Below, piece after piece: positions 1 through 52,385 of a stretch of DNA of 52,385 nucleotides. This DNA comes from a virus. Lineage: Duplodnaviria; Caudoviricetes. Location of the stretch: IMG/VR virus record IMGVR_UViG_3300022602_000137, positions 1 through 52,385 of that record. The stretch is one strand, 5' to 3'. Made by a program: the position numbers and the translations under genes. The notes beneath the pieces are model-generated. The model was not told the origin of the DNA. It did not search any database and saw nothing but the letters and a program-made list of their open reading frames with translations. How positions within the stretch are numbered: position 1 is the first letter of the stretch; each line of letters starts with the position of its first letter.

Positions 1-2
1 GT

Positions 3-323
3 TGTACTATGTTTGCTCCAGATCATTATCAAAAATGGACCAGCATGGATCTTGCTACTGCTATAGCAATTGAAATCACTGGAGCATATGAATACGTGAC
101 TGATAATCAAAGTCCAATGGCATTTGTACATATGAAAATACCACTACAAAAATGGACTTCTTTTTTCGCCCGTTGGGAAGATGCTGTACCTTTTGTATTA
201 ACACACAAGGGAGATTTAGTAGTTGGTAATATAAAACAACCTAAGTTATTTCATTATGTAGAAAAGAAATTTATTAATAATGATTTAATAACACAATTAG
301 AGGAGTTAGCATATGGCTCTTAA
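3..323 (+). CDS. C-terminal part of a probable glycosyltransferase-like protein (5'-truncated by window edge)
   Basis: Frame open to window start; FVHMK and FHYVEK segments resemble C-terminal His motifs of GT-A/GT8-like enzymes; upstream of two DxD proteins. Confidence 0.4.
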   Translation, partial: CTMFAPDHYQKWTSMDLATAIAIEITGAYEYVTDNQSPMAFVHMKIPLQKWTSFFARWEDAVPFVLTHKGDLVVGNIKQPKLFHYVEKKFINNDLITQLEELAYGS

Positions 324-897
324 AAAGATTGTTCAAAAATACTACTTACACTACGATAAAAAAACTGGAGCAATTACTAGTGTATCAAATGAAAAAAATG
401 AAAAAGACAAATATAGTTGTGAAGTGCCATTTTCAGAATATAAATTATTTGTTGAAGGATTTAAAAAAACACAAGACCACATAGTGACCTATGCTAAAGG
501 TGTTTCTGGTAAAACAGAATTGAGTGTTGTGAAAATTACCGATAGTCTATATGAATTTAAAAATAAATCATTTGAATGGATTAATAAACCTCCAAAGAAA
601 AATACTGAATTAACAGTCGAATGGGATCATAAAAATAAACGATGGAAGTTTACATTAAGTACCGATGCTAAAGAAAGATTAAAAGACGACTTAGTAAACC
701 CTCATACTATATTTTTTATAATGCTAAAGAACGATTTTGATTTTTTGATTAGAAGTATTATTTTTAAAGTAGATGATTTGATTAATAAAGATACAATTAC
801 AATACCATTTACTAGTGATGTAGAAAGTTACATAGATAAAATTTCTATTTCTACAAAACTATTTTTTCACAGTTACGGATTAAAAATAAATGATTAA
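313..897 (+). CDS. hypothetical protein
   Basis: 194-aa ORF, AGGAG RBS, overlaps both neighbours. Confidence 0.75.
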   Translation: MALKKIVQKYYLHYDKKTGAITSVSNEKNEKDKYSCEVPFSEYKLFVEGFKKTQDHIVTYAKGVSGKTELSVVKITDSLYEFKNKSFEWINKPPKKNTELTVEWDHKNKRWKFTLSTDAKERLKDDLVNPHTIFFIMLKNDFDFLIRSIIFKVDDLINKDTITIPFTSDVESYIDKISISTKLFFHSYGLKIND

Positions 898-1780
898 AAT
901 TATAGAACAAGACATTATCTTTCTCAGCTATGACGAACCAAATGCTGAAAAAAATTACGCAGATTTAGTAAGTAAGTTTCCTTGGGCTAAACGTGTACAC
1001 GGAGTCAAAGGTAGTGATGCCGCACACAAAGCCTGTGCCGCATTAAGCGATACAGAATACTTTGTTACTGTAGATGCTGATAATATTGTAGACCCTAAAT
1101 TTCAAGAAGTTGAAATTGATCTAGACGCATTAGGACTAACTAATGAAAATGTTTTTAGCTGGTGCGGTAAAGTTCATGTTAACGGGCTTATGTATGGCAA
1201 TGGCGGATTAAAATTGTGGACACGTAAATTTGTTAATGAAATGCGTACACATGAAAATTCAGATCCTAACGATATTAAAGGTAAAGTTGAGTTTTGTTTT
1301 GATAATAGATATTATCAATTTAATGAAAACTACAGTGAAAGTTTTACCAATGCTAGTCCGTTTCAAGCCTGGCGAGCAGGCTTTAGAGAAGGGGTCAAAA
1401 TGTCGTTGGATCAAGGAGCCAAGGTAGACAATTTACAAAATATTTGGTGGCAAAATTATCATCGTTTATTAGTTTGGTCTAGTGTAGGTGCTGATGTTGA
1501 AAATGGTATGTGGTCGATCCTTGGAGCAAGAGAAGGAGCATATCTTACTAATTGTACAGATTGGGATTATAGTCAGGTTCGTGATTTTGATTATCTAACT
1601 AATCGATGGGAAACCCAGCATGCTATACTAACACCGGAAGGTGCTAGCACTTTAATTAATCAGGTAGGACGAGACCTAATGACTAAATGTAAATTAGAAA
1701 TTGCCAACTTAGACCCAGCCGGCAGTAAATTTTTTAAAACTGTCTATCAAAATACTCCAAGAATTATACGTAAACGATAA
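890..1780 (+). CDS. GT-A fold glycosyltransferase-like protein
   Basis: FLSYDE first strand, VTVDADN DxD motif, YGNGGLKL; paralog of next gene. Confidence 0.65.
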   Translation: MIKIIEQDIIFLSYDEPNAEKNYADLVSKFPWAKRVHGVKGSDAAHKACAALSDTEYFVTVDADNIVDPKFQEVEIDLDALGLTNENVFSWCGKVHVNGLMYGNGGLKLWTRKFVNEMRTHENSDPNDIKGKVEFCFDNRYYQFNENYSESFTNASPFQAWRAGFREGVKMSLDQGAKVDNLQNIWWQNYHRLLVWSSVGADVENGMWSILGAREGAYLTNCTDWDYSQVRDFDYLTNRWETQHAILTPEGASTLINQVGRDLMTKCKLEIANLDPAGSKFFKTVYQNTPRIIRKR

Positions 1781-2460
1781 TGTACGATATTGTATTCATC
1801 AGTTATAATGAGCTCGATGCTGACGATAACTTTTCTAGTTTAAAAGAACGATTTCCTTTAGTGAAACGAGTACATGGTGTTAAAGGAATACATCAAGCAC
1901 ATATTGCCGCCGCCAAAAAATGCTTTACTAAAATGTTTTGGGTAGTAGATGGTGATGCTGTTATACTTAATGACTTTAAATTCGATTATCAAGTTCCAGA
2001 ATGGGATTTAGATGTTGTCCATGTGTGGCGTAGTATCAACCCCATTAATAGTCTAAGTTACGGATACGGTGGCGTAAAATTATTACCACGTAAGATGACA
2101 ATTGAAATGGATACCACTAGCACAGATATGACCATGAGTATTAGTAGTAAATTTAAGGCCATGGAAGATATTAGTAATATTACTGCATTTAATACTGATG
2201 ATTTTAGCACATGGCGCAGTGCTTTTAGAGAGTGCTGTAAATTAGCAGTAATTAATAATCCAGAATCATTATCTAGACTAGACACTTGGTGTCAATTAAA
2301 TGTAGAAGCACCTTATGGATTTTATGCTTATATTGGTGCTCTTGCTGGTAAGCAATACGGTGAAAGAAATGCTTCCAATAAGGAAGCATTGAGTAAGATA
2401 AATGATTTTAATTGGCTAGAAGCGTGGTGGTTAGCGGAAAAATCTCAGCTATCACTGTAG
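1780..2460 (+). CDS. GT-A fold glycosyltransferase-like protein (paralog)
   Basis: FISYNE, KRVHGVKG, WVVDGDA DxD motif, YGYGGVKL, WRSAFRE. Confidence 0.65.
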   Translation: MYDIVFISYNELDADDNFSSLKERFPLVKRVHGVKGIHQAHIAAAKKCFTKMFWVVDGDAVILNDFKFDYQVPEWDLDVVHVWRSINPINSLSYGYGGVKLLPRKMTIEMDTTSTDMTMSISSKFKAMEDISNITAFNTDDFSTWRSAFRECCKLAVINNPESLSRLDTWCQLNVEAPYGFYAYIGALAGKQYGERNASNKEALSKINDFNWLEAWWLAEKSQLSL

Positions 2461-3076
2461 CACAAGCAATCGCTACTTCTTGATGTTCTAGTTGTGTGCC
2501 ATTACCACTGCGTAGCTCAATAAAATGAATCCAACTACGCAATGTACCATTCATATATAAACGACTTTCAGTAAGCCCTTCTGGTAGTACAGCACGAGCT
2601 TGTTCTTTAGCAATACCACGTTCAATTGCTTCTTCGTAGGCTAAGCGACTAGATTCAATGATGAATTTTTGCTTGGCATCCCACCATGCTTGTAATGTTG
2701 GATCATCCGTTGCGATGCTATTTTGCCTATTTTTTGTGTCCTGTAATCGAGCTTCTCTTGTGACAAACGCAAGGTCCTTAGTAGGGTCTGCGTATCGCTG
2801 AGAAAATTCTTGAAAGCTAAAAGATCTATGTCTAAGGATTTGTCTGGCAATATCTCTTGTTGTGGTAATTTCAATACAGGCTGAGACCATTTCGAGTGGT
2901 GACCAGTGTTGGTGTTTGATGAGGTATTGGATGAGCTTTGCTGATGTTTCGGTGTTAAGTTGATTGCTTGGATTGGACACACGGGCGCAATACGCAATGA
3001 GTTCCTGCGCATCCGCGATGCCCATATTAGCAAATTCTTTTGTTGGTTGGCTGTAACTGAGTAATCGAACATTCAT
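2408..3076 (-). CDS. thyX: flavin-dependent thymidylate synthase
   Basis: HWSPLE and ThyX signature RHRSFSFQEFSQRY; EQARAVLP; NGTLRSWIHFIELR. Confidence 0.97.
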   Translation of the reverse strand: MNVRLLSYSQPTKEFANMGIADAQELIAYCARVSNPSNQLNTETSAKLIQYLIKHQHWSPLEMVSACIEITTTRDIARQILRHRSFSFQEFSQRYADPTKDLAFVTREARLQDTKNRQNSIATDDPTLQAWWDAKQKFIIESSRLAYEEAIERGIAKEQARAVLPEGLTESRLYMNGTLRSWIHFIELRSGNGTQLEHQEVAIACATVIAEIFPLTTTLLAN

Positions 3077-3397
3077 TTATAGTTTCTTTTTCTTTAAAAA
3101 TTGTTGAGTTAATTTTTCCATATCTTTACGAACACGTTCAGTATCCAATTTAAAATCAACATCTTCGATTGTATCTTCGTATGTTCTACAGACTTCGGAT
3201 AAGTTTTTTTCAAAAGCGGGCCAACCATCGCGCCGTGCTTTTGCTGTTATTTTTATTTCCCAAATCTTGCCATCTTTAAAGTTGACCAGAACAGTATGGA
3301 GATACCTAAGAGGTAGCACATTGAGTTTTACCTCTCCAAATACTTCTGGCCAATGAGCAATGACATCTTTGGGAAGATTTCTTCCCTGTTTTGTCAT
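3077..3397 (-). CDS. hypothetical phage protein
   Basis: 106-aa ORF in tightly packed operon. Confidence 0.75.
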   Translation of the reverse strand: MTKQGRNLPKDVIAHWPEVFGEVKLNVLPLRYLHTVLVNFKDGKIWEIKITAKARRDGWPAFEKNLSEVCRTYEDTIEDVDFKLDTERVRKDMEKLTQQFLKKKKL

Positions 3398-3996
3398 TAC
3401 TTAACTTTTTTGGTCGGAACCAACTCCTCAGCTTTACGACGAAACGCTGCAGCTTCTTTGGCTAATTTATCAGCTTGTGAACGATAAAATTTTGCCTCAG
3501 CATCGGGGCTATCAAACGTAGTAGGTGTTGCTTCAACTGTACTAATTACTTCAGCTGTAGGTTTAGATTCAGTTTCTGCTACAGTGGTTTTCTCAGCACT
3601 AGTATCGCCTTTTAATGATAAATCATCAACTGCTACACCGCGTTGTTCAGCAATAATTTGATTAAGCTCGGATAACTGAATTGACATGTTTGTCGTCGGT
3701 GTCATTTCAATTTCGCTAGTAGTAGCTTTAATTAATCGACCTGACGCATGTAACGCAGGTAACATTCTTGCTCCATCGGGGAATTGTGTACGATCTAATG
3801 CTTCAGCAAATTCATATGCTTCTTGCCCAGCGGCTGATTCAACTAAATTGATCAACGCATCGTGATATAAATCGGGTAAATTCTCTGTTGGTATAATTAG
3901 GCAATGATGAGCATCGCCAGGTAGTGTGCGATAAGCAACTAAACATTTTTTGTTAGTAGCCTTAACACGACCTACGTGTTTGAGTTCTTGTGCCAT
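3397..3996 (-). CDS. hypothetical phage protein
   Basis: 199-aa ORF, coupled stop/start with next gene, C-terminal coiled segment. Confidence 0.8.
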   Translation of the reverse strand: MAQELKHVGRVKATNKKCLVAYRTLPGDAHHCLIIPTENLPDLYHDALINLVESAAGQEAYEFAEALDRTQFPDGARMLPALHASGRLIKATTSEIEMTPTTNMSIQLSELNQIIAEQRGVAVDDLSLKGDTSAEKTTVAETESKPTAEVISTVEATPTTFDSPDAEAKFYRSQADKLAKEAAAFRRKAEELVPTKKVK

Positions 3997-3997
3997 A

Positions 3998-4258
3998 TTA
4001 GGCTCCTGTTGCTGGCGTAGCTGGTGTTGCGGCTGGTGCGCCTGCTGGTGGTTGTTGTGGTTGTGCTTTAGCTACTGTGTCTAAAAATGTAGCCAATTTA
4101 GTGTAAGTTTGACCAACTGCTACCATTTCATTTGGCTTAAATGCGCCACGTGAACTAGCAATATCAATGATTACTTTTAATGCGTTTAGGTCATTAATAG
4201 TTAAATCTGTTGATTCGGCTGCTGGTGCTTGTTGCTCTTGTTGTACTTGATCAGTCAT
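3998..4258 (-). CDS. hypothetical phage protein
   Basis: 86 aa, AAGGAG RBS, Pro/Ala tail. Confidence 0.8.
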   Translation of the reverse strand: MTDQVQQEQQAPAAESTDLTINDLNALKVIIDIASSRGAFKPNEMVAVGQTYTKLATFLDTVAKAQPQQPPAGAPAATPATPATGA

Positions 4259-4291
4259 GGTATCTCCTTAAATTAATATGTACGTATATAA

Positions 4292-4579
4292 TTATCTTTG
4301 TTGTAAAAGTGGACAGGCAATTGTGAAGAAACTGAGTTCCTTTTCACTTTCAAAACCAATAATAGTATTATAAACTATTGTATTGGTATTGTCTAGTTCT
4401 ATTCCCTGCCCTATATAGTACCTATTATTTAAGTTATGGCGTATCCATTGATCAACAGATTTGAGTAAGTTTGGATTATAACGATCTAGGGTAGTATATT
4501 TAAAATGCGGACAGGCAAACTCGACCCTCCGTAAGTCAAAATAATTTAGAGGATTAGGTTTGCCTGTCTTTAATGCCAT
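4292..4579 (-). CDS. hypothetical phage protein
   Basis: 95 aa, TAATG coupling to upstream VWA gene. Confidence 0.75.
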   Translation of the reverse strand: MALKTGKPNPLNYFDLRRVEFACPHFKYTTLDRYNPNLLKSVDQWIRHNLNNRYYIGQGIELDNTNTIVYNTIIGFESEKELSFFTIACPLLQQR

Positions 4580-5763
4580 TATGCTGTAACTTTAGCTTGT
4601 TCGTAATATGCGTATTCACCAAATGGTGGAACAATCTTATCGTTGCCGTGAATGATGAATACTGTATCACAGTAGTTTTCATCACCCCAGCTACCCCAAG
4701 GATACCCGTCTGTAAACATAATGAACTTTTTAGGTTCAATATCGTTTTCTTTCATGTAATCCCAGTTTACATCAAACTCAGTACCGCCACCACCCATTGG
4801 TTCGTATTCATCAAATTCGTCCATTGAGTAGCCGTCATAATCTTGCTCGTTATAAACTTTAGTATCAAAGCACCAAACCTTAATTTTAAAGTCTCTGTAC
4901 TCTTGCATAATGCCTTTAATCTCTGACAAGAAGTCTTTAGCCTGTTCGTCACCGATTGAGCCAGACATGTCAATAGCTACACAAATATCAATTGTTTCTT
5001 GGAATTGTGTACCTGGAAGAATAGCACTCATATGCCAGCCCTTACGATTTGGGCGCATAAATGTATAGTCGTTCTTAATAGTACTTTGGATTTGTTGACG
5101 TAGGATTTCACGCCAATTCATCTTAGGTTCTGTAAGTTCCTTAATCATGCGTTGTACACTAGCAGGAGTATGTCCAGCACCTGCGGCTTGTGCCGCTTGA
5201 ATTGTAGCTTCGCGAATCTCGTCACGAATCTGTTTCAATTCTTCTTTAGTATATTTTGGCTGTCCGTCTTTGCCGTTCTCGCCCCAATCAACGTGTTCAT
5301 CTAGCAATTGACCTAGAGCATCTAGTTCTTCTTGATCATATTCGTCAAAAATGCGATCATAAACTTCTTCAGCACCCATGCCATAGTACTTTTGGTCATG
5401 AAAGATTTTGATATCTGGAATTTGATGATCGCCAATGCGGTCACGCACTAATTGTCCGTTAACACAGTAGTCAGCGGCAATGTTAAAAATCTTTGCGTCA
5501 CGCCCTTCTCGACGGGTCATATGATCAAACACATTATGTAGAATTTCGTGAGCAATGACAAACTCAACTTGTTTAACAGTTAGTTTTTCAAAAAATTCAC
5601 GATTAAAATAAATGTGGCGTCCATCTGTTGCCGCAGTAGGCAACCATTTTTCTGCTTCTTGAATTTTAAGACGTGTAGCCATGTTACCAAAAAACGGATG
5701 TTTAAGTAGTAGGCTAACTCTTGCTACGATAATCTTGTCTATGACTGGATCTTGATGTGCCAT
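4579..5763 (-). CDS. metallopeptidase-like + VWA domain protein (DUF2201-type), partner of MoxR-like ATPase
   Basis: TAATDG, HEILH (HExxH), MIDAS DMSGS, GGGGT, FTDG; start moved to MAHQDP (AGGAG RBS, promoter just upstream). Confidence 0.88.
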   Translation of the reverse strand: MAHQDPVIDKIIVARVSLLLKHPFFGNMATRLKIQEAEKWLPTAATDGRHIYFNREFFEKLTVKQVEFVIAHEILHNVFDHMTRREGRDAKIFNIAADYCVNGQLVRDRIGDHQIPDIKIFHDQKYYGMGAEEVYDRIFDEYDQEELDALGQLLDEHVDWGENGKDGQPKYTKEELKQIRDEIREATIQAAQAAGAGHTPASVQRMIKELTEPKMNWREILRQQIQSTIKNDYTFMRPNRKGWHMSAILPGTQFQETIDICVAIDMSGSIGDEQAKDFLSEIKGIMQEYRDFKIKVWCFDTKVYNEQDYDGYSMDEFDEYEPMGGGGTEFDVNWDYMKENDIEPKKFIMFTDGYPWGSWGDENYCDTVFIIHGNDKIVPPFGEYAYYEQAKVTA

Positions 5764-5794
5764 TTCTGCTCCTGTTTTCTTACTGTATGTATAT

Positions 5795-5823
5795 ATTATA
5801 ACACCTCCCGAAGGAGGTGTCAA
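5795..5823 (-). promoter_or_regulatory. consensus sigma70 promoter whose spacer overlaps a C(UUCG)G hairpin
   Basis: TTGACA-17nt-TATAAT on minus strand; ACACCTCC-TTCG-GGAGGTGT. Confidence 0.85.
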
Positions 5824-5839
5824 TTGGTACTAAACCAAA

Positions 5840-6931
5840 TTACTTCTCAGTTGCTTGGCTAATATACTTACCAAATTTAGCATGGAACTCGTCAAAACAC
5901 TTGATCTCATCTGGGTCCAAAGGCAACTTGTAAGTTGACAATGCTAATTTAGTACCCATAATAACCAATTCTGTTTCAAAATTGTCCATAACAAATTGGA
6001 AGAAGTTATTTACTTGTTCGTTCCAATTTTTAGCTTTCTTATCGCAAGCATCTTTTAATTCATAGCACAATGCTACAGTTAAAGAGTACATAGCTGAAAT
6101 TTCTTTACTATCCATCTTTTTAACTTTACCTGACAAGATATCAGTTGGGTTAGGCATTTTGCTAGCATGTTTACGGTGCGCCATAAACTTAATAGCAAGA
6201 CCTTCACCAATTGAGCCAGAAACTAAGTCAGTTAGCGTATCTGAGTCAACATCGTCGTCAACTAGCAATTCGCTTACAAATGACCAAGAGCGTGGAGTAG
6301 CAAAAGCACGTGAACTAGACTTCGGATCAAAATCGTACAAGTCTTTTTTACTAAAAGTAAGGAAGCCAACTACGTCTTTATGGATCTTGTTTTCAGCCGC
6401 CCATTCAAAATAGTCATCCCAGTCAACTGCCATTTCTAAGTGAACGAAACGGTTAGCTAACGGAGCAGGCATACGATATGTAACACCCTTGTCAGTTTCT
6501 CGGTTACCAGCGGCAACCATTACCACGTTATCTGGCAATTCATATGTACCAACCTTACGGTTAAGCACTAGTTGATATGCGGCAGCCTGTACGCTAGGTG
6601 CGGCACTATTCAATTCATCCATAAACAAGATGATTTGTTTGTGATTAGCGGCAAATTCTTTGCTTGGCAATTCTGAAGGAGGTGCCCAACGCATTGTACC
6701 ATCGTTGGAATCGAAATATGGAATACCTTTAATGTCAGTAGGTTCCCAAAGACTCAAACGAACGTCGATAACATGAGCATCTAACTCAGTGCCTAACTGC
6801 TTGATAATATCGGATTTACCAATACCTGGGGGACCCCAGATAAAAATTGGTCGTTTACTTTTTAGAGCCTTACGCAAAGAACGTTTTGCGCCTTTTGGGC
6901 CAACTGTACGATTGACTAGTTCTGAAGCCAT
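5840..6931 (-). CDS. MoxR/dynein-related AAA+ ATPase
   Basis: Walker A GPPGIGKS, Walker B ILFMDE, AAGN, PLANRF, TPRSW. Confidence 0.92.
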   Translation of the reverse strand: MASELVNRTVGPKGAKRSLRKALKSKRPIFIWGPPGIGKSDIIKQLGTELDAHVIDVRLSLWEPTDIKGIPYFDSNDGTMRWAPPSELPSKEFAANHKQIILFMDELNSAAPSVQAAAYQLVLNRKVGTYELPDNVVMVAAGNRETDKGVTYRMPAPLANRFVHLEMAVDWDDYFEWAAENKIHKDVVGFLTFSKKDLYDFDPKSSSRAFATPRSWSFVSELLVDDDVDSDTLTDLVSGSIGEGLAIKFMAHRKHASKMPNPTDILSGKVKKMDSKEISAMYSLTVALCYELKDACDKKAKNWNEQVNNFFQFVMDNFETELVIMGTKLALSTYKLPLDPDEIKCFDEFHAKFGKYISQATEK

Positions 6932-6990
6932 TGTATTTCCTATCTTTAAGTTGAGGTTTTGTTGAACTAAATTTGTTACGCTATGTAGTT

Positions 6991-7019
6991 ATTATATTGT
7001 CAACTAGGATAAATGTCAA
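6991..7019 (-). promoter_or_regulatory. consensus sigma70 promoter
   Basis: TTGACA-17nt-TATAAT upstream of AAA ATPase. Confidence 0.85.
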
Positions 7020-7031
7020 TGTCTTTTTTGG

Positions 7032-7448
7032 TTATTTTTCAGAATTTTCTTCAGATTTGGCGAATTCTTTTTCACGTTCTGTCATAGCTTTGATCAGCCC
7101 AAATTTGCGAATGTCGTCCGAAAACATAAACAGCTCAAAACTTTTTCTTTCAGTGAAAACAGTAATCGAAAGTGGGGTAAGATAATATGGACAGTCAATA
7201 TACCTTTCCAAAAAGATAAGTGTTTGGGGGCTTAATTCGATTGGTTCTGTAAACGGTACTTCGTATGCTTTTAAATCTAATTCATTGGTTAGAAAATTAT
7301 AGCCTTCTTCACTTAACCGAAAAGCAGTCTGTTTGCCGCTACGGTTACTTTGCCACCATTGACGGCTAAAAAGTTTTACATTAACATCATCTGTAGTTTT
7401 GCCCCATTGTTGTAAAAATATTTTAGTTAGGGCATCTTGTGTAATCAT
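7032..7448 (-). CDS. hypothetical phage protein
   Basis: 138-aa ORF, ATGA overlap with upstream gene. Confidence 0.8.
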
Positions 7449-7729
7449 TTTACTACTGTACCTTGAGTGAGTTTAACCACTTGGAAATCTTCGCATCCAA
7501 ACGTTAAATTTAATTTTTTAGCCAGATTGCGAGCATGTCCAGGATTTGAAAAACTAACTTTTTTATATTTTGGACCTGGATAACTCGTGAGGCTATTGAA
7601 CGACTTTAAATTAAATGGTTCGTTCTTATAAAATACAGCCCAGATAGCATCGGCTTCTAAAATTTGCTCTGCTTTATAGGTCTTTTTATTAGTGTACTCT
7701 AATAGTACTTTTGGTTTTGGTCGACTCAT
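7445..7729 (-). CDS. hypothetical basic phage protein
   Basis: 94 aa, GAGG RBS, TAAATA box upstream. Confidence 0.8.
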
Positions 7730-7765
7730 TATATGCGTACCTCAATAATATACGCATATATTTAT
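7730..7765 (-). promoter_or_regulatory. late-promoter-like ATAAATA overlapping a 10-bp inverted repeat that encloses the RBS
   Basis: ATAAATA 7759-7765; arms TATATGCGTA/TACGCATATA at 7730-7739 and 7751-7760. Confidence 0.6.
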
Positions 7766-7767
7766 CT

Positions 7768-8016
7768 TTATTTAGGCTCTTCGAAACCACCACCGTCTAA
7801 CTGTATTTCTACTTCTTCCTGCTGTACATGACCTTTTAACGCATTATACATACTTTCATAGTCTTGTAACAGCTTATCCTGTATTTCGCTCAAGGCTAGA
7901 CTAAGCAATCTAGCTTGAGCGATTGGAATTTTAACTTCTTTCTGTTGACTAAGTTCGGCAGATCTTAACAGTTGGGTAAACTGTGATAATGGAGTTAAAT
8001 TAATCTGATTTTGCAT
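7768..8016 (-). CDS. hypothetical phage protein
   Basis: 82-aa ORF. Confidence 0.75.
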   Translation of the reverse strand: MQNQINLTPLSQFTQLLRSAELSQQKEVKIPIAQARLLSLALSEIQDKLLQDYESMYNALKGHVQQEEVEIQLDGGGFEEPK

Positions 8017-8548
8017 TTGATAACACCATTTTCATTTCAAGTTCGTTTTTAAATGGACCTTTGTATTCATTACGCTCTAAGGTAATTAACTTAGGACAAA
8101 ATGATTTGACCCATCCTTTGTTAAATTTAATAGTGTAATAACCGGCACAGTATAAACTCTTACTTGCGTTAGATTTTGTAAACAATGGTAATTTATTGCG
8201 TACATCATACATGGCGTTGTATGGTTTACTGCTAGTTGGAAATCCGTGACATTCATAAACATCCGGAGTAGTAACTTTGATTTTAGCACTGGTTAAGAAA
8301 AACCCATCGCCAAACTGTTTAGTAAGGTCTTGTTTTTTATTAAACATCACTTCGCCCTGTGTGCTACTAAGAACGAATTTATTATTTTCTTTTTTATGTA
8401 GTGTTGCGATTTTAGAACCATCTTGTTCTACAATCCAAAATTTGCCATCTACAATAGGCTTTGCGTGTATCTCTGTCATAAGTTTCTCCTTACACCCCTT
8501 AGTTTTATTTGGGCATGTTGTTGCGTACATACATACTGTATCATACAT
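8000..8548 (-). CDS. hypothetical phage protein with two candidate in-frame starts (8548 and 8479)
   Basis: Both ATGs have AAGGAG 6 nt upstream. Confidence 0.8.
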   Translation of the reverse strand: MYDTVCMYATTCPNKTKGCKEKLMTEIHAKPIVDGKFWIVEQDGSKIATLHKKENNKFVLSSTQGEVMFNKKQDLTKQFGDGFFLTSAKIKVTTPDVYECHGFPTSSKPYNAMYDVRNKLPLFTKSNASKSLYCAGYYTIKFNKGWVKSFCPKLITLERNEYKGPFKNELEMKMVLSNAKSD

Positions 8549-8600
8549 ATATTTCTCCTTTTCTTACTCTGCCCCGAAGGCGCTGGAGTAATATACGTAT

Positions 8601-9506
8601 TTATTCCTCAAGATCTGGATCCTTAGCAAGCCCCTGCCATTCTTTAATTTTAATTTCTTCAGTATCTGGTGTATCTTCTTGCCAAGCACTAATCCAACGT
8701 GAGCCAGTCCATTTACACTGATAAGTGTAACTGTTTCGACCAGCAGTTTTAACCATATAAATACCATCGCGAACTGGCTTGATCTTTTTAGGAAACCATT
8801 CAGTCATTTCGTATTCTATATCATCCATTGTGGTATATTTTTCCCACTTGCCTGTAGTTGATTGCGAGTGGGCAATATAAAAGCCAAAATCACTACTTTT
8901 TCCGTCAGTACTACCACCAAAATTATCAATATCTTCGCCATCGTATGTTACGCTATTAACAAGTTCTTCACCGTCAATTTCATCGTAACTTAGTGTTAGC
9001 TTAGTAATATCAAATGGTTGTTTAAGTTCGATCTCTCCCTCAAAAAACGTACCTTTCTCATTTGAATTTCCAAGGAATACAACAGTGCCTGCTGGTTGTG
9101 AATCAATCCACACTTCGTCGTCACAAGCCCATTCAATACTGTCATCACTGCCGCCATCGAAGTCTTCGAGAGAACGTTCTAAAATAGTTTCACCGTTTTC
9201 ATCTTCAATCTGTAGTGTGCCTGCGTTACGGCTAACTCCATTAGTATGACCCATACCATCACACTCGTACCATGATCCTGGAGGAAATGGCCACATATCC
9301 TCTGGGATATTATTTTCTTCAGCATAGTCACTTTGCCAAGCAAACTCATTTAGATCAAGTCTACGATGTTTAAAGTAATCGTAAATTTTACGATCTACTG
9401 TGCCCATAACCTTTTCACCACCGTAACCCCACATATAAATTTTATAAGTGCGCGGTGTGAATGATAGTATTTCTACTAGCTTTGCTTTTTCTTCAGATGT
9501 TGCCAT
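8601..9506 (-). CDS. hypothetical acidic phage protein
   Basis: 301-aa ORF with AAGGA RBS, coupled to RNase H gene. Confidence 0.8.
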   Translation of the reverse strand: MATSEEKAKLVEILSFTPRTYKIYMWGYGGEKVMGTVDRKIYDYFKHRRLDLNEFAWQSDYAEENNIPEDMWPFPPGSWYECDGMGHTNGVSRNAGTLQIEDENGETILERSLEDFDGGSDDSIEWACDDEVWIDSQPAGTVVFLGNSNEKGTFFEGEIELKQPFDITKLTLSYDEIDGEELVNSVTYDGEDIDNFGGSTDGKSSDFGFYIAHSQSTTGKWEKYTTMDDIEYEMTEWFPKKIKPVRDGIYMVKTAGRNSYTYQCKWTGSRWISAWQEDTPDTEEIKIKEWQGLAKDPDLEE

Positions 9507-10501
9507 TATACTTTTTCCTTTTCTGGGTATCGTGCTTGAAATGGTTCTGCGTATGACTGAATATTATCAGCAATCTTTTTCATGTCCCAAGCATTACAAA
9601 ACTTGAGCATACGAATACCAACTTGGCTAACATCTTTAGGTTTAGCATTAGCCGCAATTGTCTCTTTAATTTTAACTTTGATATCTTCGGGTTGTGCTGT
9701 TAAGTCGCATAGTTGTACATTACGTTGGTAATCTTCTAGGACTCTATGTTCTTGTCCGTTGTGGTCTACCCACCGTTGCAACATTAGATTGTTCCAATTG
9801 AACCCCTTAGTCTTGCGGTCAGCGAAGGCCTCTTGTAAACCAACCTTATTCTTGGAACCTTTAGTACGTACTCCTGGATATGCGGAAAAGACGTTGTCGC
9901 TGGTATCGCCACGCATACACTTTTCAAACAACATCCATTCTGGGTCTTGCGCAGGTTTGGGTTCGCCTGTTTTCTTATCTTTAACTGGTTTACCTTTAGC
10001 ATCAAATGTACCCTCATGAGTAATATGTAAATCTCCAACACCATTATATTGGCTGACTGTGGGACTTACTAACTGTGCAAAATCACCATCTGTTGAAATA
10101 ATAACGTGTTTATCTTGAGGATGTGCTTGTACCCATCCAGCAATAAGATCATCTGCTTCTAAATTAGGATGCTGTAATACAGTACAGTTAGTTTTCTCTG
10201 TAATGAAATTTTTAAACTCGTCAAATGCTTCCCAGAACAATTTGTCTTCATCTTGTTCTTTCTGCGTCATAGCCGCACGAGTTTCTTGCCGATTTGCTTT
10301 GTAAGGCTTGTAATAGTCTTTACGCCAGCTACGACCTTCGAGGCAGAATACTACGTGAGTGCCACTGAAGTCTTGCCATGCTTTCTTGATACTGTTAAAA
10401 GTAATATGGAAGGCCATTCCAAGTTTGATATCAGATGACCCTTGAACTACGTGTCTAGCACGAAAAAATGTGTTAGCAGTATCAACTATAATATATGTCA
10501 T
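9506..10501 (-). CDS. rnh: T4 RNase H-like 5'-3' exonuclease/flap endonuclease
   Basis: IVDTAN, SWRK..YKANR, EADD, STDGDF, GDTSDN (FEN/PIN-like acidic motifs). Confidence 0.9.
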   Translation of the reverse strand: MTYIIVDTANTFFRARHVVQGSSDIKLGMAFHITFNSIKKAWQDFSGTHVVFCLEGRSWRKDYYKPYKANRQETRAAMTQKEQDEDKLFWEAFDEFKNFITEKTNCTVLQHPNLEADDLIAGWVQAHPQDKHVIISTDGDFAQLVSPTVSQYNGVGDLHITHEGTFDAKGKPVKDKKTGEPKPAQDPEWMLFEKCMRGDTSDNVFSAYPGVRTKGSKNKVGLQEAFADRKTKGFNWNNLMLQRWVDHNGQEHRVLEDYQRNVQLCDLTAQPEDIKVKIKETIAANAKPKDVSQVGIRMLKFCNAWDMKKIADNIQSYAEPFQARYPEKEKV

Positions 10502-10953
10502 TCTACAGATGCTTTCCCGTTTCCGAGTTTGTTTACATTAATAAAACCAGCGCCGACACGTTCTGGTTCAGCAACACCTTCTTCAGCTAGCATATTACGA
10601 GCCAAATCACGGAACCAACGATCGACAATCTCTTCTTCTGGATCACCATCAAAACCATATCCAGCTTGTTTTAATTGTAACACAAATTCGTCATTCCAGT
10701 CAAGCTCAAAGAATCCGTTTCTAACGTTTTCTTTATTAACATGTGTATCCAAAACTGCTACATACGGCTCCCCTCGAGCAGTAGCACGATCTTTTGGAGT
10801 CATCTTTGCTTGCTCTGCGGCTTTTTCAGCTTCAACAACTTCTTCTAATCGCTGTTTGGCTAACTTTTCAGCCACTGCCGCTTCAGCCAATGCTTGATCT
10901 TTTTGAGCCTCAATTTTATCAATGCCAAATAATTTTTTAATTAATTTTTTCAT
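10498..10953 (-). CDS. hypothetical phage protein
   Basis: Start moved to MKKLIKKLFG; coiled N-half, FFELDWN segment. Confidence 0.75.
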   Translation of the reverse strand: MKKLIKKLFGIDKIEAQKDQALAEAAVAEKLAKQRLEEVVEAEKAAEQAKMTPKDRATARGEPYVAVLDTHVNKENVRNGFFELDWNDEFVLQLKQAGYGFDGDPEEEIVDRWFRDLARNMLAEEGVAEPERVGAGFINVNKLGNGKASVE

Positions 10954-11086
10954 TTTTCTTCTCACAATCGCAAGGTAATCTACCTTGTTTACAATTTCCA
11001 CTACAGCCATGACATCCACGTAAAAATTTAACAATTAGATATATTGCTATACTCCATCCTAATATAAGACAAATCCAAAAAAACAT
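10937..11086 (-). CDS. small membrane-anchored Cys-rich protein (not in ORF track)
   Basis: 49 aa MFFWICLILGWSIAIYLIVKFLRGCHGCSGNCKQGRLPCDC..., AGGAG RBS. Confidence 0.7.
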   Translation of the reverse strand: MFFWICLILGWSIAIYLIVKFLRGCHGCSGNCKQGRLPCDCEKKNEKIN

Positions 11087-11095
11087 AATTATCTC

Positions 11096-11263
11096 CTAGA
11101 TTTCCGTACGACCAATAAACCATCTGCGAGCAAATTTGCTATACCTTACTCGATATAATTTATTACCTAATCTAATTCTAAATCCAAAACTACTAATGCT
11201 AGTTAACGGATAAAAATTTATACCGTTACTAACTTTATCACCTTCGTGTCTAAAATATATCAT
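11096..11263 (-). CDS. small hypothetical protein (not in ORF track)
   Basis: 55 aa MIYFRHEGDK..., TGATG coupling to queE stop, fills gap. Confidence 0.6.
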   Translation of the reverse strand: MIYFRHEGDKVSNGINFYPLTSISSFGFRIRLGNKLYRVRYSKFARRWFIGRTEI

Positions 11264-12117
11264 CAAGTTCCCCACTCATTTTTAAATAACGGTACTTGTA
11301 GTCTGTCGCTATAACGTAAGCCATGTTTCATAGCCATGTCAGCAACGGCTCTGTTATTAAGAGCATAAACGCTTTCAACACCACCAACTGGCATTAAATA
11401 GACATGTCCTTTAAATCCTGCGGCACGATATTCGCTTGTGGCTTTAAGAGCGTAATCTCGATCTGCCTCTGTAGAAATAACAAACTTTAAGTATGCTGTG
11501 CCTACTTGTTCATATTCGCAAACTACTTCTGGCAGTATTGCTTCTTCCCACTTTTCTCCACTACACGGAAGTTTAGCACTTACGCTAAATGTAATCTCGC
11601 GATTCTTCCACTTGCTCCATTCTTGTAAATATGATTTGAACTCTGGAGTTAATTTTTGAGTACCGTTTGTCTCAAACGTAATCTCTTTTAGTCCTGCCAT
11701 TTTAGGATGATCTAACAAGTCTGGATAAGCACGTTGCCAACCTAACAAAGGCTCGCCACCTGTAATAACCAGATGTTCATCTAACCATTCTCCGTGCGGA
11801 AGAATTTCCATAATACGGTCTGTAATGGCATCGCTAGTAAGCATTGGCGATAAATCTTTAAAAGTAGGATGCCAACTAGCATAGCTATCGCAACCTGTAG
11901 AAACTAAAGGAAGTTCGTTATAAGTTTGCCACTTATTATACTTGATTTGTTTCTCAGCTAATACATCTGCTTCTCCGCTTATTGTACCCAGCGGCATGCC
12001 AAAGCCAGCACATTTAAAGTTACAACCGAATGTACGTAAGAAAACAGACGGAACACCCATGTACCGTCCTTCACCTTGAATTGAATAAAACAATTCTGCT
12101 ATTTTTAATTTACTCAT
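11263..12117 (-). CDS. queE: 7-carboxy-7-deazaguanine synthase (radical SAM)
   Basis: ELFYSIQGEG..G.PSVFLR, CNFKC...GCDS, VITGGEP, FETNG, RLQ near C-terminus. Confidence 0.9.
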   Translation of the reverse strand: MSKLKIAELFYSIQGEGRYMGVPSVFLRTFGCNFKCAGFGMPLGTISGEADVLAEKQIKYNKWQTYNELPLVSTGCDSYASWHPTFKDLSPMLTSDAITDRIMEILPHGEWLDEHLVITGGEPLLGWQRAYPDLLDHPKMAGLKEITFETNGTQKLTPEFKSYLQEWSKWKNREITFSVSAKLPCSGEKWEEAILPEVVCEYEQVGTAYLKFVISTEADRDYALKATSEYRAAGFKGHVYLMPVGGVESVYALNNRAVADMAMKHGLRYSDRLQVPLFKNEWGT

Positions 12118-12578
12118 ACACAATCACCTTGTTCCGCTAATTTACCTGTTGCTGACTTTTCTTTACGGTCTTCTTTAAACAGTTTAACATCTTTAATAGC
12201 AGATTTCAATGTTTCTGAGTAGTTAAGAGCTTGTTGTTCGGTCATAGTGACTGTAGTTTGGGCGGTAATAGTACCGGTTATCCAAACTTCCCAAGTTAAT
12301 TTAGCTTTACGAATTAAACTGTTAATAAGATCTTTCCAAAACCAATCAAATTCTTCTAACCAAACATTTTTAATATCATAACGTTTTTCAAATGTGTCAG
12401 TCCAGTAGTTTGTTTTAACAGTGGAATAGATGTTTACGTTAACACCCATCTCATCTGCTTCGACTTCTACTGTTTGATCGTGATAATCTTGTCCGCAACC
12501 ACAAGTAACTTTATACCACTTACTATTACCAAAATCGTTTGTTTTTAAAATGCCTTCTGCCGGTGTTTGTGCTTTCAT
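12114..12578 (-). CDS. hypothetical phage protein
   Basis: 154 aa with CGCG..H motif. Confidence 0.75.
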   Translation of the reverse strand: MKAQTPAEGILKTNDFGNSKWYKVTCGCGQDYHDQTVEVEADEMGVNVNIYSTVKTNYWTDTFEKRYDIKNVWLEEFDWFWKDLINSLIRKAKLTWEVWITGTITAQTTVTMTEQQALNYSETLKSAIKDVKLFKEDRKEKSATGKLAEQGDCV

Positions 12579-12793
12579 ACTGATTCACCAAACCATTCGT
12601 CAACCATTTGTTCTGCTTCGTGTTGTGTTAACGCAAGAACAAATATACGGGCCAGTTGTCCCTGAGTATGTTGTACGCTAAATCGAACAACACCCTGTAA
12701 CGGAATATCGTTAAATTCACGCTCAACTATGAATTCTTTTAAATTTTTAGCACGATCGATTAATTGATCAGTTAGGTCTTTTGCTGTTGTCAT
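12575..12793 (-). CDS. hypothetical phage protein
   Basis: 72-aa ORF in operon. Confidence 0.7.
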   Translation of the reverse strand: MTTAKDLTDQLIDRAKNLKEFIVEREFNDIPLQGVVRFSVQHTQGQLARIFVLALTQHEAEQMVDEWFGESV

Positions 12794-13022
12794 ATCTAGC
12801 CTTTTCTAATTCTAATTTTCTTATTTTGGATTTTAATTCCGCAACATCTTGCGTTAAACTTTGATTTAAATTTTTTGATATTTTTAATTCTTCAGTCAGT
12901 TCAGTTTCGAGTTCTTTTAACAACCGCTTTTTATATTCACGGTCGCTGTCAAATCTCCAATTATGGCCAACAAGGATTCCTAAACCCATTACAATTAAAA
13001 GAAGTATTAAATCACTAGTCAT
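12768..13022 (-). CDS. membrane-anchored coiled-coil protein
   Basis: N-terminal hydrophobic helix then heptad-rich segment. Confidence 0.7.
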   Translation of the reverse strand: MTSDLILLLIVMGLGILVGHNWRFDSDREYKKRLLKELETELTEELKISKNLNQSLTQDVAELKSKIRKLELEKARYDNSKRPN

Positions 13023-13783
13023 CGCGGAGCAAACTCCTGTTGTAGTTTAATATTGTCAAAGAATTCTTTCTTTGTATTACCGTCGGTATTGAACGCACCT
13101 TTGAGTACTGTTGTCTGTGTTAGACTAGAGTGTGCCATAATACCGCGATTCTCGCAACACCCGTGAGTTGCTTGAATGTATACTGCTACGTTTTCTGATT
13201 CTGTGGCTTTTTGGATTTCCCTAGCAATGTCATTACAGAGTTCTTCTTGTAACGTGCCACGGCGAGCACACCACTGAGCGATCCGAGTATACTTAGATAA
13301 ACCGATAAGTTTGTTAGCGGCGATAATGCCAATATAAGCAACACCACTAACAGGCTGATGGTGATGACTGCACATGCTTCGTAGCTCAGAGCGAACCACA
13401 AGCATACCCTCATAGCGGTCTTCTGAATCGTTTGGAAATGCTGTTGCGTCTGGTCCTGCTTCATAACGTCCTGCCATTATTTCATTAAAATACATTTTAG
13501 CTAGTCGTCTAGCAGTGCCTTTTGAGTTAGGATCGTTTTCACGATCAATAAGCAATCGATCTAATACTAGTTCAAAGGCCTCTGTTGCTTCATCGATTAA
13601 TCGTTCTTTTTTCTGTTCGTCGACATATTCGCTAATATTGTCTCCAGCCCAGAAACGTTTGCCTTCGCGTTTCATTTGAAAACGAATGACATCTGCTAGA
13701 TGTGCTTCTTTGTAGCCTTTGTCGCTCATATCATCTGCGCCTTTAAGTACGTTTTGAAGGTCTTCTGTTGTAAATGTTGTCAA
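13019..13783 (-). CDS. folE: GTP cyclohydrolase I
   Basis: TARRLAKMY, SMCSHH, IGLSK, LQE, HGCCENRG; TTG start with GGAG RBS. Confidence 0.95.
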   Translation of the reverse strand: MTTFTTEDLQNVLKGADDMSDKGYKEAHLADVIRFQMKREGKRFWAGDNISEYVDEQKKERLIDEATEAFELVLDRLLIDRENDPNSKGTARRLAKMYFNEIMAGRYEAGPDATAFPNDSEDRYEGMLVVRSELRSMCSHHHQPVSGVAYIGIIAANKLIGLSKYTRIAQWCARRGTLQEELCNDIAREIQKATESENVAVYIQATHGCCENRGIMAHSSLTQTTVLKGAFNTDGNTKKEFFDNIKLQQEFAPR

Positions 13784-13828
13784 TTTATAATACTCCGATG
13801 TTAAGCCAGTGGATTGGCATATATTTTT

Positions 13829-13857
13829 ATTATACAGGTTTATTTAGGTTTTTTCAA
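13829..13857 (-). promoter_or_regulatory. sigma70-like promoter (with TAAATA in spacer) for folE-queE block
   Basis: TTGAAA-17nt-TATAAT; TAAATA at 13841-13846. Confidence 0.7.
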
Positions 13858-14067
13858 GTCTTCTTGAGAATATTTTGCTCGAAGTTTGCGACAACCTTCT
13901 TTTACTTCAATAGGATAGTCTGGACTAATTTCTGCTATTGAACAATCATATTTTACAACTAAATGCGGATTAGAATAGTTCCACCAAACAGCAAATATCA
14001 TTCCTAAAAATCCTAATAGGATCACAGCATAAAAATCTAAATTTTCTCTGATACTAGTATTCGACAT
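13840..14067 (-). CDS. small membrane protein
   Basis: One hydrophobic helix followed by C..C pair; start uncertain. Confidence 0.65.
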   Translation of the reverse strand: MSNTSIRENLDFYAVILLGFLGMIFAVWWNYSNPHLVVKYDCSIAEISPDYPIEVKEGCRKLRAKYSQEDLKKPK

Positions 14068-14294
14068 AATTGTGCATCCTTTTCTGATTTAAAATAAAAG
14101 TCCATGTACTCTGCTGTAGGATGACTAGTGAATCGGTCTCCCGGTAATCCGAATACTTCCATAATATCAGCACATGCCTCGTTCCACCAAACGCCTGATT
14201 GTCCGGTCCACGGTAGTCGAACTACATGGACATGACCTTTATCACGTGCCGGGATTCGACTGTCCCAATTAATGTGTTTTTTGCTCAGGCGCAT
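14037..14294 (-). CDS. hypothetical phage protein
   Basis: 85 aa; C-terminal FKSEKD resembles FESEKE of 4292-4579. Confidence 0.7.
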   Translation of the reverse strand: MRLSKKHINWDSRIPARDKGHVHVVRLPWTGQSGVWWNEACADIMEVFGLPGDRFTSHPTAEYMDFYFKSEKDAQLCRILVSEKI

Positions 14295-14460
14295 GTTGTT
14301 GTTTTAACTGTTCAATTTGATCTTTAAGATGAAGTTTTTGTTTTTTTAAATCGTTTAGTCGTTCATCTTCATAAACACCAGTGCTTTCTAAACCATGAAT
14401 TTGTTTATCAAGGGCATGGTGTGCTTCTTCTAAATGAGCTATACGTCTTTCCCAGGTCAT
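14269..14460 (-). CDS. DUF465/YdcH-like coiled-coil protein
   Basis: L.E.HH.LD.QI...LKKQKL.LKDQI pattern. Confidence 0.75.
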   Translation of the reverse strand: MTWERRIAHLEEAHHALDKQIHGLESTGVYEDERLNDLKKQKLHLKDQIEQLKQQHAPEQKTH

Positions 14461-14612
14461 TGCTGTTTCCTTTCTGCTAGTTTAAGTTCATCTTTTAGAT
14501 AATCAAGATATGATATCAAAACTTCTCTGCCTTTTTCTTGATCAATATGTTTAATATCTTCTTGAACTTTATCGATCTTTTCTTGAAGTTCTTGAACGCT
14601 TAGTTCTCTCAT
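14457..14612 (-). CDS. small hypothetical protein (not in ORF track)
   Basis: 51 aa MRELSVQELQEK..., ATGA overlaps at both ends. Confidence 0.65.
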   Translation of the reverse strand: MRELSVQELQEKIDKVQEDIKHIDQEKGREVLISYLDYLKDELKLAERKQQ

Positions 14613-14806
14613 TTTTTAGATCCAAATCGAACACCCGTGATTGGCGCAATTAACAAGAAATATGCTAACCAAGTTTGCCATGTATATGGAATAGCCAATG
14701 CTGGAAACAATGTGTTTAATGCCCAAATTCCAACAAGTGGGCCAAACACTACGGCAATTATAATCAATACAATGCCAAATATAAGTTTAAGTAATGCTGA
14801 GGTCAT
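14609..14806 (-). CDS. small membrane protein
   Basis: Two hydrophobic segments; start MTSALL overlaps PRTase stop. Confidence 0.7.
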   Translation of the reverse strand: MTSALLKLIFGIVLIIIAVVFGPLVGIWALNTLFPALAIPYTWQTWLAYFLLIAPITGVRFGSKK

Positions 14807-15324
14807 AACCAAAAATCCTCCCAGGGATAAACCAACCAACAATCTTCTTCTGCTTTATTGACTTCCCATACCGAGTAGTCAACTGTTTCTTTGCTAGCTA
14901 GATTGTTAGTAAGCGTAGCAAAGCGTACATTTTGTCCCCATACATGTCCCCAGCGAGCATCGTTGGGTAAACAACTAGATTGCCAATCTTGTTTGATCCA
15001 AGCAATCGTTGATCCTTGATCATTAATATCATCAACTACAAGGATGTTTTTACATAGTGGATCCCCATCCTTTTCAGCGGCGTTAAATCCATACGCATCT
15101 TCAGCCATGCCGCAGTTACTAACAGTATCGCCACCGTCACGTAAGCTAACATCTAAGGACTTCATAGGCACTTCTAAATATTGACTTAACAGTACAGCAG
15201 GAACTAAACCGCCTCGAGTAATTCCAACAATGTAATCAGGTCGCCAATTACTATTATTAATTTGTCTAGCAATATCTAAGCAAGCACCCTCTACTTGTTG
15301 CCAACTATAATAAATTTTCTTCAT
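14803..15324 (-). CDS. type I phosphoribosyltransferase (xanthine/guanine PRT-like)
   Basis: SWQQVE, IVGITRGGLVPA, PRPP loop ILVVDDINDQGST, C-terminal WLVYPWE. Confidence 0.88.
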   Translation of the reverse strand: MKKIYYSWQQVEGACLDIARQINNSNWRPDYIVGITRGGLVPAVLLSQYLEVPMKSLDVSLRDGGDTVSNCGMAEDAYGFNAAEKDGDPLCKNILVVDDINDQGSTIAWIKQDWQSSCLPNDARWGHVWGQNVRFATLTNNLASKETVDYSVWEVNKAEEDCWLVYPWEDFWL

Positions 15325-15539
15325 TGTAAAATATCTGGTATAAATTTTTTAACTTGACTACGACTAGCAGAAATGCTATCAACCATTTGATTATAATCAA
15401 TTTCGCTAAGGCTTGTTTTATAAATGCTAAGAGCTTGTGTCATCATAATTGCGGCAACCTCCATGGCACCGTATTCCTCAACCATATGTGCTGTTACTTC
15501 TAACATTTCATTGTATAATACTTCTAATTGATCAGCCAT
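15321..15539 (-). CDS. hypothetical phage protein
   Basis: 72-aa ORF. Confidence 0.7.
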   Translation of the reverse strand: MADQLEVLYNEMLEVTAHMVEEYGAMEVAAIMMTQALSIYKTSLSEIDYNQMVDSISASRSQVKKFIPDILQ

Positions 15540-15759
15540 TTAAAAGTCCTTTACACAGTACTTCTAAATCTTCCTGAGTCATAAAAAAGTTATATGTTTG
15601 TGAGTCCATAACCTCACCGTCTTTAAGACTTTCTTGAATAAAGTCTAAGGAATATAATCCTTTAGGAGCAAGTACTTCGTGCTGTGTCACACGCATACGG
15701 TAACTGTCATTTTCTTTAACAGTAAACTTCTTTTGTTTAATTGATTCATGTAACATCAT
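15532..15759 (-). CDS. hypothetical phage protein
   Basis: Start MMLHES with AGGAG RBS. Confidence 0.7.
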   Translation of the reverse strand: MMLHESIKQKKFTVKENDSYRMRVTQHEVLAPKGLYSLDFIQESLKDGEVMDSQTYNFFMTQEDLEVLCKGLLNG

Positions 15760-16087
15760 CTTCTCCTTTAATTGCTTCAAATGTTCTGTATTTTGCCAAA
15801 GCATTTACATACTCATCGTATAATTTTTTTAACTTTGGATGCTTTTTTTCTAGTATAACATCTCTTTCTGGAATTGCCAAGACTTTTTCAATTGTATTCA
15901 ACCGTTCTTCTAGATCAACTCCGTTGATAACCATATTACCCCTAACTTCTATAGTAGGAGGATTAGTCTGCTTAACAGACATTACTGTATCGTAGTTATT
16001 ATTAGGAACTGTCCAATTTGTTGTACTAGTACCAGTTGAGTACAATACAGAATTACTAGGTATAGTAGTTGCGGTTAGACTAGTCAT
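15746..16087 (-). CDS. hypothetical phage protein, Ser/Thr-rich N-terminus
   Basis: Start MTSLTA overlapping cupin end; C-terminal helix HPKLKKLYDEY. Confidence 0.7.
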   Translation of the reverse strand: MTSLTATTIPSNSVLYSTGTSTTNWTVPNNNYDTVMSVKQTNPPTIEVRGNMVINGVDLEERLNTIEKVLAIPERDVILEKKHPKLKKLYDEYVNALAKYRTFEAIKGEDDVT

Positions 16088-16559
16088 GTTGTTTCCGTGA
16101 AGCGAGATACTCATCGTTATGAATCCATTTATTTTTTACAAGGAATCCCCACTCTCGTTTTTGTGGACCAGGCATAAACAAAGTCCAACACTGTATTGTA
16201 GGATCGATTTCGATCCTATGAAAGCTATTTGCTCGGCAGAATCGAAAATGGCCAGGGCCACGCCACTTGCCTATTTCACAAGTCTTTTCGCCGTTACTAT
16301 TAAACTGAGGAATAAATTCCCAATAACCGCCTTTTAAAATAAGTGTAAAATATCCCCACGGATGATCATGAACGTCATCTGGATCACCTTTTAAAAAGTG
16401 ATGTAAAAAAATATTAAATGGAAAGTTCTTACGGTCTTTTAAAAACAAATAATAACGTTCAAGATATGGTTCGTTACAAATACGATCCATGACTATACGT
16501 TTACGACCGCAATGGTCTAACCAATTAAGGACGCGGTCTTTCATCTTCTGGGGTATCAT
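16080..16559 (-). CDS. cupin-fold protein (possible metal-dependent oxygenase/isomerase)
   Basis: HDHPW....LILKGGYWE (cupin motif 1) and FHRI (motif 2). Confidence 0.8.
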   Translation of the reverse strand: MIPQKMKDRVLNWLDHCGRKRIVMDRICNEPYLERYYLFLKDRKNFPFNIFLHHFLKGDPDDVHDHPWGYFTLILKGGYWEFIPQFNSNGEKTCEIGKWRGPGHFRFCRANSFHRIEIDPTIQCWTLFMPGPQKREWGFLVKNKWIHNDEYLASRKQHD

Positions 16560-16980
16560 AATGATCTTTCACTAGTTTATAGGTTGTTACAAATTTTTCG
16601 TATGCTATTTTTAATGCCGGATATTGCTCACACATTTCCTTAACACGATCAAAATCAGGAAATGCATTGACCCACTCAACAGGAAAAGATTGTGACCATT
16701 CATAACCGGTTCCTGCTCCTCCACTACCGATCGGACCAATGCTAATAGTTCCAGATGATGTGATACCGTTGCTGATAACATATCCACCACCACCACCGTT
16801 AGATATAGTTATATTACCAGCCCCACTGCCACTAATTCCAGTGCCGGTATAGTAAACGGAACTGGTATTGCTACTAGTTATTGTAATAGCGTCTGGCAGT
16901 ATTGTGCTTACATCTTGCGCTATAAAACCAGTATCACTTGATATTGTCAAGTAGTCCTGTTGCACTAAAGAATCGTTCAT
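16525..16980 (-). CDS. hypothetical phage protein, Gly/Ser/Thr-rich
   Basis: Low-complexity N-half, C-terminal YPALKIAYEKF; start uncertain. Confidence 0.7.
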   Translation of the reverse strand: MNDSLVQQDYLTISSDTGFIAQDVSTILPDAITITSSNTSSVYYTGTGISGSGAGNITISNGGGGGYVISNGITSSGTISIGPIGSGGAGTGYEWSQSFPVEWVNAFPDFDRVKEMCEQYPALKIAYEKFVTTYKLVKDHYDTPEDERPRP

Positions 16981-18025
16981 GTAAATCCCTTGCTTGTTTG
17001 CGGATGGACGGTATCCTTGTAGAATAATTATCCATATGTTCCATTATCTTACCGCATAAATCTGGTCTATATACTGTGTAGGCGTCGTAACTTTCAGTCC
17101 ACTTACTAGGATACTTGAACGTATCGTAATACATTTCTGTATAACTTAAACGATCCGGCACCATGGGAATAGCATCGACTACCGCACCTTCATAGCAACT
17201 AATGCCTAAAGTTTCTTGTAAGTTAGCACTAAACACCATCTTTGCTTCGCCTAACAAGTTATGATATTCATTTTTTGTTAGTTGTTGATCCTGACACACT
17301 ACAAACTCATACTGCGGTAAGTGTGTAGCTAAGTCTCGAAAAATCTCAACTTGCTTCTCTGGTGCGATACGATGCGGAAAAAGAATAAGGTCACGCTTGG
17401 GCATATTCTTATACATGGTTAATGTATCTTCCATATACTCCATTGGCCAACCTGTGCGTACATACTTTTTATCTTCAAGCATATCTGCTTTATCCTCTTC
17501 TTCCCAAGGATTTTCAATCATTCCATCATTAAGTAAATTATGATGAAACATATCAATATGGAACTGAGTAGCAAAATAATTATGATCAAATGCCGCAAAG
17601 AAACTTTTCTCAGCGTGTCGTACCCAGGGTTTATTGCCAACTAGTCTACCTAAGAAGTCTTGAGGATCATATGATCCAGCATGCCATAAGCCATGTGTAG
17701 TTACTGGAATATTCAGTAGTTCACTCATGTACTTTAAGTTTATGATACCAGGGTGCCAAGCATCAGTAAAGATAAAGTGATCGCCAGGTTGAACTGATCC
17801 GGAGCAAAATAGGCGCCCCATTTGCTCAACTTGTCGAGACTTATATATATTGGTGCCACCAAAATTAAGAAAAGCACCAGGAGTAGTGGCTGTAGGAATA
17901 TCCGTAGGCCCAGATATAACTTGAACATTGTGTCCTGCCTTTCGTAAGAGAGCAGGCACATGAGTCTTCCATTGACTCGTGTACCTTGTCTCAACAGCTT
18001 CTAGATCAATTAGAAATACGGTCAT
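16934..18025 (-). CDS. GT-B fold (GT4-like) glycosyltransferase
   Basis: FPHRIAPEK donor-binding R/K segment; ETLGISCYE = E-x7-E motif. Confidence 0.85.
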   Translation of the reverse strand: MTVFLIDLEAVETRYTSQWKTHVPALLRKAGHNVQVISGPTDIPTATTPGAFLNFGGTNIYKSRQVEQMGRLFCSGSVQPGDHFIFTDAWHPGIINLKYMSELLNIPVTTHGLWHAGSYDPQDFLGRLVGNKPWVRHAEKSFFAAFDHNYFATQFHIDMFHHNLLNDGMIENPWEEEDKADMLEDKKYVRTGWPMEYMEDTLTMYKNMPKRDLILFPHRIAPEKQVEIFRDLATHLPQYEFVVCQDQQLTKNEYHNLLGEAKMVFSANLQETLGISCYEGAVVDAIPMVPDRLSYTEMYYDTFKYPSKWTESYDAYTVYRPDLCGKIMEHMDNYSTRIPSIRKQARDLHERFFSATGLLDNIK

Positions 18026-18266
18026 TATTGTATCTCGGATTCTTACCTAAATATGGTTTACGTTCACGAGTACCATCTGGACGTTTAGGTCGACGGCTCT
18101 TTTCAAAATTACGCCATACCCAACTTTCTCTATTATACAGATGACTTTCATCAAATGGATGAAGTTCAATACGGCAGTAATTGTGGAATGCCTCTAAGTC
18201 GTCAAAGATTTTGACGATATCAGGGCGGGTTTCGAAATAGTTGATTTCTTTGTAGTTCTTAGCCAT
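18006..18266 (-). CDS. hypothetical phage protein
   Basis: 86 aa, GAGG RBS. Confidence 0.75.
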   Translation of the reverse strand: MAKNYKEINYFETRPDIVKIFDDLEAFHNYCRIELHPFDESHLYNRESWVWRNFEKSRRPKRPDGTRERKPYLGKNPRYNNDRISN

Positions 18267-18278
18267 TGCAGCCTCTTA

Positions 18279-18668
18279 TTAGTATTTGATGAATGAACCA
18301 TTTTCTCCGTCTTCGGAGACCTCAATCCAAACCTCACGGTCTGGATACTTCTTGCTAATAGCGTCATACAGGTCGTCTGACATCATTTCGCAACTTTTAA
18401 AATCAAGATCGAGAATGTCTTGATTATAAAGGCTTTCACACCAGCGTTTAAATTGAATAAATTCAATATCACGATCGTTGTGTTTAACACTAATCCATAC
18501 TTTAAAATGGAATATATGTCTATGTGCGTTTGCTAAGAAACTAACATCGTACTCTCCTGCTGTACACAAATTAGGATCAGTAGCCGCCGCTGGATATCTA
18601 TGAATACCTTCTTTGCGAAAGGTAACCCAGATCATTTTGTTAGGTCTAATATCTTGTTTAATAATCAT
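18279..18668 (-). CDS. QueD/PTPS-like T-fold protein (divergent)
   Basis: H then HRH.F.FKV Zn-ligand pattern, IEF, SCE, IEVSED; context with folE/queE. Confidence 0.7.
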   Translation of the reverse strand: MIIKQDIRPNKMIWVTFRKEGIHRYPAAATDPNLCTAGEYDVSFLANAHRHIFHFKVWISVKHNDRDIEFIQFKRWCESLYNQDILDLDFKSCEMMSDDLYDAISKKYPDREVWIEVSEDGENGSFIKY

Positions 18669-19192
18669 TTTATAATTTCATCTTTACTATACTCATCCCA
18701 ATTGGTAAAATACTTACGTTGTGTAATAGCGCCAATTGGTACACACCATACACCTGGATTTGTTGCTTCAAAACCTTTATCATCTATTTTAACAGTAGCA
18801 TTATATCCTAACTGTGCTAGATATGGTAATTTTACACTAATTTGTGGAATAAATCTACGATATTCGGTTAAACCACTTTCTAGTAAACCCTCGGTTTGGG
18901 CTACTTCAAAGTCTAAAGTACACCAGAATCCTTCGTCAAGGCATGCTTGGATCATATCTTCCCATGGAGACCAACCAATACTATCATTGGTATCTAGTTT
19001 TGGAAAACTTTGATTAGCACCAAAATAGATATGATTACAATCGTTGTCTTTGGCTAGATTAATAACAACTTGTTCGTTATGGGTACCTACAACAAATAAC
19101 GTTTTCATACCAAATGCTGGAGTACGTTCAATTTCTGTACCAATAAAAAATGTTACATCTTCGGTAACACCACTGCTATAATCACGCTTCAT
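18665..19192 (-). CDS. hypothetical protein in deazaguanine cluster
   Basis: 175 aa, GTEIE.TPA.GMKTLFV, HIYFGAN. Confidence 0.8.
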   Translation of the reverse strand: MKRDYSSGVTEDVTFFIGTEIERTPAFGMKTLFVVGTHNEQVVINLAKDNDCNHIYFGANQSFPKLDTNDSIGWSPWEDMIQACLDEGFWCTLDFEVAQTEGLLESGLTEYRRFIPQISVKLPYLAQLGYNATVKIDDKGFEATNPGVWCVPIGAITQRKYFTNWDEYSKDEIIK

Positions 19193-19436
19193 TGCTTTTC
19201 CTTTCTTCCCAATACTTGATCATACGATTAACATCTTCCATTCTTTCTTGTACAACATCTGGTGCCGCACGTTCTAGCATTTTTAAATTATGATAACTAG
19301 GATAATGACGCAAACACCACCGTGCTTGCTCACGTATTTCTTTCGGAACTCGAGGAGTTTTTTGAGGATTAAGTAAATCTGTCAAAAATTCTTCTGTTCG
19401 TTGTAAACTTCTAAAACGTTCGTCGGGCAATGTCAT
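19182..19436 (-). CDS. small conserved-looking protein (BPSL0761-like)
   Basis: MTLPDER.R...P..PKEIR..AR..LRHYP. Confidence 0.65.
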   Translation of the reverse strand: MTLPDERFRSLQRTEEFLTDLLNPQKTPRVPKEIREQARWCLRHYPSYHNLKMLERAAPDVVQERMEDVNRMIKYWEERKSNEA

Positions 19437-21142
19437 AGCTCAAATAATGATTCGTTGAAAACAGGTTTAACCGGTTCTTTAACTACTTTTTCAATGGTTA
19501 AATTTCCTTCAAATTCAAAGTGTACATCAGCCATAGCACTAGCATTGGTAATCCTATCGCCAGTATTACCCCTAGTACCAATAATACGATCAAAGTAATC
19601 ACCATAAAATTCAACCATATCTAACGCATCTTGTCTATTATCTAGACTAAAGATTAAATCAACAATATCTTTAAATTTATTTGGTGCTGGGCTATAATCT
19701 CTGTGTGTCTTTGTTTCTGCTGTTGTAGCATCTAGCATCGCAGGAATAACACCCGAATCACTTTGACGATTAGCTTCTTGTACAGCATTACAGTGCATCC
19801 ATACATTATGACCCATCATGATAGCATAGGTAAAACTATCCCAGCTAGTACGTCCTTCTTTACCTACTTTATTTAGGTCGCCTGGTTTATAGATACAAAT
19901 ATCTTTCATTTGGACTTGATCTATAATAGGGCTAGATTCAAATTTATCAAAAATACCATCTTGTACTACAGCGTCTTTAAAAAGTCTTGTGTCTGTTGCG
20001 TATTTCTTGTCGTCTGCAGAAGCCTGCATACGGTAGACCCATTTGTCTGCGTGTGGTGTTTCGGTAGCCATGTAGATTTGTCCGTTCGCTGTTGCGAGGA
20101 AGGGACTGGCGCAATCAAAAGAGATGGTAAATTGTTCATTATGATATTTCCTTACAGCACGTTGAATGTCGGTTAATAAAACAGCCCACTCTAATTTAGA
20201 GGTGCCCAAGAAGTGCATCCAGTCTTGATGACCTTTTTCAAGAAGTCCGTCGAAACGTAAATCCACTAATCTCTTTAATACTAGGTGTACGTCACACATA
20301 TTCTGTCCACCCATAGCCCAACCATTAAATGGTTTATCATACTGCTTAGGGTCACAGAATTTTTTCATCTCATTATACCAGTTATCTGCGTCTGTATGAT
20401 TCTCACCTTGTAACACGTTTAAGAACTTACAAGCACCTGTTCGATGTTTAATCCAATATTCATTATTATATTTGGTAGCATCAACCGCTTCTTGATAACT
20501 TGATACACCTGTAGCTTTAATACCTTCTGGGCTACGGCATACCCATGCTGGGATATCGAGTACCATGCCATAATCCATATACGCATCCATCCACGCAAGC
20601 ACTTGCTCGCGCTTCTTCTGTGCCGCATCTAATTGTGCTTGATATAGTTTAGGATGATCGATTTTAGTATACTTTGGATTACCATTCTTATCTGTCTTAG
20701 GATGACCTGTAGGATGTAGTTGTGGGACTAGTTCAACGCCTCGAGCAACAGCTTCGGCCATTCGCTGAGCCACTACTGGTCCTGTTGGATCATTCCACTC
20801 ACCTTCCCACACACCTTTACCAATCTGGAATCCGCCTGAATCTCCTAGTACCCAACTAGTAGAACGATCTCTATTACGAAACATATCTTCGCCGTCATCT
20901 TTCTTAGTCATATCTAAGTTAGCATGGCCTGCCGAGTACAAACAATGATCATAATAAAATAACGCATTAGGATCTAAGTAGTTCATTGCTTCAACACCCA
21001 TTGGGCCAAAACTTGCCGGTACACGAGCCGGATCTACATAGTTACCAAAACGTTGTTTGCCTATAAATGTACTATAAAAACCAGATGTTGCTGGTAAAAA
21101 GTACGCATAATCATTTTGTGTTGCTGTTAAATTTTTATTCAT
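19433..21142 (-). CDS. TGT-superfamily guanine transglycosylase, DpdA-like
   Basis: Ordered TGT motifs GDSGGFQ, MVLDIP, NVLQG, GWAMGG, HFLG, SFDCAS; no CxCxxC Zn site; start MNKNL. Confidence 0.85.
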   Translation of the reverse strand: MNKNLTATQNDYAYFLPATSGFYSTFIGKQRFGNYVDPARVPASFGPMGVEAMNYLDPNALFYYDHCLYSAGHANLDMTKKDDGEDMFRNRDRSTSWVLGDSGGFQIGKGVWEGEWNDPTGPVVAQRMAEAVARGVELVPQLHPTGHPKTDKNGNPKYTKIDHPKLYQAQLDAAQKKREQVLAWMDAYMDYGMVLDIPAWVCRSPEGIKATGVSSYQEAVDATKYNNEYWIKHRTGACKFLNVLQGENHTDADNWYNEMKKFCDPKQYDKPFNGWAMGGQNMCDVHLVLKRLVDLRFDGLLEKGHQDWMHFLGTSKLEWAVLLTDIQRAVRKYHNEQFTISFDCASPFLATANGQIYMATETPHADKWVYRMQASADDKKYATDTRLFKDAVVQDGIFDKFESSPIIDQVQMKDICIYKPGDLNKVGKEGRTSWDSFTYAIMMGHNVWMHCNAVQEANRQSDSGVIPAMLDATTAETKTHRDYSPAPNKFKDIVDLIFSLDNRQDALDMVEFYGDYFDRIIGTRGNTGDRITNASAMADVHFEFEGNLTIEKVVKEPVKPVFNESLFEL

Positions 21143-21495
21143 TATTTCACCAAATGTTGAGCAAGCACCATACAACTAATCCAAGCCCATATAGTGTTAA
21201 ATCCTACTAGAGTAGGCAATAGTTTCTTCTCACTAGCCCAAATAAGTGTTAGGCTTGTTGCTAATGTGAAGAAATATAACCACCAAATTTGTATACCAAA
21301 AATTAGACCTGGAACAATGATAACAGCCTTAGCAAACCAGCTTAAGAATTCTACTGTGTTATAGCTTACCCAATACTCTTTTTTAAACCACATAGCATAA
21401 CATTCCTTAACCTTAGCGAATGTAATATGTCGGTATACAACTAATATCAGTAATAGCCAAACTATTGAAGCAACTGCTATTTGTATAAGGTTCAT
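21142..21495 (-). CDS. small multi-pass membrane protein
   Basis: About 4 hydrophobic segments; start MNLIQ. Confidence 0.75.
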   Translation of the reverse strand: MNLIQIAVASIVWLLLILVVYRHITFAKVKECYAMWFKKEYWVSYNTVEFLSWFAKAVIIVPGLIFGIQIWWLYFFTLATSLTLIWASEKKLLPTLVGFNTIWAWISCMVLAQHLVK

Positions 21496-21496
21496 A

Positions 21497-22228
21497 TTAC
21501 TTGCTCTGTGCTGGTAGAATGTATTCGTAAACAGCTGAACCACTATCAACTGTGATACCTAATGCGCCTGCGTCAGCAATACGCATAGTAATATCACCCG
21601 ACAGAGCTAAAATAGCTTGTACTTGGTTAACCGGCCATGACCATGTTTGTTTTAGTTTACCTGTAATACCACTTTGGAATACAAATGAACCTGCGTGTGT
21701 TGACGCATCACCAAAACTAAACACTAAGTTTCCATTGTCTGTAGACACTTGGAATACTGTTTCTTCAGTATGTGCGGCAGCCTGATATTTTAATTTTTGA
21801 ATTGCGGCCACGGTTGGTTGAAATTCAACTTCCCATGTAGCACCTTTGAACTTAACAGTTTTCAACTTTTCGTTGATAATGTCTTGATTCATAAAACGAT
21901 AGTCGTTTTCAAAGTCGCCTGTGCTATTCTGGAAGTGTAAACCTGTTGGAATATCTTCACCGTTGCGTTGTTGCGTGACTACGCTAATACCAGCACCTTC
22001 TTTGTACTCTGGACACTTCAAGTGTAAGTCTAGCTTGTTTAAGTTAGGCATACCAAATGTACCTTCAAAGGTATCAACTGGCGTGTGCGTTTTAGCGTTC
22101 AAAATAACTGAACGGTCTTCAGCCATTGACTCGATAGTTGTTTCTTTTGAGCTTGAGCTTACCTTGACCAAAGGCAAGAAGCCCAAACTATGTGTGTGTG
22201 CTACTAGGTCTTGTAAAAAGTCTTTCAT
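21497..22228 (-). CDS. DNA polymerase sliding clamp (gp45/PCNA-like)
   Basis: 243 aa, alternating alpha/beta pattern, C-terminal YEYILPA, near polB; GGAG RBS before MKDFL. Confidence 0.75.
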   Translation of the reverse strand: MKDFLQDLVAHTHSLGFLPLVKVSSSSKETTIESMAEDRSVILNAKTHTPVDTFEGTFGMPNLNKLDLHLKCPEYKEGAGISVVTQQRNGEDIPTGLHFQNSTGDFENDYRFMNQDIINEKLKTVKFKGATWEVEFQPTVAAIQKLKYQAAAHTEETVFQVSTDNGNLVFSFGDASTHAGSFVFQSGITGKLKQTWSWPVNQVQAILALSGDITMRIADAGALGITVDSGSAVYEYILPAQSK

Positions 22229-22248
22229 ATGATTCTCCATGTTTAGTT

Positions 22249-22276
22249 ATTATACAGCATTTTGTGACTATGTCAA
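22249..22276 (-). promoter_or_regulatory. sigma70 promoter for clamp/transglycosylase operon
   Basis: TTGACA-16nt-TATAAT. Confidence 0.75.
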
Positions 22277-22279
22277 GGT

Positions 22280-23047
22280 TTATTTGCGTATTTTTTCATT
22301 GTATTTTACCACTTCTTCGAGTACTGTAATAGGTTTATTTAGGTCGTTGGCATAATGAATGAACGCTTTTGTGTCTTTTGGAAAGCAAGCACCGCCAAAG
22401 CCACGGCTCATATCAGGACCGGGTACCATCATATGGCTACTGCCAATACGAAGATCATGTGTTAATACCTGTCGAACTAGGCTATATTCAGCGCCATTAG
22501 CTTGACAAATATCATACAATTGATTAAAAAATGCTACCTTAGTACTTAAGAAGCAATTAACGGCATATTTGATTGTGCTGGCTTCTATGATACTGGTATT
22601 AAAATACATTTTGCAATTTGGCAATGATTCTGTAAACAATGTTTGCCAAAATCCTTCAGGATCGTCCCCGCCTACTACCATATATTTTTGATTGGCAAAG
22701 TCTTCATTAGCAGTGGCTGCACGTAAAAATTCTGGACTATAACAAATGCTATGATCTTTAAAATCTTTGAGCAGTTGTTCTAAATAGTCCGGACGAGTAG
22801 TACATTTGATTAATATAGGTATATGTATAGGCACTTCGGCCATTACACTATAGATTTGACTAACATCACAATCACCATTTTCAGTACTAGGGGTTCCTAC
22901 ACAAATGATAATACCATCGGCGTAAGGGAAATGTTCTATTTTCGATGTTGTATATGCTGGATCTACTATGTGTATAGTATTGTTTTTGTCAATACTATTA
23001 GCAACAGCTTTACCAACGAATCCGTATCCTGCGATAATTATATTCAT
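22280..23047 (-). CDS. ugd: UDP-glucose/GDP-mannose 6-dehydrogenase family protein (lacks C-terminal domain)
   Basis: GYGFVG Rossmann, ICVGTP, SPEFLR, K..N.FL..K..F.N, GFGGACFPKD. Confidence 0.9.
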   Translation of the reverse strand: MNIIIAGYGFVGKAVANSIDKNNTIHIVDPAYTTSKIEHFPYADGIIICVGTPSTENGDCDVSQIYSVMAEVPIHIPILIKCTTRPDYLEQLLKDFKDHSICYSPEFLRAATANEDFANQKYMVVGGDDPEGFWQTLFTESLPNCKMYFNTSIIEASTIKYAVNCFLSTKVAFFNQLYDICQANGAEYSLVRQVLTHDLRIGSSHMMVPGPDMSRGFGGACFPKDTKAFIHYANDLNKPITVLEEVVKYNEKIRK

Positions 23048-23048
23048 A

Positions 23049-25715
23049 TTAAAACTCAAATAAACTATTAAAGGTATTCTTTTCTTCGGTACTATTAATA
23101 TCCCACTTTAGAACACCAATTAGGTTATCTAACTTGTTATCGATAATAGTCTGTTCCATTTCAGCATGGTCAAAAGGTAAATCTTTAAACCATTGTGGTA
23201 AACGAAGTTCGTCGACTGGGTAAGCTACTGATGTAAAGCCTAACGGATTAGGTTTAAGTTTACATACAATAACTTTCTGACCATCAGTAATACTCATTGA
23301 GTATTTGTCGTTGTACATTCGCTTGAGTGTATTCCAATTAATACTTGCTCGTACATGACCAGGCATATTAGCCTTGCCAGCCTTCTTCTCTTTTGCTTCG
23401 TATTCTGTAATATTGTTTGCACGTTTTGGACTACCTTTCTCCCATCCTGGGCGACTTTTAAATAATGTTCGGAATTGGGTAATGTGATCAAGCACTTCTT
23501 GTTCGCTCTTACCTGTTAAAACCATTTCAAGAACATCGCTTAAAAAGTTTTGAATAAATTCTGGTGTATCACTACGCTTAAGGTCCAAGCCCATGGCCTT
23601 GATCTTACCAGGTTTACCATCTACGTCTGCCCGTTTGCCTTCCTTATCATAATAAAGAACAGCATAACGTTTCTTAGTAATGAATAATGATTTAGATCCA
23701 ACAATTTCACGACCAGCTTTGATAACTTCGCCACGTGTTTTAGGTACATGAAAAGCATCTAACATGAATTGTGGGAATGTTTGATTTACTTCGTCACCGA
23801 TTGTGTCATACAATTGGATAACAGTTTCTTTACTCCACGGAATCTTACCAGCATCAATATCTTTCTGTAAGGTCTTATATGCTGAGAAATAACAACTGTC
23901 TGTATCACCATAGATAATTGCCTTACCAGTATGATTATATTCACCTGCGATGATTTCGTTTACTTTACCAGCCATATGTTTAGCGATCTGGCGTCCTGTA
24001 AGAGTAGTGGATTGTCCAATACGCTTATCAAAGAAACGACAACCAGGATTAAGAATAGCACCATATAAGCTATTAAGGTTAATCTTTTTAACCAGTTGAC
24101 GCTTGTCCCAGTATTCTTCTTCAATTTTATTCCCCGCTTTAATTGCTTCTTTTAATTTGGCCTGCATCTCTTTACGTTCAGCATACCAACGTTTTAGCAG
24201 TCCAGGAATAACACCTTCAGTTTCGTGGCTAAAGATAGTACCATTAGCACTAAGCATCCAAGGTTGATTGCTTTCAAATATTAATCTATATACTTCAGCG
24301 GCACTTAATACATCACTATCTCCATTTTCCCAATCAATGGTGATATCTGTGCCAATTTCTTGATTCATTACAGCAGTATACTCTAATGAACCAAATATAC
24401 CTTCCCATGCCGCCGCAAATGATTTACCTTTAGCCATTTGCGTTTCAATAAAATCATCGGTCATTGTTTGACGCAACTGTCCAATGATTGTCTCTGGACC
24501 CATGTTAAGTGCTCTAATAGCTGATGGATACAGTGAGTTGATATCTAATGATCCGACCCAGTCTTGAATACCTTCCTTGGGATAAGCAACATAAGCACCA
24601 GCCGCGGCATTATTTTCTCGCTCATCCATTTTGGGACGATTAGGAACTTGGAATCCACGTCTATGGGCTTCGTTAATAATAGCCTGTTCAGTTACAGCTA
24701 CAGCACCCATTGTAGTTTGTAGCAATACTGTATTTTCATGTGCTAGTGTATTGGCAAGATCTAAAAATTTAAGTTTTTTGTCTAGATCATCTAATAGTTG
24801 ACAGTCATTGATGTTATATTCAACGAATGTTTTAAAATCATTATTATATAATTGATCTAGTGTACCTTCGTATTGTGTTTTACGTTGACCTAATTCGTAT
24901 TCAGCAATAGCATCTAGTCGATAACTATGGCGTTCTTCATATGTGTACTTACGATATAGTTCTAGACTATCTAAGTGTACACGGCCTACAAAGTCATAGG
25001 TAACTGATTGACGACCATATTTTTCATATTCTCTGCGTTTAGGAAATTGATCAAATAAACAGAAACGTCTTGTATCTTCTTTACTAAGTGTTTTAGTTAC
25101 ACGATTAACAGTATACGGGATATCAAAGCCTTCTGAGTTCCAACCAGTTAAGATATCTGCGTCTTTGATCAAATCTAAAAATACATCTAGCATCTCTGCT
25201 TCAGTTTCGTAAAGCATTACGTTATCAAAGTCTTTAACAGCTTCTTTAGCCTGCTCCATAGTTAGAGTCTTTGGTGGAATGGCTAAACATATCATGGTAT
25301 CTAACCATTGTAGCTTAACAGCAATGGCAGTAATTGGCATGAACGCATCGTCAGGTGATGCGTAGCCACGCTCTGGATCAAAGTCTACCTCAATATCGAA
25401 AAATGCTACATTTAATTTTGGAGCATCTTGATTAAGATAGTTTTCACTGAGTGTTACAAAGATTGGATTAATGTCTGCTTCGTACATTGTCTTGCCACTG
25501 TTAATGGCCATTTCTTTACGAAGTTCTTTAGTGTTTTTACAGACGATCCGTTGAACAGGATCTCCATAAATGGATTGGTGTTTACCTCTAGGATCTTTTA
25601 CATAGAAAGTGTGACGAACGGGAATGTCTCTAAATTCTCTTTCGCCTTTCTTGTTGCGTTCAACGATTCTAATAATATCGTTGTCGCGATCAAACCATGC
25701 GTCTACATAGCTCAT
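23049..25715 (-). CDS. family B DNA polymerase (gp43-like)
   Basis: Exo FDIE, GWNSEGFD, YNIND; pol DINSLYPS, KINLNSLYG, YGDTDS, KKRY. Confidence 0.98.
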   Translation of the reverse strand: MSYVDAWFDRDNDIIRIVERNKKGEREFRDIPVRHTFYVKDPRGKHQSIYGDPVQRIVCKNTKELRKEMAINSGKTMYEADINPIFVTLSENYLNQDAPKLNVAFFDIEVDFDPERGYASPDDAFMPITAIAVKLQWLDTMICLAIPPKTLTMEQAKEAVKDFDNVMLYETEAEMLDVFLDLIKDADILTGWNSEGFDIPYTVNRVTKTLSKEDTRRFCLFDQFPKRREYEKYGRQSVTYDFVGRVHLDSLELYRKYTYEERHSYRLDAIAEYELGQRKTQYEGTLDQLYNNDFKTFVEYNINDCQLLDDLDKKLKFLDLANTLAHENTVLLQTTMGAVAVTEQAIINEAHRRGFQVPNRPKMDERENNAAAGAYVAYPKEGIQDWVGSLDINSLYPSAIRALNMGPETIIGQLRQTMTDDFIETQMAKGKSFAAAWEGIFGSLEYTAVMNQEIGTDITIDWENGDSDVLSAAEVYRLIFESNQPWMLSANGTIFSHETEGVIPGLLKRWYAERKEMQAKLKEAIKAGNKIEEEYWDKRQLVKKINLNSLYGAILNPGCRFFDKRIGQSTTLTGRQIAKHMAGKVNEIIAGEYNHTGKAIIYGDTDSCYFSAYKTLQKDIDAGKIPWSKETVIQLYDTIGDEVNQTFPQFMLDAFHVPKTRGEVIKAGREIVGSKSLFITKKRYAVLYYDKEGKRADVDGKPGKIKAMGLDLKRSDTPEFIQNFLSDVLEMVLTGKSEQEVLDHITQFRTLFKSRPGWEKGSPKRANNITEYEAKEKKAGKANMPGHVRASINWNTLKRMYNDKYSMSITDGQKVIVCKLKPNPLGFTSVAYPVDELRLPQWFKDLPFDHAEMEQTIIDNKLDNLIGVLKWDINSTEEKNTFNSLFEF

Positions 25716-25725
25716 ATTTCATATT

Positions 25726-25784
25726 CTCCGATGTCATTTCCGGCTGACAAATACCTTTATGCTGTTTATGGCCAGCGTACCTTT
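25726..25784 (-). promoter_or_regulatory. tandem structured RNA element (two hairpins/pseudoknots) in polB leader
   Basis: AAAGGTAC-GCTG-GCCATAAA-CAGC and AAAGGTATT-TGTCA-GCCGGAAA-TGACA immediately before GGAG. Confidence 0.6.
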
Positions 25785-25799
25785 CTTATGTATTACTTA

Positions 25800-26057
25800 T
25801 TAGATACGTTTAGTGATATCTAAAATTGCTTCAATCTCAGCCCAATCTTCGTTATGTGCCGCCCAATCACCTTTATGAGCGATCTTAATAGCTTTGTTAA
25901 TAACGCTAGGTTTGATTTGTAATTCTTCTGCTACTGCCTTAACTGTCTCTTTCAAGCCTTCTGTTAAGTCTTCTACTTCACGGAGTACTGTAGAGCCTTC
26001 GCTGATTAATCTTTCTAGTTTTGCCTTTTCTTCTGGACCGTAATTTCTACCTGACAT
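25800..26057 (-). CDS. phage DsbA/GapR-like small dsDNA-binding protein
   Basis: 85-aa helical protein, pattern LKE..K...EEL.I.P..INKAI. Confidence 0.6.
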   Translation of the reverse strand: MSGRNYGPEEKAKLERLISEGSTVLREVEDLTEGLKETVKAVAEELQIKPSVINKAIKIAHKGDWAAHNEDWAEIEAILDITKRI

Positions 26058-26077
26058 GTAATTCTCCTTTATAGCCT

Positions 26078-26106
26078 ATTGTATATTAATTATCTGTGCG
26101 TGTCAA
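26078..26106 (-). promoter_or_regulatory. sigma70 promoter for replication operon
   Basis: TTGACA-17nt-TACAAT. Confidence 0.8.
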
Positions 26107-26119
26107 ATTTTTTAGGTGG

Positions 26120-26145
26120 AAATGGCAGAAATAAATCTGCCATTT
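26120..26145 (-). terminator. probable terminator hairpin ending the virion-protein block
   Basis: AAATGGCAGA-6nt-TCTGCCATTT just after stop at 26149; short U-tract. Confidence 0.65.
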
Positions 26146-26148
26146 TGA

Positions 26149-28452
26149 TTACTTAGCTGGTGCTGTTGTTGGTGCTGTTGTTACTTTTGGTGGCGTATAT
26201 GCTGGATCGCGCTGTGATACATTGTCCCATGGGCCACCCAATGAAGTATCAGCCGCTTCGGGCGGAGTACATTTCATGTTAGTAATTGCTGTTTGTGCTT
26301 CCTTAACTGCTCTTGCTACAGCTGGATCATTCGCAGCCATTGGAGTTAGTGCGTCAATTTCAGCTTTGATCTTTTGAACTAAGTCCATTTGTTCTGCTGT
26401 ACATACCGCAGGTTTTTCTTCAGCAGGTGTTTCTGGTGTAGTTGGACCTGCTGGAGGTTGAGTACCTTGAGCTGGACCGCCACTAGTAGGAGTATCATCA
26501 CCGTCTAGTGCAGCTGTAACACCTGCGCCTATTACACCGCCAGTAATTAAACCAATAGCCATTGCTTTCTTAGGATTAGCTTTGATCCAAGCCGCTACTC
26601 CGCCTTTACCGCCGGCCTTTTTAACTGCGTCAAACTCACGCATGATAGCTTTATATTCTGGACTTGCTGGATCTAGTGTACCTGCTCTGGCGGCAAATTT
26701 ACCTGTACCACCGTTGCCTGTTTCACGAACCCACTTAGTACCATTCCATTTAAAGTTAACACCCTTCATTGGACCAGTTTTAACTGTTCTAATAGCACCT
26801 TTTGGAACTTTAGGAATTGCTTTACCTAGTTTAGGTACTAGTTTAGCACCACCTTTAAATAATGTATCCCAGAAACCTTCTTCAAGTGTACCTTCATCTA
26901 ACTGTGTAAGCATATTGCGTAGACTAGCAATTTGTTCTGCTACAGTAGCAGGTTGCTGTTGAGTACCACCTGACATTTCTAATCCCATGGCAGCTAATGT
27001 TTCTGGATCTGGTTCACCACTTGGTACTAGACCGTTTTCTTCTTGCCATTTAGCAATAGCGGCCTGTGTTCTTGGACCAGGTACTCCGTCGAGATCTTTA
27101 CCAACCATTCCTACTTTTGCTTGAATCGCCTGGACATCTGGGTTGCCGTTTGGTGCTTTGAATGTTGCTAGGTCTGCCTTGCTTCTTAACAAGTCAGCAC
27201 CTTTTTGTAATAATAAATTGCCACCGATCATTGCGCCGTATTTTGCGCCAGTTTGTAGTGCAGCTCCAGCGCCTAGTTTAGCGGCACCACGTGCAGCCAA
27301 GTTACCAACACCTGAACCTGGAACAATCATACTACTACCAACTGCTCCAGCAAGATTACCACCGCCATATAACCATGGGCTACGTTCTTGTGCGGCTTTG
27401 TCTGCTTGTTGTTCTTTGTCTAGCTCGTCTTTGTATTTTGTGCCTTTGACTAGGCTCTTAACTCCAGCATTGATATTATTACCAAATCCTAGTGTAGCAC
27501 CTTGTTCAATACCACGTGCTGTATCACCTACATCACCTTTAAATTGATCCCAACTATATTCTACAAGTGTTCCATCGACGTCGCGGAAGTAACGGGTATC
27601 TTCTGCGGTATAACCAAAACTTTCCATCAACGCATCAGACATGCTAGTTGATTCGGCAATCTTTTCAATAATAAATGGTTTTTCACTTTCACTAATAACT
27701 TGTCCGGTGCCGTCTTCACTTACGATAACCCATTCACCAGTTTCGTCTTTGATTAATTTTTTACTAGCATTTTCTACACCTTCTGGAGTACCAAGTCGAT
27801 AACCAGTAACACCACCGCCTACAGCACCTAGACCAGCGCCAATTGGGCCACCAAGTGCTAGTCCACCTAAACCGCCTGCGGCAGCTCCGATAGCGGCATC
27901 TGACCAACGATGGTCACTATTATTAGTTTTAACAGGTTGTGTAGCAGGAGGTTGAGTGCCTTGATTAGGTTTCTTAGGATCTGTTTTAGCATCTGGTTTT
28001 GCAGCAGTAGCAGGAGTTGCTTTAGCTAACTGGTCTACTAGACCGTATAGTGTTTTTAAATGTTCTTGTTTAAATTCGATGTCGTCTTGTGATTTATTAT
28101 AAGCGTCACTAGATTGACGAATCGACTGATCATATTTGTCACCACTTACACCTGTAAGACTACCAAGGAAAGATGAACTATGAGAATTAGGAGGAATTAA
28201 CCCGCTTGCTTGTAATTGGGCATCAACTGCGGCACTAGGAACACTACCGCGACTAGCTCTGTTGTCAACAAACTCGCCGTCGATCGGATCATATAATCCT
28301 GGCAATTTATTGTCATTGGCTAATTTTGCTAATGTAATAGCACGAGATTTTGGATCAGGATCGTTTCCTACCGCGGCCTTAACATCTTTTAAACGAAATT
28401 CGTTAAGTTGTTCGATAGTTTCTAGTTTGTTTATTAAATCTCTGATATTCAT
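26149..28452 (-). CDS. putative internal virion/ejection protein with glycine zipper and peptidoglycan-binding domain
   Basis: Gly-zipper GAAAGGLGGLALGGPIGAGLGAVGGG; PG_binding_1-like VQAIQ...DGVPGPRTQAAIAKWQ..NGL..SGE.D.ETL; start MNIRDLI. Confidence 0.65.
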   Translation of the reverse strand: MNIRDLINKLETIEQLNEFRLKDVKAAVGNDPDPKSRAITLAKLANDNKLPGLYDPIDGEFVDNRASRGSVPSAAVDAQLQASGLIPPNSHSSSFLGSLTGVSGDKYDQSIRQSSDAYNKSQDDIEFKQEHLKTLYGLVDQLAKATPATAAKPDAKTDPKKPNQGTQPPATQPVKTNNSDHRWSDAAIGAAAGGLGGLALGGPIGAGLGAVGGGVTGYRLGTPEGVENASKKLIKDETGEWVIVSEDGTGQVISESEKPFIIEKIAESTSMSDALMESFGYTAEDTRYFRDVDGTLVEYSWDQFKGDVGDTARGIEQGATLGFGNNINAGVKSLVKGTKYKDELDKEQQADKAAQERSPWLYGGGNLAGAVGSSMIVPGSGVGNLAARGAAKLGAGAALQTGAKYGAMIGGNLLLQKGADLLRSKADLATFKAPNGNPDVQAIQAKVGMVGKDLDGVPGPRTQAAIAKWQEENGLVPSGEPDPETLAAMGLEMSGGTQQQPATVAEQIASLRNMLTQLDEGTLEEGFWDTLFKGGAKLVPKLGKAIPKVPKGAIRTVKTGPMKGVNFKWNGTKWVRETGNGGTGKFAARAGTLDPASPEYKAIMREFDAVKKAGGKGGVAAWIKANPKKAMAIGLITGGVIGAGVTAALDGDDTPTSGGPAQGTQPPAGPTTPETPAEEKPAVCTAEQMDLVQKIKAEIDALTPMAANDPAVARAVKEAQTAITNMKCTPPEAADTSLGGPWDNVSQRDPAYTPPKVTTAPTTAPAK

Positions 28453-28478
28453 AATCTTTTCCCGTGACACTATATTTA

Positions 28479-30446
28479 TTATCCAATATGTTTGTTAATA
28501 CCGCGACTTTGAACGCCGCCTGCTTTACGTTTTTTAACTAGCTCATTAATAGCATGACGTATTTGTTCTAGGTTTTGTTCTAGGCCCATAAACATTCCGC
28601 CCTTGGCTAGTTGTGTAATTCTTTCCCAGGCTAGTAAATCATCCGATTCTGCCATTTGTGCTAGTTCTTTTAATTGAGCACGAGCACGTATAATGCGATC
28701 TCGTAGTGTGGCAGGATTAGCCTGTTGATGCCCATGTATTAATGGATTGTTTGGCTCAGCTGGATCCATAGCAATTGGTGCTTCATCTACTGGTTGAGTT
28801 CCACTAAATCCTGCTCCTGGTTTAAATCCTATACTGTGTCCTGGTACTGTATGCTCACTTAAGGTAAACTTAGACAATTCAAATAGTGTACCTTGTTGCG
28901 GCTCTGGAGCAGGCAAAGGCAAATCTAATTGTTTTGCTTTTTGTGCTGTAGCCTTAGCGATATTTGGATTAACTACTTTTGGAGGACGAGCTGTTGAATT
29001 AACCGTGGCAATAAACGCATCTAATCTTTCTTTATTAGGTAGGGTATTATTAATAAAATCTTGTTTAATAGCAGGATGTTTGCCAACAGTTTTAACTATT
29101 TTATTAACAGTAGCTCTTGATAATACAGTCTTAACACCATTGCCATAATCTAATACAAGATTAGGCATTCTAATGTCTGCTAGAAAATTACCAATTTGGT
29201 GAGCAAACTTTTCACCTACATGTTCTCCAGCTCGAAATGCTGTACCGGCAACAGTACTGGCTAAACTTTCTAATTTAACTAGAGGTTTGGCTGGAGTTTT
29301 TGCTCTATTAATTACAGTCTGTGTAGTAGGTAGTATTTCGCCAACATCATCGTCGGATTTTTCAGCAGACACAGCACTTTTAGCATTTTGAAAATCTCCG
29401 TAACCCCACTTTTGTGCTAATTGTTGTGAAGTTGCGGCAACTTTTTTAGGATTAAGTTTTTGTTGCTGTTGTAATGGCGCAGTCATAGATGGATTATATC
29501 TTGGATCAGCAATAGCTAAGTGTCCAGCAGGTGCTTGAGTTGTAGTATGTTTTTGTACTTGTGGTGCAGCAACTGGAGCACGACGAACTGGAGCAACAGT
29601 CGCTGGTTTTTTAACAGCAGTTTTTTCAGGAGCCTTTGCTACTGTTTTAGGTTCATCTTTAGCTACTACTGTTTTTTCTTCATCATGATCTTTATGGTCG
29701 TGATCTTTAGTACGTTCGATTTCTGCTCTTTGTGCTTTACTATCTTTGTCAATTTCTTGTGAAATTAGTGCAGCTTCTTGATCGCTTATTTCGCCCGATG
29801 CTACTTTAGCAGTAAGTTCAGCAAATCGATCATTTGTGTCATCTAACACTCTTTGTAGTCTAGATAGAGTATGCTGTAGTTTACGTTCTCTTTCTTGTTG
29901 TTGTTCGATTGTATGTTGCTGTCTTTGAGCAGTATCGGCCATTGAAGCCGCGGCAGTTACAGCCGCTTCGAAATCGTTTTTAGCTCCAGAACCGGCACCT
30001 TGTTTTGCTTTATCTAAAAAACGTATTACATTAACATTATCGCCAGTGTAATTAAGAGCAGAATTTTTAGGACTATCGTCTTGTTGAGCAGTGGGTGAAG
30101 TTTGTGGAGTTTCACGTGCTTCTTTCATTAACACACGTTCAGCAATAGTTTGACTATACTGTTTAATTAACTGACGTTTTTGATCTTGTTTGAGCGCAAT
30201 CTCTTCAGCAGTTTGTTCTTCAACTTCACGGAAGAATTTACGAACACTAGTTTTAATATTCGTTTTATTTTCTAATTTAGCTGGAGTAGACTGATAGTGT
30301 TGCATTGCCATTTGAACTGGCAATGTTACTTTGTGTGGACTGGCGCCTTCGTTGATAATCGACACAAATTTCTTCATGTCACTGGCGCCTTCTACAGGCT
30401 TAGAGGCAACGCCATCCATTGCCTGTAGTATGCGCTTCATGTCCAT
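28479..30446 (-). CDS. putative internal head protein (coiled-coil, low complexity)
   Basis: 655 aa, many [ILV]-x-E sites between modules. Confidence 0.5.
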   Translation of the reverse strand: MDMKRILQAMDGVASKPVEGASDMKKFVSIINEGASPHKVTLPVQMAMQHYQSTPAKLENKTNIKTSVRKFFREVEEQTAEEIALKQDQKRQLIKQYSQTIAERVLMKEARETPQTSPTAQQDDSPKNSALNYTGDNVNVIRFLDKAKQGAGSGAKNDFEAAVTAAASMADTAQRQQHTIEQQQERERKLQHTLSRLQRVLDDTNDRFAELTAKVASGEISDQEAALISQEIDKDSKAQRAEIERTKDHDHKDHDEEKTVVAKDEPKTVAKAPEKTAVKKPATVAPVRRAPVAAPQVQKHTTTQAPAGHLAIADPRYNPSMTAPLQQQQKLNPKKVAATSQQLAQKWGYGDFQNAKSAVSAEKSDDDVGEILPTTQTVINRAKTPAKPLVKLESLASTVAGTAFRAGEHVGEKFAHQIGNFLADIRMPNLVLDYGNGVKTVLSRATVNKIVKTVGKHPAIKQDFINNTLPNKERLDAFIATVNSTARPPKVVNPNIAKATAQKAKQLDLPLPAPEPQQGTLFELSKFTLSEHTVPGHSIGFKPGAGFSGTQPVDEAPIAMDPAEPNNPLIHGHQQANPATLRDRIIRARAQLKELAQMAESDDLLAWERITQLAKGGMFMGLEQNLEQIRHAINELVKKRKAGGVQSRGINKHIG

Positions 30447-30450
30447 GGGT

Positions 30451-31788
30451 TTATCCCAATAAACGTTTTAGGTTAGACTTAAATTGGCTAACTTCTGCTG
30501 ACTCTTTAACTGTTTCTTTCTTAGCGGCCTTGATAGCCTTATCTACAGAACCAGCGTGTTCGTCCTTGCCAGACTCAATCTTACCATCGCCGTCATAATC
30601 TTTTTTAGCCATCTTCTCTGCCTTTTCAGCAACGTAAGCAGTAGTTTCTTTGATGTTCTTCCACATAGCGGCAGCGGCGATCTTCTCACCTTTCTTACCA
30701 CCACCAGCAGCCTTAGCTACTTTGTCAAAGCTCTTACCTGGCTTACCAATGTCGCCACCTGCCTTAGCTTTTTTAACTACAGCAGACTTTTTCTCTTTGC
30801 TTAGACCAGCTGATGGTTTGCTTTCCTCAACCTTGCCGTGTACTGGGCATTTAGCTTTGCTCTTTTCTTCACAGCAACATTTGCCTTTTGACTCGTCTGT
30901 TTTCTTACGATTATCAAACTTTTCGCCACCTTCCATACCCCAAGTACCTGTCTTAGATTTCTTTTGGTGTGGAGCTTCTTTTTTCTTTTCATCAGCTGAT
31001 TTTGATTTAGCATGACTCTTCTTGCCATCACCGCCATCGTGCTCGTCGCTAAATGTGCTTGATTTACGAGTATAACGTGTACCAGTTGAAGTTTTTTGTA
31101 CATTAAACTTACTTGGTGTATCTTGATCTCCGCCGCGTTCGCCATCAAAATTTTCAGCAGTCATTTCTGGTTCTTCACCGTCCATGTGCTGATTGTGGAT
31201 CGCTTTAACTGCTTTGCGAAGTTTAGCATATTTTGAAACTTTTTCAGCATGTGCTGGATGTACTGTCATACCAGGAACAGATTTATATCCAGTACCACCG
31301 CATTCGTCACACATTTCATCATGTGGTGCTAGACGATTTTCTTCAACTTTCTTAAGTTTCTCAGCTTGGGCTTTCTTAATTTCTTTAACTTTATCTTTAG
31401 CTTCTGCTAATAGTTCTTTCATTCTCATTTTTTGTCCTTCGCTGAGTGTATCAGCATTGTCTAAATGTTGACCATACTCGCTAAATTTCATTTCATATTC
31501 TAGGTAGTGATAAACGCTAGCAATGTAATCAGCGGCTTTAGTGATTTTAGCTTGTACCCATGCTTCTAATTGATCATCATCATGTAGTTGATCACCTAAT
31601 TTCTTAGAATATGTAGCTAGTTTGAGCAAATCAGCTTTAGCCATCGCTCCTTCTTGATCGATACCGCCATCATGAACACCAATTACTTCACCCTCTGGAG
31701 CAGGAGTTGCTTCAGGTGCTGATGTGTCCATATCTGCGGTTGCTTGTGGGTCCATTGCTGGATCTTGATTATCTAATTCTGCTGGCAT
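30451..31788 (-). CDS. putative internal head/scaffold-like modular protein
   Basis: Start MPAEL after ATAAATA and GGAG; K/E-rich modules, CDECGGTG, DYDGDG. Confidence 0.5.
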   Translation of the reverse strand: MPAELDNQDPAMDPQATADMDTSAPEATPAPEGEVIGVHDGGIDQEGAMAKADLLKLATYSKKLGDQLHDDDQLEAWVQAKITKAADYIASVYHYLEYEMKFSEYGQHLDNADTLSEGQKMRMKELLAEAKDKVKEIKKAQAEKLKKVEENRLAPHDEMCDECGGTGYKSVPGMTVHPAHAEKVSKYAKLRKAVKAIHNQHMDGEEPEMTAENFDGERGGDQDTPSKFNVQKTSTGTRYTRKSSTFSDEHDGGDGKKSHAKSKSADEKKKEAPHQKKSKTGTWGMEGGEKFDNRKKTDESKGKCCCEEKSKAKCPVHGKVEESKPSAGLSKEKKSAVVKKAKAGGDIGKPGKSFDKVAKAAGGGKKGEKIAAAAMWKNIKETTAYVAEKAEKMAKKDYDGDGKIESGKDEHAGSVDKAIKAAKKETVKESAEVSQFKSNLKRLLG

Positions 31789-31816
31789 GTTTATAACTCC
31801 GTTATCATTGTATTTA

Positions 31817-32353
31817 TTATCTTTTAAGGGTAGCACCGCCAAATAAACTAGTGCCTTTAATATCTAATCCGTTTTTAGCTGTTCCATCGCTATTTTTAGG
31901 CTGTACAACCTTAGGCTGAGGTGGCGCTTTAGTGCCTGATCCTGTTGATACACTGCCTGTATAGCTTTTTTTACCACGTGCTTTGCCTGGGCTTAACTGC
32001 GGAGCATCAACTGTGCCAATATTAGCGGCACTAGTAGCGCCTGCTGTAGCATCTTCACCTAGCGATCTAGCTATATGAACTTTCTTTCCATTAGCCGCTA
32101 GTTTTCTAGCTACATTTTCAGCATGACTCTTTGAGCCAAACGTTTTCCATTTGCGTCCGTCAATATGTACATCATGCGGAACATCTGCTTGATATTGGCG
32201 ATGTTTACGAGGATCCCCAGCACCTATTCTATCATGTGCCGCGCTGTATTCCCAAGAATCTTCTCCCTCATCGTGGCCCGGAGCAAGACTCATTCCGCTA
32301 TCATCATAGCCATGTCGATTTTCTGATAATCCTATTAATTCTCTAATTTTCAT
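31817..32353 (-). CDS. putative internal head protein
   Basis: N-terminal MKIRELIGLSE tag. Confidence 0.5.
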   Translation of the reverse strand: MKIRELIGLSENRHGYDDSGMSLAPGHDEGEDSWEYSAAHDRIGAGDPRKHRQYQADVPHDVHIDGRKWKTFGSKSHAENVARKLAANGKKVHIARSLGEDATAGATSAANIGTVDAPQLSPGKARGKKSYTGSVSTGSGTKAPPQPKVVQPKNSDGTAKNGLDIKGTSLFGGATLKR

Positions 32354-32586
32354 TTTCTATTCCTAAAACCAGGACTGTGCGGAACAAACGCTGGTTCACC
32401 GCCCATAAACTTGGGTAAACTAAACCACAATTTAAACCATTCTGGTGTTCCTGGTTGTATGTTTTGTTCACGCATTATCTTTGCTTTCTCTGTACCAGTT
32501 ATACTGATATTACTTCCGCCGTAAGGTTGTAGGCCTTTAAATTCATTAACGCCTGCTAACTTCTTAAGACGTGCTATTTCATCCAT
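32350..32586 (-). CDS. small putative virion protein
   Basis: MDEIARLKKLAGVNE; IQPGTPEWFKLWF. Confidence 0.55.
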   Translation of the reverse strand: MDEIARLKKLAGVNEFKGLQPYGGSNISITGTEKAKIMREQNIQPGTPEWFKLWFSLPKFMGGEPAFVPHSPGFRNRK

Positions 32587-33017
32587 TATTTAAGACTCGC
32601 TCTTAACATCCAGCTATGCTTTTTATGAGCATCTTGACGATCTGCTAGGAAATTACTTAGGCCATGATCTCCGTTCTGTTCTGCCATTTCAAAAGTTACA
32701 CGGAAAATATTGGCCATTTTTTCGCTATCTGCTAACAGTTCTTGAAGCATACCACTCCATTCTGGTACATGGTTTTCATCTTGTACAGTAGTTAACATAC
32801 TAAATTTTTGTAAACTAGCAGGAGTATAGATCTGTAAAGCACGTAAATGCTCAGCAAAAGTATCTATGCTTCCATAAACTTCTTCATAGATGGTTGCGAA
32901 TAACTCGTGTAGTTGGGGGAAAAGTGGACCTTCGACATTCCAATGAAAGTTGTGAGCTTTTAGATAAAAACTAAATTCACTAGCAAACGCTGTTTTAAGT
33001 GCTAAATGATAATCCAT
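32586..33017 (-). CDS. dps: Dps/ferritin-like DNA protection protein
   Basis: KAHNFHWNVEG..F..LH..F, D..AE, HKKHSWML. Confidence 0.93.
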   Translation of the reverse strand: MDYHLALKTAFASEFSFYLKAHNFHWNVEGPLFPQLHELFATIYEEVYGSIDTFAEHLRALQIYTPASLQKFSMLTTVQDENHVPEWSGMLQELLADSEKMANIFRVTFEMAEQNGDHGLSNFLADRQDAHKKHSWMLRASLK

Positions 33018-33018
33018 T

Positions 33019-34056
33019 TTAAATTCCGTACTTGTTTTTCTTAGGTTTAGCTACAGGGCTAATTTTATTAGTGTCTTCTTCTTCAAAAGATCCTTCTTCG
33101 GTTTTCTTAACACTCTTAACACCCATTTGTTTTCTTGCTACATCTAAAATTTCTTCATCACCTTTAGTATAACCAAGTGTTACAAATTGTCCGCCTACTG
33201 GTCCATTAGTAACTGGGGGATAGTGATGGTTATCTGGATCTAAATCGTGTCTAGGACCTGCTCCTGCTAGGATAACACCGAAACGATATGCTGAATACGG
33301 GCTATTGTTATTATCTAATGCTGGCCAGGTTTTCATACCCGGAGTCGCAGATGTCGAATCCGTTGGCATATTAGTATCTTCTTTAAGATCTTTTTGTATA
33401 AATTCTCTAGCTCGCATTTCTCTAACTATCCTATTAGCTTCTTTTATATTTACCGTTTCTGCTACTTCTGATTTTTTAACTTTTTTTGCTTTAACAGGAA
33501 ACTGGTTTAAGTAATGTGCTACAAGATCAAAAAATGAATGATCACCGACTGGCGTATCAGCATCTACTCCAGCCGCTTGACTAAATTCTTCACGGTTGCC
33601 GTTGCGTACAGCATCACGTAATTTAGTAGCAGAACTTAATCTTGGTGTAGCAACGTGTTGTATACTAGCAAATTTAAAATAACCATGTGCGGCTTCTTTG
33701 CCATTGTATTTCTCTAACCCACTAGCTAACCATAATTCGTCTGTACATACTTTTAAATGTGTATGCTCACCGTGTTTTTTATACACTGCTACAGCAAGAC
33801 TGAATACATTTTGTTCGGGAATTACATGACCAGCAACTTCTGGCCAAATTGTAGCCATACATTCTAACTTAACATCATATGGTAATGGATCATCCTTGCC
33901 CTGTGTATTATGGTTAGTACCGATATAGAATGTACCAAATTCTGCAGCAGTTTCCCATGCGGCACGATGTCCCTTATGAGGGGGATTCCAACGACCATAG
34001 CATATGGCTACATTATGACCGGCGTTAGAGCTTTCAAATATTTCACGCAAGTTCAT
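33019..34056 (-). CDS. HIGH-superfamily nucleotidyltransferase (cytidylyl/NMN adenylyltransferase-like) plus unknown C-terminal module
   Basis: GRWNPPHKGH (HxGH), DPL, LSSAT..R; start MNLREIFE. Confidence 0.8.
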   Translation of the reverse strand: MNLREIFESSNAGHNVAICYGRWNPPHKGHRAAWETAAEFGTFYIGTNHNTQGKDDPLPYDVKLECMATIWPEVAGHVIPEQNVFSLAVAVYKKHGEHTHLKVCTDELWLASGLEKYNGKEAAHGYFKFASIQHVATPRLSSATKLRDAVRNGNREEFSQAAGVDADTPVGDHSFFDLVAHYLNQFPVKAKKVKKSEVAETVNIKEANRIVREMRAREFIQKDLKEDTNMPTDSTSATPGMKTWPALDNNNSPYSAYRFGVILAGAGPRHDLDPDNHHYPPVTNGPVGGQFVTLGYTKGDEEILDVARKQMGVKSVKKTEEGSFEEEDTNKISPVAKPKKNKYGI

Positions 34057-36106
34057 GTTTTTTCTCTGGTTCGTGTGGCATTTGTTGTGCCATCTTTGCG
34101 GCAAGTTGTGATTTGAATTCTGGTGTTGTGACTTTAACAGGAGCACCATCATCGCGATGTAGAATTAAACCTTCAATGTTATTGCCTACAACATCTTTGC
34201 CTAGTATGTTTGGATGTTTGAGAATAAAATCAGCTAGTTGATCTTTTACAGTTTGTATTAGGGCTTTAACTTCTTGTTTGTCGGCAGCATCTGCTTTCAT
34301 TCTCGATCCTAATACTTCTTTAGATCTTGAATTTAAACTAGCTACAGGATCAATAATAGCACTAACATCAATCTCACCTGAGAATTTTAATCTATCATCA
34401 ATGAATTTAATATGATCATTACTTTGTTGTAGTAGCTGATCTTTAATTTGTTCACTGTGAGGATGACGAGCACCTGTGCTAGATATAAGAGCATAGTGGG
34501 GAACAATACTTAATAGTTTGCCTAACTTATTATGATCGTATTCTACCGTAACAAATTTAATACCAGTGTCGGTTAATTCCGCCATTGGGTTATACATTAT
34601 TTCACAACTGACTTTTGTGTCGTTTGGTAAATTCTTAACAAAGTCACTAGATGTAATTAAATTATGTATTTCATCATAGTGTATAGCACGTTGTAGCTTT
34701 TCACCCTCAAAACCTTTGCTTAATGCGTGGGCACTGAAAGAACCGTGTGTAAAGATAGGACCACTATGTGAACTTTCAAAGAATGGTCGTCCGCTTGCGT
34801 CTTTACCGAATCGAGCACCAAGGCCGTCTACTTTAAGAGTCATACGAATACCATCTAAACGACCGCCTAGTTGATGTTGAATTTTTTCAACAAACTGAAT
34901 AAACTGTAAGTCGTTCATTTTTTGTAAATGTGCTATACCTTCCCTAGGACTAGCTTTTACATCTTCGTTAATACTTTCACGTACCTTAAATATATTTTGA
35001 TAATAGTTAGCAATCTGTTGATCTATATTATTTTTAGAACTAGCATAGTATCCGCTTAGATCTAAATCTTGCGCCATAGTGTCTAATGCTACTAGTTTTT
35101 CAGCGCGATCTTGATCTGGATTATCCCTGTACATTTGTTGAGCCGCTGGCCCAAATAAAGTATTTAAGAATCCATTAAATATTTTTTCTTTGTGTTGTGT
35201 ATCTAATAAATGATTAGCTAAAGTTAATCCACCTTTGAATGAAGCGAGATGATTAGCTTCGTTACCTTTTGGTGGACGACCAAAAATCATTTCAAACATG
35301 CCTGCGGTGCTATTAGTAAATTCACTGTCTTTAATAGGAATCTCAGTATAGACCTCGTGTGGTCCGTGTTCGCCGTCATCATATGTTTCACCAGTGCTAT
35401 GATACTTAGGACGCATACCATAATCAGCACTGAAAGCAACATCAGTTGCCATCTCATATTTGATACTGCGTGGTTTTTTAATGTAACGAGGTTTAAGAGT
35501 ATTTGTTGTAAATGCTCTCATTAAGTATTTGTGGAATACACCTTTAATGCCTGCTTGTAAATCTTCCCAGCTTGAGCTATGACTAAATTTAGCCCATTCG
35601 GTTGGTTTATCATTTTCGTAATCTACTAATTCTAAATCAATTTGAATTTTGATTGCTGGATTAGGAAATTCCCAAATAGTAATAATTTGATTTCCTGATT
35701 CTTTTGCTCCAACTAGTGTAGCCCCGCCTAATGCTTTTCCTTGTATTTGATTAAGGAAGGCATCGATATTAGGTTTCATATCTTTGTCTAGTTGTGTATC
35801 AATGTCGCCAACTAAAGGTTTAACACGAGTAAATTCTTCATGCGGAATATTTTGATTAAAGAAATGAAAACTACTTCCGCTTAAAAATTCACGTGAGCGC
35901 ATGAGCTCAGGCAACCATAAGGGTTTTTTATATGATGCTTGATAAGCGCCGTTAATGGCAACAAGTAGATTCCAAATAATAGGAGTAATCTCAGCGCGAC
36001 TAATTTGTTTTAGATCGATCTTTTCAGAGCGGTGGCCACCGATAAGGGCATTGCCGCCTTCGAGGATGATACGCTTAGGACTATAAAACAGCTCACGTAA
36101 TAGCAT
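34043..36106 (-). CDS. fusion of Pol-beta-type nucleotidyltransferase and ligase-like (KxDG) nucleotidyltransferase domains
   Basis: N-domain LSGSS, GDID, IQIDL; C-domain TLKVDG, CEIMY, EGLIL, PVKV. Confidence 0.65.
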   Translation of the reverse strand: MLLRELFYSPKRIILEGGNALIGGHRSEKIDLKQISRAEITPIIWNLLVAINGAYQASYKKPLWLPELMRSREFLSGSSFHFFNQNIPHEEFTRVKPLVGDIDTQLDKDMKPNIDAFLNQIQGKALGGATLVGAKESGNQIITIWEFPNPAIKIQIDLELVDYENDKPTEWAKFSHSSSWEDLQAGIKGVFHKYLMRAFTTNTLKPRYIKKPRSIKYEMATDVAFSADYGMRPKYHSTGETYDDGEHGPHEVYTEIPIKDSEFTNSTAGMFEMIFGRPPKGNEANHLASFKGGLTLANHLLDTQHKEKIFNGFLNTLFGPAAQQMYRDNPDQDRAEKLVALDTMAQDLDLSGYYASSKNNIDQQIANYYQNIFKVRESINEDVKASPREGIAHLQKMNDLQFIQFVEKIQHQLGGRLDGIRMTLKVDGLGARFGKDASGRPFFESSHSGPIFTHGSFSAHALSKGFEGEKLQRAIHYDEIHNLITSSDFVKNLPNDTKVSCEIMYNPMAELTDTGIKFVTVEYDHNKLGKLLSIVPHYALISSTGARHPHSEQIKDQLLQQSNDHIKFIDDRLKFSGEIDVSAIIDPVASLNSRSKEVLGSRMKADAADKQEVKALIQTVKDQLADFILKHPNILGKDVVGNNIEGLILHRDDGAPVKVTTPEFKSQLAAKMAQQMPHEPEKKHELA

Positions 36107-36108
36107 GT

Positions 36109-36483
36109 TTAGTCCTTATACTTGCCGTCTGCTATATGCTGGCAAACTTCTTCATGCATTTTATCGCAGACTTTTTTACAGGTGTCCTCTTCTATTTCAT
36201 CAGGTAGTTCACGTATAGGAAACTTCTTAATATAGATTTTATAGCTGTCTTCAACAGCGGGTCTAAAAATGCTAGGTTTTGGAGTGATCTTTTTCTTATC
36301 TAAATCAAGAACACGGGCAATAACAGGGAACAAATGGCGACGATATACATGATCATCGTGGTTCATAAAATGGATTAAATCGTCGGGTAAATCAAAGTTA
36401 ATTTCACGTCCACCTTCTTCTTTAGGTGTTACAAAGTCCTCATCTTTAAAAAGATTACCCTCTAATAAGTCTTGTATGCGCAT
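36109..36483 (-). CDS. putative virion protein, first gene of late block
   Basis: MRIQDLLEG tag; ATAAATA at 36530-36536. Confidence 0.6.
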   Translation of the reverse strand: MRIQDLLEGNLFKDEDFVTPKEEGGREINFDLPDDLIHFMNHDDHVYRRHLFPVIARVLDLDKKKITPKPSIFRPAVEDSYKIYIKKFPIRELPDEIEEDTCKKVCDKMHEEVCQHIADGKYKD

Positions 36484-36562
36484 TTTTAAGCCCGTTTTAA
36501 TAATTCAGCAGAAGTCTCTGCGGTTAGAGTATTTATCGCTTTTTGAATCAACAGGCTAAACT

Positions 36563-37192
36563 TTATTCTTTGACAATTCGCTCTATTTTAGCTATACTAT
36601 CGCCTAATTGCATCTTAACCATGAGTAAATTATTATCACCAGTAACATACAAGTGCTTTCCACCCCATGTTCGATCCTTAAGCAGATCTAATTTACAACT
36701 TTTAGTTAATTTAACTTTTGAATTGCTTTCTGCCCAAGAAATAAACGTACTATGCTCGTGTGAAGTTTTACCTAAAGTAATGCGAAAATCGTAATTCATC
36801 TTTGGCATTATTATAGTATTGCTAGCTAATGTAGAATTACTAGGAGGTGCGCTGATATATTTTACTTGATTTTTATCAAGATTTGTTAGCGTGGTAATAT
36901 TCTTTTTATTATTTGTATAAACACTGATCCAAGGACTCTCAACACGCACATCTATATCAGACATCTTACTTAAAGCAGATTGTAATTTAAATGCGTAGTC
37001 TAAATCTTCTTGTGTTTTAATATGAATATTTCGCCAAGTATTTACTTTAGGGTTATCTAAATTAACTTTTTTTAAATGCTCTAAAGTAGTAGTCATATCT
37101 CCGCAACGGAACCATTGTGCGCCAGAACATACCAGCACTATTTTGTACTGGTATATTCCTCTAAATAGTTTAGTTGTTGTTTTAAATTGCAT
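36563..37192 (-). CDS. hypothetical phage protein
   Basis: About 209 aa downstream of clpA. Confidence 0.75.
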   Translation of the reverse strand: MQFKTTTKLFRGIYQYKIVLVCSGAQWFRCGDMTTTLEHLKKVNLDNPKVNTWRNIHIKTQEDLDYAFKLQSALSKMSDIDVRVESPWISVYTNNKKNITTLTNLDKNQVKYISAPPSNSTLASNTIIMPKMNYDFRITLGKTSHEHSTFISWAESNSKVKLTKSCKLDLLKDRTWGGKHLYVTGDNNLLMVKMQLGDSIAKIERIVKE

Positions 37193-39464
37193 CAGGAATA
37201 TCAACTAATGATGTATTTGAATCAACAGTTAGTAATGGAACTTTTGATTCCTTAGCTTTAGTTACTAGGCAAATTTTATCATCAGCAACAGTGATAGTAA
37301 CCCATCCACCGTTTTTCAAATCACCGAATAACATTGTTCGAGCTAACTCACGTTTAATTTCTTTATCAATTACACGTTGTAGCGGACGAGCACCCATCTT
37401 ATCATCAAATCCCTTGTCAAGTAACCAATTGGTAGCCGCTTTATCAATCTTAACACGGATACCTTTATCTTTAACTTGATCTCGCAATTCATCGATAAAC
37501 TTGCTAACGATTTTAACCATTGTTTCTTTACCAAGTTTATTAAATGTAATAACACCATCTAAACGATTACGGAACTCCGGAGTAAAGAACTTTTTAAGAT
37601 CTTTGTCACTGTAATCTTTAGTTTGTGCGCCAAACCCAATAGCGTTCTTTTCAGCGTCAGCGGCACCGGCATTAGTAGTAAGGATAAGGATAATGTTACG
37701 GCAATCTGCTTTCTTACCATTAGAACCTGTAATGAATCCATTATCCATCAACTGTAATAACACAGTCATAACATCTGGATGTGCCTTTTCAACTTCATCT
37801 AACAACAATACAGCATTAGGTGCTTCTTGAATTTGTGTAATCAACTGCCCAGCATCTTCTTCAAAGCCAACATAGCCTGGAGGGCTACCAATCAACTTAC
37901 TGATGCTATGCTTCTCTTGATATTCGCTCATATCAAAACGTAGCAACTTAACACCCAAGTTTTTAGCAAGAGCTTTAGCAGTTTCAGTCTTACCAGTTCC
38001 GGTTGGACCCATGAATACAAATGATCCTACAGGTTTATTTTCTGATTTAAGGCCTGCTTGTGCTACCATAATTTTATCTACAACTTCTTGTAAAGCAAGA
38101 TCTTGTCCATATACTTGTTGTTCAAGATTTTCTTGTAGGTTAGACAAATTACTTGATTCAGTTTCGGCAATTTTCTCTTCAGGCATATTAACCATTTTAG
38201 CCAATTCAAATTGGATCTCACGTTCACCGACTACACGTTCGTCTGCTAGTTTAAGATTAAATCGAGAGCAAGCACAATCAATTAAGTCAATTGCTTTATC
38301 GGGAAGTTTTTTATCTGTTTGATACTTAACTGATAATTTAATAGAGGCATCGATAGCATCATCTTTGATCTTAACATTATGATGATTTTCGTAATACTTC
38401 TTAATACCTTTAAGGATTTGTTTAGTAACTTCGATAGTTGGCTCGTCAACAGTAATACGTTGGAAACGACGCATTAGGGCACGATCCTTTTCAAAGTGCT
38501 TGCGATATTCTTCCCAAGTAGTACTTGCCACAACTTTAATGTTGCCTTTGCTTAGAGCAGGTTTCATCATGTTGGCAAGATCGTTAGCAGAGTTGCTAGC
38601 AGATCCTGCGCCAGAGATCATATGTGCCTCATCGATGAACAGCACAGTCTTACCTTTCTTAGTTAATGCCTTTAGTACCATCTTAAAGCGTTCTTCAAAG
38701 TCTCCACGATACTTAGATCCAGCTAACATAGCTGAAATATCTAAATTGTAAACAGTATAGTCTTTTAAGAAATCTGGAACTGCCCCCTTGACAATATTAT
38801 AAGCAAGACCTTCGGCAATAGCAGTCTTACCAACACCCGGATCACCGACTAGGATCACATTGTTCTTGCTACGGCGACCTAATGCTAGAGCAATGTTTTC
38901 AAGTTCATCTACACGACCAATTACTGGGTCAATTTTATCTTTCTTAACGGCATCGTTAAGATTTGTAGTAAATGCCGCAAGTGCTTTGTTACCGCCACCT
39001 TCACTAGCACCAGCTTCTTCTTCTACCTCATCAACTGTGCTGTTTAGGTAATCATTAAATTTATCTTTATCGATTTCAGCTTGCTGGATGTAAAAGTATG
39101 CCCAGCTACGCTTCTCACCCATCATAGCAAGGAACACGTCTGTTGGCTCAATGCGTTGACGACCATTGAATAATACTTGTGTAAAAGCACGGTTAAGTAC
39201 ACGCTCAACTGCTTGTGTTTTTTTAGGTTTAACTACAACATCTTCGATAGTAATTTCGCTAGATTTATTTTGTAGATAATCTGATAAATTTTGTTTAAGA
39301 GTGTCAACATTTGAACCAAACCCCTGAACTGTATTAGTAAAACTTTCATCAGCTAGCATGGCAAACAGTAGGTGTTCTATTGTCAGATATTCATGATGTA
39401 GTTTTTTGGCAGTTTCAATTGCTCGTTCAAATACTGCTTGTAAATTGTCGCTTGGTTCAACCAT
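37182..39464 (-). CDS. clpA: ATP-dependent Clp protease ATP-binding subunit
   Basis: Clp N-domain HEYLTIEHLL, two AAA modules (GDPGVGKT, GPTGTGKT), GSKYRGDFEER, IGF loop, GARPL. Confidence 0.95.
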   Translation of the reverse strand: MVEPSDNLQAVFERAIETAKKLHHEYLTIEHLLFAMLADESFTNTVQGFGSNVDTLKQNLSDYLQNKSSEITIEDVVVKPKKTQAVERVLNRAFTQVLFNGRQRIEPTDVFLAMMGEKRSWAYFYIQQAEIDKDKFNDYLNSTVDEVEEEAGASEGGGNKALAAFTTNLNDAVKKDKIDPVIGRVDELENIALALGRRSKNNVILVGDPGVGKTAIAEGLAYNIVKGAVPDFLKDYTVYNLDISAMLAGSKYRGDFEERFKMVLKALTKKGKTVLFIDEAHMISGAGSASNSANDLANMMKPALSKGNIKVVASTTWEEYRKHFEKDRALMRRFQRITVDEPTIEVTKQILKGIKKYYENHHNVKIKDDAIDASIKLSVKYQTDKKLPDKAIDLIDCACSRFNLKLADERVVGEREIQFELAKMVNMPEEKIAETESSNLSNLQENLEQQVYGQDLALQEVVDKIMVAQAGLKSENKPVGSFVFMGPTGTGKTETAKALAKNLGVKLLRFDMSEYQEKHSISKLIGSPPGYVGFEEDAGQLITQIQEAPNAVLLLDEVEKAHPDVMTVLLQLMDNGFITGSNGKKADCRNIILILTTNAGAADAEKNAIGFGAQTKDYSDKDLKKFFTPEFRNRLDGVITFNKLGKETMVKIVSKFIDELRDQVKDKGIRVKIDKAATNWLLDKGFDDKMGARPLQRVIDKEIKRELARTMLFGDLKNGGWVTITVADDKICLVTKAKESKVPLLTVDSNTSLVDIPDAI

Positions 39465-39945
39465 TTAATTTCCTTTGTTTTTTCCGTGCCATTTTTAATT
39501 TTAAATCACTTACATATTCTGTAAATGTAATACCGTCTAAATGATCCAATTCGTGTTGGAAACATCTAGAATCGATTCCCTCAAGTTCTATTATACACTG
39601 TTTGCCTGTGTTGTCAAGATACATGGCAGTAATTTTATTGCTTCTTTTGACTTTGAGCCATAAGTTAGGAAAACTCAAACAGCCTTCTTCGGCATCTATG
39701 TCGGCATTGTCGCCTACAAGAATAGTAGGATTGAAGAAACCCATTTCTCTTCCATCTTGTAGGCGCATGACAAATACTCTACGTAAGAGTCCAACTTGAT
39801 TAGCGGCAAGTCCAATGCCATTATTAGCCTTCATTGTTTCAAGCATTTCACGCTCAATAACTGCGGCATTAACGTGTTGATCAAAATCCCAACGTTCAGC
39901 TTTTTGCTTTAGTATTGGATCAGGTTCTTTTACTAAGTTCATCAT
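39457..39945 (-). CDS. def: peptide deformylase
   Basis: GIGLAANQ, EGCLS, QHELDH. Confidence 0.96.
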   Translation of the reverse strand: MMNLVKEPDPILKQKAERWDFDQHVNAAVIEREMLETMKANNGIGLAANQVGLLRRVFVMRLQDGREMGFFNPTILVGDNADIDAEEGCLSFPNLWLKVKRSNKITAMYLDNTGKQCIIELEGIDSRCFQHELDHLDGITFTEYVSDLKLKMARKKQRKLNG

Positions 39946-40774
39946 TGAGTTGTTGCAACCTTTGTACAATTACAGGATCTACGACAGCAGGAGTTTTAAT
40001 TTTAATTACACTGACAAACCGCCCTTTGAAACCATTGTTGTTTACATTAGGAAATCCATGCCCGCCTGCGGCATATTCTGTGCCATGCTCAACCCCTGCT
40101 CTGATGTCTAAATCTAGTGTTGCGCCAGCTAAGGTCTTAACTTTTTTCTTACAACCAATCATAGCCTCAATAGGGCTGATTTCTACAAACGCATATAGGT
40201 CGTCGCCTCGACGCTCATAGTTTGGATCAGGTTGTACTAAGATAGTAACATTAAGATTACCACGTGGCATTCCTGGAATACTATCATCGCCTAATCCGCT
40301 ATATCGAATAGTGTCACCGTGGGTAACACCAGCTGGTACGTTGATAACAACATTTTGATTTCGTCCACTAGGTAATCTATAGTTTGCCTCTAACTGCTTA
40401 CCTGTAAAAGAATCTACGAAGCTTACTGAGCATTGTATATTTAAATCCCGATTACGTCTAACCTGTTGACGATGCATGTGGCCAAAAATATCACCAAATG
40501 GATTTTGTCCACCAAACACATTGCCAAACGGATCAAAGCCACCACCGGTATTAAAATGGAATTGTGGACCACTACCGTACATACGTTGTTGATCGTATTC
40601 GGCTTTCTTTTGTGGATCGCTTAGATTTTCATAGGCTACAGAAATATCTTTGAATTTGGCTTGGTCGCCCCCTTTGTCAGGATGATGCTGATTAGCCAAT
40701 TTTCTGTAGGCTTTCTTAATTTCATCCGGGCTAGCTGTTTCGCTAACACCCAGTATATTATAATAATCAGTCAT
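39920..40774 (-). CDS. class B J-domain co-chaperone (DnaJ/CbpA-like, no Zn finger)
   Basis: DYYNILG, HPD, G/F region, C-terminal substrate-binding domains. Confidence 0.93.
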   Translation of the reverse strand: MTDYYNILGVSETASPDEIKKAYRKLANQHHPDKGGDQAKFKDISVAYENLSDPQKKAEYDQQRMYGSGPQFHFNTGGGFDPFGNVFGGQNPFGDIFGHMHRQQVRRNRDLNIQCSVSFVDSFTGKQLEANYRLPSGRNQNVVINVPAGVTHGDTIRYSGLGDDSIPGMPRGNLNVTILVQPDPNYERRGDDLYAFVEISPIEAMIGCKKKVKTLAGATLDLDIRAGVEHGTEYAAGGHGFPNVNNNGFKGRFVSVIKIKTPAVVDPVIVQRLQQLNDELSKRT

Positions 40775-40784
40775 AGTCGTAAAA

Positions 40785-40833
40785 AAGCTCCAAATAATAT
40801 AGTAATTATACTATCTTACCTGGAGCTTGTCAA
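40785..40833 (-). promoter_or_regulatory. consensus sigma70 promoter embedded in a long terminator-like hairpin
   Basis: TTGACA-17nt-TATAAT; AAGCTCCA...TGGAGCTT+TTTT with inner ATAGTA-TAAT-TACTAT. Confidence 0.8.
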
Positions 40834-40846
40834 GTTTTTGAAACTA

Positions 40847-41026
40847 TTATTTTTTCTTAGCTGGTGCTGTATCTGGTTTAGTTCCGGCTACAGTTGTGCC
40901 ATCTACTTTCTTATGATGTTTAACTTCTTTTTTGACTACAGGCTTAGCTGGTGTTTTAGCTTTCTCTGCGGCAAAAATTGGTGATACAAATGTTAGTGCT
41001 ACTAATAATGCTACTAATTTTTTCAT
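40847..41026 (-). CDS. small exported Lys/Ala/Pro-rich protein (not in ORF track)
   Basis: 59 aa MKKLVALLVALTFVSPIFA-AEKAKTPAKP..., signal peptide, AAGGA RBS. Confidence 0.75.
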   Translation of the reverse strand: MKKLVALLVALTFVSPIFAAEKAKTPAKPVVKKEVKHHKKVDGTTVAGTKPDTAPAKKK

Positions 41027-41036
41027 AATATTTTCC

Positions 41037-41681
41037 TTATATCGCTGGTTGATCTGCTTGGGGGATAACCTTTAATCCCTTAGCGTTTACTGCTGGAGTT
41101 GTTGGTGTTGCGGGTGTTGCTCCAGACCCGCTATTAAAACCCGATCCAAAACTCCCTGTTGATGCTGGAGGTGTTGATGAACCAAAACCACTGGTTGGTG
41201 CGCCGAATCCTCCTGACGCAGGTGCGCCAAATGCTGAGCCGCCGCCCATTGATGAATTGAATCCGCCACTTGATGCTCCTCCAAAACCGCCTGTTGAACC
41301 TCCAAAGCCACCGCCCATTCCTGAGTTCATACCACCCATGCCGTTGTTCATGCCCATACCCCCAGCAGGAACACCGCTCATATTAGTGTTAGTTGTCATG
41401 GTTTGTGAAGTAGCCATTGGGTTAGCGGCAGTGCCTGCTAACTTCTCTTGTGTGCGACCAAATGCCGAAATGCCTAGTACTGCGCCCATGGCGATATGAA
41501 ATAAACCCGCACCTTGTAAACTTAGTGGATTCCACTGTGTAATAGGTACATGATTAACACCTTGCCATAGTGCCCATAGTACTGGGAAAACTATCATGTC
41601 ACAGAAACAAACTAGCATGTATAACCAACCCATTGCTGGGCGCCACATGGTTTGCATCCAATCTTCTCTTTTTGCCGCCAT
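41037..41681 (-). CDS. holin-like protein (GTA 3TM-holin-like) with long Gly-rich tail
   Basis: W...WRPAMGW.Y, hydrophobic helices, LG...FGRT.EK; downstream of endolysin and spanins. Confidence 0.7.
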   Translation of the reverse strand: MAAKREDWMQTMWRPAMGWLYMLVCFCDMIVFPVLWALWQGVNHVPITQWNPLSLQGAGLFHIAMGAVLGISAFGRTQEKLAGTAANPMATSQTMTTNTNMSGVPAGGMGMNNGMGGMNSGMGGGFGGSTGGFGGASSGGFNSSMGGGSAFGAPASGGFGAPTSGFGSSTPPASTGSFGSGFNSGSGATPATPTTPAVNAKGLKVIPQADQPAI

Positions 41682-41710
41682 TTGATTCGCTCCTAATTTT
41701 GTATTACTAT

Positions 41711-42142
41711 TTATTGCGGTGTTACGTTTGGGTCCGCTTGTGCCTCTGTAGTGGGTTGAACTGTTGCTGTTGGTTCTACTATTTCTTCTGTAGTGGGTTG
41801 AACTGTTGCTGTTGGTTCTACTATTTCTTCTGTAGTAGGTTGAACTGTTAATGTTGGTTCTACTATTTGTGGCGCATTTACTAAATGCTTTTCTGCTCGT
41901 AGTCCTGCTTGATACGCCGCATCTATTAAATCTTCTGCTTCTTTCTTTGCTTTTTCAGCCGCCGCTAATGCAGCTTGATGCGCTTGCTGTGCTAAGTCAG
42001 CAATTTTTTGTTTTTCTGCTGCCAATTTTGCTTCTAAATTTGCTATCTCTGTTTCGCTCGCATCAACTAATGATTTAGCATCTAAAAAAATACTTTTTAA
42101 TTTACTAGCCGCTGCCTTTTCTAAATTTGTAAAAAAACCCAT
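41711..42142 (-). CDS. coiled-coil protein with acidic 14-aa repeats
   Basis: Ala-rich coil plus IVEPTATVQPTTEE repeats; AAGGAG RBS. Confidence 0.75.
   Translation of the reverse strand: MGFFTNLEKAAASKLKSIFLDAKSLVDASETEIANLEAKLAAEKQKIADLAQQAHQAALAAAEKAKKEAEDLIDAAYQAGLRAEKHLVNAPQIVEPTLTVQPTTEEIVEPTATVQPTTEEIVEPTATVQPTTEAQADPNVTPQ
41745..41868. repeat. 42-bp coding tandem repeat, about 3 copies
   Basis: Unit tctgtagtgggttgaactgttgctgttggttctactatttct at 41745, 41787, 41829. Confidence 0.9.
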
Positions 42143-42153
42143 TATACTTCTCC

Positions 42154-42426
42154 TTATTTAATAGTAGCAGAAATTTCTTTCTGCTTGTTATACCACTCAA
42201 TCCATGTGTCAACTTTAACTTTACATTCGTAGTATGTGCCATAGTTATCGACGATTACAGGTAGTACATCACTTAATTTGTCAGTTGATGTATCAACTGT
42301 TTTAAGATCAGGACATGCTTTCATTAAACCATCGGGAACTTCTGGAAATGTCATTTGAACATTAGTTTGTGTTGTCACACATCCAGCAAGGATAAGAACA
42401 AAAAATAATATTAATATTTTTTTCAT
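42154..42426 (-). CDS. o-spanin (Rz1-like lipoprotein)
   Basis: Lipobox LAGC, Pro-containing body, two further Cys; follows i-spanin. Confidence 0.8.
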   Translation of the reverse strand: MKKILILFFVLILAGCVTTQTNVQMTFPEVPDGLMKACPDLKTVDTSTDKLSDVLPVIVDNYGTYYECKVKVDTWIEWYNKQKEISATIK

Positions 42427-42881
42427 TGCTTGTCCTTATTAGGGTTTTTTGCCGCATCATTTATAATTTGTTTTGCGACATCATCAAATTTACAATCTTT
42501 ATCAATAGTCTTAGTAACTTCTTTAATCTTTTCTTTATAGACTATTTGAACATCGTGTATGACTTTTGTTTTTGTTTCTACTTTTTGATTTAACAAAGCA
42601 TTGGCACTATTGCTGTTTTCTTCAGCAACAGCTATTCTTTGTTTCATTGCATCTACTTGTGCTTGATAGACAGCAGTAACACCAGCACCACCATATAAGA
42701 AAATACCAGCAACACAAATCAAACCACCTAATGGTCTAATAAAAATTGTGTAGGGTTTGAATTCCGGAAAATGCGCAATAACACCAGCAAAGAAATAGAT
42801 AGCAAATCCGGCACCTGCTAGTGCTGGCCAAATCCAACTGGGTAAATCGCCTAGTATTAAACCAATTATCCAACTAAACAT
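42423..42881 (-). CDS. i-spanin (Rz-like)
   Basis: N-terminal TM segments, coiled coil, C-terminal Cys; follows endolysin. Confidence 0.75.
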   Translation of the reverse strand: MFSWIIGLILGDLPSWIWPALAGAGFAIYFFAGVIAHFPEFKPYTIFIRPLGGLICVAGIFLYGGAGVTAVYQAQVDAMKQRIAVAEENSNSANALLNQKVETKTKVIHDVQIVYKEKIKEVTKTIDKDCKFDDVAKQIINDAAKNPNKDKQ

Positions 42882-42883
42882 AG

Positions 42884-43516
42884 TTAGCTTTGTAGAATTT
42901 GTAGTGCTTGGTGATAGTGTGCTTGGCGTTCTTCTAAACCAATAGTACCACCATTAATCTTTTTAGTCATAGATAATATATCTCCACTATCTGCTAGAGC
43001 ATTTAGATTATTGCTTTCCCAGAACCAGCAAGCTGACTGGATAGCACCTTCAAAAGTTCCAAGGAATTCTGGAATTTCTTCTACCGGTGTATCAATACTA
43101 TCAGCAAATGCTTGATAGTTTGCCTTGCCGGTCAATTGAATTAGGCCACGACCACAGTATTTCCATCCATCTCCACTTGCTTCATCCCCATTACCCATAC
43201 GCCCTGCGTATGCTCTGTTGGCAATTTGTTCTGGATGATGTGCGTATTGGTTAGCAATCTCTTCTGTTGGAAAATGACTATGCCATAATTTCATTAATGA
43301 CTCTGGACGATAGTTTAAATTTTCTACTAGTGCTTTATACCCGCCACTTTCGACCATTGTTTGGCCTAAGAAAGCCGCAACACGTGGGATCGTGCTGATA
43401 TCATAGTCTGGAAGAATTTTACATAATGCTTCGTACCAGTGTTCTGAGTACGGATTGTTTTGTAATATTGCTGTACATTTTTCTTGTGTAAAATCAAAAT
43501 CAAATGGAGTTGCCAT
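42884..43516 (-). CDS. GH19 (chitinase-like) endolysin
   Basis: AAFLGQ..ESGG, ENLNY, GNG....GDGW.Y.GRGLIQLTG..NY, INGG. Confidence 0.92.
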   Translation of the reverse strand: MATPFDFDFTQEKCTAILQNNPYSEHWYEALCKILPDYDISTIPRVAAFLGQTMVESGGYKALVENLNYRPESLMKLWHSHFPTEEIANQYAHHPEQIANRAYAGRMGNGDEASGDGWKYCGRGLIQLTGKANYQAFADSIDTPVEEIPEFLGTFEGAIQSACWFWESNNLNALADSGDILSMTKKINGGTIGLEERQAHYHQALQILQS

Positions 43517-44247
43517 TATTTCCTCTCTAACGCAACGGCCCAGCCGTTGTTTTCAAAAATGAAAGTATTGCCAATTTTATTAATATTATAATTGCCAATA
43601 ACTTTAGTTAAGAACATAACCTCTGCCATGTCCTTGCTCTCTAGCACGATCGGACCTGTTACCGTATCGTATACTTCTTGTTTACTACCACTATTTACTA
43701 TTTCAAATGTTACAGGTCCGCTAAATGTTCTATTAAATGTGATTGATTCATCTAATACAACGATATTATCTGCGTAACTACCTCTAAAGAAATTACTAAA
43801 ATTGTCTAGTAGATACTTTTCAGTGGCAATTTCATAAGACTCTTTGTCTTTAGGAACTGCAGCATTTAAATTCTCTTCAGTAGCTAGCTCGCTTTTAAAA
43901 CTTTTAAAATAACGGAAGCGTAAATCTTCTAATCCAGTGACCTTTTTAACACCTTCTGCGATTTCAAATATTTGTTGACCAATGTGACGACTGCGTTCGA
44001 TCTCAACATATACACGCCATTTGCCATCATCAGTTTCGCCCGGAGTAACGTCTGAGTCTAGCACAAAGTTATAGCCCATCTCAATAAAATTTTCTAAATC
44101 TTTGGCGGCATCTTCGTGATCAACAACAAAACTTATTACACATATATCTTTGTCGTCACCGATTTTGCTTTTGAAACTATCAATTTCGAAAACTTTTTTA
44201 ACTAGATGTTTTAAATCATTAGGACGTAGTGCTTCTGTAATATTCAT
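43516..44247 (-). CDS. hypothetical phage protein (late)
   Basis: 243 aa, coupled to neighbours. Confidence 0.8.
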   Translation of the reverse strand: MNITEALRPNDLKHLVKKVFEIDSFKSKIGDDKDICVISFVVDHEDAAKDLENFIEMGYNFVLDSDVTPGETDDGKWRVYVEIERSRHIGQQIFEIAEGVKKVTGLEDLRFRYFKSFKSELATEENLNAAVPKDKESYEIATEKYLLDNFSNFFRGSYADNIVVLDESITFNRTFSGPVTFEIVNSGSKQEVYDTVTGPIVLESKDMAEVMFLTKVIGNYNINKIGNTFIFENNGWAVALERK

Positions 44248-44819
44248 TACGCTGGTGCTCCGCCTGTTGGTGCTCCACCCGGTGCGGCCATTGGTGCGGC
44301 TCCTTGCGCTGGAGGAGCAACTGGTGCTTGTGGTGCTGGTTGTCCTGCTGGAGTTGTACTATCAGTTAGTACAGCTTCGTTATTATCATTTTTCATCTTG
44401 TCCATATAACCTTTATAAACATCAAAGGCTACAGTTTTAGGCATCTGTACTTCTACAATCCATATAGGTTTACGGTCTAGTTTACCTTTCTTGCTATTAG
44501 GACGTAGGTCGTCTGGAGTACGTATTTTACGTGGTTCTAGCAAATGACTCTTTTGGAATGTAACTTTGCAGCCTAATTCTGTTAAACGCTTACCTGCTAC
44601 TGGATTAGGCATTTTATCTGCTTCCCACATAAAACCAGCAGTAATCCAATGACGATCAACACGCGGTCCATAAGCTAATTCGCCGTCTATCCAATTTTCG
44701 TATACATAAACATCAAGCTCTTCAAAAACTCGTTCAAAATCCTTCAATACAGCAAGGCTACTGTTGTTTTCGTATAGTTCTTCTATGTTTTTAATTACGT
44801 CTAAAATATCGTGGTGCAT
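44247..44819 (-). CDS. hypothetical phage protein (late)
   Basis: 190 aa, TAAATA at 44846-44851, Pro/Ala tail. Confidence 0.8.
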   Translation of the reverse strand: MHHDILDVIKNIEELYENNSSLAVLKDFERVFEELDVYVYENWIDGELAYGPRVDRHWITAGFMWEADKMPNPVAGKRLTELGCKVTFQKSHLLEPRKIRTPDDLRPNSKKGKLDRKPIWIVEVQMPKTVAFDVYKGYMDKMKNDNNEAVLTDSTTPAGQPAPQAPVAPPAQGAAPMAAPGGAPTGGAPA

Positions 44820-44898
44820 GTTGTAGTCCTAGATGATCTTATACTTATTTAGCTGGTTTAAAATCATAACGTATAACTTTATTATTTTGTGTATTCGT

Positions 44899-44981
44899 TA
44901 AATAATAGTGTAGGACCTCTGTAGTTATCGGGGCGGTCGCTACAAGTCCTGCTTTTTTAACCTAAAGTAGGAGCAACTTAG
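44899..44981 (+). promoter_or_regulatory. late-promoter-like box plus structured phoH leader
   Basis: TAAATA 44899-44904; stem 44910-44952 followed by T6; alternative stem covering AGGAG. Confidence 0.6.
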
Positions 44982-45701
44982 ATGAGTAAAAGAGTGAAGA
45001 AACGCTTTACATCAGAAGTTAACATAATTGATTTTCATCAACCATACCTTCCTTCAAAGAAGCCGCGTGTAAGTCTTTATCCACGCAATTCCAACCAAGA
45101 AACATATATCCGTAAATTACAGGACGAAAGCAAAAGTATTATTTTAGCTATTGGCCCTGCTGGTACGGGTAAGACTATGTTGGCTGTACAAGCTGGAATT
45201 AAAATGTTTCAAGAAGGTAAAATTGATAAAATCGTTGTGACAAGACCTGCCGTTTCTGTAGATGAAGATTTAGGATTTTTACCAGGTACGCTAAATGAAA
45301 AAATGGCTCCTTGGACTCGTCCTATATTTGATGTTTTTCAGGAATATTACCAACAAAAAGATATAGCAAGAATGCTAGAGGAAGGAACTATTGAAATAAG
45401 CCCATTGGCCTATATGCGAGGCCGCACATTTAAAAACGCATACATCGTCGCAGACGAATGCCAGAACACAACAGTAAATCAAATGAAGATGCTACTAACC
45501 CGACTAGGAGAGGGCTCTAAGATGGTAGTCACAGGAGATTTAGCTCAAGCAGATAGATTAAGTGATAATGGATTAATAGATTTTTGTAATTTATTAGCCG
45601 GCCGTCCTGGACTACATCATATCGATGTTATACAGTTTGACGCCAAAGACATCGAACGCCATAATGCCGTGAAGGAGGTGTTAGCGGTTTATGGAGACTA
45701 A
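44982..45701 (+). CDS. phoH: PhoH-family ATPase
   Basis: GPAGTGKT, TRP, LGFLPG, YMRGRTF, DECQN, LTRLG, TGD..Q.D. Confidence 0.96.
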   Translation: MSKRVKKRFTSEVNIIDFHQPYLPSKKPRVSLYPRNSNQETYIRKLQDESKSIILAIGPAGTGKTMLAVQAGIKMFQEGKIDKIVVTRPAVSVDEDLGFLPGTLNEKMAPWTRPIFDVFQEYYQQKDIARMLEEGTIEISPLAYMRGRTFKNAYIVADECQNTTVNQMKMLLTRLGEGSKMVVTGDLAQADRLSDNGLIDFCNLLAGRPGLHHIDVIQFDAKDIERHNAVKEVLAVYGD

Positions 45702-45711
45702 TAGGATGTAA

Positions 45712-45737
45712 AAAAAGGACTCTTAGGAGTCCTTTTT
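45712..45737. terminator. bidirectional intrinsic terminator
   Basis: AAAAAGGACTC-TTAG-GAGTCCTTTTT between convergent phoH and dCMP deaminase. Confidence 0.88.
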
Positions 45738-46184
45738 CATTTGCGGAACTTGCGTAACTGCTACCTTTGACTGTTCGAGGAAACGTATTCCATCTTCGCT
45801 ACGATAAGCGTCACGATAAAAGACACTCCGAATGCCAGACTGGTATATAAGTTTGGCGCAATCCAAACAAGGAGCGTGAGTAATAAACATATCAGCATCG
45901 AGCCCAGACTCATTGCTTTTAGCCAACTTAGCGATTGCATTTGTTTCAGCATGTAATACCTCCGGTTTAGTTTTTAAAACTGTTTCAGGTTCATCATCAC
46001 CATTATCTGTAAGTATTTCATATTCACAGTCGTTATCCCAACCTGCCGGCATACCATTGTAGCCAATTGAAATAATCCTATCGTCCTTGACAATAATAGC
46101 ACCAACATGTAGTCTACGTGCATGGCTGAGCTCTGCAAATATTTCAGCAGTATTCATGTATGCGTAGATAAACTTTGGTTTCAT
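45723..46184 (-). CDS. dCMP deaminase
   Basis: VGA, GYNG, HAE.NA, PCLDC. Confidence 0.93.
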   Translation of the reverse strand: MKPKFIYAYMNTAEIFAELSHARRLHVGAIIVKDDRIISIGYNGMPAGWDNDCEYEILTDNGDDEPETVLKTKPEVLHAETNAIAKLAKSNESGLDADMFITHAPCLDCAKLIYQSGIRSVFYRDAYRSEDGIRFLEQSKVAVTQVPQMKKDS

Positions 46185-47095
46185 AGATGACTTAATCTAA
46201 TCAGTGTTGCGGCGAGATTGATTTCTGGATCCATAACTAGAGCATGATCAACTAATCCTTGTTTGATAATGAGAATCGCTTTATCTTGTACAGACTCATC
46301 ACCAAAGATACTAACATTGTCATAGAGCCAACGATAAATTTCATCCATTTCTTCTGGCAATGCTTGATTACATACTAGTTTACGTGCTTCTGAAATTTTG
46401 CCTGCTTTAAATAAATCTACCATTTCAGTTCTATAGTCAACACTAGAATCGCTGGTTTCTGGATTATGTAATTCGCCATCCATGCTATTTTGTTGTAAAC
46501 TATTAATACATTTACGTAAATCTGGATAAGTTGACGATACATAAGAAGCTAGTACTTCTTCAGAAAATGTCACACCTTCCTGTTTTAAAATATTTTCTAC
46601 ACGTTTAAAAAACTCAAGCATATCTGTTTTATTAATATGTAGACGCTGACAACGACTATGGATCGCTGGAATAAGTTTGTTAGGGTAGTTACAAGTTAAA
46701 ATAAATCTAACAGTATTACTATATTCTTCCATTAAGTTACGTAAAGCAGGTTGAACTGAGTTAATGTTCATATAGTCTGCTTCGTCGATAAGTACAATCT
46801 TAAAATCACCAAATGCCATAGTTTGGCAAAAGCCGATTAATTTATCAACCCACTCAACTTTACGTGCTTCTTTGGATCCGTTAGCGTACATAACATCACT
46901 GTCCTGTACACCTAACTTGTTAATTAGTATCTTAGCTAATGTAGTTTTACCTACACCAGCATTACCGCTAAACAACAGATGTGGAATTGATCCTTCTTTA
47001 ATCCAGCTTTCTATTTGCGACTTTTGATGATCGTCAGCAAAAACATATCCGTCTAAGGTATCTGGGCGATACTTTTCTACCCAAAGTTCTTTCAT
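46181..47095 (-). CDS. clamp loader ATPase subunit (gp44/RFC-like)
   Basis: LWVEKYRP, GNAGVGKT, IDEAD, FILTCN, SRC, DLRK; start MKELW. Confidence 0.93.
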   Translation of the reverse strand: MKELWVEKYRPDTLDGYVFADDHQKSQIESWIKEGSIPHLLFSGNAGVGKTTLAKILINKLGVQDSDVMYANGSKEARKVEWVDKLIGFCQTMAFGDFKIVLIDEADYMNINSVQPALRNLMEEYSNTVRFILTCNYPNKLIPAIHSRCQRLHINKTDMLEFFKRVENILKQEGVTFSEEVLASYVSSTYPDLRKCINSLQQNSMDGELHNPETSDSSVDYRTEMVDLFKAGKISEARKLVCNQALPEEMDEIYRWLYDNVSIFGDESVQDKAILIIKQGLVDHALVMDPEINLAATLIRLSHL

Positions 47096-47337
47096 ACTAA
47101 TTCCTCGGCAATTCCTAACACTTCTGCTATTACTAACAATAATCCAGCGCCTTGAATGTATGGATTCATTTCTAACCAACCACCACCAGCAAGTGCTAGA
47201 CCAGCGGCAATCCTAAATACACTTTTAATCATGCTTACGCTAGTGTGTGTAAAGAATTTTTTAGCCTGTATAACATCGCCATCTAATACGCTTTTTGCCT
47301 TTTTAATGTCCTGTACTGCTTCTTCATGTGTACTCAT
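47092..47337 (-). CDS. small membrane protein
   Basis: S.IKS.FRI...AEVLGIAEELV, two hydrophobic segments. Confidence 0.75.
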   Translation of the reverse strand: MSTHEEAVQDIKKAKSVLDGDVIQAKKFFTHTSVSMIKSVFRIAAGLALAGGGWLEMNPYIQGAGLLLVIAEVLGIAEELV

Positions 47338-47346
47338 AATAGTTCC

Positions 47347-47487
47347 TTAAATGTAATATAGTAGTGTGTGGAGATCCCAGCCTAATAAACCTGCCCAAAA
47401 CATAGCCCAACCGATCTGATACTGATCATATGATTGCTTGGCAAAATATGCCGCAATACCTGTAACAACAAGATGTAATATAAACAT
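47347..47487 (-). CDS. small membrane protein
   Basis: 46 aa from MFILH with AAGGAG RBS, directly after promoter. Confidence 0.7.
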   Translation of the reverse strand: MFILHLVVTGIAAYFAKQSYDQYQIGWAMFWAGLLGWDLHTLLYYI

Positions 47488-47506
47488 TTGAGTTCTCCTT
47501 TTACAT

Positions 47507-47544
47507 ATTATAAAGGTGAGAACAGGACTTGTCAATAGTCCTGT
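47507..47544 (-). promoter_or_regulatory. consensus sigma70 promoter with -35 box in the loop of an 8-bp inverted repeat
   Basis: TTGACA-17nt-TATAAT; ACAGGACT-ATTGACA-AGTCCTGT. Confidence 0.85.
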
Positions 47545-47560
47545 AGCTCAAATACTTAGA

Positions 47561-47971
47561 TTATTGTTCGAAACTTGCTCGGGCAAATGTCGAAGGATCG
47601 AATGTTGCGTGTGACACCTGAGAGTGACTACCAAACGTTTGTAATAAATTTTCATCGGGCTTTTCGTCACTGACCATTAAAATTCCGTTTAGATCTATTC
47701 GGCGAATAATAATATCAGAGCCATCTTCCTGCTCTAATGTTACACCTCTAGTCCAACGACCGTGTTCAACTAAGATCCAATCTCCTACTTTGATATCCTG
47801 TTGTTCTGGACCAACTGCCCAAACACGCCCCCAGCGATGACGGATTCCTTCTGATTTACCATCATCACTTAATAGCACTAAACCGCCTTTGGATTGTCGC
47901 TCTCCAAATTCCATATCTGTAACGATTACGTTGTCACGAATTGGGATTAATTTACCTGTTACCTTGTTCAT
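47561..47971 (-). CDS. groES: GroES-like co-chaperonin
   Basis: LIPIRDNVIV, SKGGLVL mobile loop, GRVWAVGP, IKVGD. Confidence 0.88.
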   Translation of the reverse strand: MNKVTGKLIPIRDNVIVTDMEFGERQSKGGLVLLSDDGKSEGIRHRWGRVWAVGPEQQDIKVGDWILVEHGRWTRGVTLEQEDGSDIIIRRIDLNGILMVSDEKPDENLLQTFGSHSQVSHATFDPSTFARASFEQ

Positions 47972-48279
47972 TCTTCACCTAATGGATCTTGAGTAGAAAT
48001 ATCTTTTTTAGTTACTGTTGGCACAGCAGGTGCCTTTGTTACAGCAGGTGCTGGAACCGGATCTGGCGTTCTAACATTAAATTGATTTGGAATCGCTTGA
48101 CCAGTTTGTTCAGCTACGATCTGCTCTCGAGTTTTAATAATAGTTCCGCCTGGGCCTAATTTATCACCGCGAGCATTAACTTTAGCATTGCCAACGGCAA
48201 TAGTCATTTCGTTTTGTTTAACCAACTGTAGCATGTCAATTTCTTTGCCACGAGCTGATCTGTAAATTTGTTTTGCCAT
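47968..48279 (-). CDS. hypothetical phage protein
   Basis: 103 aa, AVGN..VNARGD.LG.GG, AGGAG RBS. Confidence 0.8.
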   Translation of the reverse strand: MAKQIYRSARGKEIDMLQLVKQNEMTIAVGNAKVNARGDKLGPGGTIIKTREQIVAEQTGQAIPNQFNVRTPDPVPAPAVTKAPAVPTVTKKDISTQDPLGEE

Positions 48280-48305
48280 TTTAATCTCCTAGATTATATT
48301 ACTAC

Positions 48306-48815
48306 TTATCTCAGGAATTCCTGCCAGTCTAAATTATATTTGACTGAATCGATTTGATGAACGCCTAGTAAAAATAGCACAAAACTAGCTACACTTGAGC
48401 CACGTCCTACACCCCAAACAATGCCGTTTTCAGTACAAGTATCTACAAAATGTTTGGTCCATTGTAGCAACGGAATCATGCCGCGTTCATTGTAAGCGTC
48501 CATTTCATCTTGTACACGTTGATTTTGCTCATCAGTAGAGCATCTTTCTAAACACCAGGCTTCTACATCAAAGTCGCGATATTCCGGAGGCATAAACCAA
48601 TCACTTTGTAGGGCAGAGTCGAAGTCTTCGATGCTAATTTGATCTAATTGTTCGTTAAACTTTTGGAACGTGAATCCAGCAGTATGCTCTAACTGTTCAA
48701 TATCTTCTGTATAGTCTACGGTGATATCTTTGAGGTTGGTTAGCTTTCCTTGATAAAGGAATTTGAATATATCTTGTGAATTAAAAATGGGATTACCGAA
48801 TTTATCTAGGCGCAT
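48306..48815 (-). CDS. stand-alone fragment homologous to DNA polymerase III alpha (DnaE) palm N-part
   Basis: GVGRGSSVAS.V.F.LG...ID..KY.L...FL matches DnaE GRGSAAGSLV.Y.LGIT.IDP....L.FERFL. Confidence 0.8.
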   Translation of the reverse strand: MRLDKFGNPIFNSQDIFKFLYQGKLTNLKDITVDYTEDIEQLEHTAGFTFQKFNEQLDQISIEDFDSALQSDWFMPPEYRDFDVEAWCLERCSTDEQNQRVQDEMDAYNERGMIPLLQWTKHFVDTCTENGIVWGVGRGSSVASFVLFLLGVHQIDSVKYNLDWQEFLR

Positions 48816-48825
48816 AGCCTATAGT

Positions 48826-49056
48826 TTAACTGATGTTGATCAGCTTGTCAAGACCTTTATCGCGATTTGCCATCATTTTTTCTATGGCAAGTTGCTGTCG
48901 TCTACTCGATTCTTCTTTGTATGCTTCCAAAAGAGCAGATATTTGAGCTTGGACTCCCGGATTATGAGTCATAAAATACTTTTTAGTAAGATCTGTAATC
49001 TTATCATGAATCTCGTTATCTTTGAGATTGGCAAAATCACCGGCTAATGGATGCAT
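48826..49056 (-). CDS. hypothetical phage protein
   Basis: 76-aa helical ORF. Confidence 0.75.
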   Translation of the reverse strand: MHPLAGDFANLKDNEIHDKITDLTKKYFMTHNPGVQAQISALLEAYKEESSRRQQLAIEKMMANRDKGLDKLINIS

Positions 49057-49058
49057 AA

Positions 49059-49634
49059 TTAGATAGCGTAGGTAAATGTACCTAAGTGGCGAATGAATAC
49101 ATTTTGGTGATCAACAGTTATTGCTTCAAGCATAATTGATGTTGTTGCATTACTGATAGCCAAACTAGGTAAAGTGGTCGATGAATACACTTGTCCACCT
49201 GCTGTGGCAGCAAATGTAGGAGTCCATGTACCATTGCCGTCACCTTCGACAATGATAATTGCTGTACTGAAAATATTTACACCGTTATATGATGGCCAAT
49301 TAGTAAATGTTAATGTAGCATTTCCCGATAAGACAAATTTCTGTGCAGCACCAATAGACAAATCAATAGCATACGCACCACTAACACCGCTCGCTACGTT
49401 TAAAGTAGCAGATAGTTGAGTATACAATCCATTGCTAAGTGTGCTTCCTAGCAAGTTGTTTATTGGTTGTGTAACATCAACACTGTTAGTTTGTAGTGCT
49501 GTGATTTCGTTTTTAGCAGTGGTAAAATTAGCTACGATTTCCGCAAAATTATCACGGAATCCCTGGCTGTCATTATCTTGTCCAGCTACTGGAAAAGTTG
49601 TTGATATTAAATTTGGTGTTATTGCGCTTGTCAT
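49059..49634 (-). CDS. putative baseplate/tail-associated structural protein
   Basis: FPVAGQDNDSQGFRDNF, short coil then beta-rich domain; coupled to upstream structural gene. Confidence 0.6.
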   Translation of the reverse strand: MTSAITPNLISTTFPVAGQDNDSQGFRDNFAEIVANFTTAKNEITALQTNSVDVTQPINNLLGSTLSNGLYTQLSATLNVASGVSGAYAIDLSIGAAQKFVLSGNATLTFTNWPSYNGVNIFSTAIIIVEGDGNGTWTPTFAATAGGQVYSSTTLPSLAISNATTSIMLEAITVDHQNVFIRHLGTFTYAI

Positions 49635-52384
49635 ACAGTTATCCTATCATCTCTGAATACAAGGTATTTATCGCTTGTATAACCGGTGACAGCTGAGATT
49701 GTGAATCTGTCTACGGTGTAATCTATTGTGCTAAAATCAAACCCGCTAAATTTGATATTTTTTACTATTGCACTGCTAGTTCCTACTTTACAAAAACAAA
49801 GTGGTACACACAGTACATAACCTAGTTGTTCTTTACTGCCGCTAGGAATGCTACGCATCCATAATGGCAAATAATTGCGTTCGCTTAGTCCTACAGCACT
49901 TAATCTTGTCTGCCAATTTGTAATACTATTTGGATAATATTCGTTGATATTTGGACTACCTGCTTGATATCCAGTACTATCTATTGTAATTTCGTAATCT
50001 GGACGTACAGCAGACGGAGCAGTAGTATTAAGGTCATCAGATCTAATTGACCATATACTGTTGCTATCGTCAACTGTAATTGGTTTAGGTTCAGTAGTTG
50101 GTGTTTTTATAGCCAATGGCAAATGTTTTCCATCTGTTTCCATAGGATCGATCATTTTTATATAAACTACCTCATATACTGGGTTACCGGTATTGGGATC
50201 AATAGCAGTTGCTGAGTTAACTGATCCAAACTTAAATCTCTTACGTTTAAATCCTAAACCCATTGCTCCAACATAGGCTGCCGCAACTTCTGTTTGTATA
50301 CCAGCGTATACTAACATGGTTAAATTTGATTGAACTCCGAAATTACTATCAGTTGATCGATAAATGCTACTAGGAGTAAAGATTGTACTATTGTTAATAA
50401 ATGTTCGCCATTCTGATCTTTGTGTAGGTGATAAGAAAGGTTGAGTAGTTATATTGCTGTATGGTACAGTGTTAGGCGTTGTAATGGTAATTGAAAATTC
50501 TTTTGAAACAGCACTATATTCATACTGATCGCCAACTGTAACTGTAAATTTATAAACTCGATCAATAGTAGTAGCATTGTAATCAAATGTTAAATTTCCA
50601 CCATCAAATGTAGTTAATCCTAACTCGTGTGTACTAGAATTATAGTATTGATTAGGAATACCTGTTATCTCACCATCTAGATTTAATTTTAATCCGGGAG
50701 GCAAAGAACCTTTAGTTACATTATACAATAATATAGCATCTGGTATATTAGTACTGGCACTTACGTTTAGTGTAGAAATATAATTAGCTGGTATAGTTCC
50801 TAATAATGAAGGACTGTTCCAAGTGATAGTACTAGTTATACTACCTAATATTGTGATAGTAAATGTTTTTGTACTTCTAATCTGCTCAGTATCAGTGGCA
50901 TCTATTCTAAGTGCTGTGATACTAAATTTATAACTTTTAGTAATGGTTGGTTGATAAGGAACTCTGCCATATAAATCACCAGTTTGTTCATCAAATTCTA
51001 TACCTGGTGGTAACTGACTAAGAGTGCCTATATAAAATCCTGTGAAATCTGGAATACTAAGTAACAAAGGTGTAGATAAAAATAATCTATAATAGCCTTC
51101 TCCTAGATCACTTACTGATGAAATTTGATACGTTGCTCCGGTAGCACCTGTTAAGAAAAAATCAAAAGTCAAATATTGTCCGATTTGCGGAACGCCGCTG
51201 GCATTAGTAATTGTTAAAGAATTACCACCTTGTCTGTTATCAGTAAGGTGTACTTGTTTAGTTACAGTATAAATTTCAGCATTAGTAGTTTCTAAACGAA
51301 ACAATGTAAGCGTGTTATCATATAACGCAATCGGCACTGTAAGATAATTATTAGCTCTATGAAGCCCTAGATTAGAATTAGACAACCATACAGGTGTTCT
51401 TAAAAAACTAGCATCTGCGGTAAACCCCATATCAGAAGCAAAACCGTCAAGTGAGGTAGAATCTGCGCGGAACTGATCATTACCTACAACAAATATTCTA
51501 AATAAACGTTGTGCTGTATTGACACCGTCTGTTAATGTTACTCGAAATTGATAGTTAGAATTTAAACTTTTAGGAACAGCATATGGTTGATTATAGTCAA
51601 AGTACAAATCATCATAGTTGTATGTGTCAAAACCATCCGAAGCAGTTAGACCAAAGTCAAATGCTCCAGCATCATAATATGCCTCGTCAAAATTACCATT
51701 TCCTTCAGCAGGTGTTATAATTAATTTTGGTTGTATATATCCACTAATGACACCGTCATCGGTTAATGTTAACCCTGGAGGTAATTCTCCATCGCCGGAT
51801 GCGATAAAATATTTTAATACAGCCCCAACTTCTGTGTTTAAATCAAAGGCTTCGATTTGATAATTTACATATGACTCGTCTAAAGCGTATAATTGTTTAG
51901 CAGGCCCAACCGGTAAATTGCCAGGGTCGGTAATAAACTCTGGAAGGTTAGTACTTGAGATTTGAATTTTAAATGTGCGGTCAGCAAATCCTGAGCCATT
52001 GGTAACTACACTAGTGATATTTTTTGTAATGTTTACGGCAAAGGTACCATCACCGTTGTCTGATACTATATAAGTTCCGACAGGGATACCCGAACCAGTC
52101 AAGGTCATACCTACTAAGAATAGGCCTGTTGTAGTTCCTCCTGGTATAAATTTGCCAGCATCAAACCTAGCGGCAGTTGAACTAGCGGTTGAACTAGCTC
52201 TAATACAGAAATTATAAGTTTGTATTCCTTGGGTAACAAATGGGCTACCAACGATATGGCCATCTTTTATACCCAGTCCGCCGGGCAATGCTCCACTAAT
52301 TATACTAAATGTTAAATTAGATACATTAGTGGAGGTAGGATATGATGCTCGAGCTACAATAGTCGATACATTTCCATTATATAA
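49631..52384 (-). CDS. large baseplate wedge-like structural protein with Ig-like (He_PIG-type) repeats, 5'-truncated
   Basis: Frame open to window end; repeated G.LPPGL.L...G.I.G.P motifs; T/S-rich beta composition. Confidence 0.7.
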   Translation of the reverse strand, partial: LYNGNVSTIVARASYPTSTNVSNLTFSIISGALPGGLGIKDGHIVGSPFVTQGIQTYNFCIRASSTASSTAARFDAGKFIPGGTTTGLFLVGMTLTGSGIPVGTYIVSDNGDGTFAVNITKNITSVVTNGSGFADRTFKIQISSTNLPEFITDPGNLPVGPAKQLYALDESYVNYQIEAFDLNTEVGAVLKYFIASGDGELPPGLTLTDDGVISGYIQPKLIITPAEGNGNFDEAYYDAGAFDFGLTASDGFDTYNYDDLYFDYNQPYAVPKSLNSNYQFRVTLTDGVNTAQRLFRIFVVGNDQFRADSTSLDGFASDMGFTADASFLRTPVWLSNSNLGLHRANNYLTVPIALYDNTLTLFRLETTNAEIYTVTKQVHLTDNRQGGNSLTITNASGVPQIGQYLTFDFFLTGATGATYQISSVSDLGEGYYRLFLSTPLLLSIPDFTGFYIGTLSQLPPGIEFDEQTGDLYGRVPYQPTITKSYKFSITALRIDATDTEQIRSTKTFTITILGSITSTITWNSPSLLGTIPANYISTLNVSASTNIPDAILLYNVTKGSLPPGLKLNLDGEITGIPNQYYNSSTHELGLTTFDGGNLTFDYNATTIDRVYKFTVTVGDQYEYSAVSKEFSITITTPNTVPYSNITTQPFLSPTQRSEWRTFINNSTIFTPSSIYRSTDSNFGVQSNLTMLVYAGIQTEVAAAYVGAMGLGFKRKRFKFGSVNSATAIDPNTGNPVYEVVYIKMIDPMETDGKHLPLAIKTPTTEPKPITVDDSNSIWSIRSDDLNTTAPSAVRPDYEITIDSTGYQAGSPNINEYYPNSITNWQTRLSAVGLSERNYLPLWMRSIPSGSKEQLGYVLCVPLCFCKVGTSSAIVKNIKFSGFDFSTIDYTVDRFTISAVTGYTSDKYLVFRDDRITV

Positions 52385-52385
52385 A

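Follow-up and report, generated by a model that had tools for sequence, protein, structure and literature searches.

Why would a putative base-exchange enzyme of a phage end in nearly the same peptide as the DNA polymerase of that phage? The question is raised by a 52,385-nucleotide stretch of viral DNA (here called the window), which belongs to a jumbo phage genome with relatives of up to about 300 to 380 kb. Its family-B polymerase, PolB, ends in ...STEEKNTFNSLFEF, i.e., NTFNSLFEF, and an ORF of 580 amino acids resembling tRNA-guanine transglycosylases (TGT) ends in ...KEPVKPVFNESLFEL, i.e., PVFNESLFEL (Table 1). A sequence-only reading of the window had noticed both endings and no further protein ending in this way. 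It had proposed that the enzyme is tethered to the sliding clamp, so that DNA modification is coupled to replication and restricted to phage DNA, had suggested modeling the clamp with each peptide, and had named three results as refuting, namely a motif not conserved in homologues, absence of clamp binding, and an ORF lacking the clamp fold. The endings are as described, SLFE[FL] being the C-terminus of only these two proteins among all window ORFs of at least 80 amino acids, and none of the three criteria spoke against the idea, clamp binding being judged from a complex model only. Since the enzyme's tail peptide is the same as the one by which the polymerase presumably holds the clamp, modification of the DNA is probably linked to its replication, and we consider a clamp-docked DpdA-like enzyme performing replication-coupled DNA base exchange to be the probable explanation as a whole. 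Clamp tethering is thus supported by the conserved motif, the clamp fold, and a complex model that passed its controls; clamp binding, replication coupling, and restriction to phage DNA remain inferences, made without binding or activity data.

Table 1. Positions of the window features considered here
Feature	Position	Strand	Basis or remark
QueE-like radical-SAM enzyme (7-carboxy-7-deazaguanine synthase)	11263..12123	-	NCBIfam, Pfam
GTP cyclohydrolase I (FolE), 7-deazaguanine synthesis step 1	13019..13783	-	Pfam PF01227, 1.3e-39
DpdL-like T-fold protein, proposed 7-carboxy-7-deazaguanine decarboxylase	18279..18668	-	blastp and signature
TGT-fold, DpdA-like putative DNA 7-deazaguanine transglycosylase	19433..21175	-	AF2 model, Foldseek, gene context
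Tail peptide FNESLFEL, proposed clamp-docking motif	19436..19459	-	No binding data
Disordered C-terminal tail of TGT-like protein, residues 543-580	19436..19549	-	pLDDT <50
Small hydrophobic (membrane-like) ORF between clamp and TGT-like genes	21142..21494	-	
PCNA-fold sliding clamp	21497..22240	-	AF2 model, Foldseek
Sigma-70 consensus promoter-like site, TTGACA-16-TATAAT, 12/12	22249..22276	-	Directly upstream of clamp gene; consensus match only
Short UDP-glucose/GDP-mannose dehydrogenase-like ORF, 259 aa, between PolB and clamp genes	22280..23059	-	Pfam, PHROG
Family-B DNA polymerase (PolB), T4/RB69 type, 888 aa	23049..25715	-	Pfam, PHROG, phmmer
PolB C-terminal peptide FNSLFEF, presumed clamp-binding end	23052..23072	-	
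gp44/RFC-like clamp-loader large subunit	46181..47179	-	Pfam

The polymerase is readily identified, matching DNA_pol_B (2.4e-36) and DNA_pol_B_exo1 (2.7e-20) in Pfam, phrog_262 (3e-202), and, by phmmer, RB69/T4-type polymerase chains with residues 24 to 835 aligned (1.5e-59). The TGT-like protein has no Pfam, PHROG, or NCBIfam family match, searches of the PDB by sequence and profile were empty, and only 2 of 67 diverse homologues match PF01702, with E values of 0.043 or worse. Its AF2 model (pLDDT 89.6, pTM 0.88) resembles tRNA-guanine or archaeosine transglycosylases in all 36 PDB matches listed by Foldseek down to rank 37 (best E value, 4.8e-7), the similarity being moderate (TM about 0.5 on target). 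Structural neighbors in BFVD include phage TGT/DpdA proteins; viral neighbors include phage proteins that bear the name tRNA-guanine transglycosylase or queuine tRNA-ribosyltransferase, with the DpdA3 protein of Cellulophaga phage phiST among them. Alignment to this DpdA3 by hhalign gave 80.7% probability and an E value of 1.3e-5 over 82 columns, and tblastn with the TGT-like protein did not reach the named DpdA phages. Residues D112, S113, G115, P209, H321, L323, and D354 are invariant across the 67 homologues; none of the Zn-site cysteines is. The label therefore rests on predicted fold and gene context, not on a sequence-family match, and by its model the protein belongs, as a divergent member, to the tRNA-guanine-transglycosylase/DpdA superfamily. 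Translation likely starts at ATG 21142 (MNKNL...), which overlaps the stop codon of the membrane-like ORF as TAATG and yields 569 amino acids, the length of the closest homologues.

On which substrate would such an enzyme act? Most likely, it replaces guanine in phage DNA with a 7-deazaguanine base, DNA as the substrate being inferred in the absence of activity data. Beyond FolE, the best five NCBIfam matches of the QueE-like protein are all QueE models (best, 6.8e-17), every one under the curated cut-offs, and Pfam adds Radical_SAM at 5.8e-4. The DpdL-like protein matches phiST CGPG_00067 (3e-15) and PA5oct EST35_0318 (4e-40) by blastp, and its LANAHRHIF fits the DpdL signature LxxxHRHxF, as given in the available part of PMC10516641. 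Five larger relatives encode QueE (5/5), FolE (5/5), and PTPS (3/5), and QueC was found in none of the five.

An enzyme with another task is conceivable, namely a clamp-bound repair-type or proofreading glycosylase, a regulator competing with PolB for clamps, or a tRNA transglycosylase with a tail of other purpose. No sequence family gives a function, the sole solved structural relatives among the matches listed are tRNA enzymes, and no Zn-site cysteine is invariant; but the FolE, QueE, and DpdL genes are neighbors of the enzyme gene, an arrangement found in phages with 7-deazaguanine DNA (PMC10516641, in the part accessible), the viral structural neighbors include phage TGT-named proteins and phiST DpdA3, and a tRNA enzyme would have little use for a clamp tether. 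Furthermore, the DNA of the related phage PA5oct resists several restriction enzymes, which its authors, in the available text of PMC12191111, read as modified G. We regard these other tasks as unlikely.

The partner proposed for the tail is the clamp, encoded upstream of the TGT-like gene. Its AF2 model (pLDDT 86.4, pTM 0.85) retrieves PCNA-type clamps in all PDB matches listed by Foldseek (best E value, 7.3e-11; TM, 0.60 to 0.70). A sequence search found no clamp in the PDB, and there is no curated Pfam match; homologues carry a PCNA or sliding clamp annotation in two phage records. The ORF encodes 247 amino acids from ATG 22240 and 243 from ATG 22228, and the latter, already chosen by the sequence-only reading, appears the more likely start, with GGAG just before it. 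The clamp loader matches AAA (2.9e-16), DNA_pol3_delta2 (2.9e-14), and Gp44_lid (1.9e-7) in Pfam. The best promoter score in the 90 nt upstream of the clamp gene was 12/12 in 35 of 83 loci, 11/12 in 30, 10/12 in 17, and 9/12 in 1. In the window, the three genes downstream of the promoter-like site are spaced by 2 nt and -1 nt. Expression of the clamp and TGT-like genes from one promoter is plausible and not shown, as it rests on a consensus match without transcript data.

We modeled the clamp together with tail residues 536 to 580, alongside three controls. The complex reached an ipSAE of 0.77 (0.77, 0.75, and 0.81 in three runs), compared with 0.02 for the best control. The ipSAE mark was attained by 58/80 solved complexes and 2/110 mismatched pairs, counts which are only rough because the analysis' own alignments were used. 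At least 81% of contacts agreed between runs, and partner pLDDT was at least 54. Tail residues 567, 569 to 574, and 576 to 580 touch the clamp, with F573, L577, F578, and the preceding strand facing clamp residues 42 to 44, 129 to 134, 222 to 226, and 243 to 247, so that the predicted position is the clamp's usual peptide groove. Many PCNA-peptide complexes have been solved, and the pass may therefore reflect likeness to those rather than the affinity of this pair.

The shared peptide might instead dock another replisome partner contacted by PolB, such as the single-strand-binding protein, the helicase-primase, or the clamp loader, and recruit the enzyme to the fork without the clamp. This would be compatible with a peptide common to PolB and an enzyme gene lying within replication modules, as well as with the modeled interface, which among four distant clamps was no more identical than the remainder (3/22 versus 27/225 positions). 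In most forms of the enzyme, the C-terminus contains another conserved element as well, KLDxLE preceded by an acidic linker, which points to at least one further partner. However, the hydrophobic-acidic C-terminus of T4-family polymerases, to which PolB belongs by type, is a clamp ligand according to the accessible part of PMC2988020; the model, with its caveats, places the peptide in the clamp groove; and the clamp gene is the constant upstream neighbor of the enzyme gene, adjacent in 79/79 loci having both and itself behind a conserved consensus promoter. We thus think a different partner in place of the clamp quite improbable.

The PolB ending is nearly invariant: among the 82 best PolB matches from the window and related loci, 79 fit NTFN[SKNQ][LF]F[ED]F$, one, from Vibrio phage 2.275.O, reads ..NNTDLFDW instead, and two are N-terminal pieces of split PolB genes. 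Scanning the C-termini of 5416 six-frame ORFs of at least 50 amino acids, from the window and 82 related loci, for [LFM]F[DEG][FLVWIMY]?$ retrieved 119. PolB accounts for 80 of them and TGT-like proteins for 33; split PolB genes add 2 C-terminal pieces, and the remaining 4 are short antisense ORFs. Beyond residue 539, only N544, A549, L577, F578, and E579 are invariant among 23 close TGT-like homologues. All 77 related metagenomic loci with a complete gene encode the FxxLF(D/E) peptide within the tail, terminal in 15, terminal and one residue shorter in 17, and internal in 45. The stricter motif hydrophobic-x-x-[LM]F falls within the final 60 residues of 42/102 full-length proteins, each representing a 50%-identity cluster; shuffling the tails 500 times gave 9.7 on average and never more than 19, and 3% of body windows contain the motif. 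It is absent from the tails of the other 60 of these divergent representatives, and the peptide is therefore not universal in the family.

In named phages, the enzyme of PA5oct has ..SFNSLFDV followed by a 31-amino-acid acidic extension (PolB, ..HFDSLFGW), that of Vibrio phage 2.275.O ends in ..NNNDLFGW, and that of Phosso ends in ..KIVEGLF (PolB, ..TTFNDLFTF). Judged by these termini, the tail peptide follows the PolB ending of its own phage in both PA5oct and Vibrio phage 2.275.O. A pattern written post hoc, with the data already known, gave counts near shuffle expectation in whole genomes (PA5oct, 2 observed versus 1.24 expected); only the identity of the matched proteins is telling, which in PA5oct are PolB and the enzyme alone. 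That the two endings are alike by coincidence or composition, without function, is strongly disfavored, since the peptide, short as it is and with about one chance match per jumbo genome for the post-hoc pattern, is kept in all 77 related loci within a disordered tail that otherwise varies, occurs four times as often in divergent relatives as in shuffled tails, and co-varies with the PolB ending in the Vibrio phage.

In the proposed mechanism, the enzyme's catalytic domain ends near residue 540 and is followed by a disordered linker of ~35 residues and the hydrophobic-acidic peptide FNESLFEL, a copy of the T4-type polymerase peptide FNSLFEF. The phage's own FolE, QueD, QueE, and DpdL would supply the 7-deazaguanine base. 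The phage clamp loader would put the clamp on primer ends during phage replication, and FNESLFEL would dock in the clamp's peptide groove, to which the interdomain connector, the clamp's C-terminal tail, and a pocket between its two domains all contribute. So tethered, the enzyme could slide along newly made phage DNA, and base exchange would therefore be replication-coupled, more processive, and biased toward phage DNA.

Clamp clients acting on bases are known for eukaryotic and archaeal PCNA, which binds, for example, maintenance DNA methyltransferase and uracil-DNA glycosylase through PIP-type peptides. There, as proposed here, a short peptide tethers a base-modifying or base-removing enzyme and couples its action to replication, and the contacts modeled here occupy the same groove, beneath the interdomain connector. 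The window enzyme differs in class, in its base exchange chemistry, and in its viral setting, and its peptide fits the T4-type hydrophobic-acidic pattern, not the canonical PIP consensus.

The T4/RB69 clients of gp45 (gp43, gp55, and gp33) likewise end a variable linker with a short hydrophobic and acidic peptide. In both systems the peptide is common to the polymerase and a non-polymerase protein, the polymerase is of T4 type, and the phage encodes its clamp and loader. The available portion of PMC2988020 describes T4 clamp-binding ends as interchangeable, an internal copy as still able to function, and the RB69 clamp as co-crystallized with the last 11 polymerase residues. In contrast, the client here is a putative DNA base-exchange enzyme instead of the transcription factors gp55 and gp33, the clamp is PCNA-like by fold without sequence match to solved clamps, and most relatives have the peptide at an internal position, followed by the second conserved element. 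The same idea underlies T4 alpha-glucosyltransferase as a proposed gp45 binder, in which a DNA-hypermodifying enzyme on the replication clamp would modify new DNA; contradicting an older in vitro claim, the accessible part of bioRxiv 10.64898/2025.12.06.692756 reports no interaction of alpha-GT or beta-GT with gp45 in vitro or in vivo. Bearing an explicit copy of the polymerase peptide, the enzyme here presents a clearer and more easily tested case.

With the DpdA family (bDpdA and DpdA1-4), and especially phiST DpdA3, the enzyme shares the TGT-type fold, and phiST, in the available part of PMC10516641, has the same FolE, QueE, and DpdL neighborhood adjoining a polymerase gene. The profile match to phiST DpdA3 is weak, no Pfam TGT model finds the window enzyme, and at 569 to 580 amino acids it is twice as long as the phiST protein (259), which lacks the clamp-type tail. 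DpdA3 of phiST is nevertheless credited with complete G replacement, so high-level modification does not depend on clamp docking in every phage. Our literature search retrieved no paper that connects DpdA with a clamp.

The order PolB, clamp, enzyme is kept in PA5oct, Vibrio phage 2.275.O, and all metagenomic loci, and in Phosso the enzyme gene adjoins primase and DnaB genes. The sequence-only reading had correctly placed the clamp gene between the PolB and TGT-like genes; it does not stand there alone. The dehydrogenase-like ORF matches UDPG_MGDP_dh (6.5e-22, and 4.6e-11 for the N-terminal domain) and phrog_9148. The small membrane-like ORF has no family match in Pfam, PHROG, or NCBIfam, and its presence varies among relatives, the gap from clamp to TGT-like gene ranging from ~0 to 1188 nt in 79 loci.

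Two proteins encoded in the window end in nearly the same peptide. The PolB ORF terminates in ...STEEKNTFNSLFEF and the ORF of the transglycosylase (TGT)-like enzyme in ...KEPVKPVFNESLFEL, so that the near identity first noticed from the sequence alone is borne out by the two translated C-termini. The companion claim, that no other protein here ends in this way, also held: among window ORFs of at least 80 aa, SLFE[FL] ends are found just in PolB and the enzyme, and no additional polymerase-type endings were detected in the window. The mechanism that we favor, and regard as likely without considering it settled, is inferred in its binding step, its DNA substrate and its coupling to replication: the enzyme tail would dock on a loaded phage clamp, and newly replicated phage DNA would then be modified. 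What the analysis demonstrates directly is the common peptide and its conservation, both protein folds, the gene order and the presence of the pathway genes.

All window genes discussed here are carried on the minus strand. The clamp gene does lie between PolB and the enzyme, as had been proposed, but two other ORFs also intervene, one on either side of it. The order PolB, clamp, enzyme is retained in PA5oct, in Vibrio phage 2.275.O and in all metagenomic loci. In the 79 loci with both genes, the clamp-to-enzyme gap ranges from ~0 to 1188 nt; it is ~0 nt in roughly 20 loci and ~172 nt or ~350 nt in others, indicating that the hydrophobic-ORF insert is optional. The start previously assigned to the clamp, ATG 22228, is probable, being located six bases after GGAG. 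For the enzyme, ATG 21142 (MNKNL...) is the probable start; it overlaps the previous stop as TAATG and agrees with homologues of 559-569 aa. When the best promoter score was taken from the 90 nt preceding the clamp in 83 loci, it was 12/12 in 35, 11/12 in 30, 10/12 in 17 and 9/12 in 1. This conserved site makes co-transcription of clamp and enzyme plausible, on sequence grounds alone.

Coordinates of the features discussed, in the window and in two cultured relatives
Feature	Sequence	Location (strand)	Remarks
PolB	window	23049-25715 (-)	888 aa
UDP-glucose-dehydrogenase-like ORF	window	22280-23059 (-)	overlaps PolB end by 11 nt
TTGACA-16-TATAAT site	window	22276-22249	perfect match, just upstream of clamp
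Clamp	window	21497-22240 (-)	247 aa
Small, very hydrophobic ORF	window	21142-21494 (-)	between clamp and enzyme, with 2-nt and -1-nt junctions
TGT-like enzyme	window	19433-21175 (-)	580 aa
DpdL-like protein	window	18279-18668 (-)	129 aa; three genes downstream of enzyme; matches phiST CGPG_00067 (3e-15); LxxxHRHxF signature
363-aa protein	window	16934-18025 (-)	no known family; 40% identical to PA5oct EST35_0317, directly after the PA5oct enzyme gene
Phosphoribosyltransferase	window	14803-15324	
GTP cyclohydrolase I (FolE)	window	13019-13783 (-)	1.3e-39
QueE-like radical-SAM enzyme	window	11263-12123 (-)	five best NCBIfam matches all QueE (best 6.8e-17), all under cut-off
MoxR-like AAA ATPase and neighboring metallopeptidase/VWA (DUF2201) protein	window	4579-6931 (-)	the two genes side by side
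ClpB-type disaggregase	window	37182-39464 (-)	
DnaJ-type co-chaperone	window	39920-40774 (-)	
gp44/RFC-like clamp-loader subunit	window	46181-47179 (-)	AAA, DNA_pol3_delta2 and Gp44_lid domains
74-aa ORF	Vibrio phage 2.275.O, MG592671.1	118713-118937 (+)	Cys/His-rich stretch; ends ..LMLSSLFEW, like PolB and enzyme
NVP2275O_469	Vibrio phage 2.275.O, MG592671.1	332034-333146 (+)	directly after enzyme gene; begins MFNELFDF
200-aa ORF	PA5oct, MK797984.1	143938-144540 (+)	ends in an acidic run and ..PDPFKLFS
531-aa ORF	PA5oct, MK797984.1	128846-130441 (+)	ends ..DEDDDSMPMPFLF
PolB split by a Hef-like homing endonuclease gene	PA5oct, as locus L001	1-4834	
Enzyme homologue with second conserved end	PA5oct, as locus L001	5998-7620	

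The enzyme model (pLDDT 89.6, pTM 0.88) shows a TGT-type TIM-barrel fold. The 36 PDB matches listed, through rank 37, are all tRNA-guanine or archaeosine transglycosylases (best E 4.8e-7, TM on target ~0.5), and generic TIM barrels rank below them, from E ~1e-3 onward. Its neighbors in BFVD include proteins named as tRNA-guanine transglycosylase or queuine tRNA-ribosyltransferase, from Achromobacter phage Motura, mycobacteriophages and others; DpdA3 of the Cellulophaga phage phiST stands at rank 25 (E 0.021). By sequence, the enzyme has no match in Pfam, PHROGs, NCBIfam or the PDB, even when used as a 67-sequence profile. The Pfam TGT family, PF01702, did not match the window enzyme at E up to 1 and was reached by only 2 of the 67 homologues (best E 0.043). 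Invariant over these diverse homologues, in the numbering of the 580-aa ORF that we use throughout for the enzyme, are D112, S113 and G115 (GDSGGFQ), P209, H321, L323 and D354 (FDCASPF); D112 and D354 may correspond to the TGT catalytic aspartates. Membership in the DpdA3 subfamily was considered and rejected, there being no whole-protein homology to phiST DpdA3 (580 versus 259 aa); the enzyme-family profile aligned to that protein in hhalign with 80.7% probability over only 82 columns. No DpdA3 phage was found by tblastn with the enzyme, and no close named relative emerged from the phage collection, in which 19433-25715 had no megablast match. In Campylobacter phage CP220, nothing was found with the enzyme-family profile or with phiST DpdA3, and a [DE][DE]W ending occurs in gp43 only; since the DpdA3 of CP220 was never located, this phage is uninformative on DpdA3 clamp docking, either way. 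On account of its fold and pathway context, we interpret the enzyme as a DpdA-like DNA transglycosylase that is long, divergent and outside the named DpdA3 subfamily.

The LxxxHRHxF motif found downstream of the enzyme is, according to one study, the signature of DpdL, a proposed 7-carboxy-7-deazaguanine decarboxylase (PMC10516641). Five larger relatives (one of them complete, 383 kb) encode QueE in 5/5, FolE in 5/5, PTPS/QueD in 3/5 and QueC in 0/5 cases; QueE and FolE with variable PTPS and no QueC is a pattern tied to DpdL phages in the same source (PMC10516641). The DpdL-like protein together with FolE and QueE, and the lack of QueC in the five relatives, suggests 7-carboxy-7-deazaguanine, and not preQ0, as the precursor of the inserted base, which could be 7-deazaguanine itself. 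The enzyme homologues of PA5oct and Vibrio phage 2.275.O have QueE, or QueF, QueC and FolE, as gene neighbors. PA5oct DNA is reported to be resistant to several restriction enzymes, a trait ascribed by the authors to a modified G (PMC12191111); it is only an indirect sign of G-for-deazaguanine exchange in DNA. A jumbo-phage survey credits this phage with "a deazaguanine synthesis/incorporation system" (PMC7824862). That clamp binding serves another purpose, or that the substrate of the enzyme is something other than DNA, appears unlikely to us: beside the tRNA enzymes that are its only solved structural relatives stands its co-occurrence with 7-deazaguanine synthesis genes, which was found in the window, in PA5oct and Vibrio phage 2.275.O and in the five larger relatives. 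As a separate observation, the dehydrogenase-like ORF, the 363-aa protein and the phosphoribosyltransferase may together point to further base processing or sugar chemistry.

The assignment of 21497-22228 to a sliding clamp, initially made from sequence alone, was confirmed at the level of fold, which is that of PCNA with a pair of topologically alike domains in each protomer. An AlphaFold2 model built from 33 homologues (pLDDT 86.4, pTM 0.85) gave Foldseek matches that, among those listed, are all PCNA-type clamps (best E 7.3e-11, TM 0.60-0.70), originating from yeast, human, Leishmania, plants, archaea and African swine fever virus. The 247-aa protein falls into no curated family, its lone Pfam match being weak and under the cut-off and its PHROG of unknown function, and a sequence search against solved clamps returned no match. 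PolB is a T4/RB69-type family-B polymerase (Pfam DNA_pol_B, 2.4e-36; phrog_262, 3e-202; phmmer against RB69-type polymerase chains, 1.5e-59 over residues 24-835).

We then modeled the clamp in complex with enzyme tail residues 536-580, each supplied as an alignment. The complex reached an ipSAE of 0.77 (0.77, 0.75 and 0.81 in the individual runs), compared with 0.02 for the best of three controls; the runs share at least 81% of contacts, with a partner pLDDT of at least 54. Of 80 solved complexes, 58 pass the mark, as do 2 out of 110 mismatched pairs; both counts hold only roughly because we used our own alignments. Tail residues 567, 569-574 and 576-580 touch the clamp at residues 42-44, 129-134 (the interdomain connector, of low confidence), 161-162, 201, 203, 222, 224-226 and the C-terminal 243-247, an area which is presumably the usual PCNA peptide groove. 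Since many PCNA-peptide complexes have been solved, the pass may reflect likeness to these rather than the affinity of the pair itself. Interface conservation among four distant clamps showed no enrichment (3/22 identical residues versus 27/225 elsewhere). A different partner in the replisome, shared by PolB and the enzyme, might bind the peptide in place of the clamp, an explanation for which the flat interface conservation leaves room and the modeled complex leaves little, and which we consider quite improbable. Docking on the clamp itself, the inference that we prefer, has its precedent in the T4 family: according to PMC2988020, the RB69 clamp was crystallized with the last 11 polymerase residues, bound at a hydrophobic patch on the C-terminus-bearing face, T4-family clamp-binding ends are interchangeable, and an internal copy of such an end can still function.

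Disorder is predicted for the enzyme tail, residues 543-580 (pLDDT <50), and beyond residue 539 only N544, A549, L577, F578 and E579 are invariant in 23 close homologues. As the sequence-only reading requires, the peptide is conserved: all 77 metagenomic loci in which the gene is complete have it (enzymes 71-100% identical). It is terminal in 15 of these (..LN[END][SN]LFE[FLV]), terminal but one residue shorter in 17 (..TFDSLFE, ..NFMDLFE), and internal in 45 (..[MQ]F[SA]xLFDEV), where it is followed by a ~35-residue acidic stretch ending KLDxLE... Of 102 full-length sequences representing clusters at 50% identity, 42 carry hydrophobic-x-x-[LM]F within the last 60 residues, whereas shuffled tails average 9.7 and reach at most 19, and the rate in body windows of equal length is 3%; [LM]F lies within the last ten residues in 33/102 (5.5 expected). 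As 60 of the 102 lack the stricter pattern, the peptide is common in the enzyme family, not universal.

The polymerase end is near-invariant in the related loci (NTFN[SKNQ][LF]F[ED]F). When the window and 82 related loci were pooled (5416 six-frame ORFs of at least 50 aa), an ending of the form [LFM]F[DEG][FLVWIMY]?$ was found in 119 ORFs: 80 PolB, 33 TGT-like proteins, 2 C-terminal pieces of split PolB and 4 short antisense ORFs. In five larger relatives, the exact DNA pattern L-F-[DE]-F-stop yielded nothing beyond PolB and one 13-codon chance ORF. The enzyme peptide resembles the C-terminus of its own polymerase in the window, in PA5oct (PolB ..HFDSLFGW; enzyme ..SFNSLFDV plus an extension) and in Vibrio phage 2.275.O (..NNTDLFDW; ..NNNDLFGW), and partially in Phosso (..TTFNDLFTF; ..KIVEGLF), where the match is weaker, LF$ against LFTF$. 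Across these cultured relatives, the two endings go together. A pattern for the motif, defined post hoc and run on complete genomes, matched nothing in PA5oct except PolB and the enzyme; in Vibrio phage 2.275.O it matched PolB twice, the enzyme and two other ORFs. The raw counts lie near what shuffling predicts, so that weight rests only on the identity of the matched proteins. Coincidence would account for such raw counts, yet set against the excess over shuffled tails it is hardly credible as the source of the likeness.

PolB, which is split in PA5oct, is apparently split in the metagenomic locus L064 as well, and in both the clamp-type ending is retained on the C-terminal piece. The search for further proteins with a polymerase-type ending yielded, in PA5oct and Vibrio phage 2.275.O, only the candidates given in the table. 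The 74-aa ORF and NVP2275O_469 are possible additional clamp clients, and the hydrophobic-acidic ends of the two PA5oct ORFs might also serve in docking.

In the current view, DpdA enzymes insert 7-deazaguanine modifications into phage DNA post-replication (PMC10516641). It is unexplained how a DpdA-type enzyme distinguishes phage from host DNA, and why modification levels spread from <0.1% to 100%. A clamp-docking peptide offers a concrete, testable answer for one large lineage (7934 of 8000 candidates scored; 869 clusters at 50% identity), to which the cultured phages PA5oct, Vibrio phage 2.275.O and Phosso belong. The word "clamp" is absent from the main texts of the two key DpdA papers, and no link of deazaguanine, DpdA or transglycosylase with a sliding clamp or PCNA was found in open-access literature and bioRxiv, supplements excluded. 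The nearest precedent is an older proposal that T4 alpha-glucosyltransferase binds gp45, which is contradicted in a 2025 preprint (bioRxiv 10.64898/2025.12.06.692756). Our finding revives, in cleaner form, this disputed idea of clamp-riding phage DNA-hypermodifying enzymes. It is a known clamp-docking device in a very large, mostly unannotated enzyme family, and adds a new client class to phage sliding clamps. One prediction is that heterologous assays of these enzymes may be unsuccessful unless the cognate clamp and loader are supplied. Unlike the window enzyme, phiST DpdA3, to which complete replacement of G is attributed (PMC10516641), is short and has no polymerase-like ending, which argues against over-generalizing clamp docking.

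A wider reading can be offered only tentatively, and as a whole we would sooner doubt it than rely on it. The very large jumbo-phage DpdA-like branch would work as an accessory of the replisome, held on the clamp by its polymerase-mimicking peptide while it scans nascent duplex DNA processively behind the fork; G would be replaced nearly completely by a 7-deazaguanine base, with discrimination between phage and host DNA built in, and the second C-terminal element of most members, an acidic linker with KLDxLE, would contact another component of the replisome, so that the enzyme would be a two-handed, "toolbelt" client.

A second conserved C-terminal end, after the peptide and the acidic stretch, was observed in the 45 internal-peptide loci (among L014-L082 in our numbering of metagenomic loci, e.g., L026) and in PA5oct, in the forms KLDxLEASVHDIT, KLNQLELQVKE and KLTELEQGLDN. 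The window's enzyme is without this element, which several distant representatives also carry. This second end may be a second docking site.

Follow-up and report, generated by a model that had tools for sequence, protein, structure and literature searches.

Translation of the phage T4 DNA polymerase is controlled by the polymerase itself. gp43 is an autogenous repressor that binds an upstream hairpin together with sequence overlapping the ribosome-binding site, and the gp43 proteins of RB69 and RB49 likewise bind a hairpin upstream of their own ribosome-binding sites (PMC3014915). In the sections of that source that deal with these operators, the loop determinant is given as UAAC for T4 and RB69 and as UAAA for RB49, some T4-related gp43 proteins are said not to autoregulate, and no evidence is offered for a pseudoknot in the gene 43 operator (PMC3014915). 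A leader pseudoknot of the H-type does serve autogenous translational control in T4 gene 32 (PMC3014915). Read directly, the T4 gene 43 leader contains AGCCU-AAUAACUC-GGGCU, a 5-bp stem closed by an 8-nt loop, followed after 7 nt by AAGGA; a hairpin with an 8-nt loop beside the Shine-Dalgarno (SD) sequence is what the original prediction for the locus described here cites for T4. The gene 32 pseudoknot lies well upstream, where it nucleates cooperative binding over an unstructured stretch.

Further points of comparison come from small regulatory RNAs and from a synthetase operator. The preQ1-I riboswitch is the smallest H-type pseudoknot aptamer; it has an A-rich 3' loop, lies beside the SD and is sometimes tandem. 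In the guanidine-II (mini-ykkC) riboswitch two small tandem hairpins near the ribosome-binding site carry ACGR tetraloops, which dimerise through loop-loop contacts. Glycine, guanidine-II and preQ1-I riboswitches all occur in both tandem and single forms, and known riboswitch classes usually recur across genes and taxa. The E. coli thrS operator has two hairpin domains upstream of the SD that mimic tRNA anticodon arms and are bound by the dimeric synthetase that the mRNA encodes, with the ribosome being blocked.

The leader considered here precedes a gene for a family-B DNA polymerase (polB) of a giant phage, uncultured and from fresh water, in a 52,385-base IMG/VR virus record, analysed in full and referred to as the window, that CheckV places at 14% of a genome. 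Among the sequencing runs listed as containing the stretch, all are freshwater DNA metagenomes and none is an RNA set. PolB matches Pfam DNA_pol_B (2.4e-36) and DNA_pol_B_exo1, and in the PDB it aligns best, and collinearly from residue 24 to residue 835, with polymerase chains of ~900 aa (E 1.5e-59), which we take to be the RB69 and T4 gp43 entries. Coordinates of the locus are collected in the table.

Features of the polB region and of reading frames inserted there in relatives. Positions are those of the window unless a relative is named.
Feature	Position	Strand	Details
259-aa ORF	22280..23059	-	UDP-glucose/GDP-mannose dehydrogenase domains (N-terminal and central); 11-nt overlap with the polB stop
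polB, family-B DNA polymerase, T4/RB69 gp43 type, 888 aa	23049..25715	-	ORF and Pfam
Shine-Dalgarno GGAG	25726..25729	-	UC (2 nt) after unit 2; 10 nt before ATG
Unit 2 mini-pseudoknot	25732..25755; with AAA from 25758	-	AAAGGUA-UU-UGUCA-GCCGGAAA-UGACA
Unit 2 parts	GGU 25755-25753; UGUCA 25749-25745; loop 25744-25737; UGACA 25736-25732	-	linker AUU; loop GCCGGAAA
Unit 1 mini-pseudoknot	25761..25781; with AAA from 25784	-	AAAGGUA-C-GCUG-GCCAUAAA-CAGC
Unit 1 parts	GGU 25781-25779; GCUG 25776-25773; loop 25772-25765; CAGC 25764-25761	-	linker AC; loop GCCAUAAA
85-aa DsbA-like double-stranded-DNA-binding protein gene	25800..26057	-	phrog_12534, phrog_639
Sigma-70-like promoter match	26078..26106	-	TTGACA-17-TACAAT; 11/12 consensus positions; upstream of the 85-aa gene
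773-aa protein	26149..28470	-	PG_binding_1 peptidoglycan-binding domain, weak endolysin-family matches; just upstream of the DsbA-like gene
Inserted Cys-rich ORF, 53-63 aa	L106:4839-4997; L115:2045-2227; also L114, L133	-	no Pfam match
Inserted 204-aa ORF	L120:2898-3509; also L142	+ (L120)	no Pfam match

Homologues of the 85-aa gene carry the annotations "DsbA double-stranded DNA binding" and "DNA binding protein"; the gene itself closes with two consecutive stop codons, UAAUAA, 18 nt ahead of the GGU of unit 1. The sigma-70-like site upstream of this gene, which is no more than a match to the consensus, probably drives a dsbA-like/polB transcript; a promoter scan found 3 matches in the region, where shuffles lead one to expect 1.6. 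In one relative (L013) a promoter-like match ends ~6 nt before the GGU; like other promoter-like sites close to the element in relatives, it fits the consensus but does not stand out clearly from shuffles. Two relatives (L014, L027) have different sequence upstream of the element and keep both units, and in marine clades the upstream place is taken by another gene or by a promoter-like site. In the dehydrogenase frame that overlaps the polB stop, the N-terminal domain match begins at profile position 72 and no C-terminal domain matches; the frame looks short for such an enzyme.

On the minus strand, at about 25781..25731, lie two units, each composed of GGY, 2-4 nt, one strand of a 4-5 bp stem, a GCC-NN-AA-D loop and the 3' stem strand. 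Their tandem occurrence is confirmed and far beyond chance. The composite pattern AAAGGTAN{5,9}GCCNNAAA matches twice in the 52,385-base window, both times at the polB leader, and shuffles average 0.03 matches, with none of 100 reaching two. A covariance model of the unit (R1) scores 31.3 bits at 25759-25784 (unit 1) and 30.5 bits at 25731-25756 (unit 2), and the next-best score anywhere in the window is 11.2 bits. Plain minimum free-energy folding of the 111-nt leader is unremarkable (z = -0.48; the region is not singled out and hairpin 1 is not predicted), so the structural support is comparative, not thermodynamic. Taken alone, the hairpins have moderate stability (-4.6 and -4.0 kcal/mol). 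The plus-strand complement of unit 1 resembles a terminator hairpin. A comparison with Rfam, one of the checks proposed with the original prediction, returned no family: Rfam 15 gave no match at the site in a search of the window at E up to 10, nor did Rfam, with preQ1, guanidine and SAM pseudoknot riboswitches included, match in ten diverse relatives at E up to 1.

Another proposed check, the collection of polB leaders from relatives, underlies the comparative support for the structure. A PolB search of IMG/VR matched at least 598 stretches, all encoding a relative, and the best 80 (86-94% identity) were kept; both hairpins are present in 79 of these 80 leaders (L010 has Ns in stem 1). A scan of IMG/VR for the unit-2 pattern found at least 120 further stretches, 80 of which were listed. 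Among those listed, the free stem positions are complementary in 79 of 80, and polB lies downstream in the same 79, its product being 70-91% identical to the PolB of the window; for these 79, the polB start is 10-19 nt past the unit in 73 and an ORF intervenes in 6. Two PolB searches from divergent queries added 130 loci. In total, 287 loci with a located polB start reduce to 174 distinct leaders, of which, by our count, 137 have two units (those with a bulged stem 1 counted), 18 have a single unit and 13 have none; in 5 the element stands farther upstream before an inserted ORF, and 1 is spoiled by Ns. The element is conserved over PolB divergence to ~68% identity. In L131, found in the pattern scan, a terminator-like hairpin replaces unit 1. 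L041 encodes a PolB that is 89% identical and nested among two-unit relatives, and it has an unrelated leader (~860-978) that lacks the element; it is a recent natural loss, useful as a comparator.

Covariation was scored on 124 distinct two-unit leaders of related IMG/VR contigs, 45 of them from the pattern scan, in which the specified unit-2 letters are fixed by construction and the stem could vary freely. All 620 cells of stem 2 are paired, and three of its five pairs change on both sides (the pair types include UA, CG and AU at one position; CG, AU and GC at another), while in stem 1 all four core pairs covary with changes on both sides. The covariation score over these leaders is 0.354 as against 0.128 in shuffles (none of 500 reaches it) and 0.02-0.07 for slid partners; a smaller set of 59 distinct sequences gave 0.228 as against 0.085 shuffled (again none of 500). 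At the four loop-proximal pairs, 274 units are Watson-Crick throughout, 4 have one G.U, 1 has a U.U and none has an A.C; the presence of G.U and absence of A.C fits an RNA of the polB sense strand. Judged by these compensatory changes, both hairpins are real: in homologous leaders the stem sequences differ while pairing is kept.

Across relatives the stems measure 4-5 bp and the loops 8 nt, rarely 9. The unit-1 loop reads G-C-C-A-Y-A-A-D, with A at position 4 in 116 of 116 and with GCC and AA retained in 110 of 116, and the unit-2 loop reads G-C-C-N-N-A-A-R, with GCC and AA in 128 of 128. The two AAAGGUA-stem-GCCnnAAA-stem copies of the original prediction are present in the sequence as written, but in relatives conservation of the heptamer is partial, GGY being what is kept. 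In ten relatives stem 1 has one bulged nucleotide (GCG-N-G / CCGC; L097, L099, L107, L113, L124, L139, L147, L157, L162, L166), with loop and GGY unaltered.

The order of the segments (GGY 2-4 nt upstream of each stem, 5' stem strand, GCC, NNAAD, 3' stem strand) is that of an H-type pseudoknot, and by general pseudoknot geometry the loop lengths are feasible for spanning the helices. When 288 units were parsed with linkers of 1-4 nt allowed, all three possible pairs between GGY and the loop were found in 281, or in 286 once five parse artefacts, in which an over-extended stem had absorbed the GGY, are discounted. The two genuine exceptions have one pair broken each (L007, UGU:GCC; L018, GGU:UCC). 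The combinations seen are GGU:GCC, GGC:GCC, AGU:GCU and AGC:GCU, and AGY precedes the GCU loop in all six parsed leaders that have one. When unit 1 was scanned for GCU loops, 26 IMG/VR contigs came up in 15 distinct contexts, with stems GAUCA, AAUCA, GUCG and GCGA; AGU stands upstream in 26 of 26 and GGU in none. The mismatched form AAGU...GCC was found in no contig by a pattern scan whose parallel AAGU pattern fits 11 of the 26 GCU-loop contigs. One of the three pairs of this helix (S1) thus covaries, from G-C to A-U, and no A.C or G.U form was found at it; the other two pairs either never vary or vary in one partner (U or C facing G), and they speak neither for nor against the helix. A scan for ACC loops, looking for a second covarying pair, returned two real matches, both with GGU, and two chance matches, and is uninformative on this point. 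In the GCU-loop contigs the GGU and GCC of unit 2 are invariant, which places the pairing within one unit. For unit 2, where GGU and GCC never vary, we infer the pseudoknot from unit 1. On a FastTree PolB tree of 160 rows the pseudoknot state changed at least 3 times and 3 of 3 independent pairs are concordant; a sign test on these gives p = 0.25, three pairs being too few to reach significance. The putative GGY:GCC pairing, with its A-rich loop, is supported by this G-C to A-U exchange lacking mismatched intermediates, and the structural reading put forward in the original prediction is, on this comparative footing, supported and extended.

The element adjoins the ribosome-binding site. In the window, unit 2 ends 16 nt before the polB ATG (25715), and its stated position 2 nt before GGAG is exact, with a counterpart throughout: in all element-bearing relatives an SD-like word begins 0-5 nt past the last stem, which ends 8-18 nt, mostly 12-13 nt, before the start codon. 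The SD is outside any conserved helix. Neither hairpin is followed by a U-run on the sense strand, so that there is no sense-strand terminator and a transcription attenuator was rejected. A readthrough or frameshift signal for the upstream gene was also rejected, given the double stop and the different or absent gene in other clades, and a nut/put-like antiterminator was considered unlikely, as the element always adjoins a ribosome-binding site. In four relatives a Cys-rich ORF lies between the element and polB, and the element is at the ribosome-binding site of that ORF; the ORF stop and the polB start share the letters ATGA, an overlap suggestive of translational coupling. In the two relatives with the 204-aa ORF, the element precedes that ORF and polB has its own SD and no element there.

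The unit is also specific to polB. In five related contigs (609,557 bases) the unit model exceeds 18 bits only at the polB leader, where units score 25.8-33.7 bits with 16.1 bits at most elsewhere. In five more (1,287,010 bases, among them a complete 372,016-base genome with terminal repeats) the polB leader is again alone above 18 bits, with units of 16.8-32 bits there and 17.6 bits at best elsewhere. The ten contigs together, ~1.9 Mb, thus have the unit upstream of one gene only. The cultured Rak2-like phages Phosso, Atu_ph07, GAP32, XbC2 and RaK2, whose PolB is 43-49% identical to that of the window, have polB leaders without the element (best R1 score 11.6 bits); in GAP32, XbC2 and RaK2 a hairpin followed by T-rich sequence is found instead. 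A tandem pattern specific to this clade's unit 2 had no match in 185,579 prokaryote species, one genome each. A search for RegA (PF01818), in which the positive control T4 scored 2.3e-75, detected none in three related records, the complete 372-kb genome among them; with a single unit target per genome and no RegA in those records, the locus does not have the features of RegA-type global repression.

On the PolB tree of 160 rows the two-unit form occurs on both major branches, the architecture changed at least 6 times, and the element was lost in at least 5 separate lineages. These losses, together with the one clade of 18 rows that keeps a single unit, indicate that the element is dispensable. 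None of 405 conserved PolB columns changed in three or more loss lineages, a comparison of low power. The single-unit clade (L267, L270, L273, L274, L279, L285, L286, L288-L290, L294, L296-L298, L300, L327, L329, L341) has a loop of the unit-1 type in a unit GGUAC-GUUG-GCCAYAAR-CAAC immediately before AGGAG. Ahead of this unit, in the region ~70 nt upstream of polB, these leaders have an extra, different hairpin with conserved flanks (ACGCC...GGCAUG) and a variable middle, which begins a few nucleotides past a sigma-70-like match (TTGACA-17-TAGTAT in L288).

Set beside the systems introduced above, the element is closest in situation to the gene 43 operator. Both lie in the 5' leader of a homologous gp43-type polymerase gene near the ribosome-binding site, with one copy per genome; some relatives here lack the element, and some T4-related gp43 proteins do not autoregulate (PMC3014915); the hairpins are of similar size (4-5 bp stems with 8-nt loops here); and the -10-like TATAAT just upstream in T4 has its counterpart in some relatives here. 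The two differ in that the loop here is GCC-NN-AA-D rather than AAUAACUC with its UAAC, there are two units (one in one clade) rather than one hairpin, and the hairpin ends 0-5 nt before the SD instead of 7 nt. They differ also in the pseudoknot, which is supported here and is without evidence for T4 in the account of PMC3014915. The UAAC/UAAA loop determinant is absent, as unit-2 positions 4 and 5 are free and the UAAA that is frequent in unit 1 is in another register; by sequence, therefore, the element does not belong to the T4 operator family. As a lead only, the unit-1 loop GCCAUAAA does contain UAAA, the loop word reported for RB49, in that different register (PMC3014915). With T4 gene 32 the element shares an H-type pseudoknot in the leader of a replication-protein mRNA, but the downstream gene is another one, and here the pseudoknot adjoins the SD and is duplicated. 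PreQ1-I riboswitches are comparable in size, topology, A-rich 3' loop, SD-adjoining position and tandem form; here, however, the pseudoknot does not include the SD, the order of helix lengths is the opposite (3 bp, followed by 4-5 bp), other nucleotides are conserved and Rfam gave no match. Guanidine-II likewise has, shortly before the ribosome-binding site, a tandem of small hairpins in which the loops are conserved and the stems vary, whereas here the 8-nt loops each pair with their own 5' flank, and again no Rfam match was found. The thrS operator, too, has two hairpins upstream of the SD, but no mimicry of tRNA anticodon arms is evident here.

The comparisons establish that two hairpins exist, that one pair of the pseudoknot covaries, that the element is strictly linked to polB and adjoins a ribosome-binding site, and that PolB is of the gp43 type. 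The element is a structured RNA of the sense strand, specific to polB, located at the ribosome-binding site without pairing to it. We tentatively propose, as a reading with a fair way to go before it could be called probable, that it is an autogenous translational operator of PolB with a structure of a new type. In its 5' leader, the polB mRNA would fold into two tandem mini H-type pseudoknots, in each of which the 5' GGY would pair with GCC, the first three nucleotides of the 8-nt loop that caps a 4-5 bp hairpin, and the remainder of the loop, NNAAD, would cross the resulting 3-bp helix. The SD would stay unpaired, 0-5 nt past the second unit, and a protein on the folded units could block the 30S subunit sterically at the adjoining ribosome-binding site. 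The most economical binder would be PolB itself when it is off primer-template DNA, as with gp43 of T4, RB69 and RB49, and the outcome would be repression that limits polymerase synthesis. Such a geometry, an unpaired SD beside folded units, suits occlusion by a bulky bound partner, and PolB is ranked first because the sole precedent in its enzyme family is gp43 of those phages. The specificity for polB, the homology to gp43 and the absence of a conserved helix sequestering the SD favour this proposal. Counted against it are a loop unlike that of T4 and RB69, the gene order of the two relatives with the 204-aa ORF, the repeated loss, the lack of a PolB column that follows the losses (a comparison of low power), the limitation of pseudoknot covariation to one pair of three and about 3 events, and the two sequences with a broken pseudoknot pair. 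The PolB of this family is a monomer, so that two units are not obviously needed. Moreover, GGY, GCC and AA can all be explained by a tertiary fold of the RNA alone, which is aptamer-like, as is the tandem layout; this favours an aptamer, the other half of the original prediction's choice between a duplicated translational operator and a tandem aptamer. The sequence data fit either; overall, the original interpretation is partly supported. No paper on the element was found in a full-text search. A 2023 survey that predicted 8,495 structured RNAs from IMG/VR does not mention DNA polymerase in the main-text passages concerned, and its supplementary lists may include the motif (PMC10690425).

Foremost among the alternatives, though unlikely, is a tandem mini-riboswitch of a new class, with ~24-nt pseudoknot aptamers, single or tandem, for a small molecule, perhaps reporting nucleotide supply. 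Ligand would stabilise the 3-bp GGY:GCC helix and so alter access of the ribosome to the adjoining SD, and a jumbo phage would then tune translation of its DNA polymerase to a small molecule. A compact H-type pseudoknot beside the SD, in which GGY, GCC and AA do not vary, the stems do and one helix is a marginal 3 bp, and which occurs in both tandem and single-unit forms, is what such a class could look like; yet an SD that is in no conserved helix leaves no evident expression platform, the unit precedes one gene only in ~1.9 Mb of related genomes, the tandem pattern of this clade's unit 2 is absent from the 185,579 prokaryote species, and neither the window nor the ten diverse relatives matched an Rfam family. 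Next in our estimation, and likewise improbable, would be an element that needs no factor, such as an mRNA stabiliser, a processing or insulation signal between cistrons, or an enhancer that keeps the SD accessible. Its intercistronic place in the window, with the promoter-like site upstream of the 85-aa gene, the moderate stability of the hairpins by themselves and the repeated loss of the element without loss of polB would all agree with this. Generic stabilisers and insulators need no invariant loop, however, and no unit 2 departs from GCC and AA, which 110 of 116 unit-1 loops also retain; the separate upstream hairpin of the single-unit clade also makes a stabilising role seem filled otherwise.

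The structural and positional evidence for a PolB operator would serve equally for an operator of some other phage or host protein, for instance another part of the replisome, a nuclease that decides the fate of the polB mRNA or a dedicated RNA-binding repressor, and two similar units would suit a dimeric binder. We consider this more doubtful again: autoregulation is the more economical assumption where a 372-kb genome would offer a trans-acting factor only one target, and no member of the RegA family was found in the three related records. The upstream DNA-binding protein, suggested as a ligand in the original prediction, is not favoured, as the element persists where that gene is not adjacent (L014, L027 and the marine clades) and homologues of the DsbA-like protein are annotated as binders of DNA. 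Very improbable indeed is chance, or a feature of the DNA (repeats, a cruciform or a protein-binding site) that has no function as RNA. The unremarkable folding z-score and the terminator-like complement of unit 1 on the plus strand would be in keeping with such a feature, but compensatory changes in both stems and the pseudoknot, the occurrence of G.U and never of A.C, a fixed position relative to the start codon and conservation over PolB divergence to ~68% identity argue for RNA. The PolB operator thus remains the preferred reading, at the tentative level given above.

According to the pertinent sections of PMC3014915, only T4-type phages are known to place a replicative DNA polymerase under autogenous translational control, and no structure of the gp43 RNA-protein complex has been solved. 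As a PolB operator, the element would give this enzyme family a second operator, of different structure, and would show how RNA recognition by a polymerase evolves. It comes with hundreds of natural variants as a resource, with natural single-unit and zero-unit forms for comparison, and the built-in compensatory pair GGY:GCC versus AGY:GCU suits mutational tests. If PolB is not the partner, the element would be a new small regulatory pseudoknot, binding a protein or a ligand, in abundant uncultured jumbo phages of freshwater and marine habitats.
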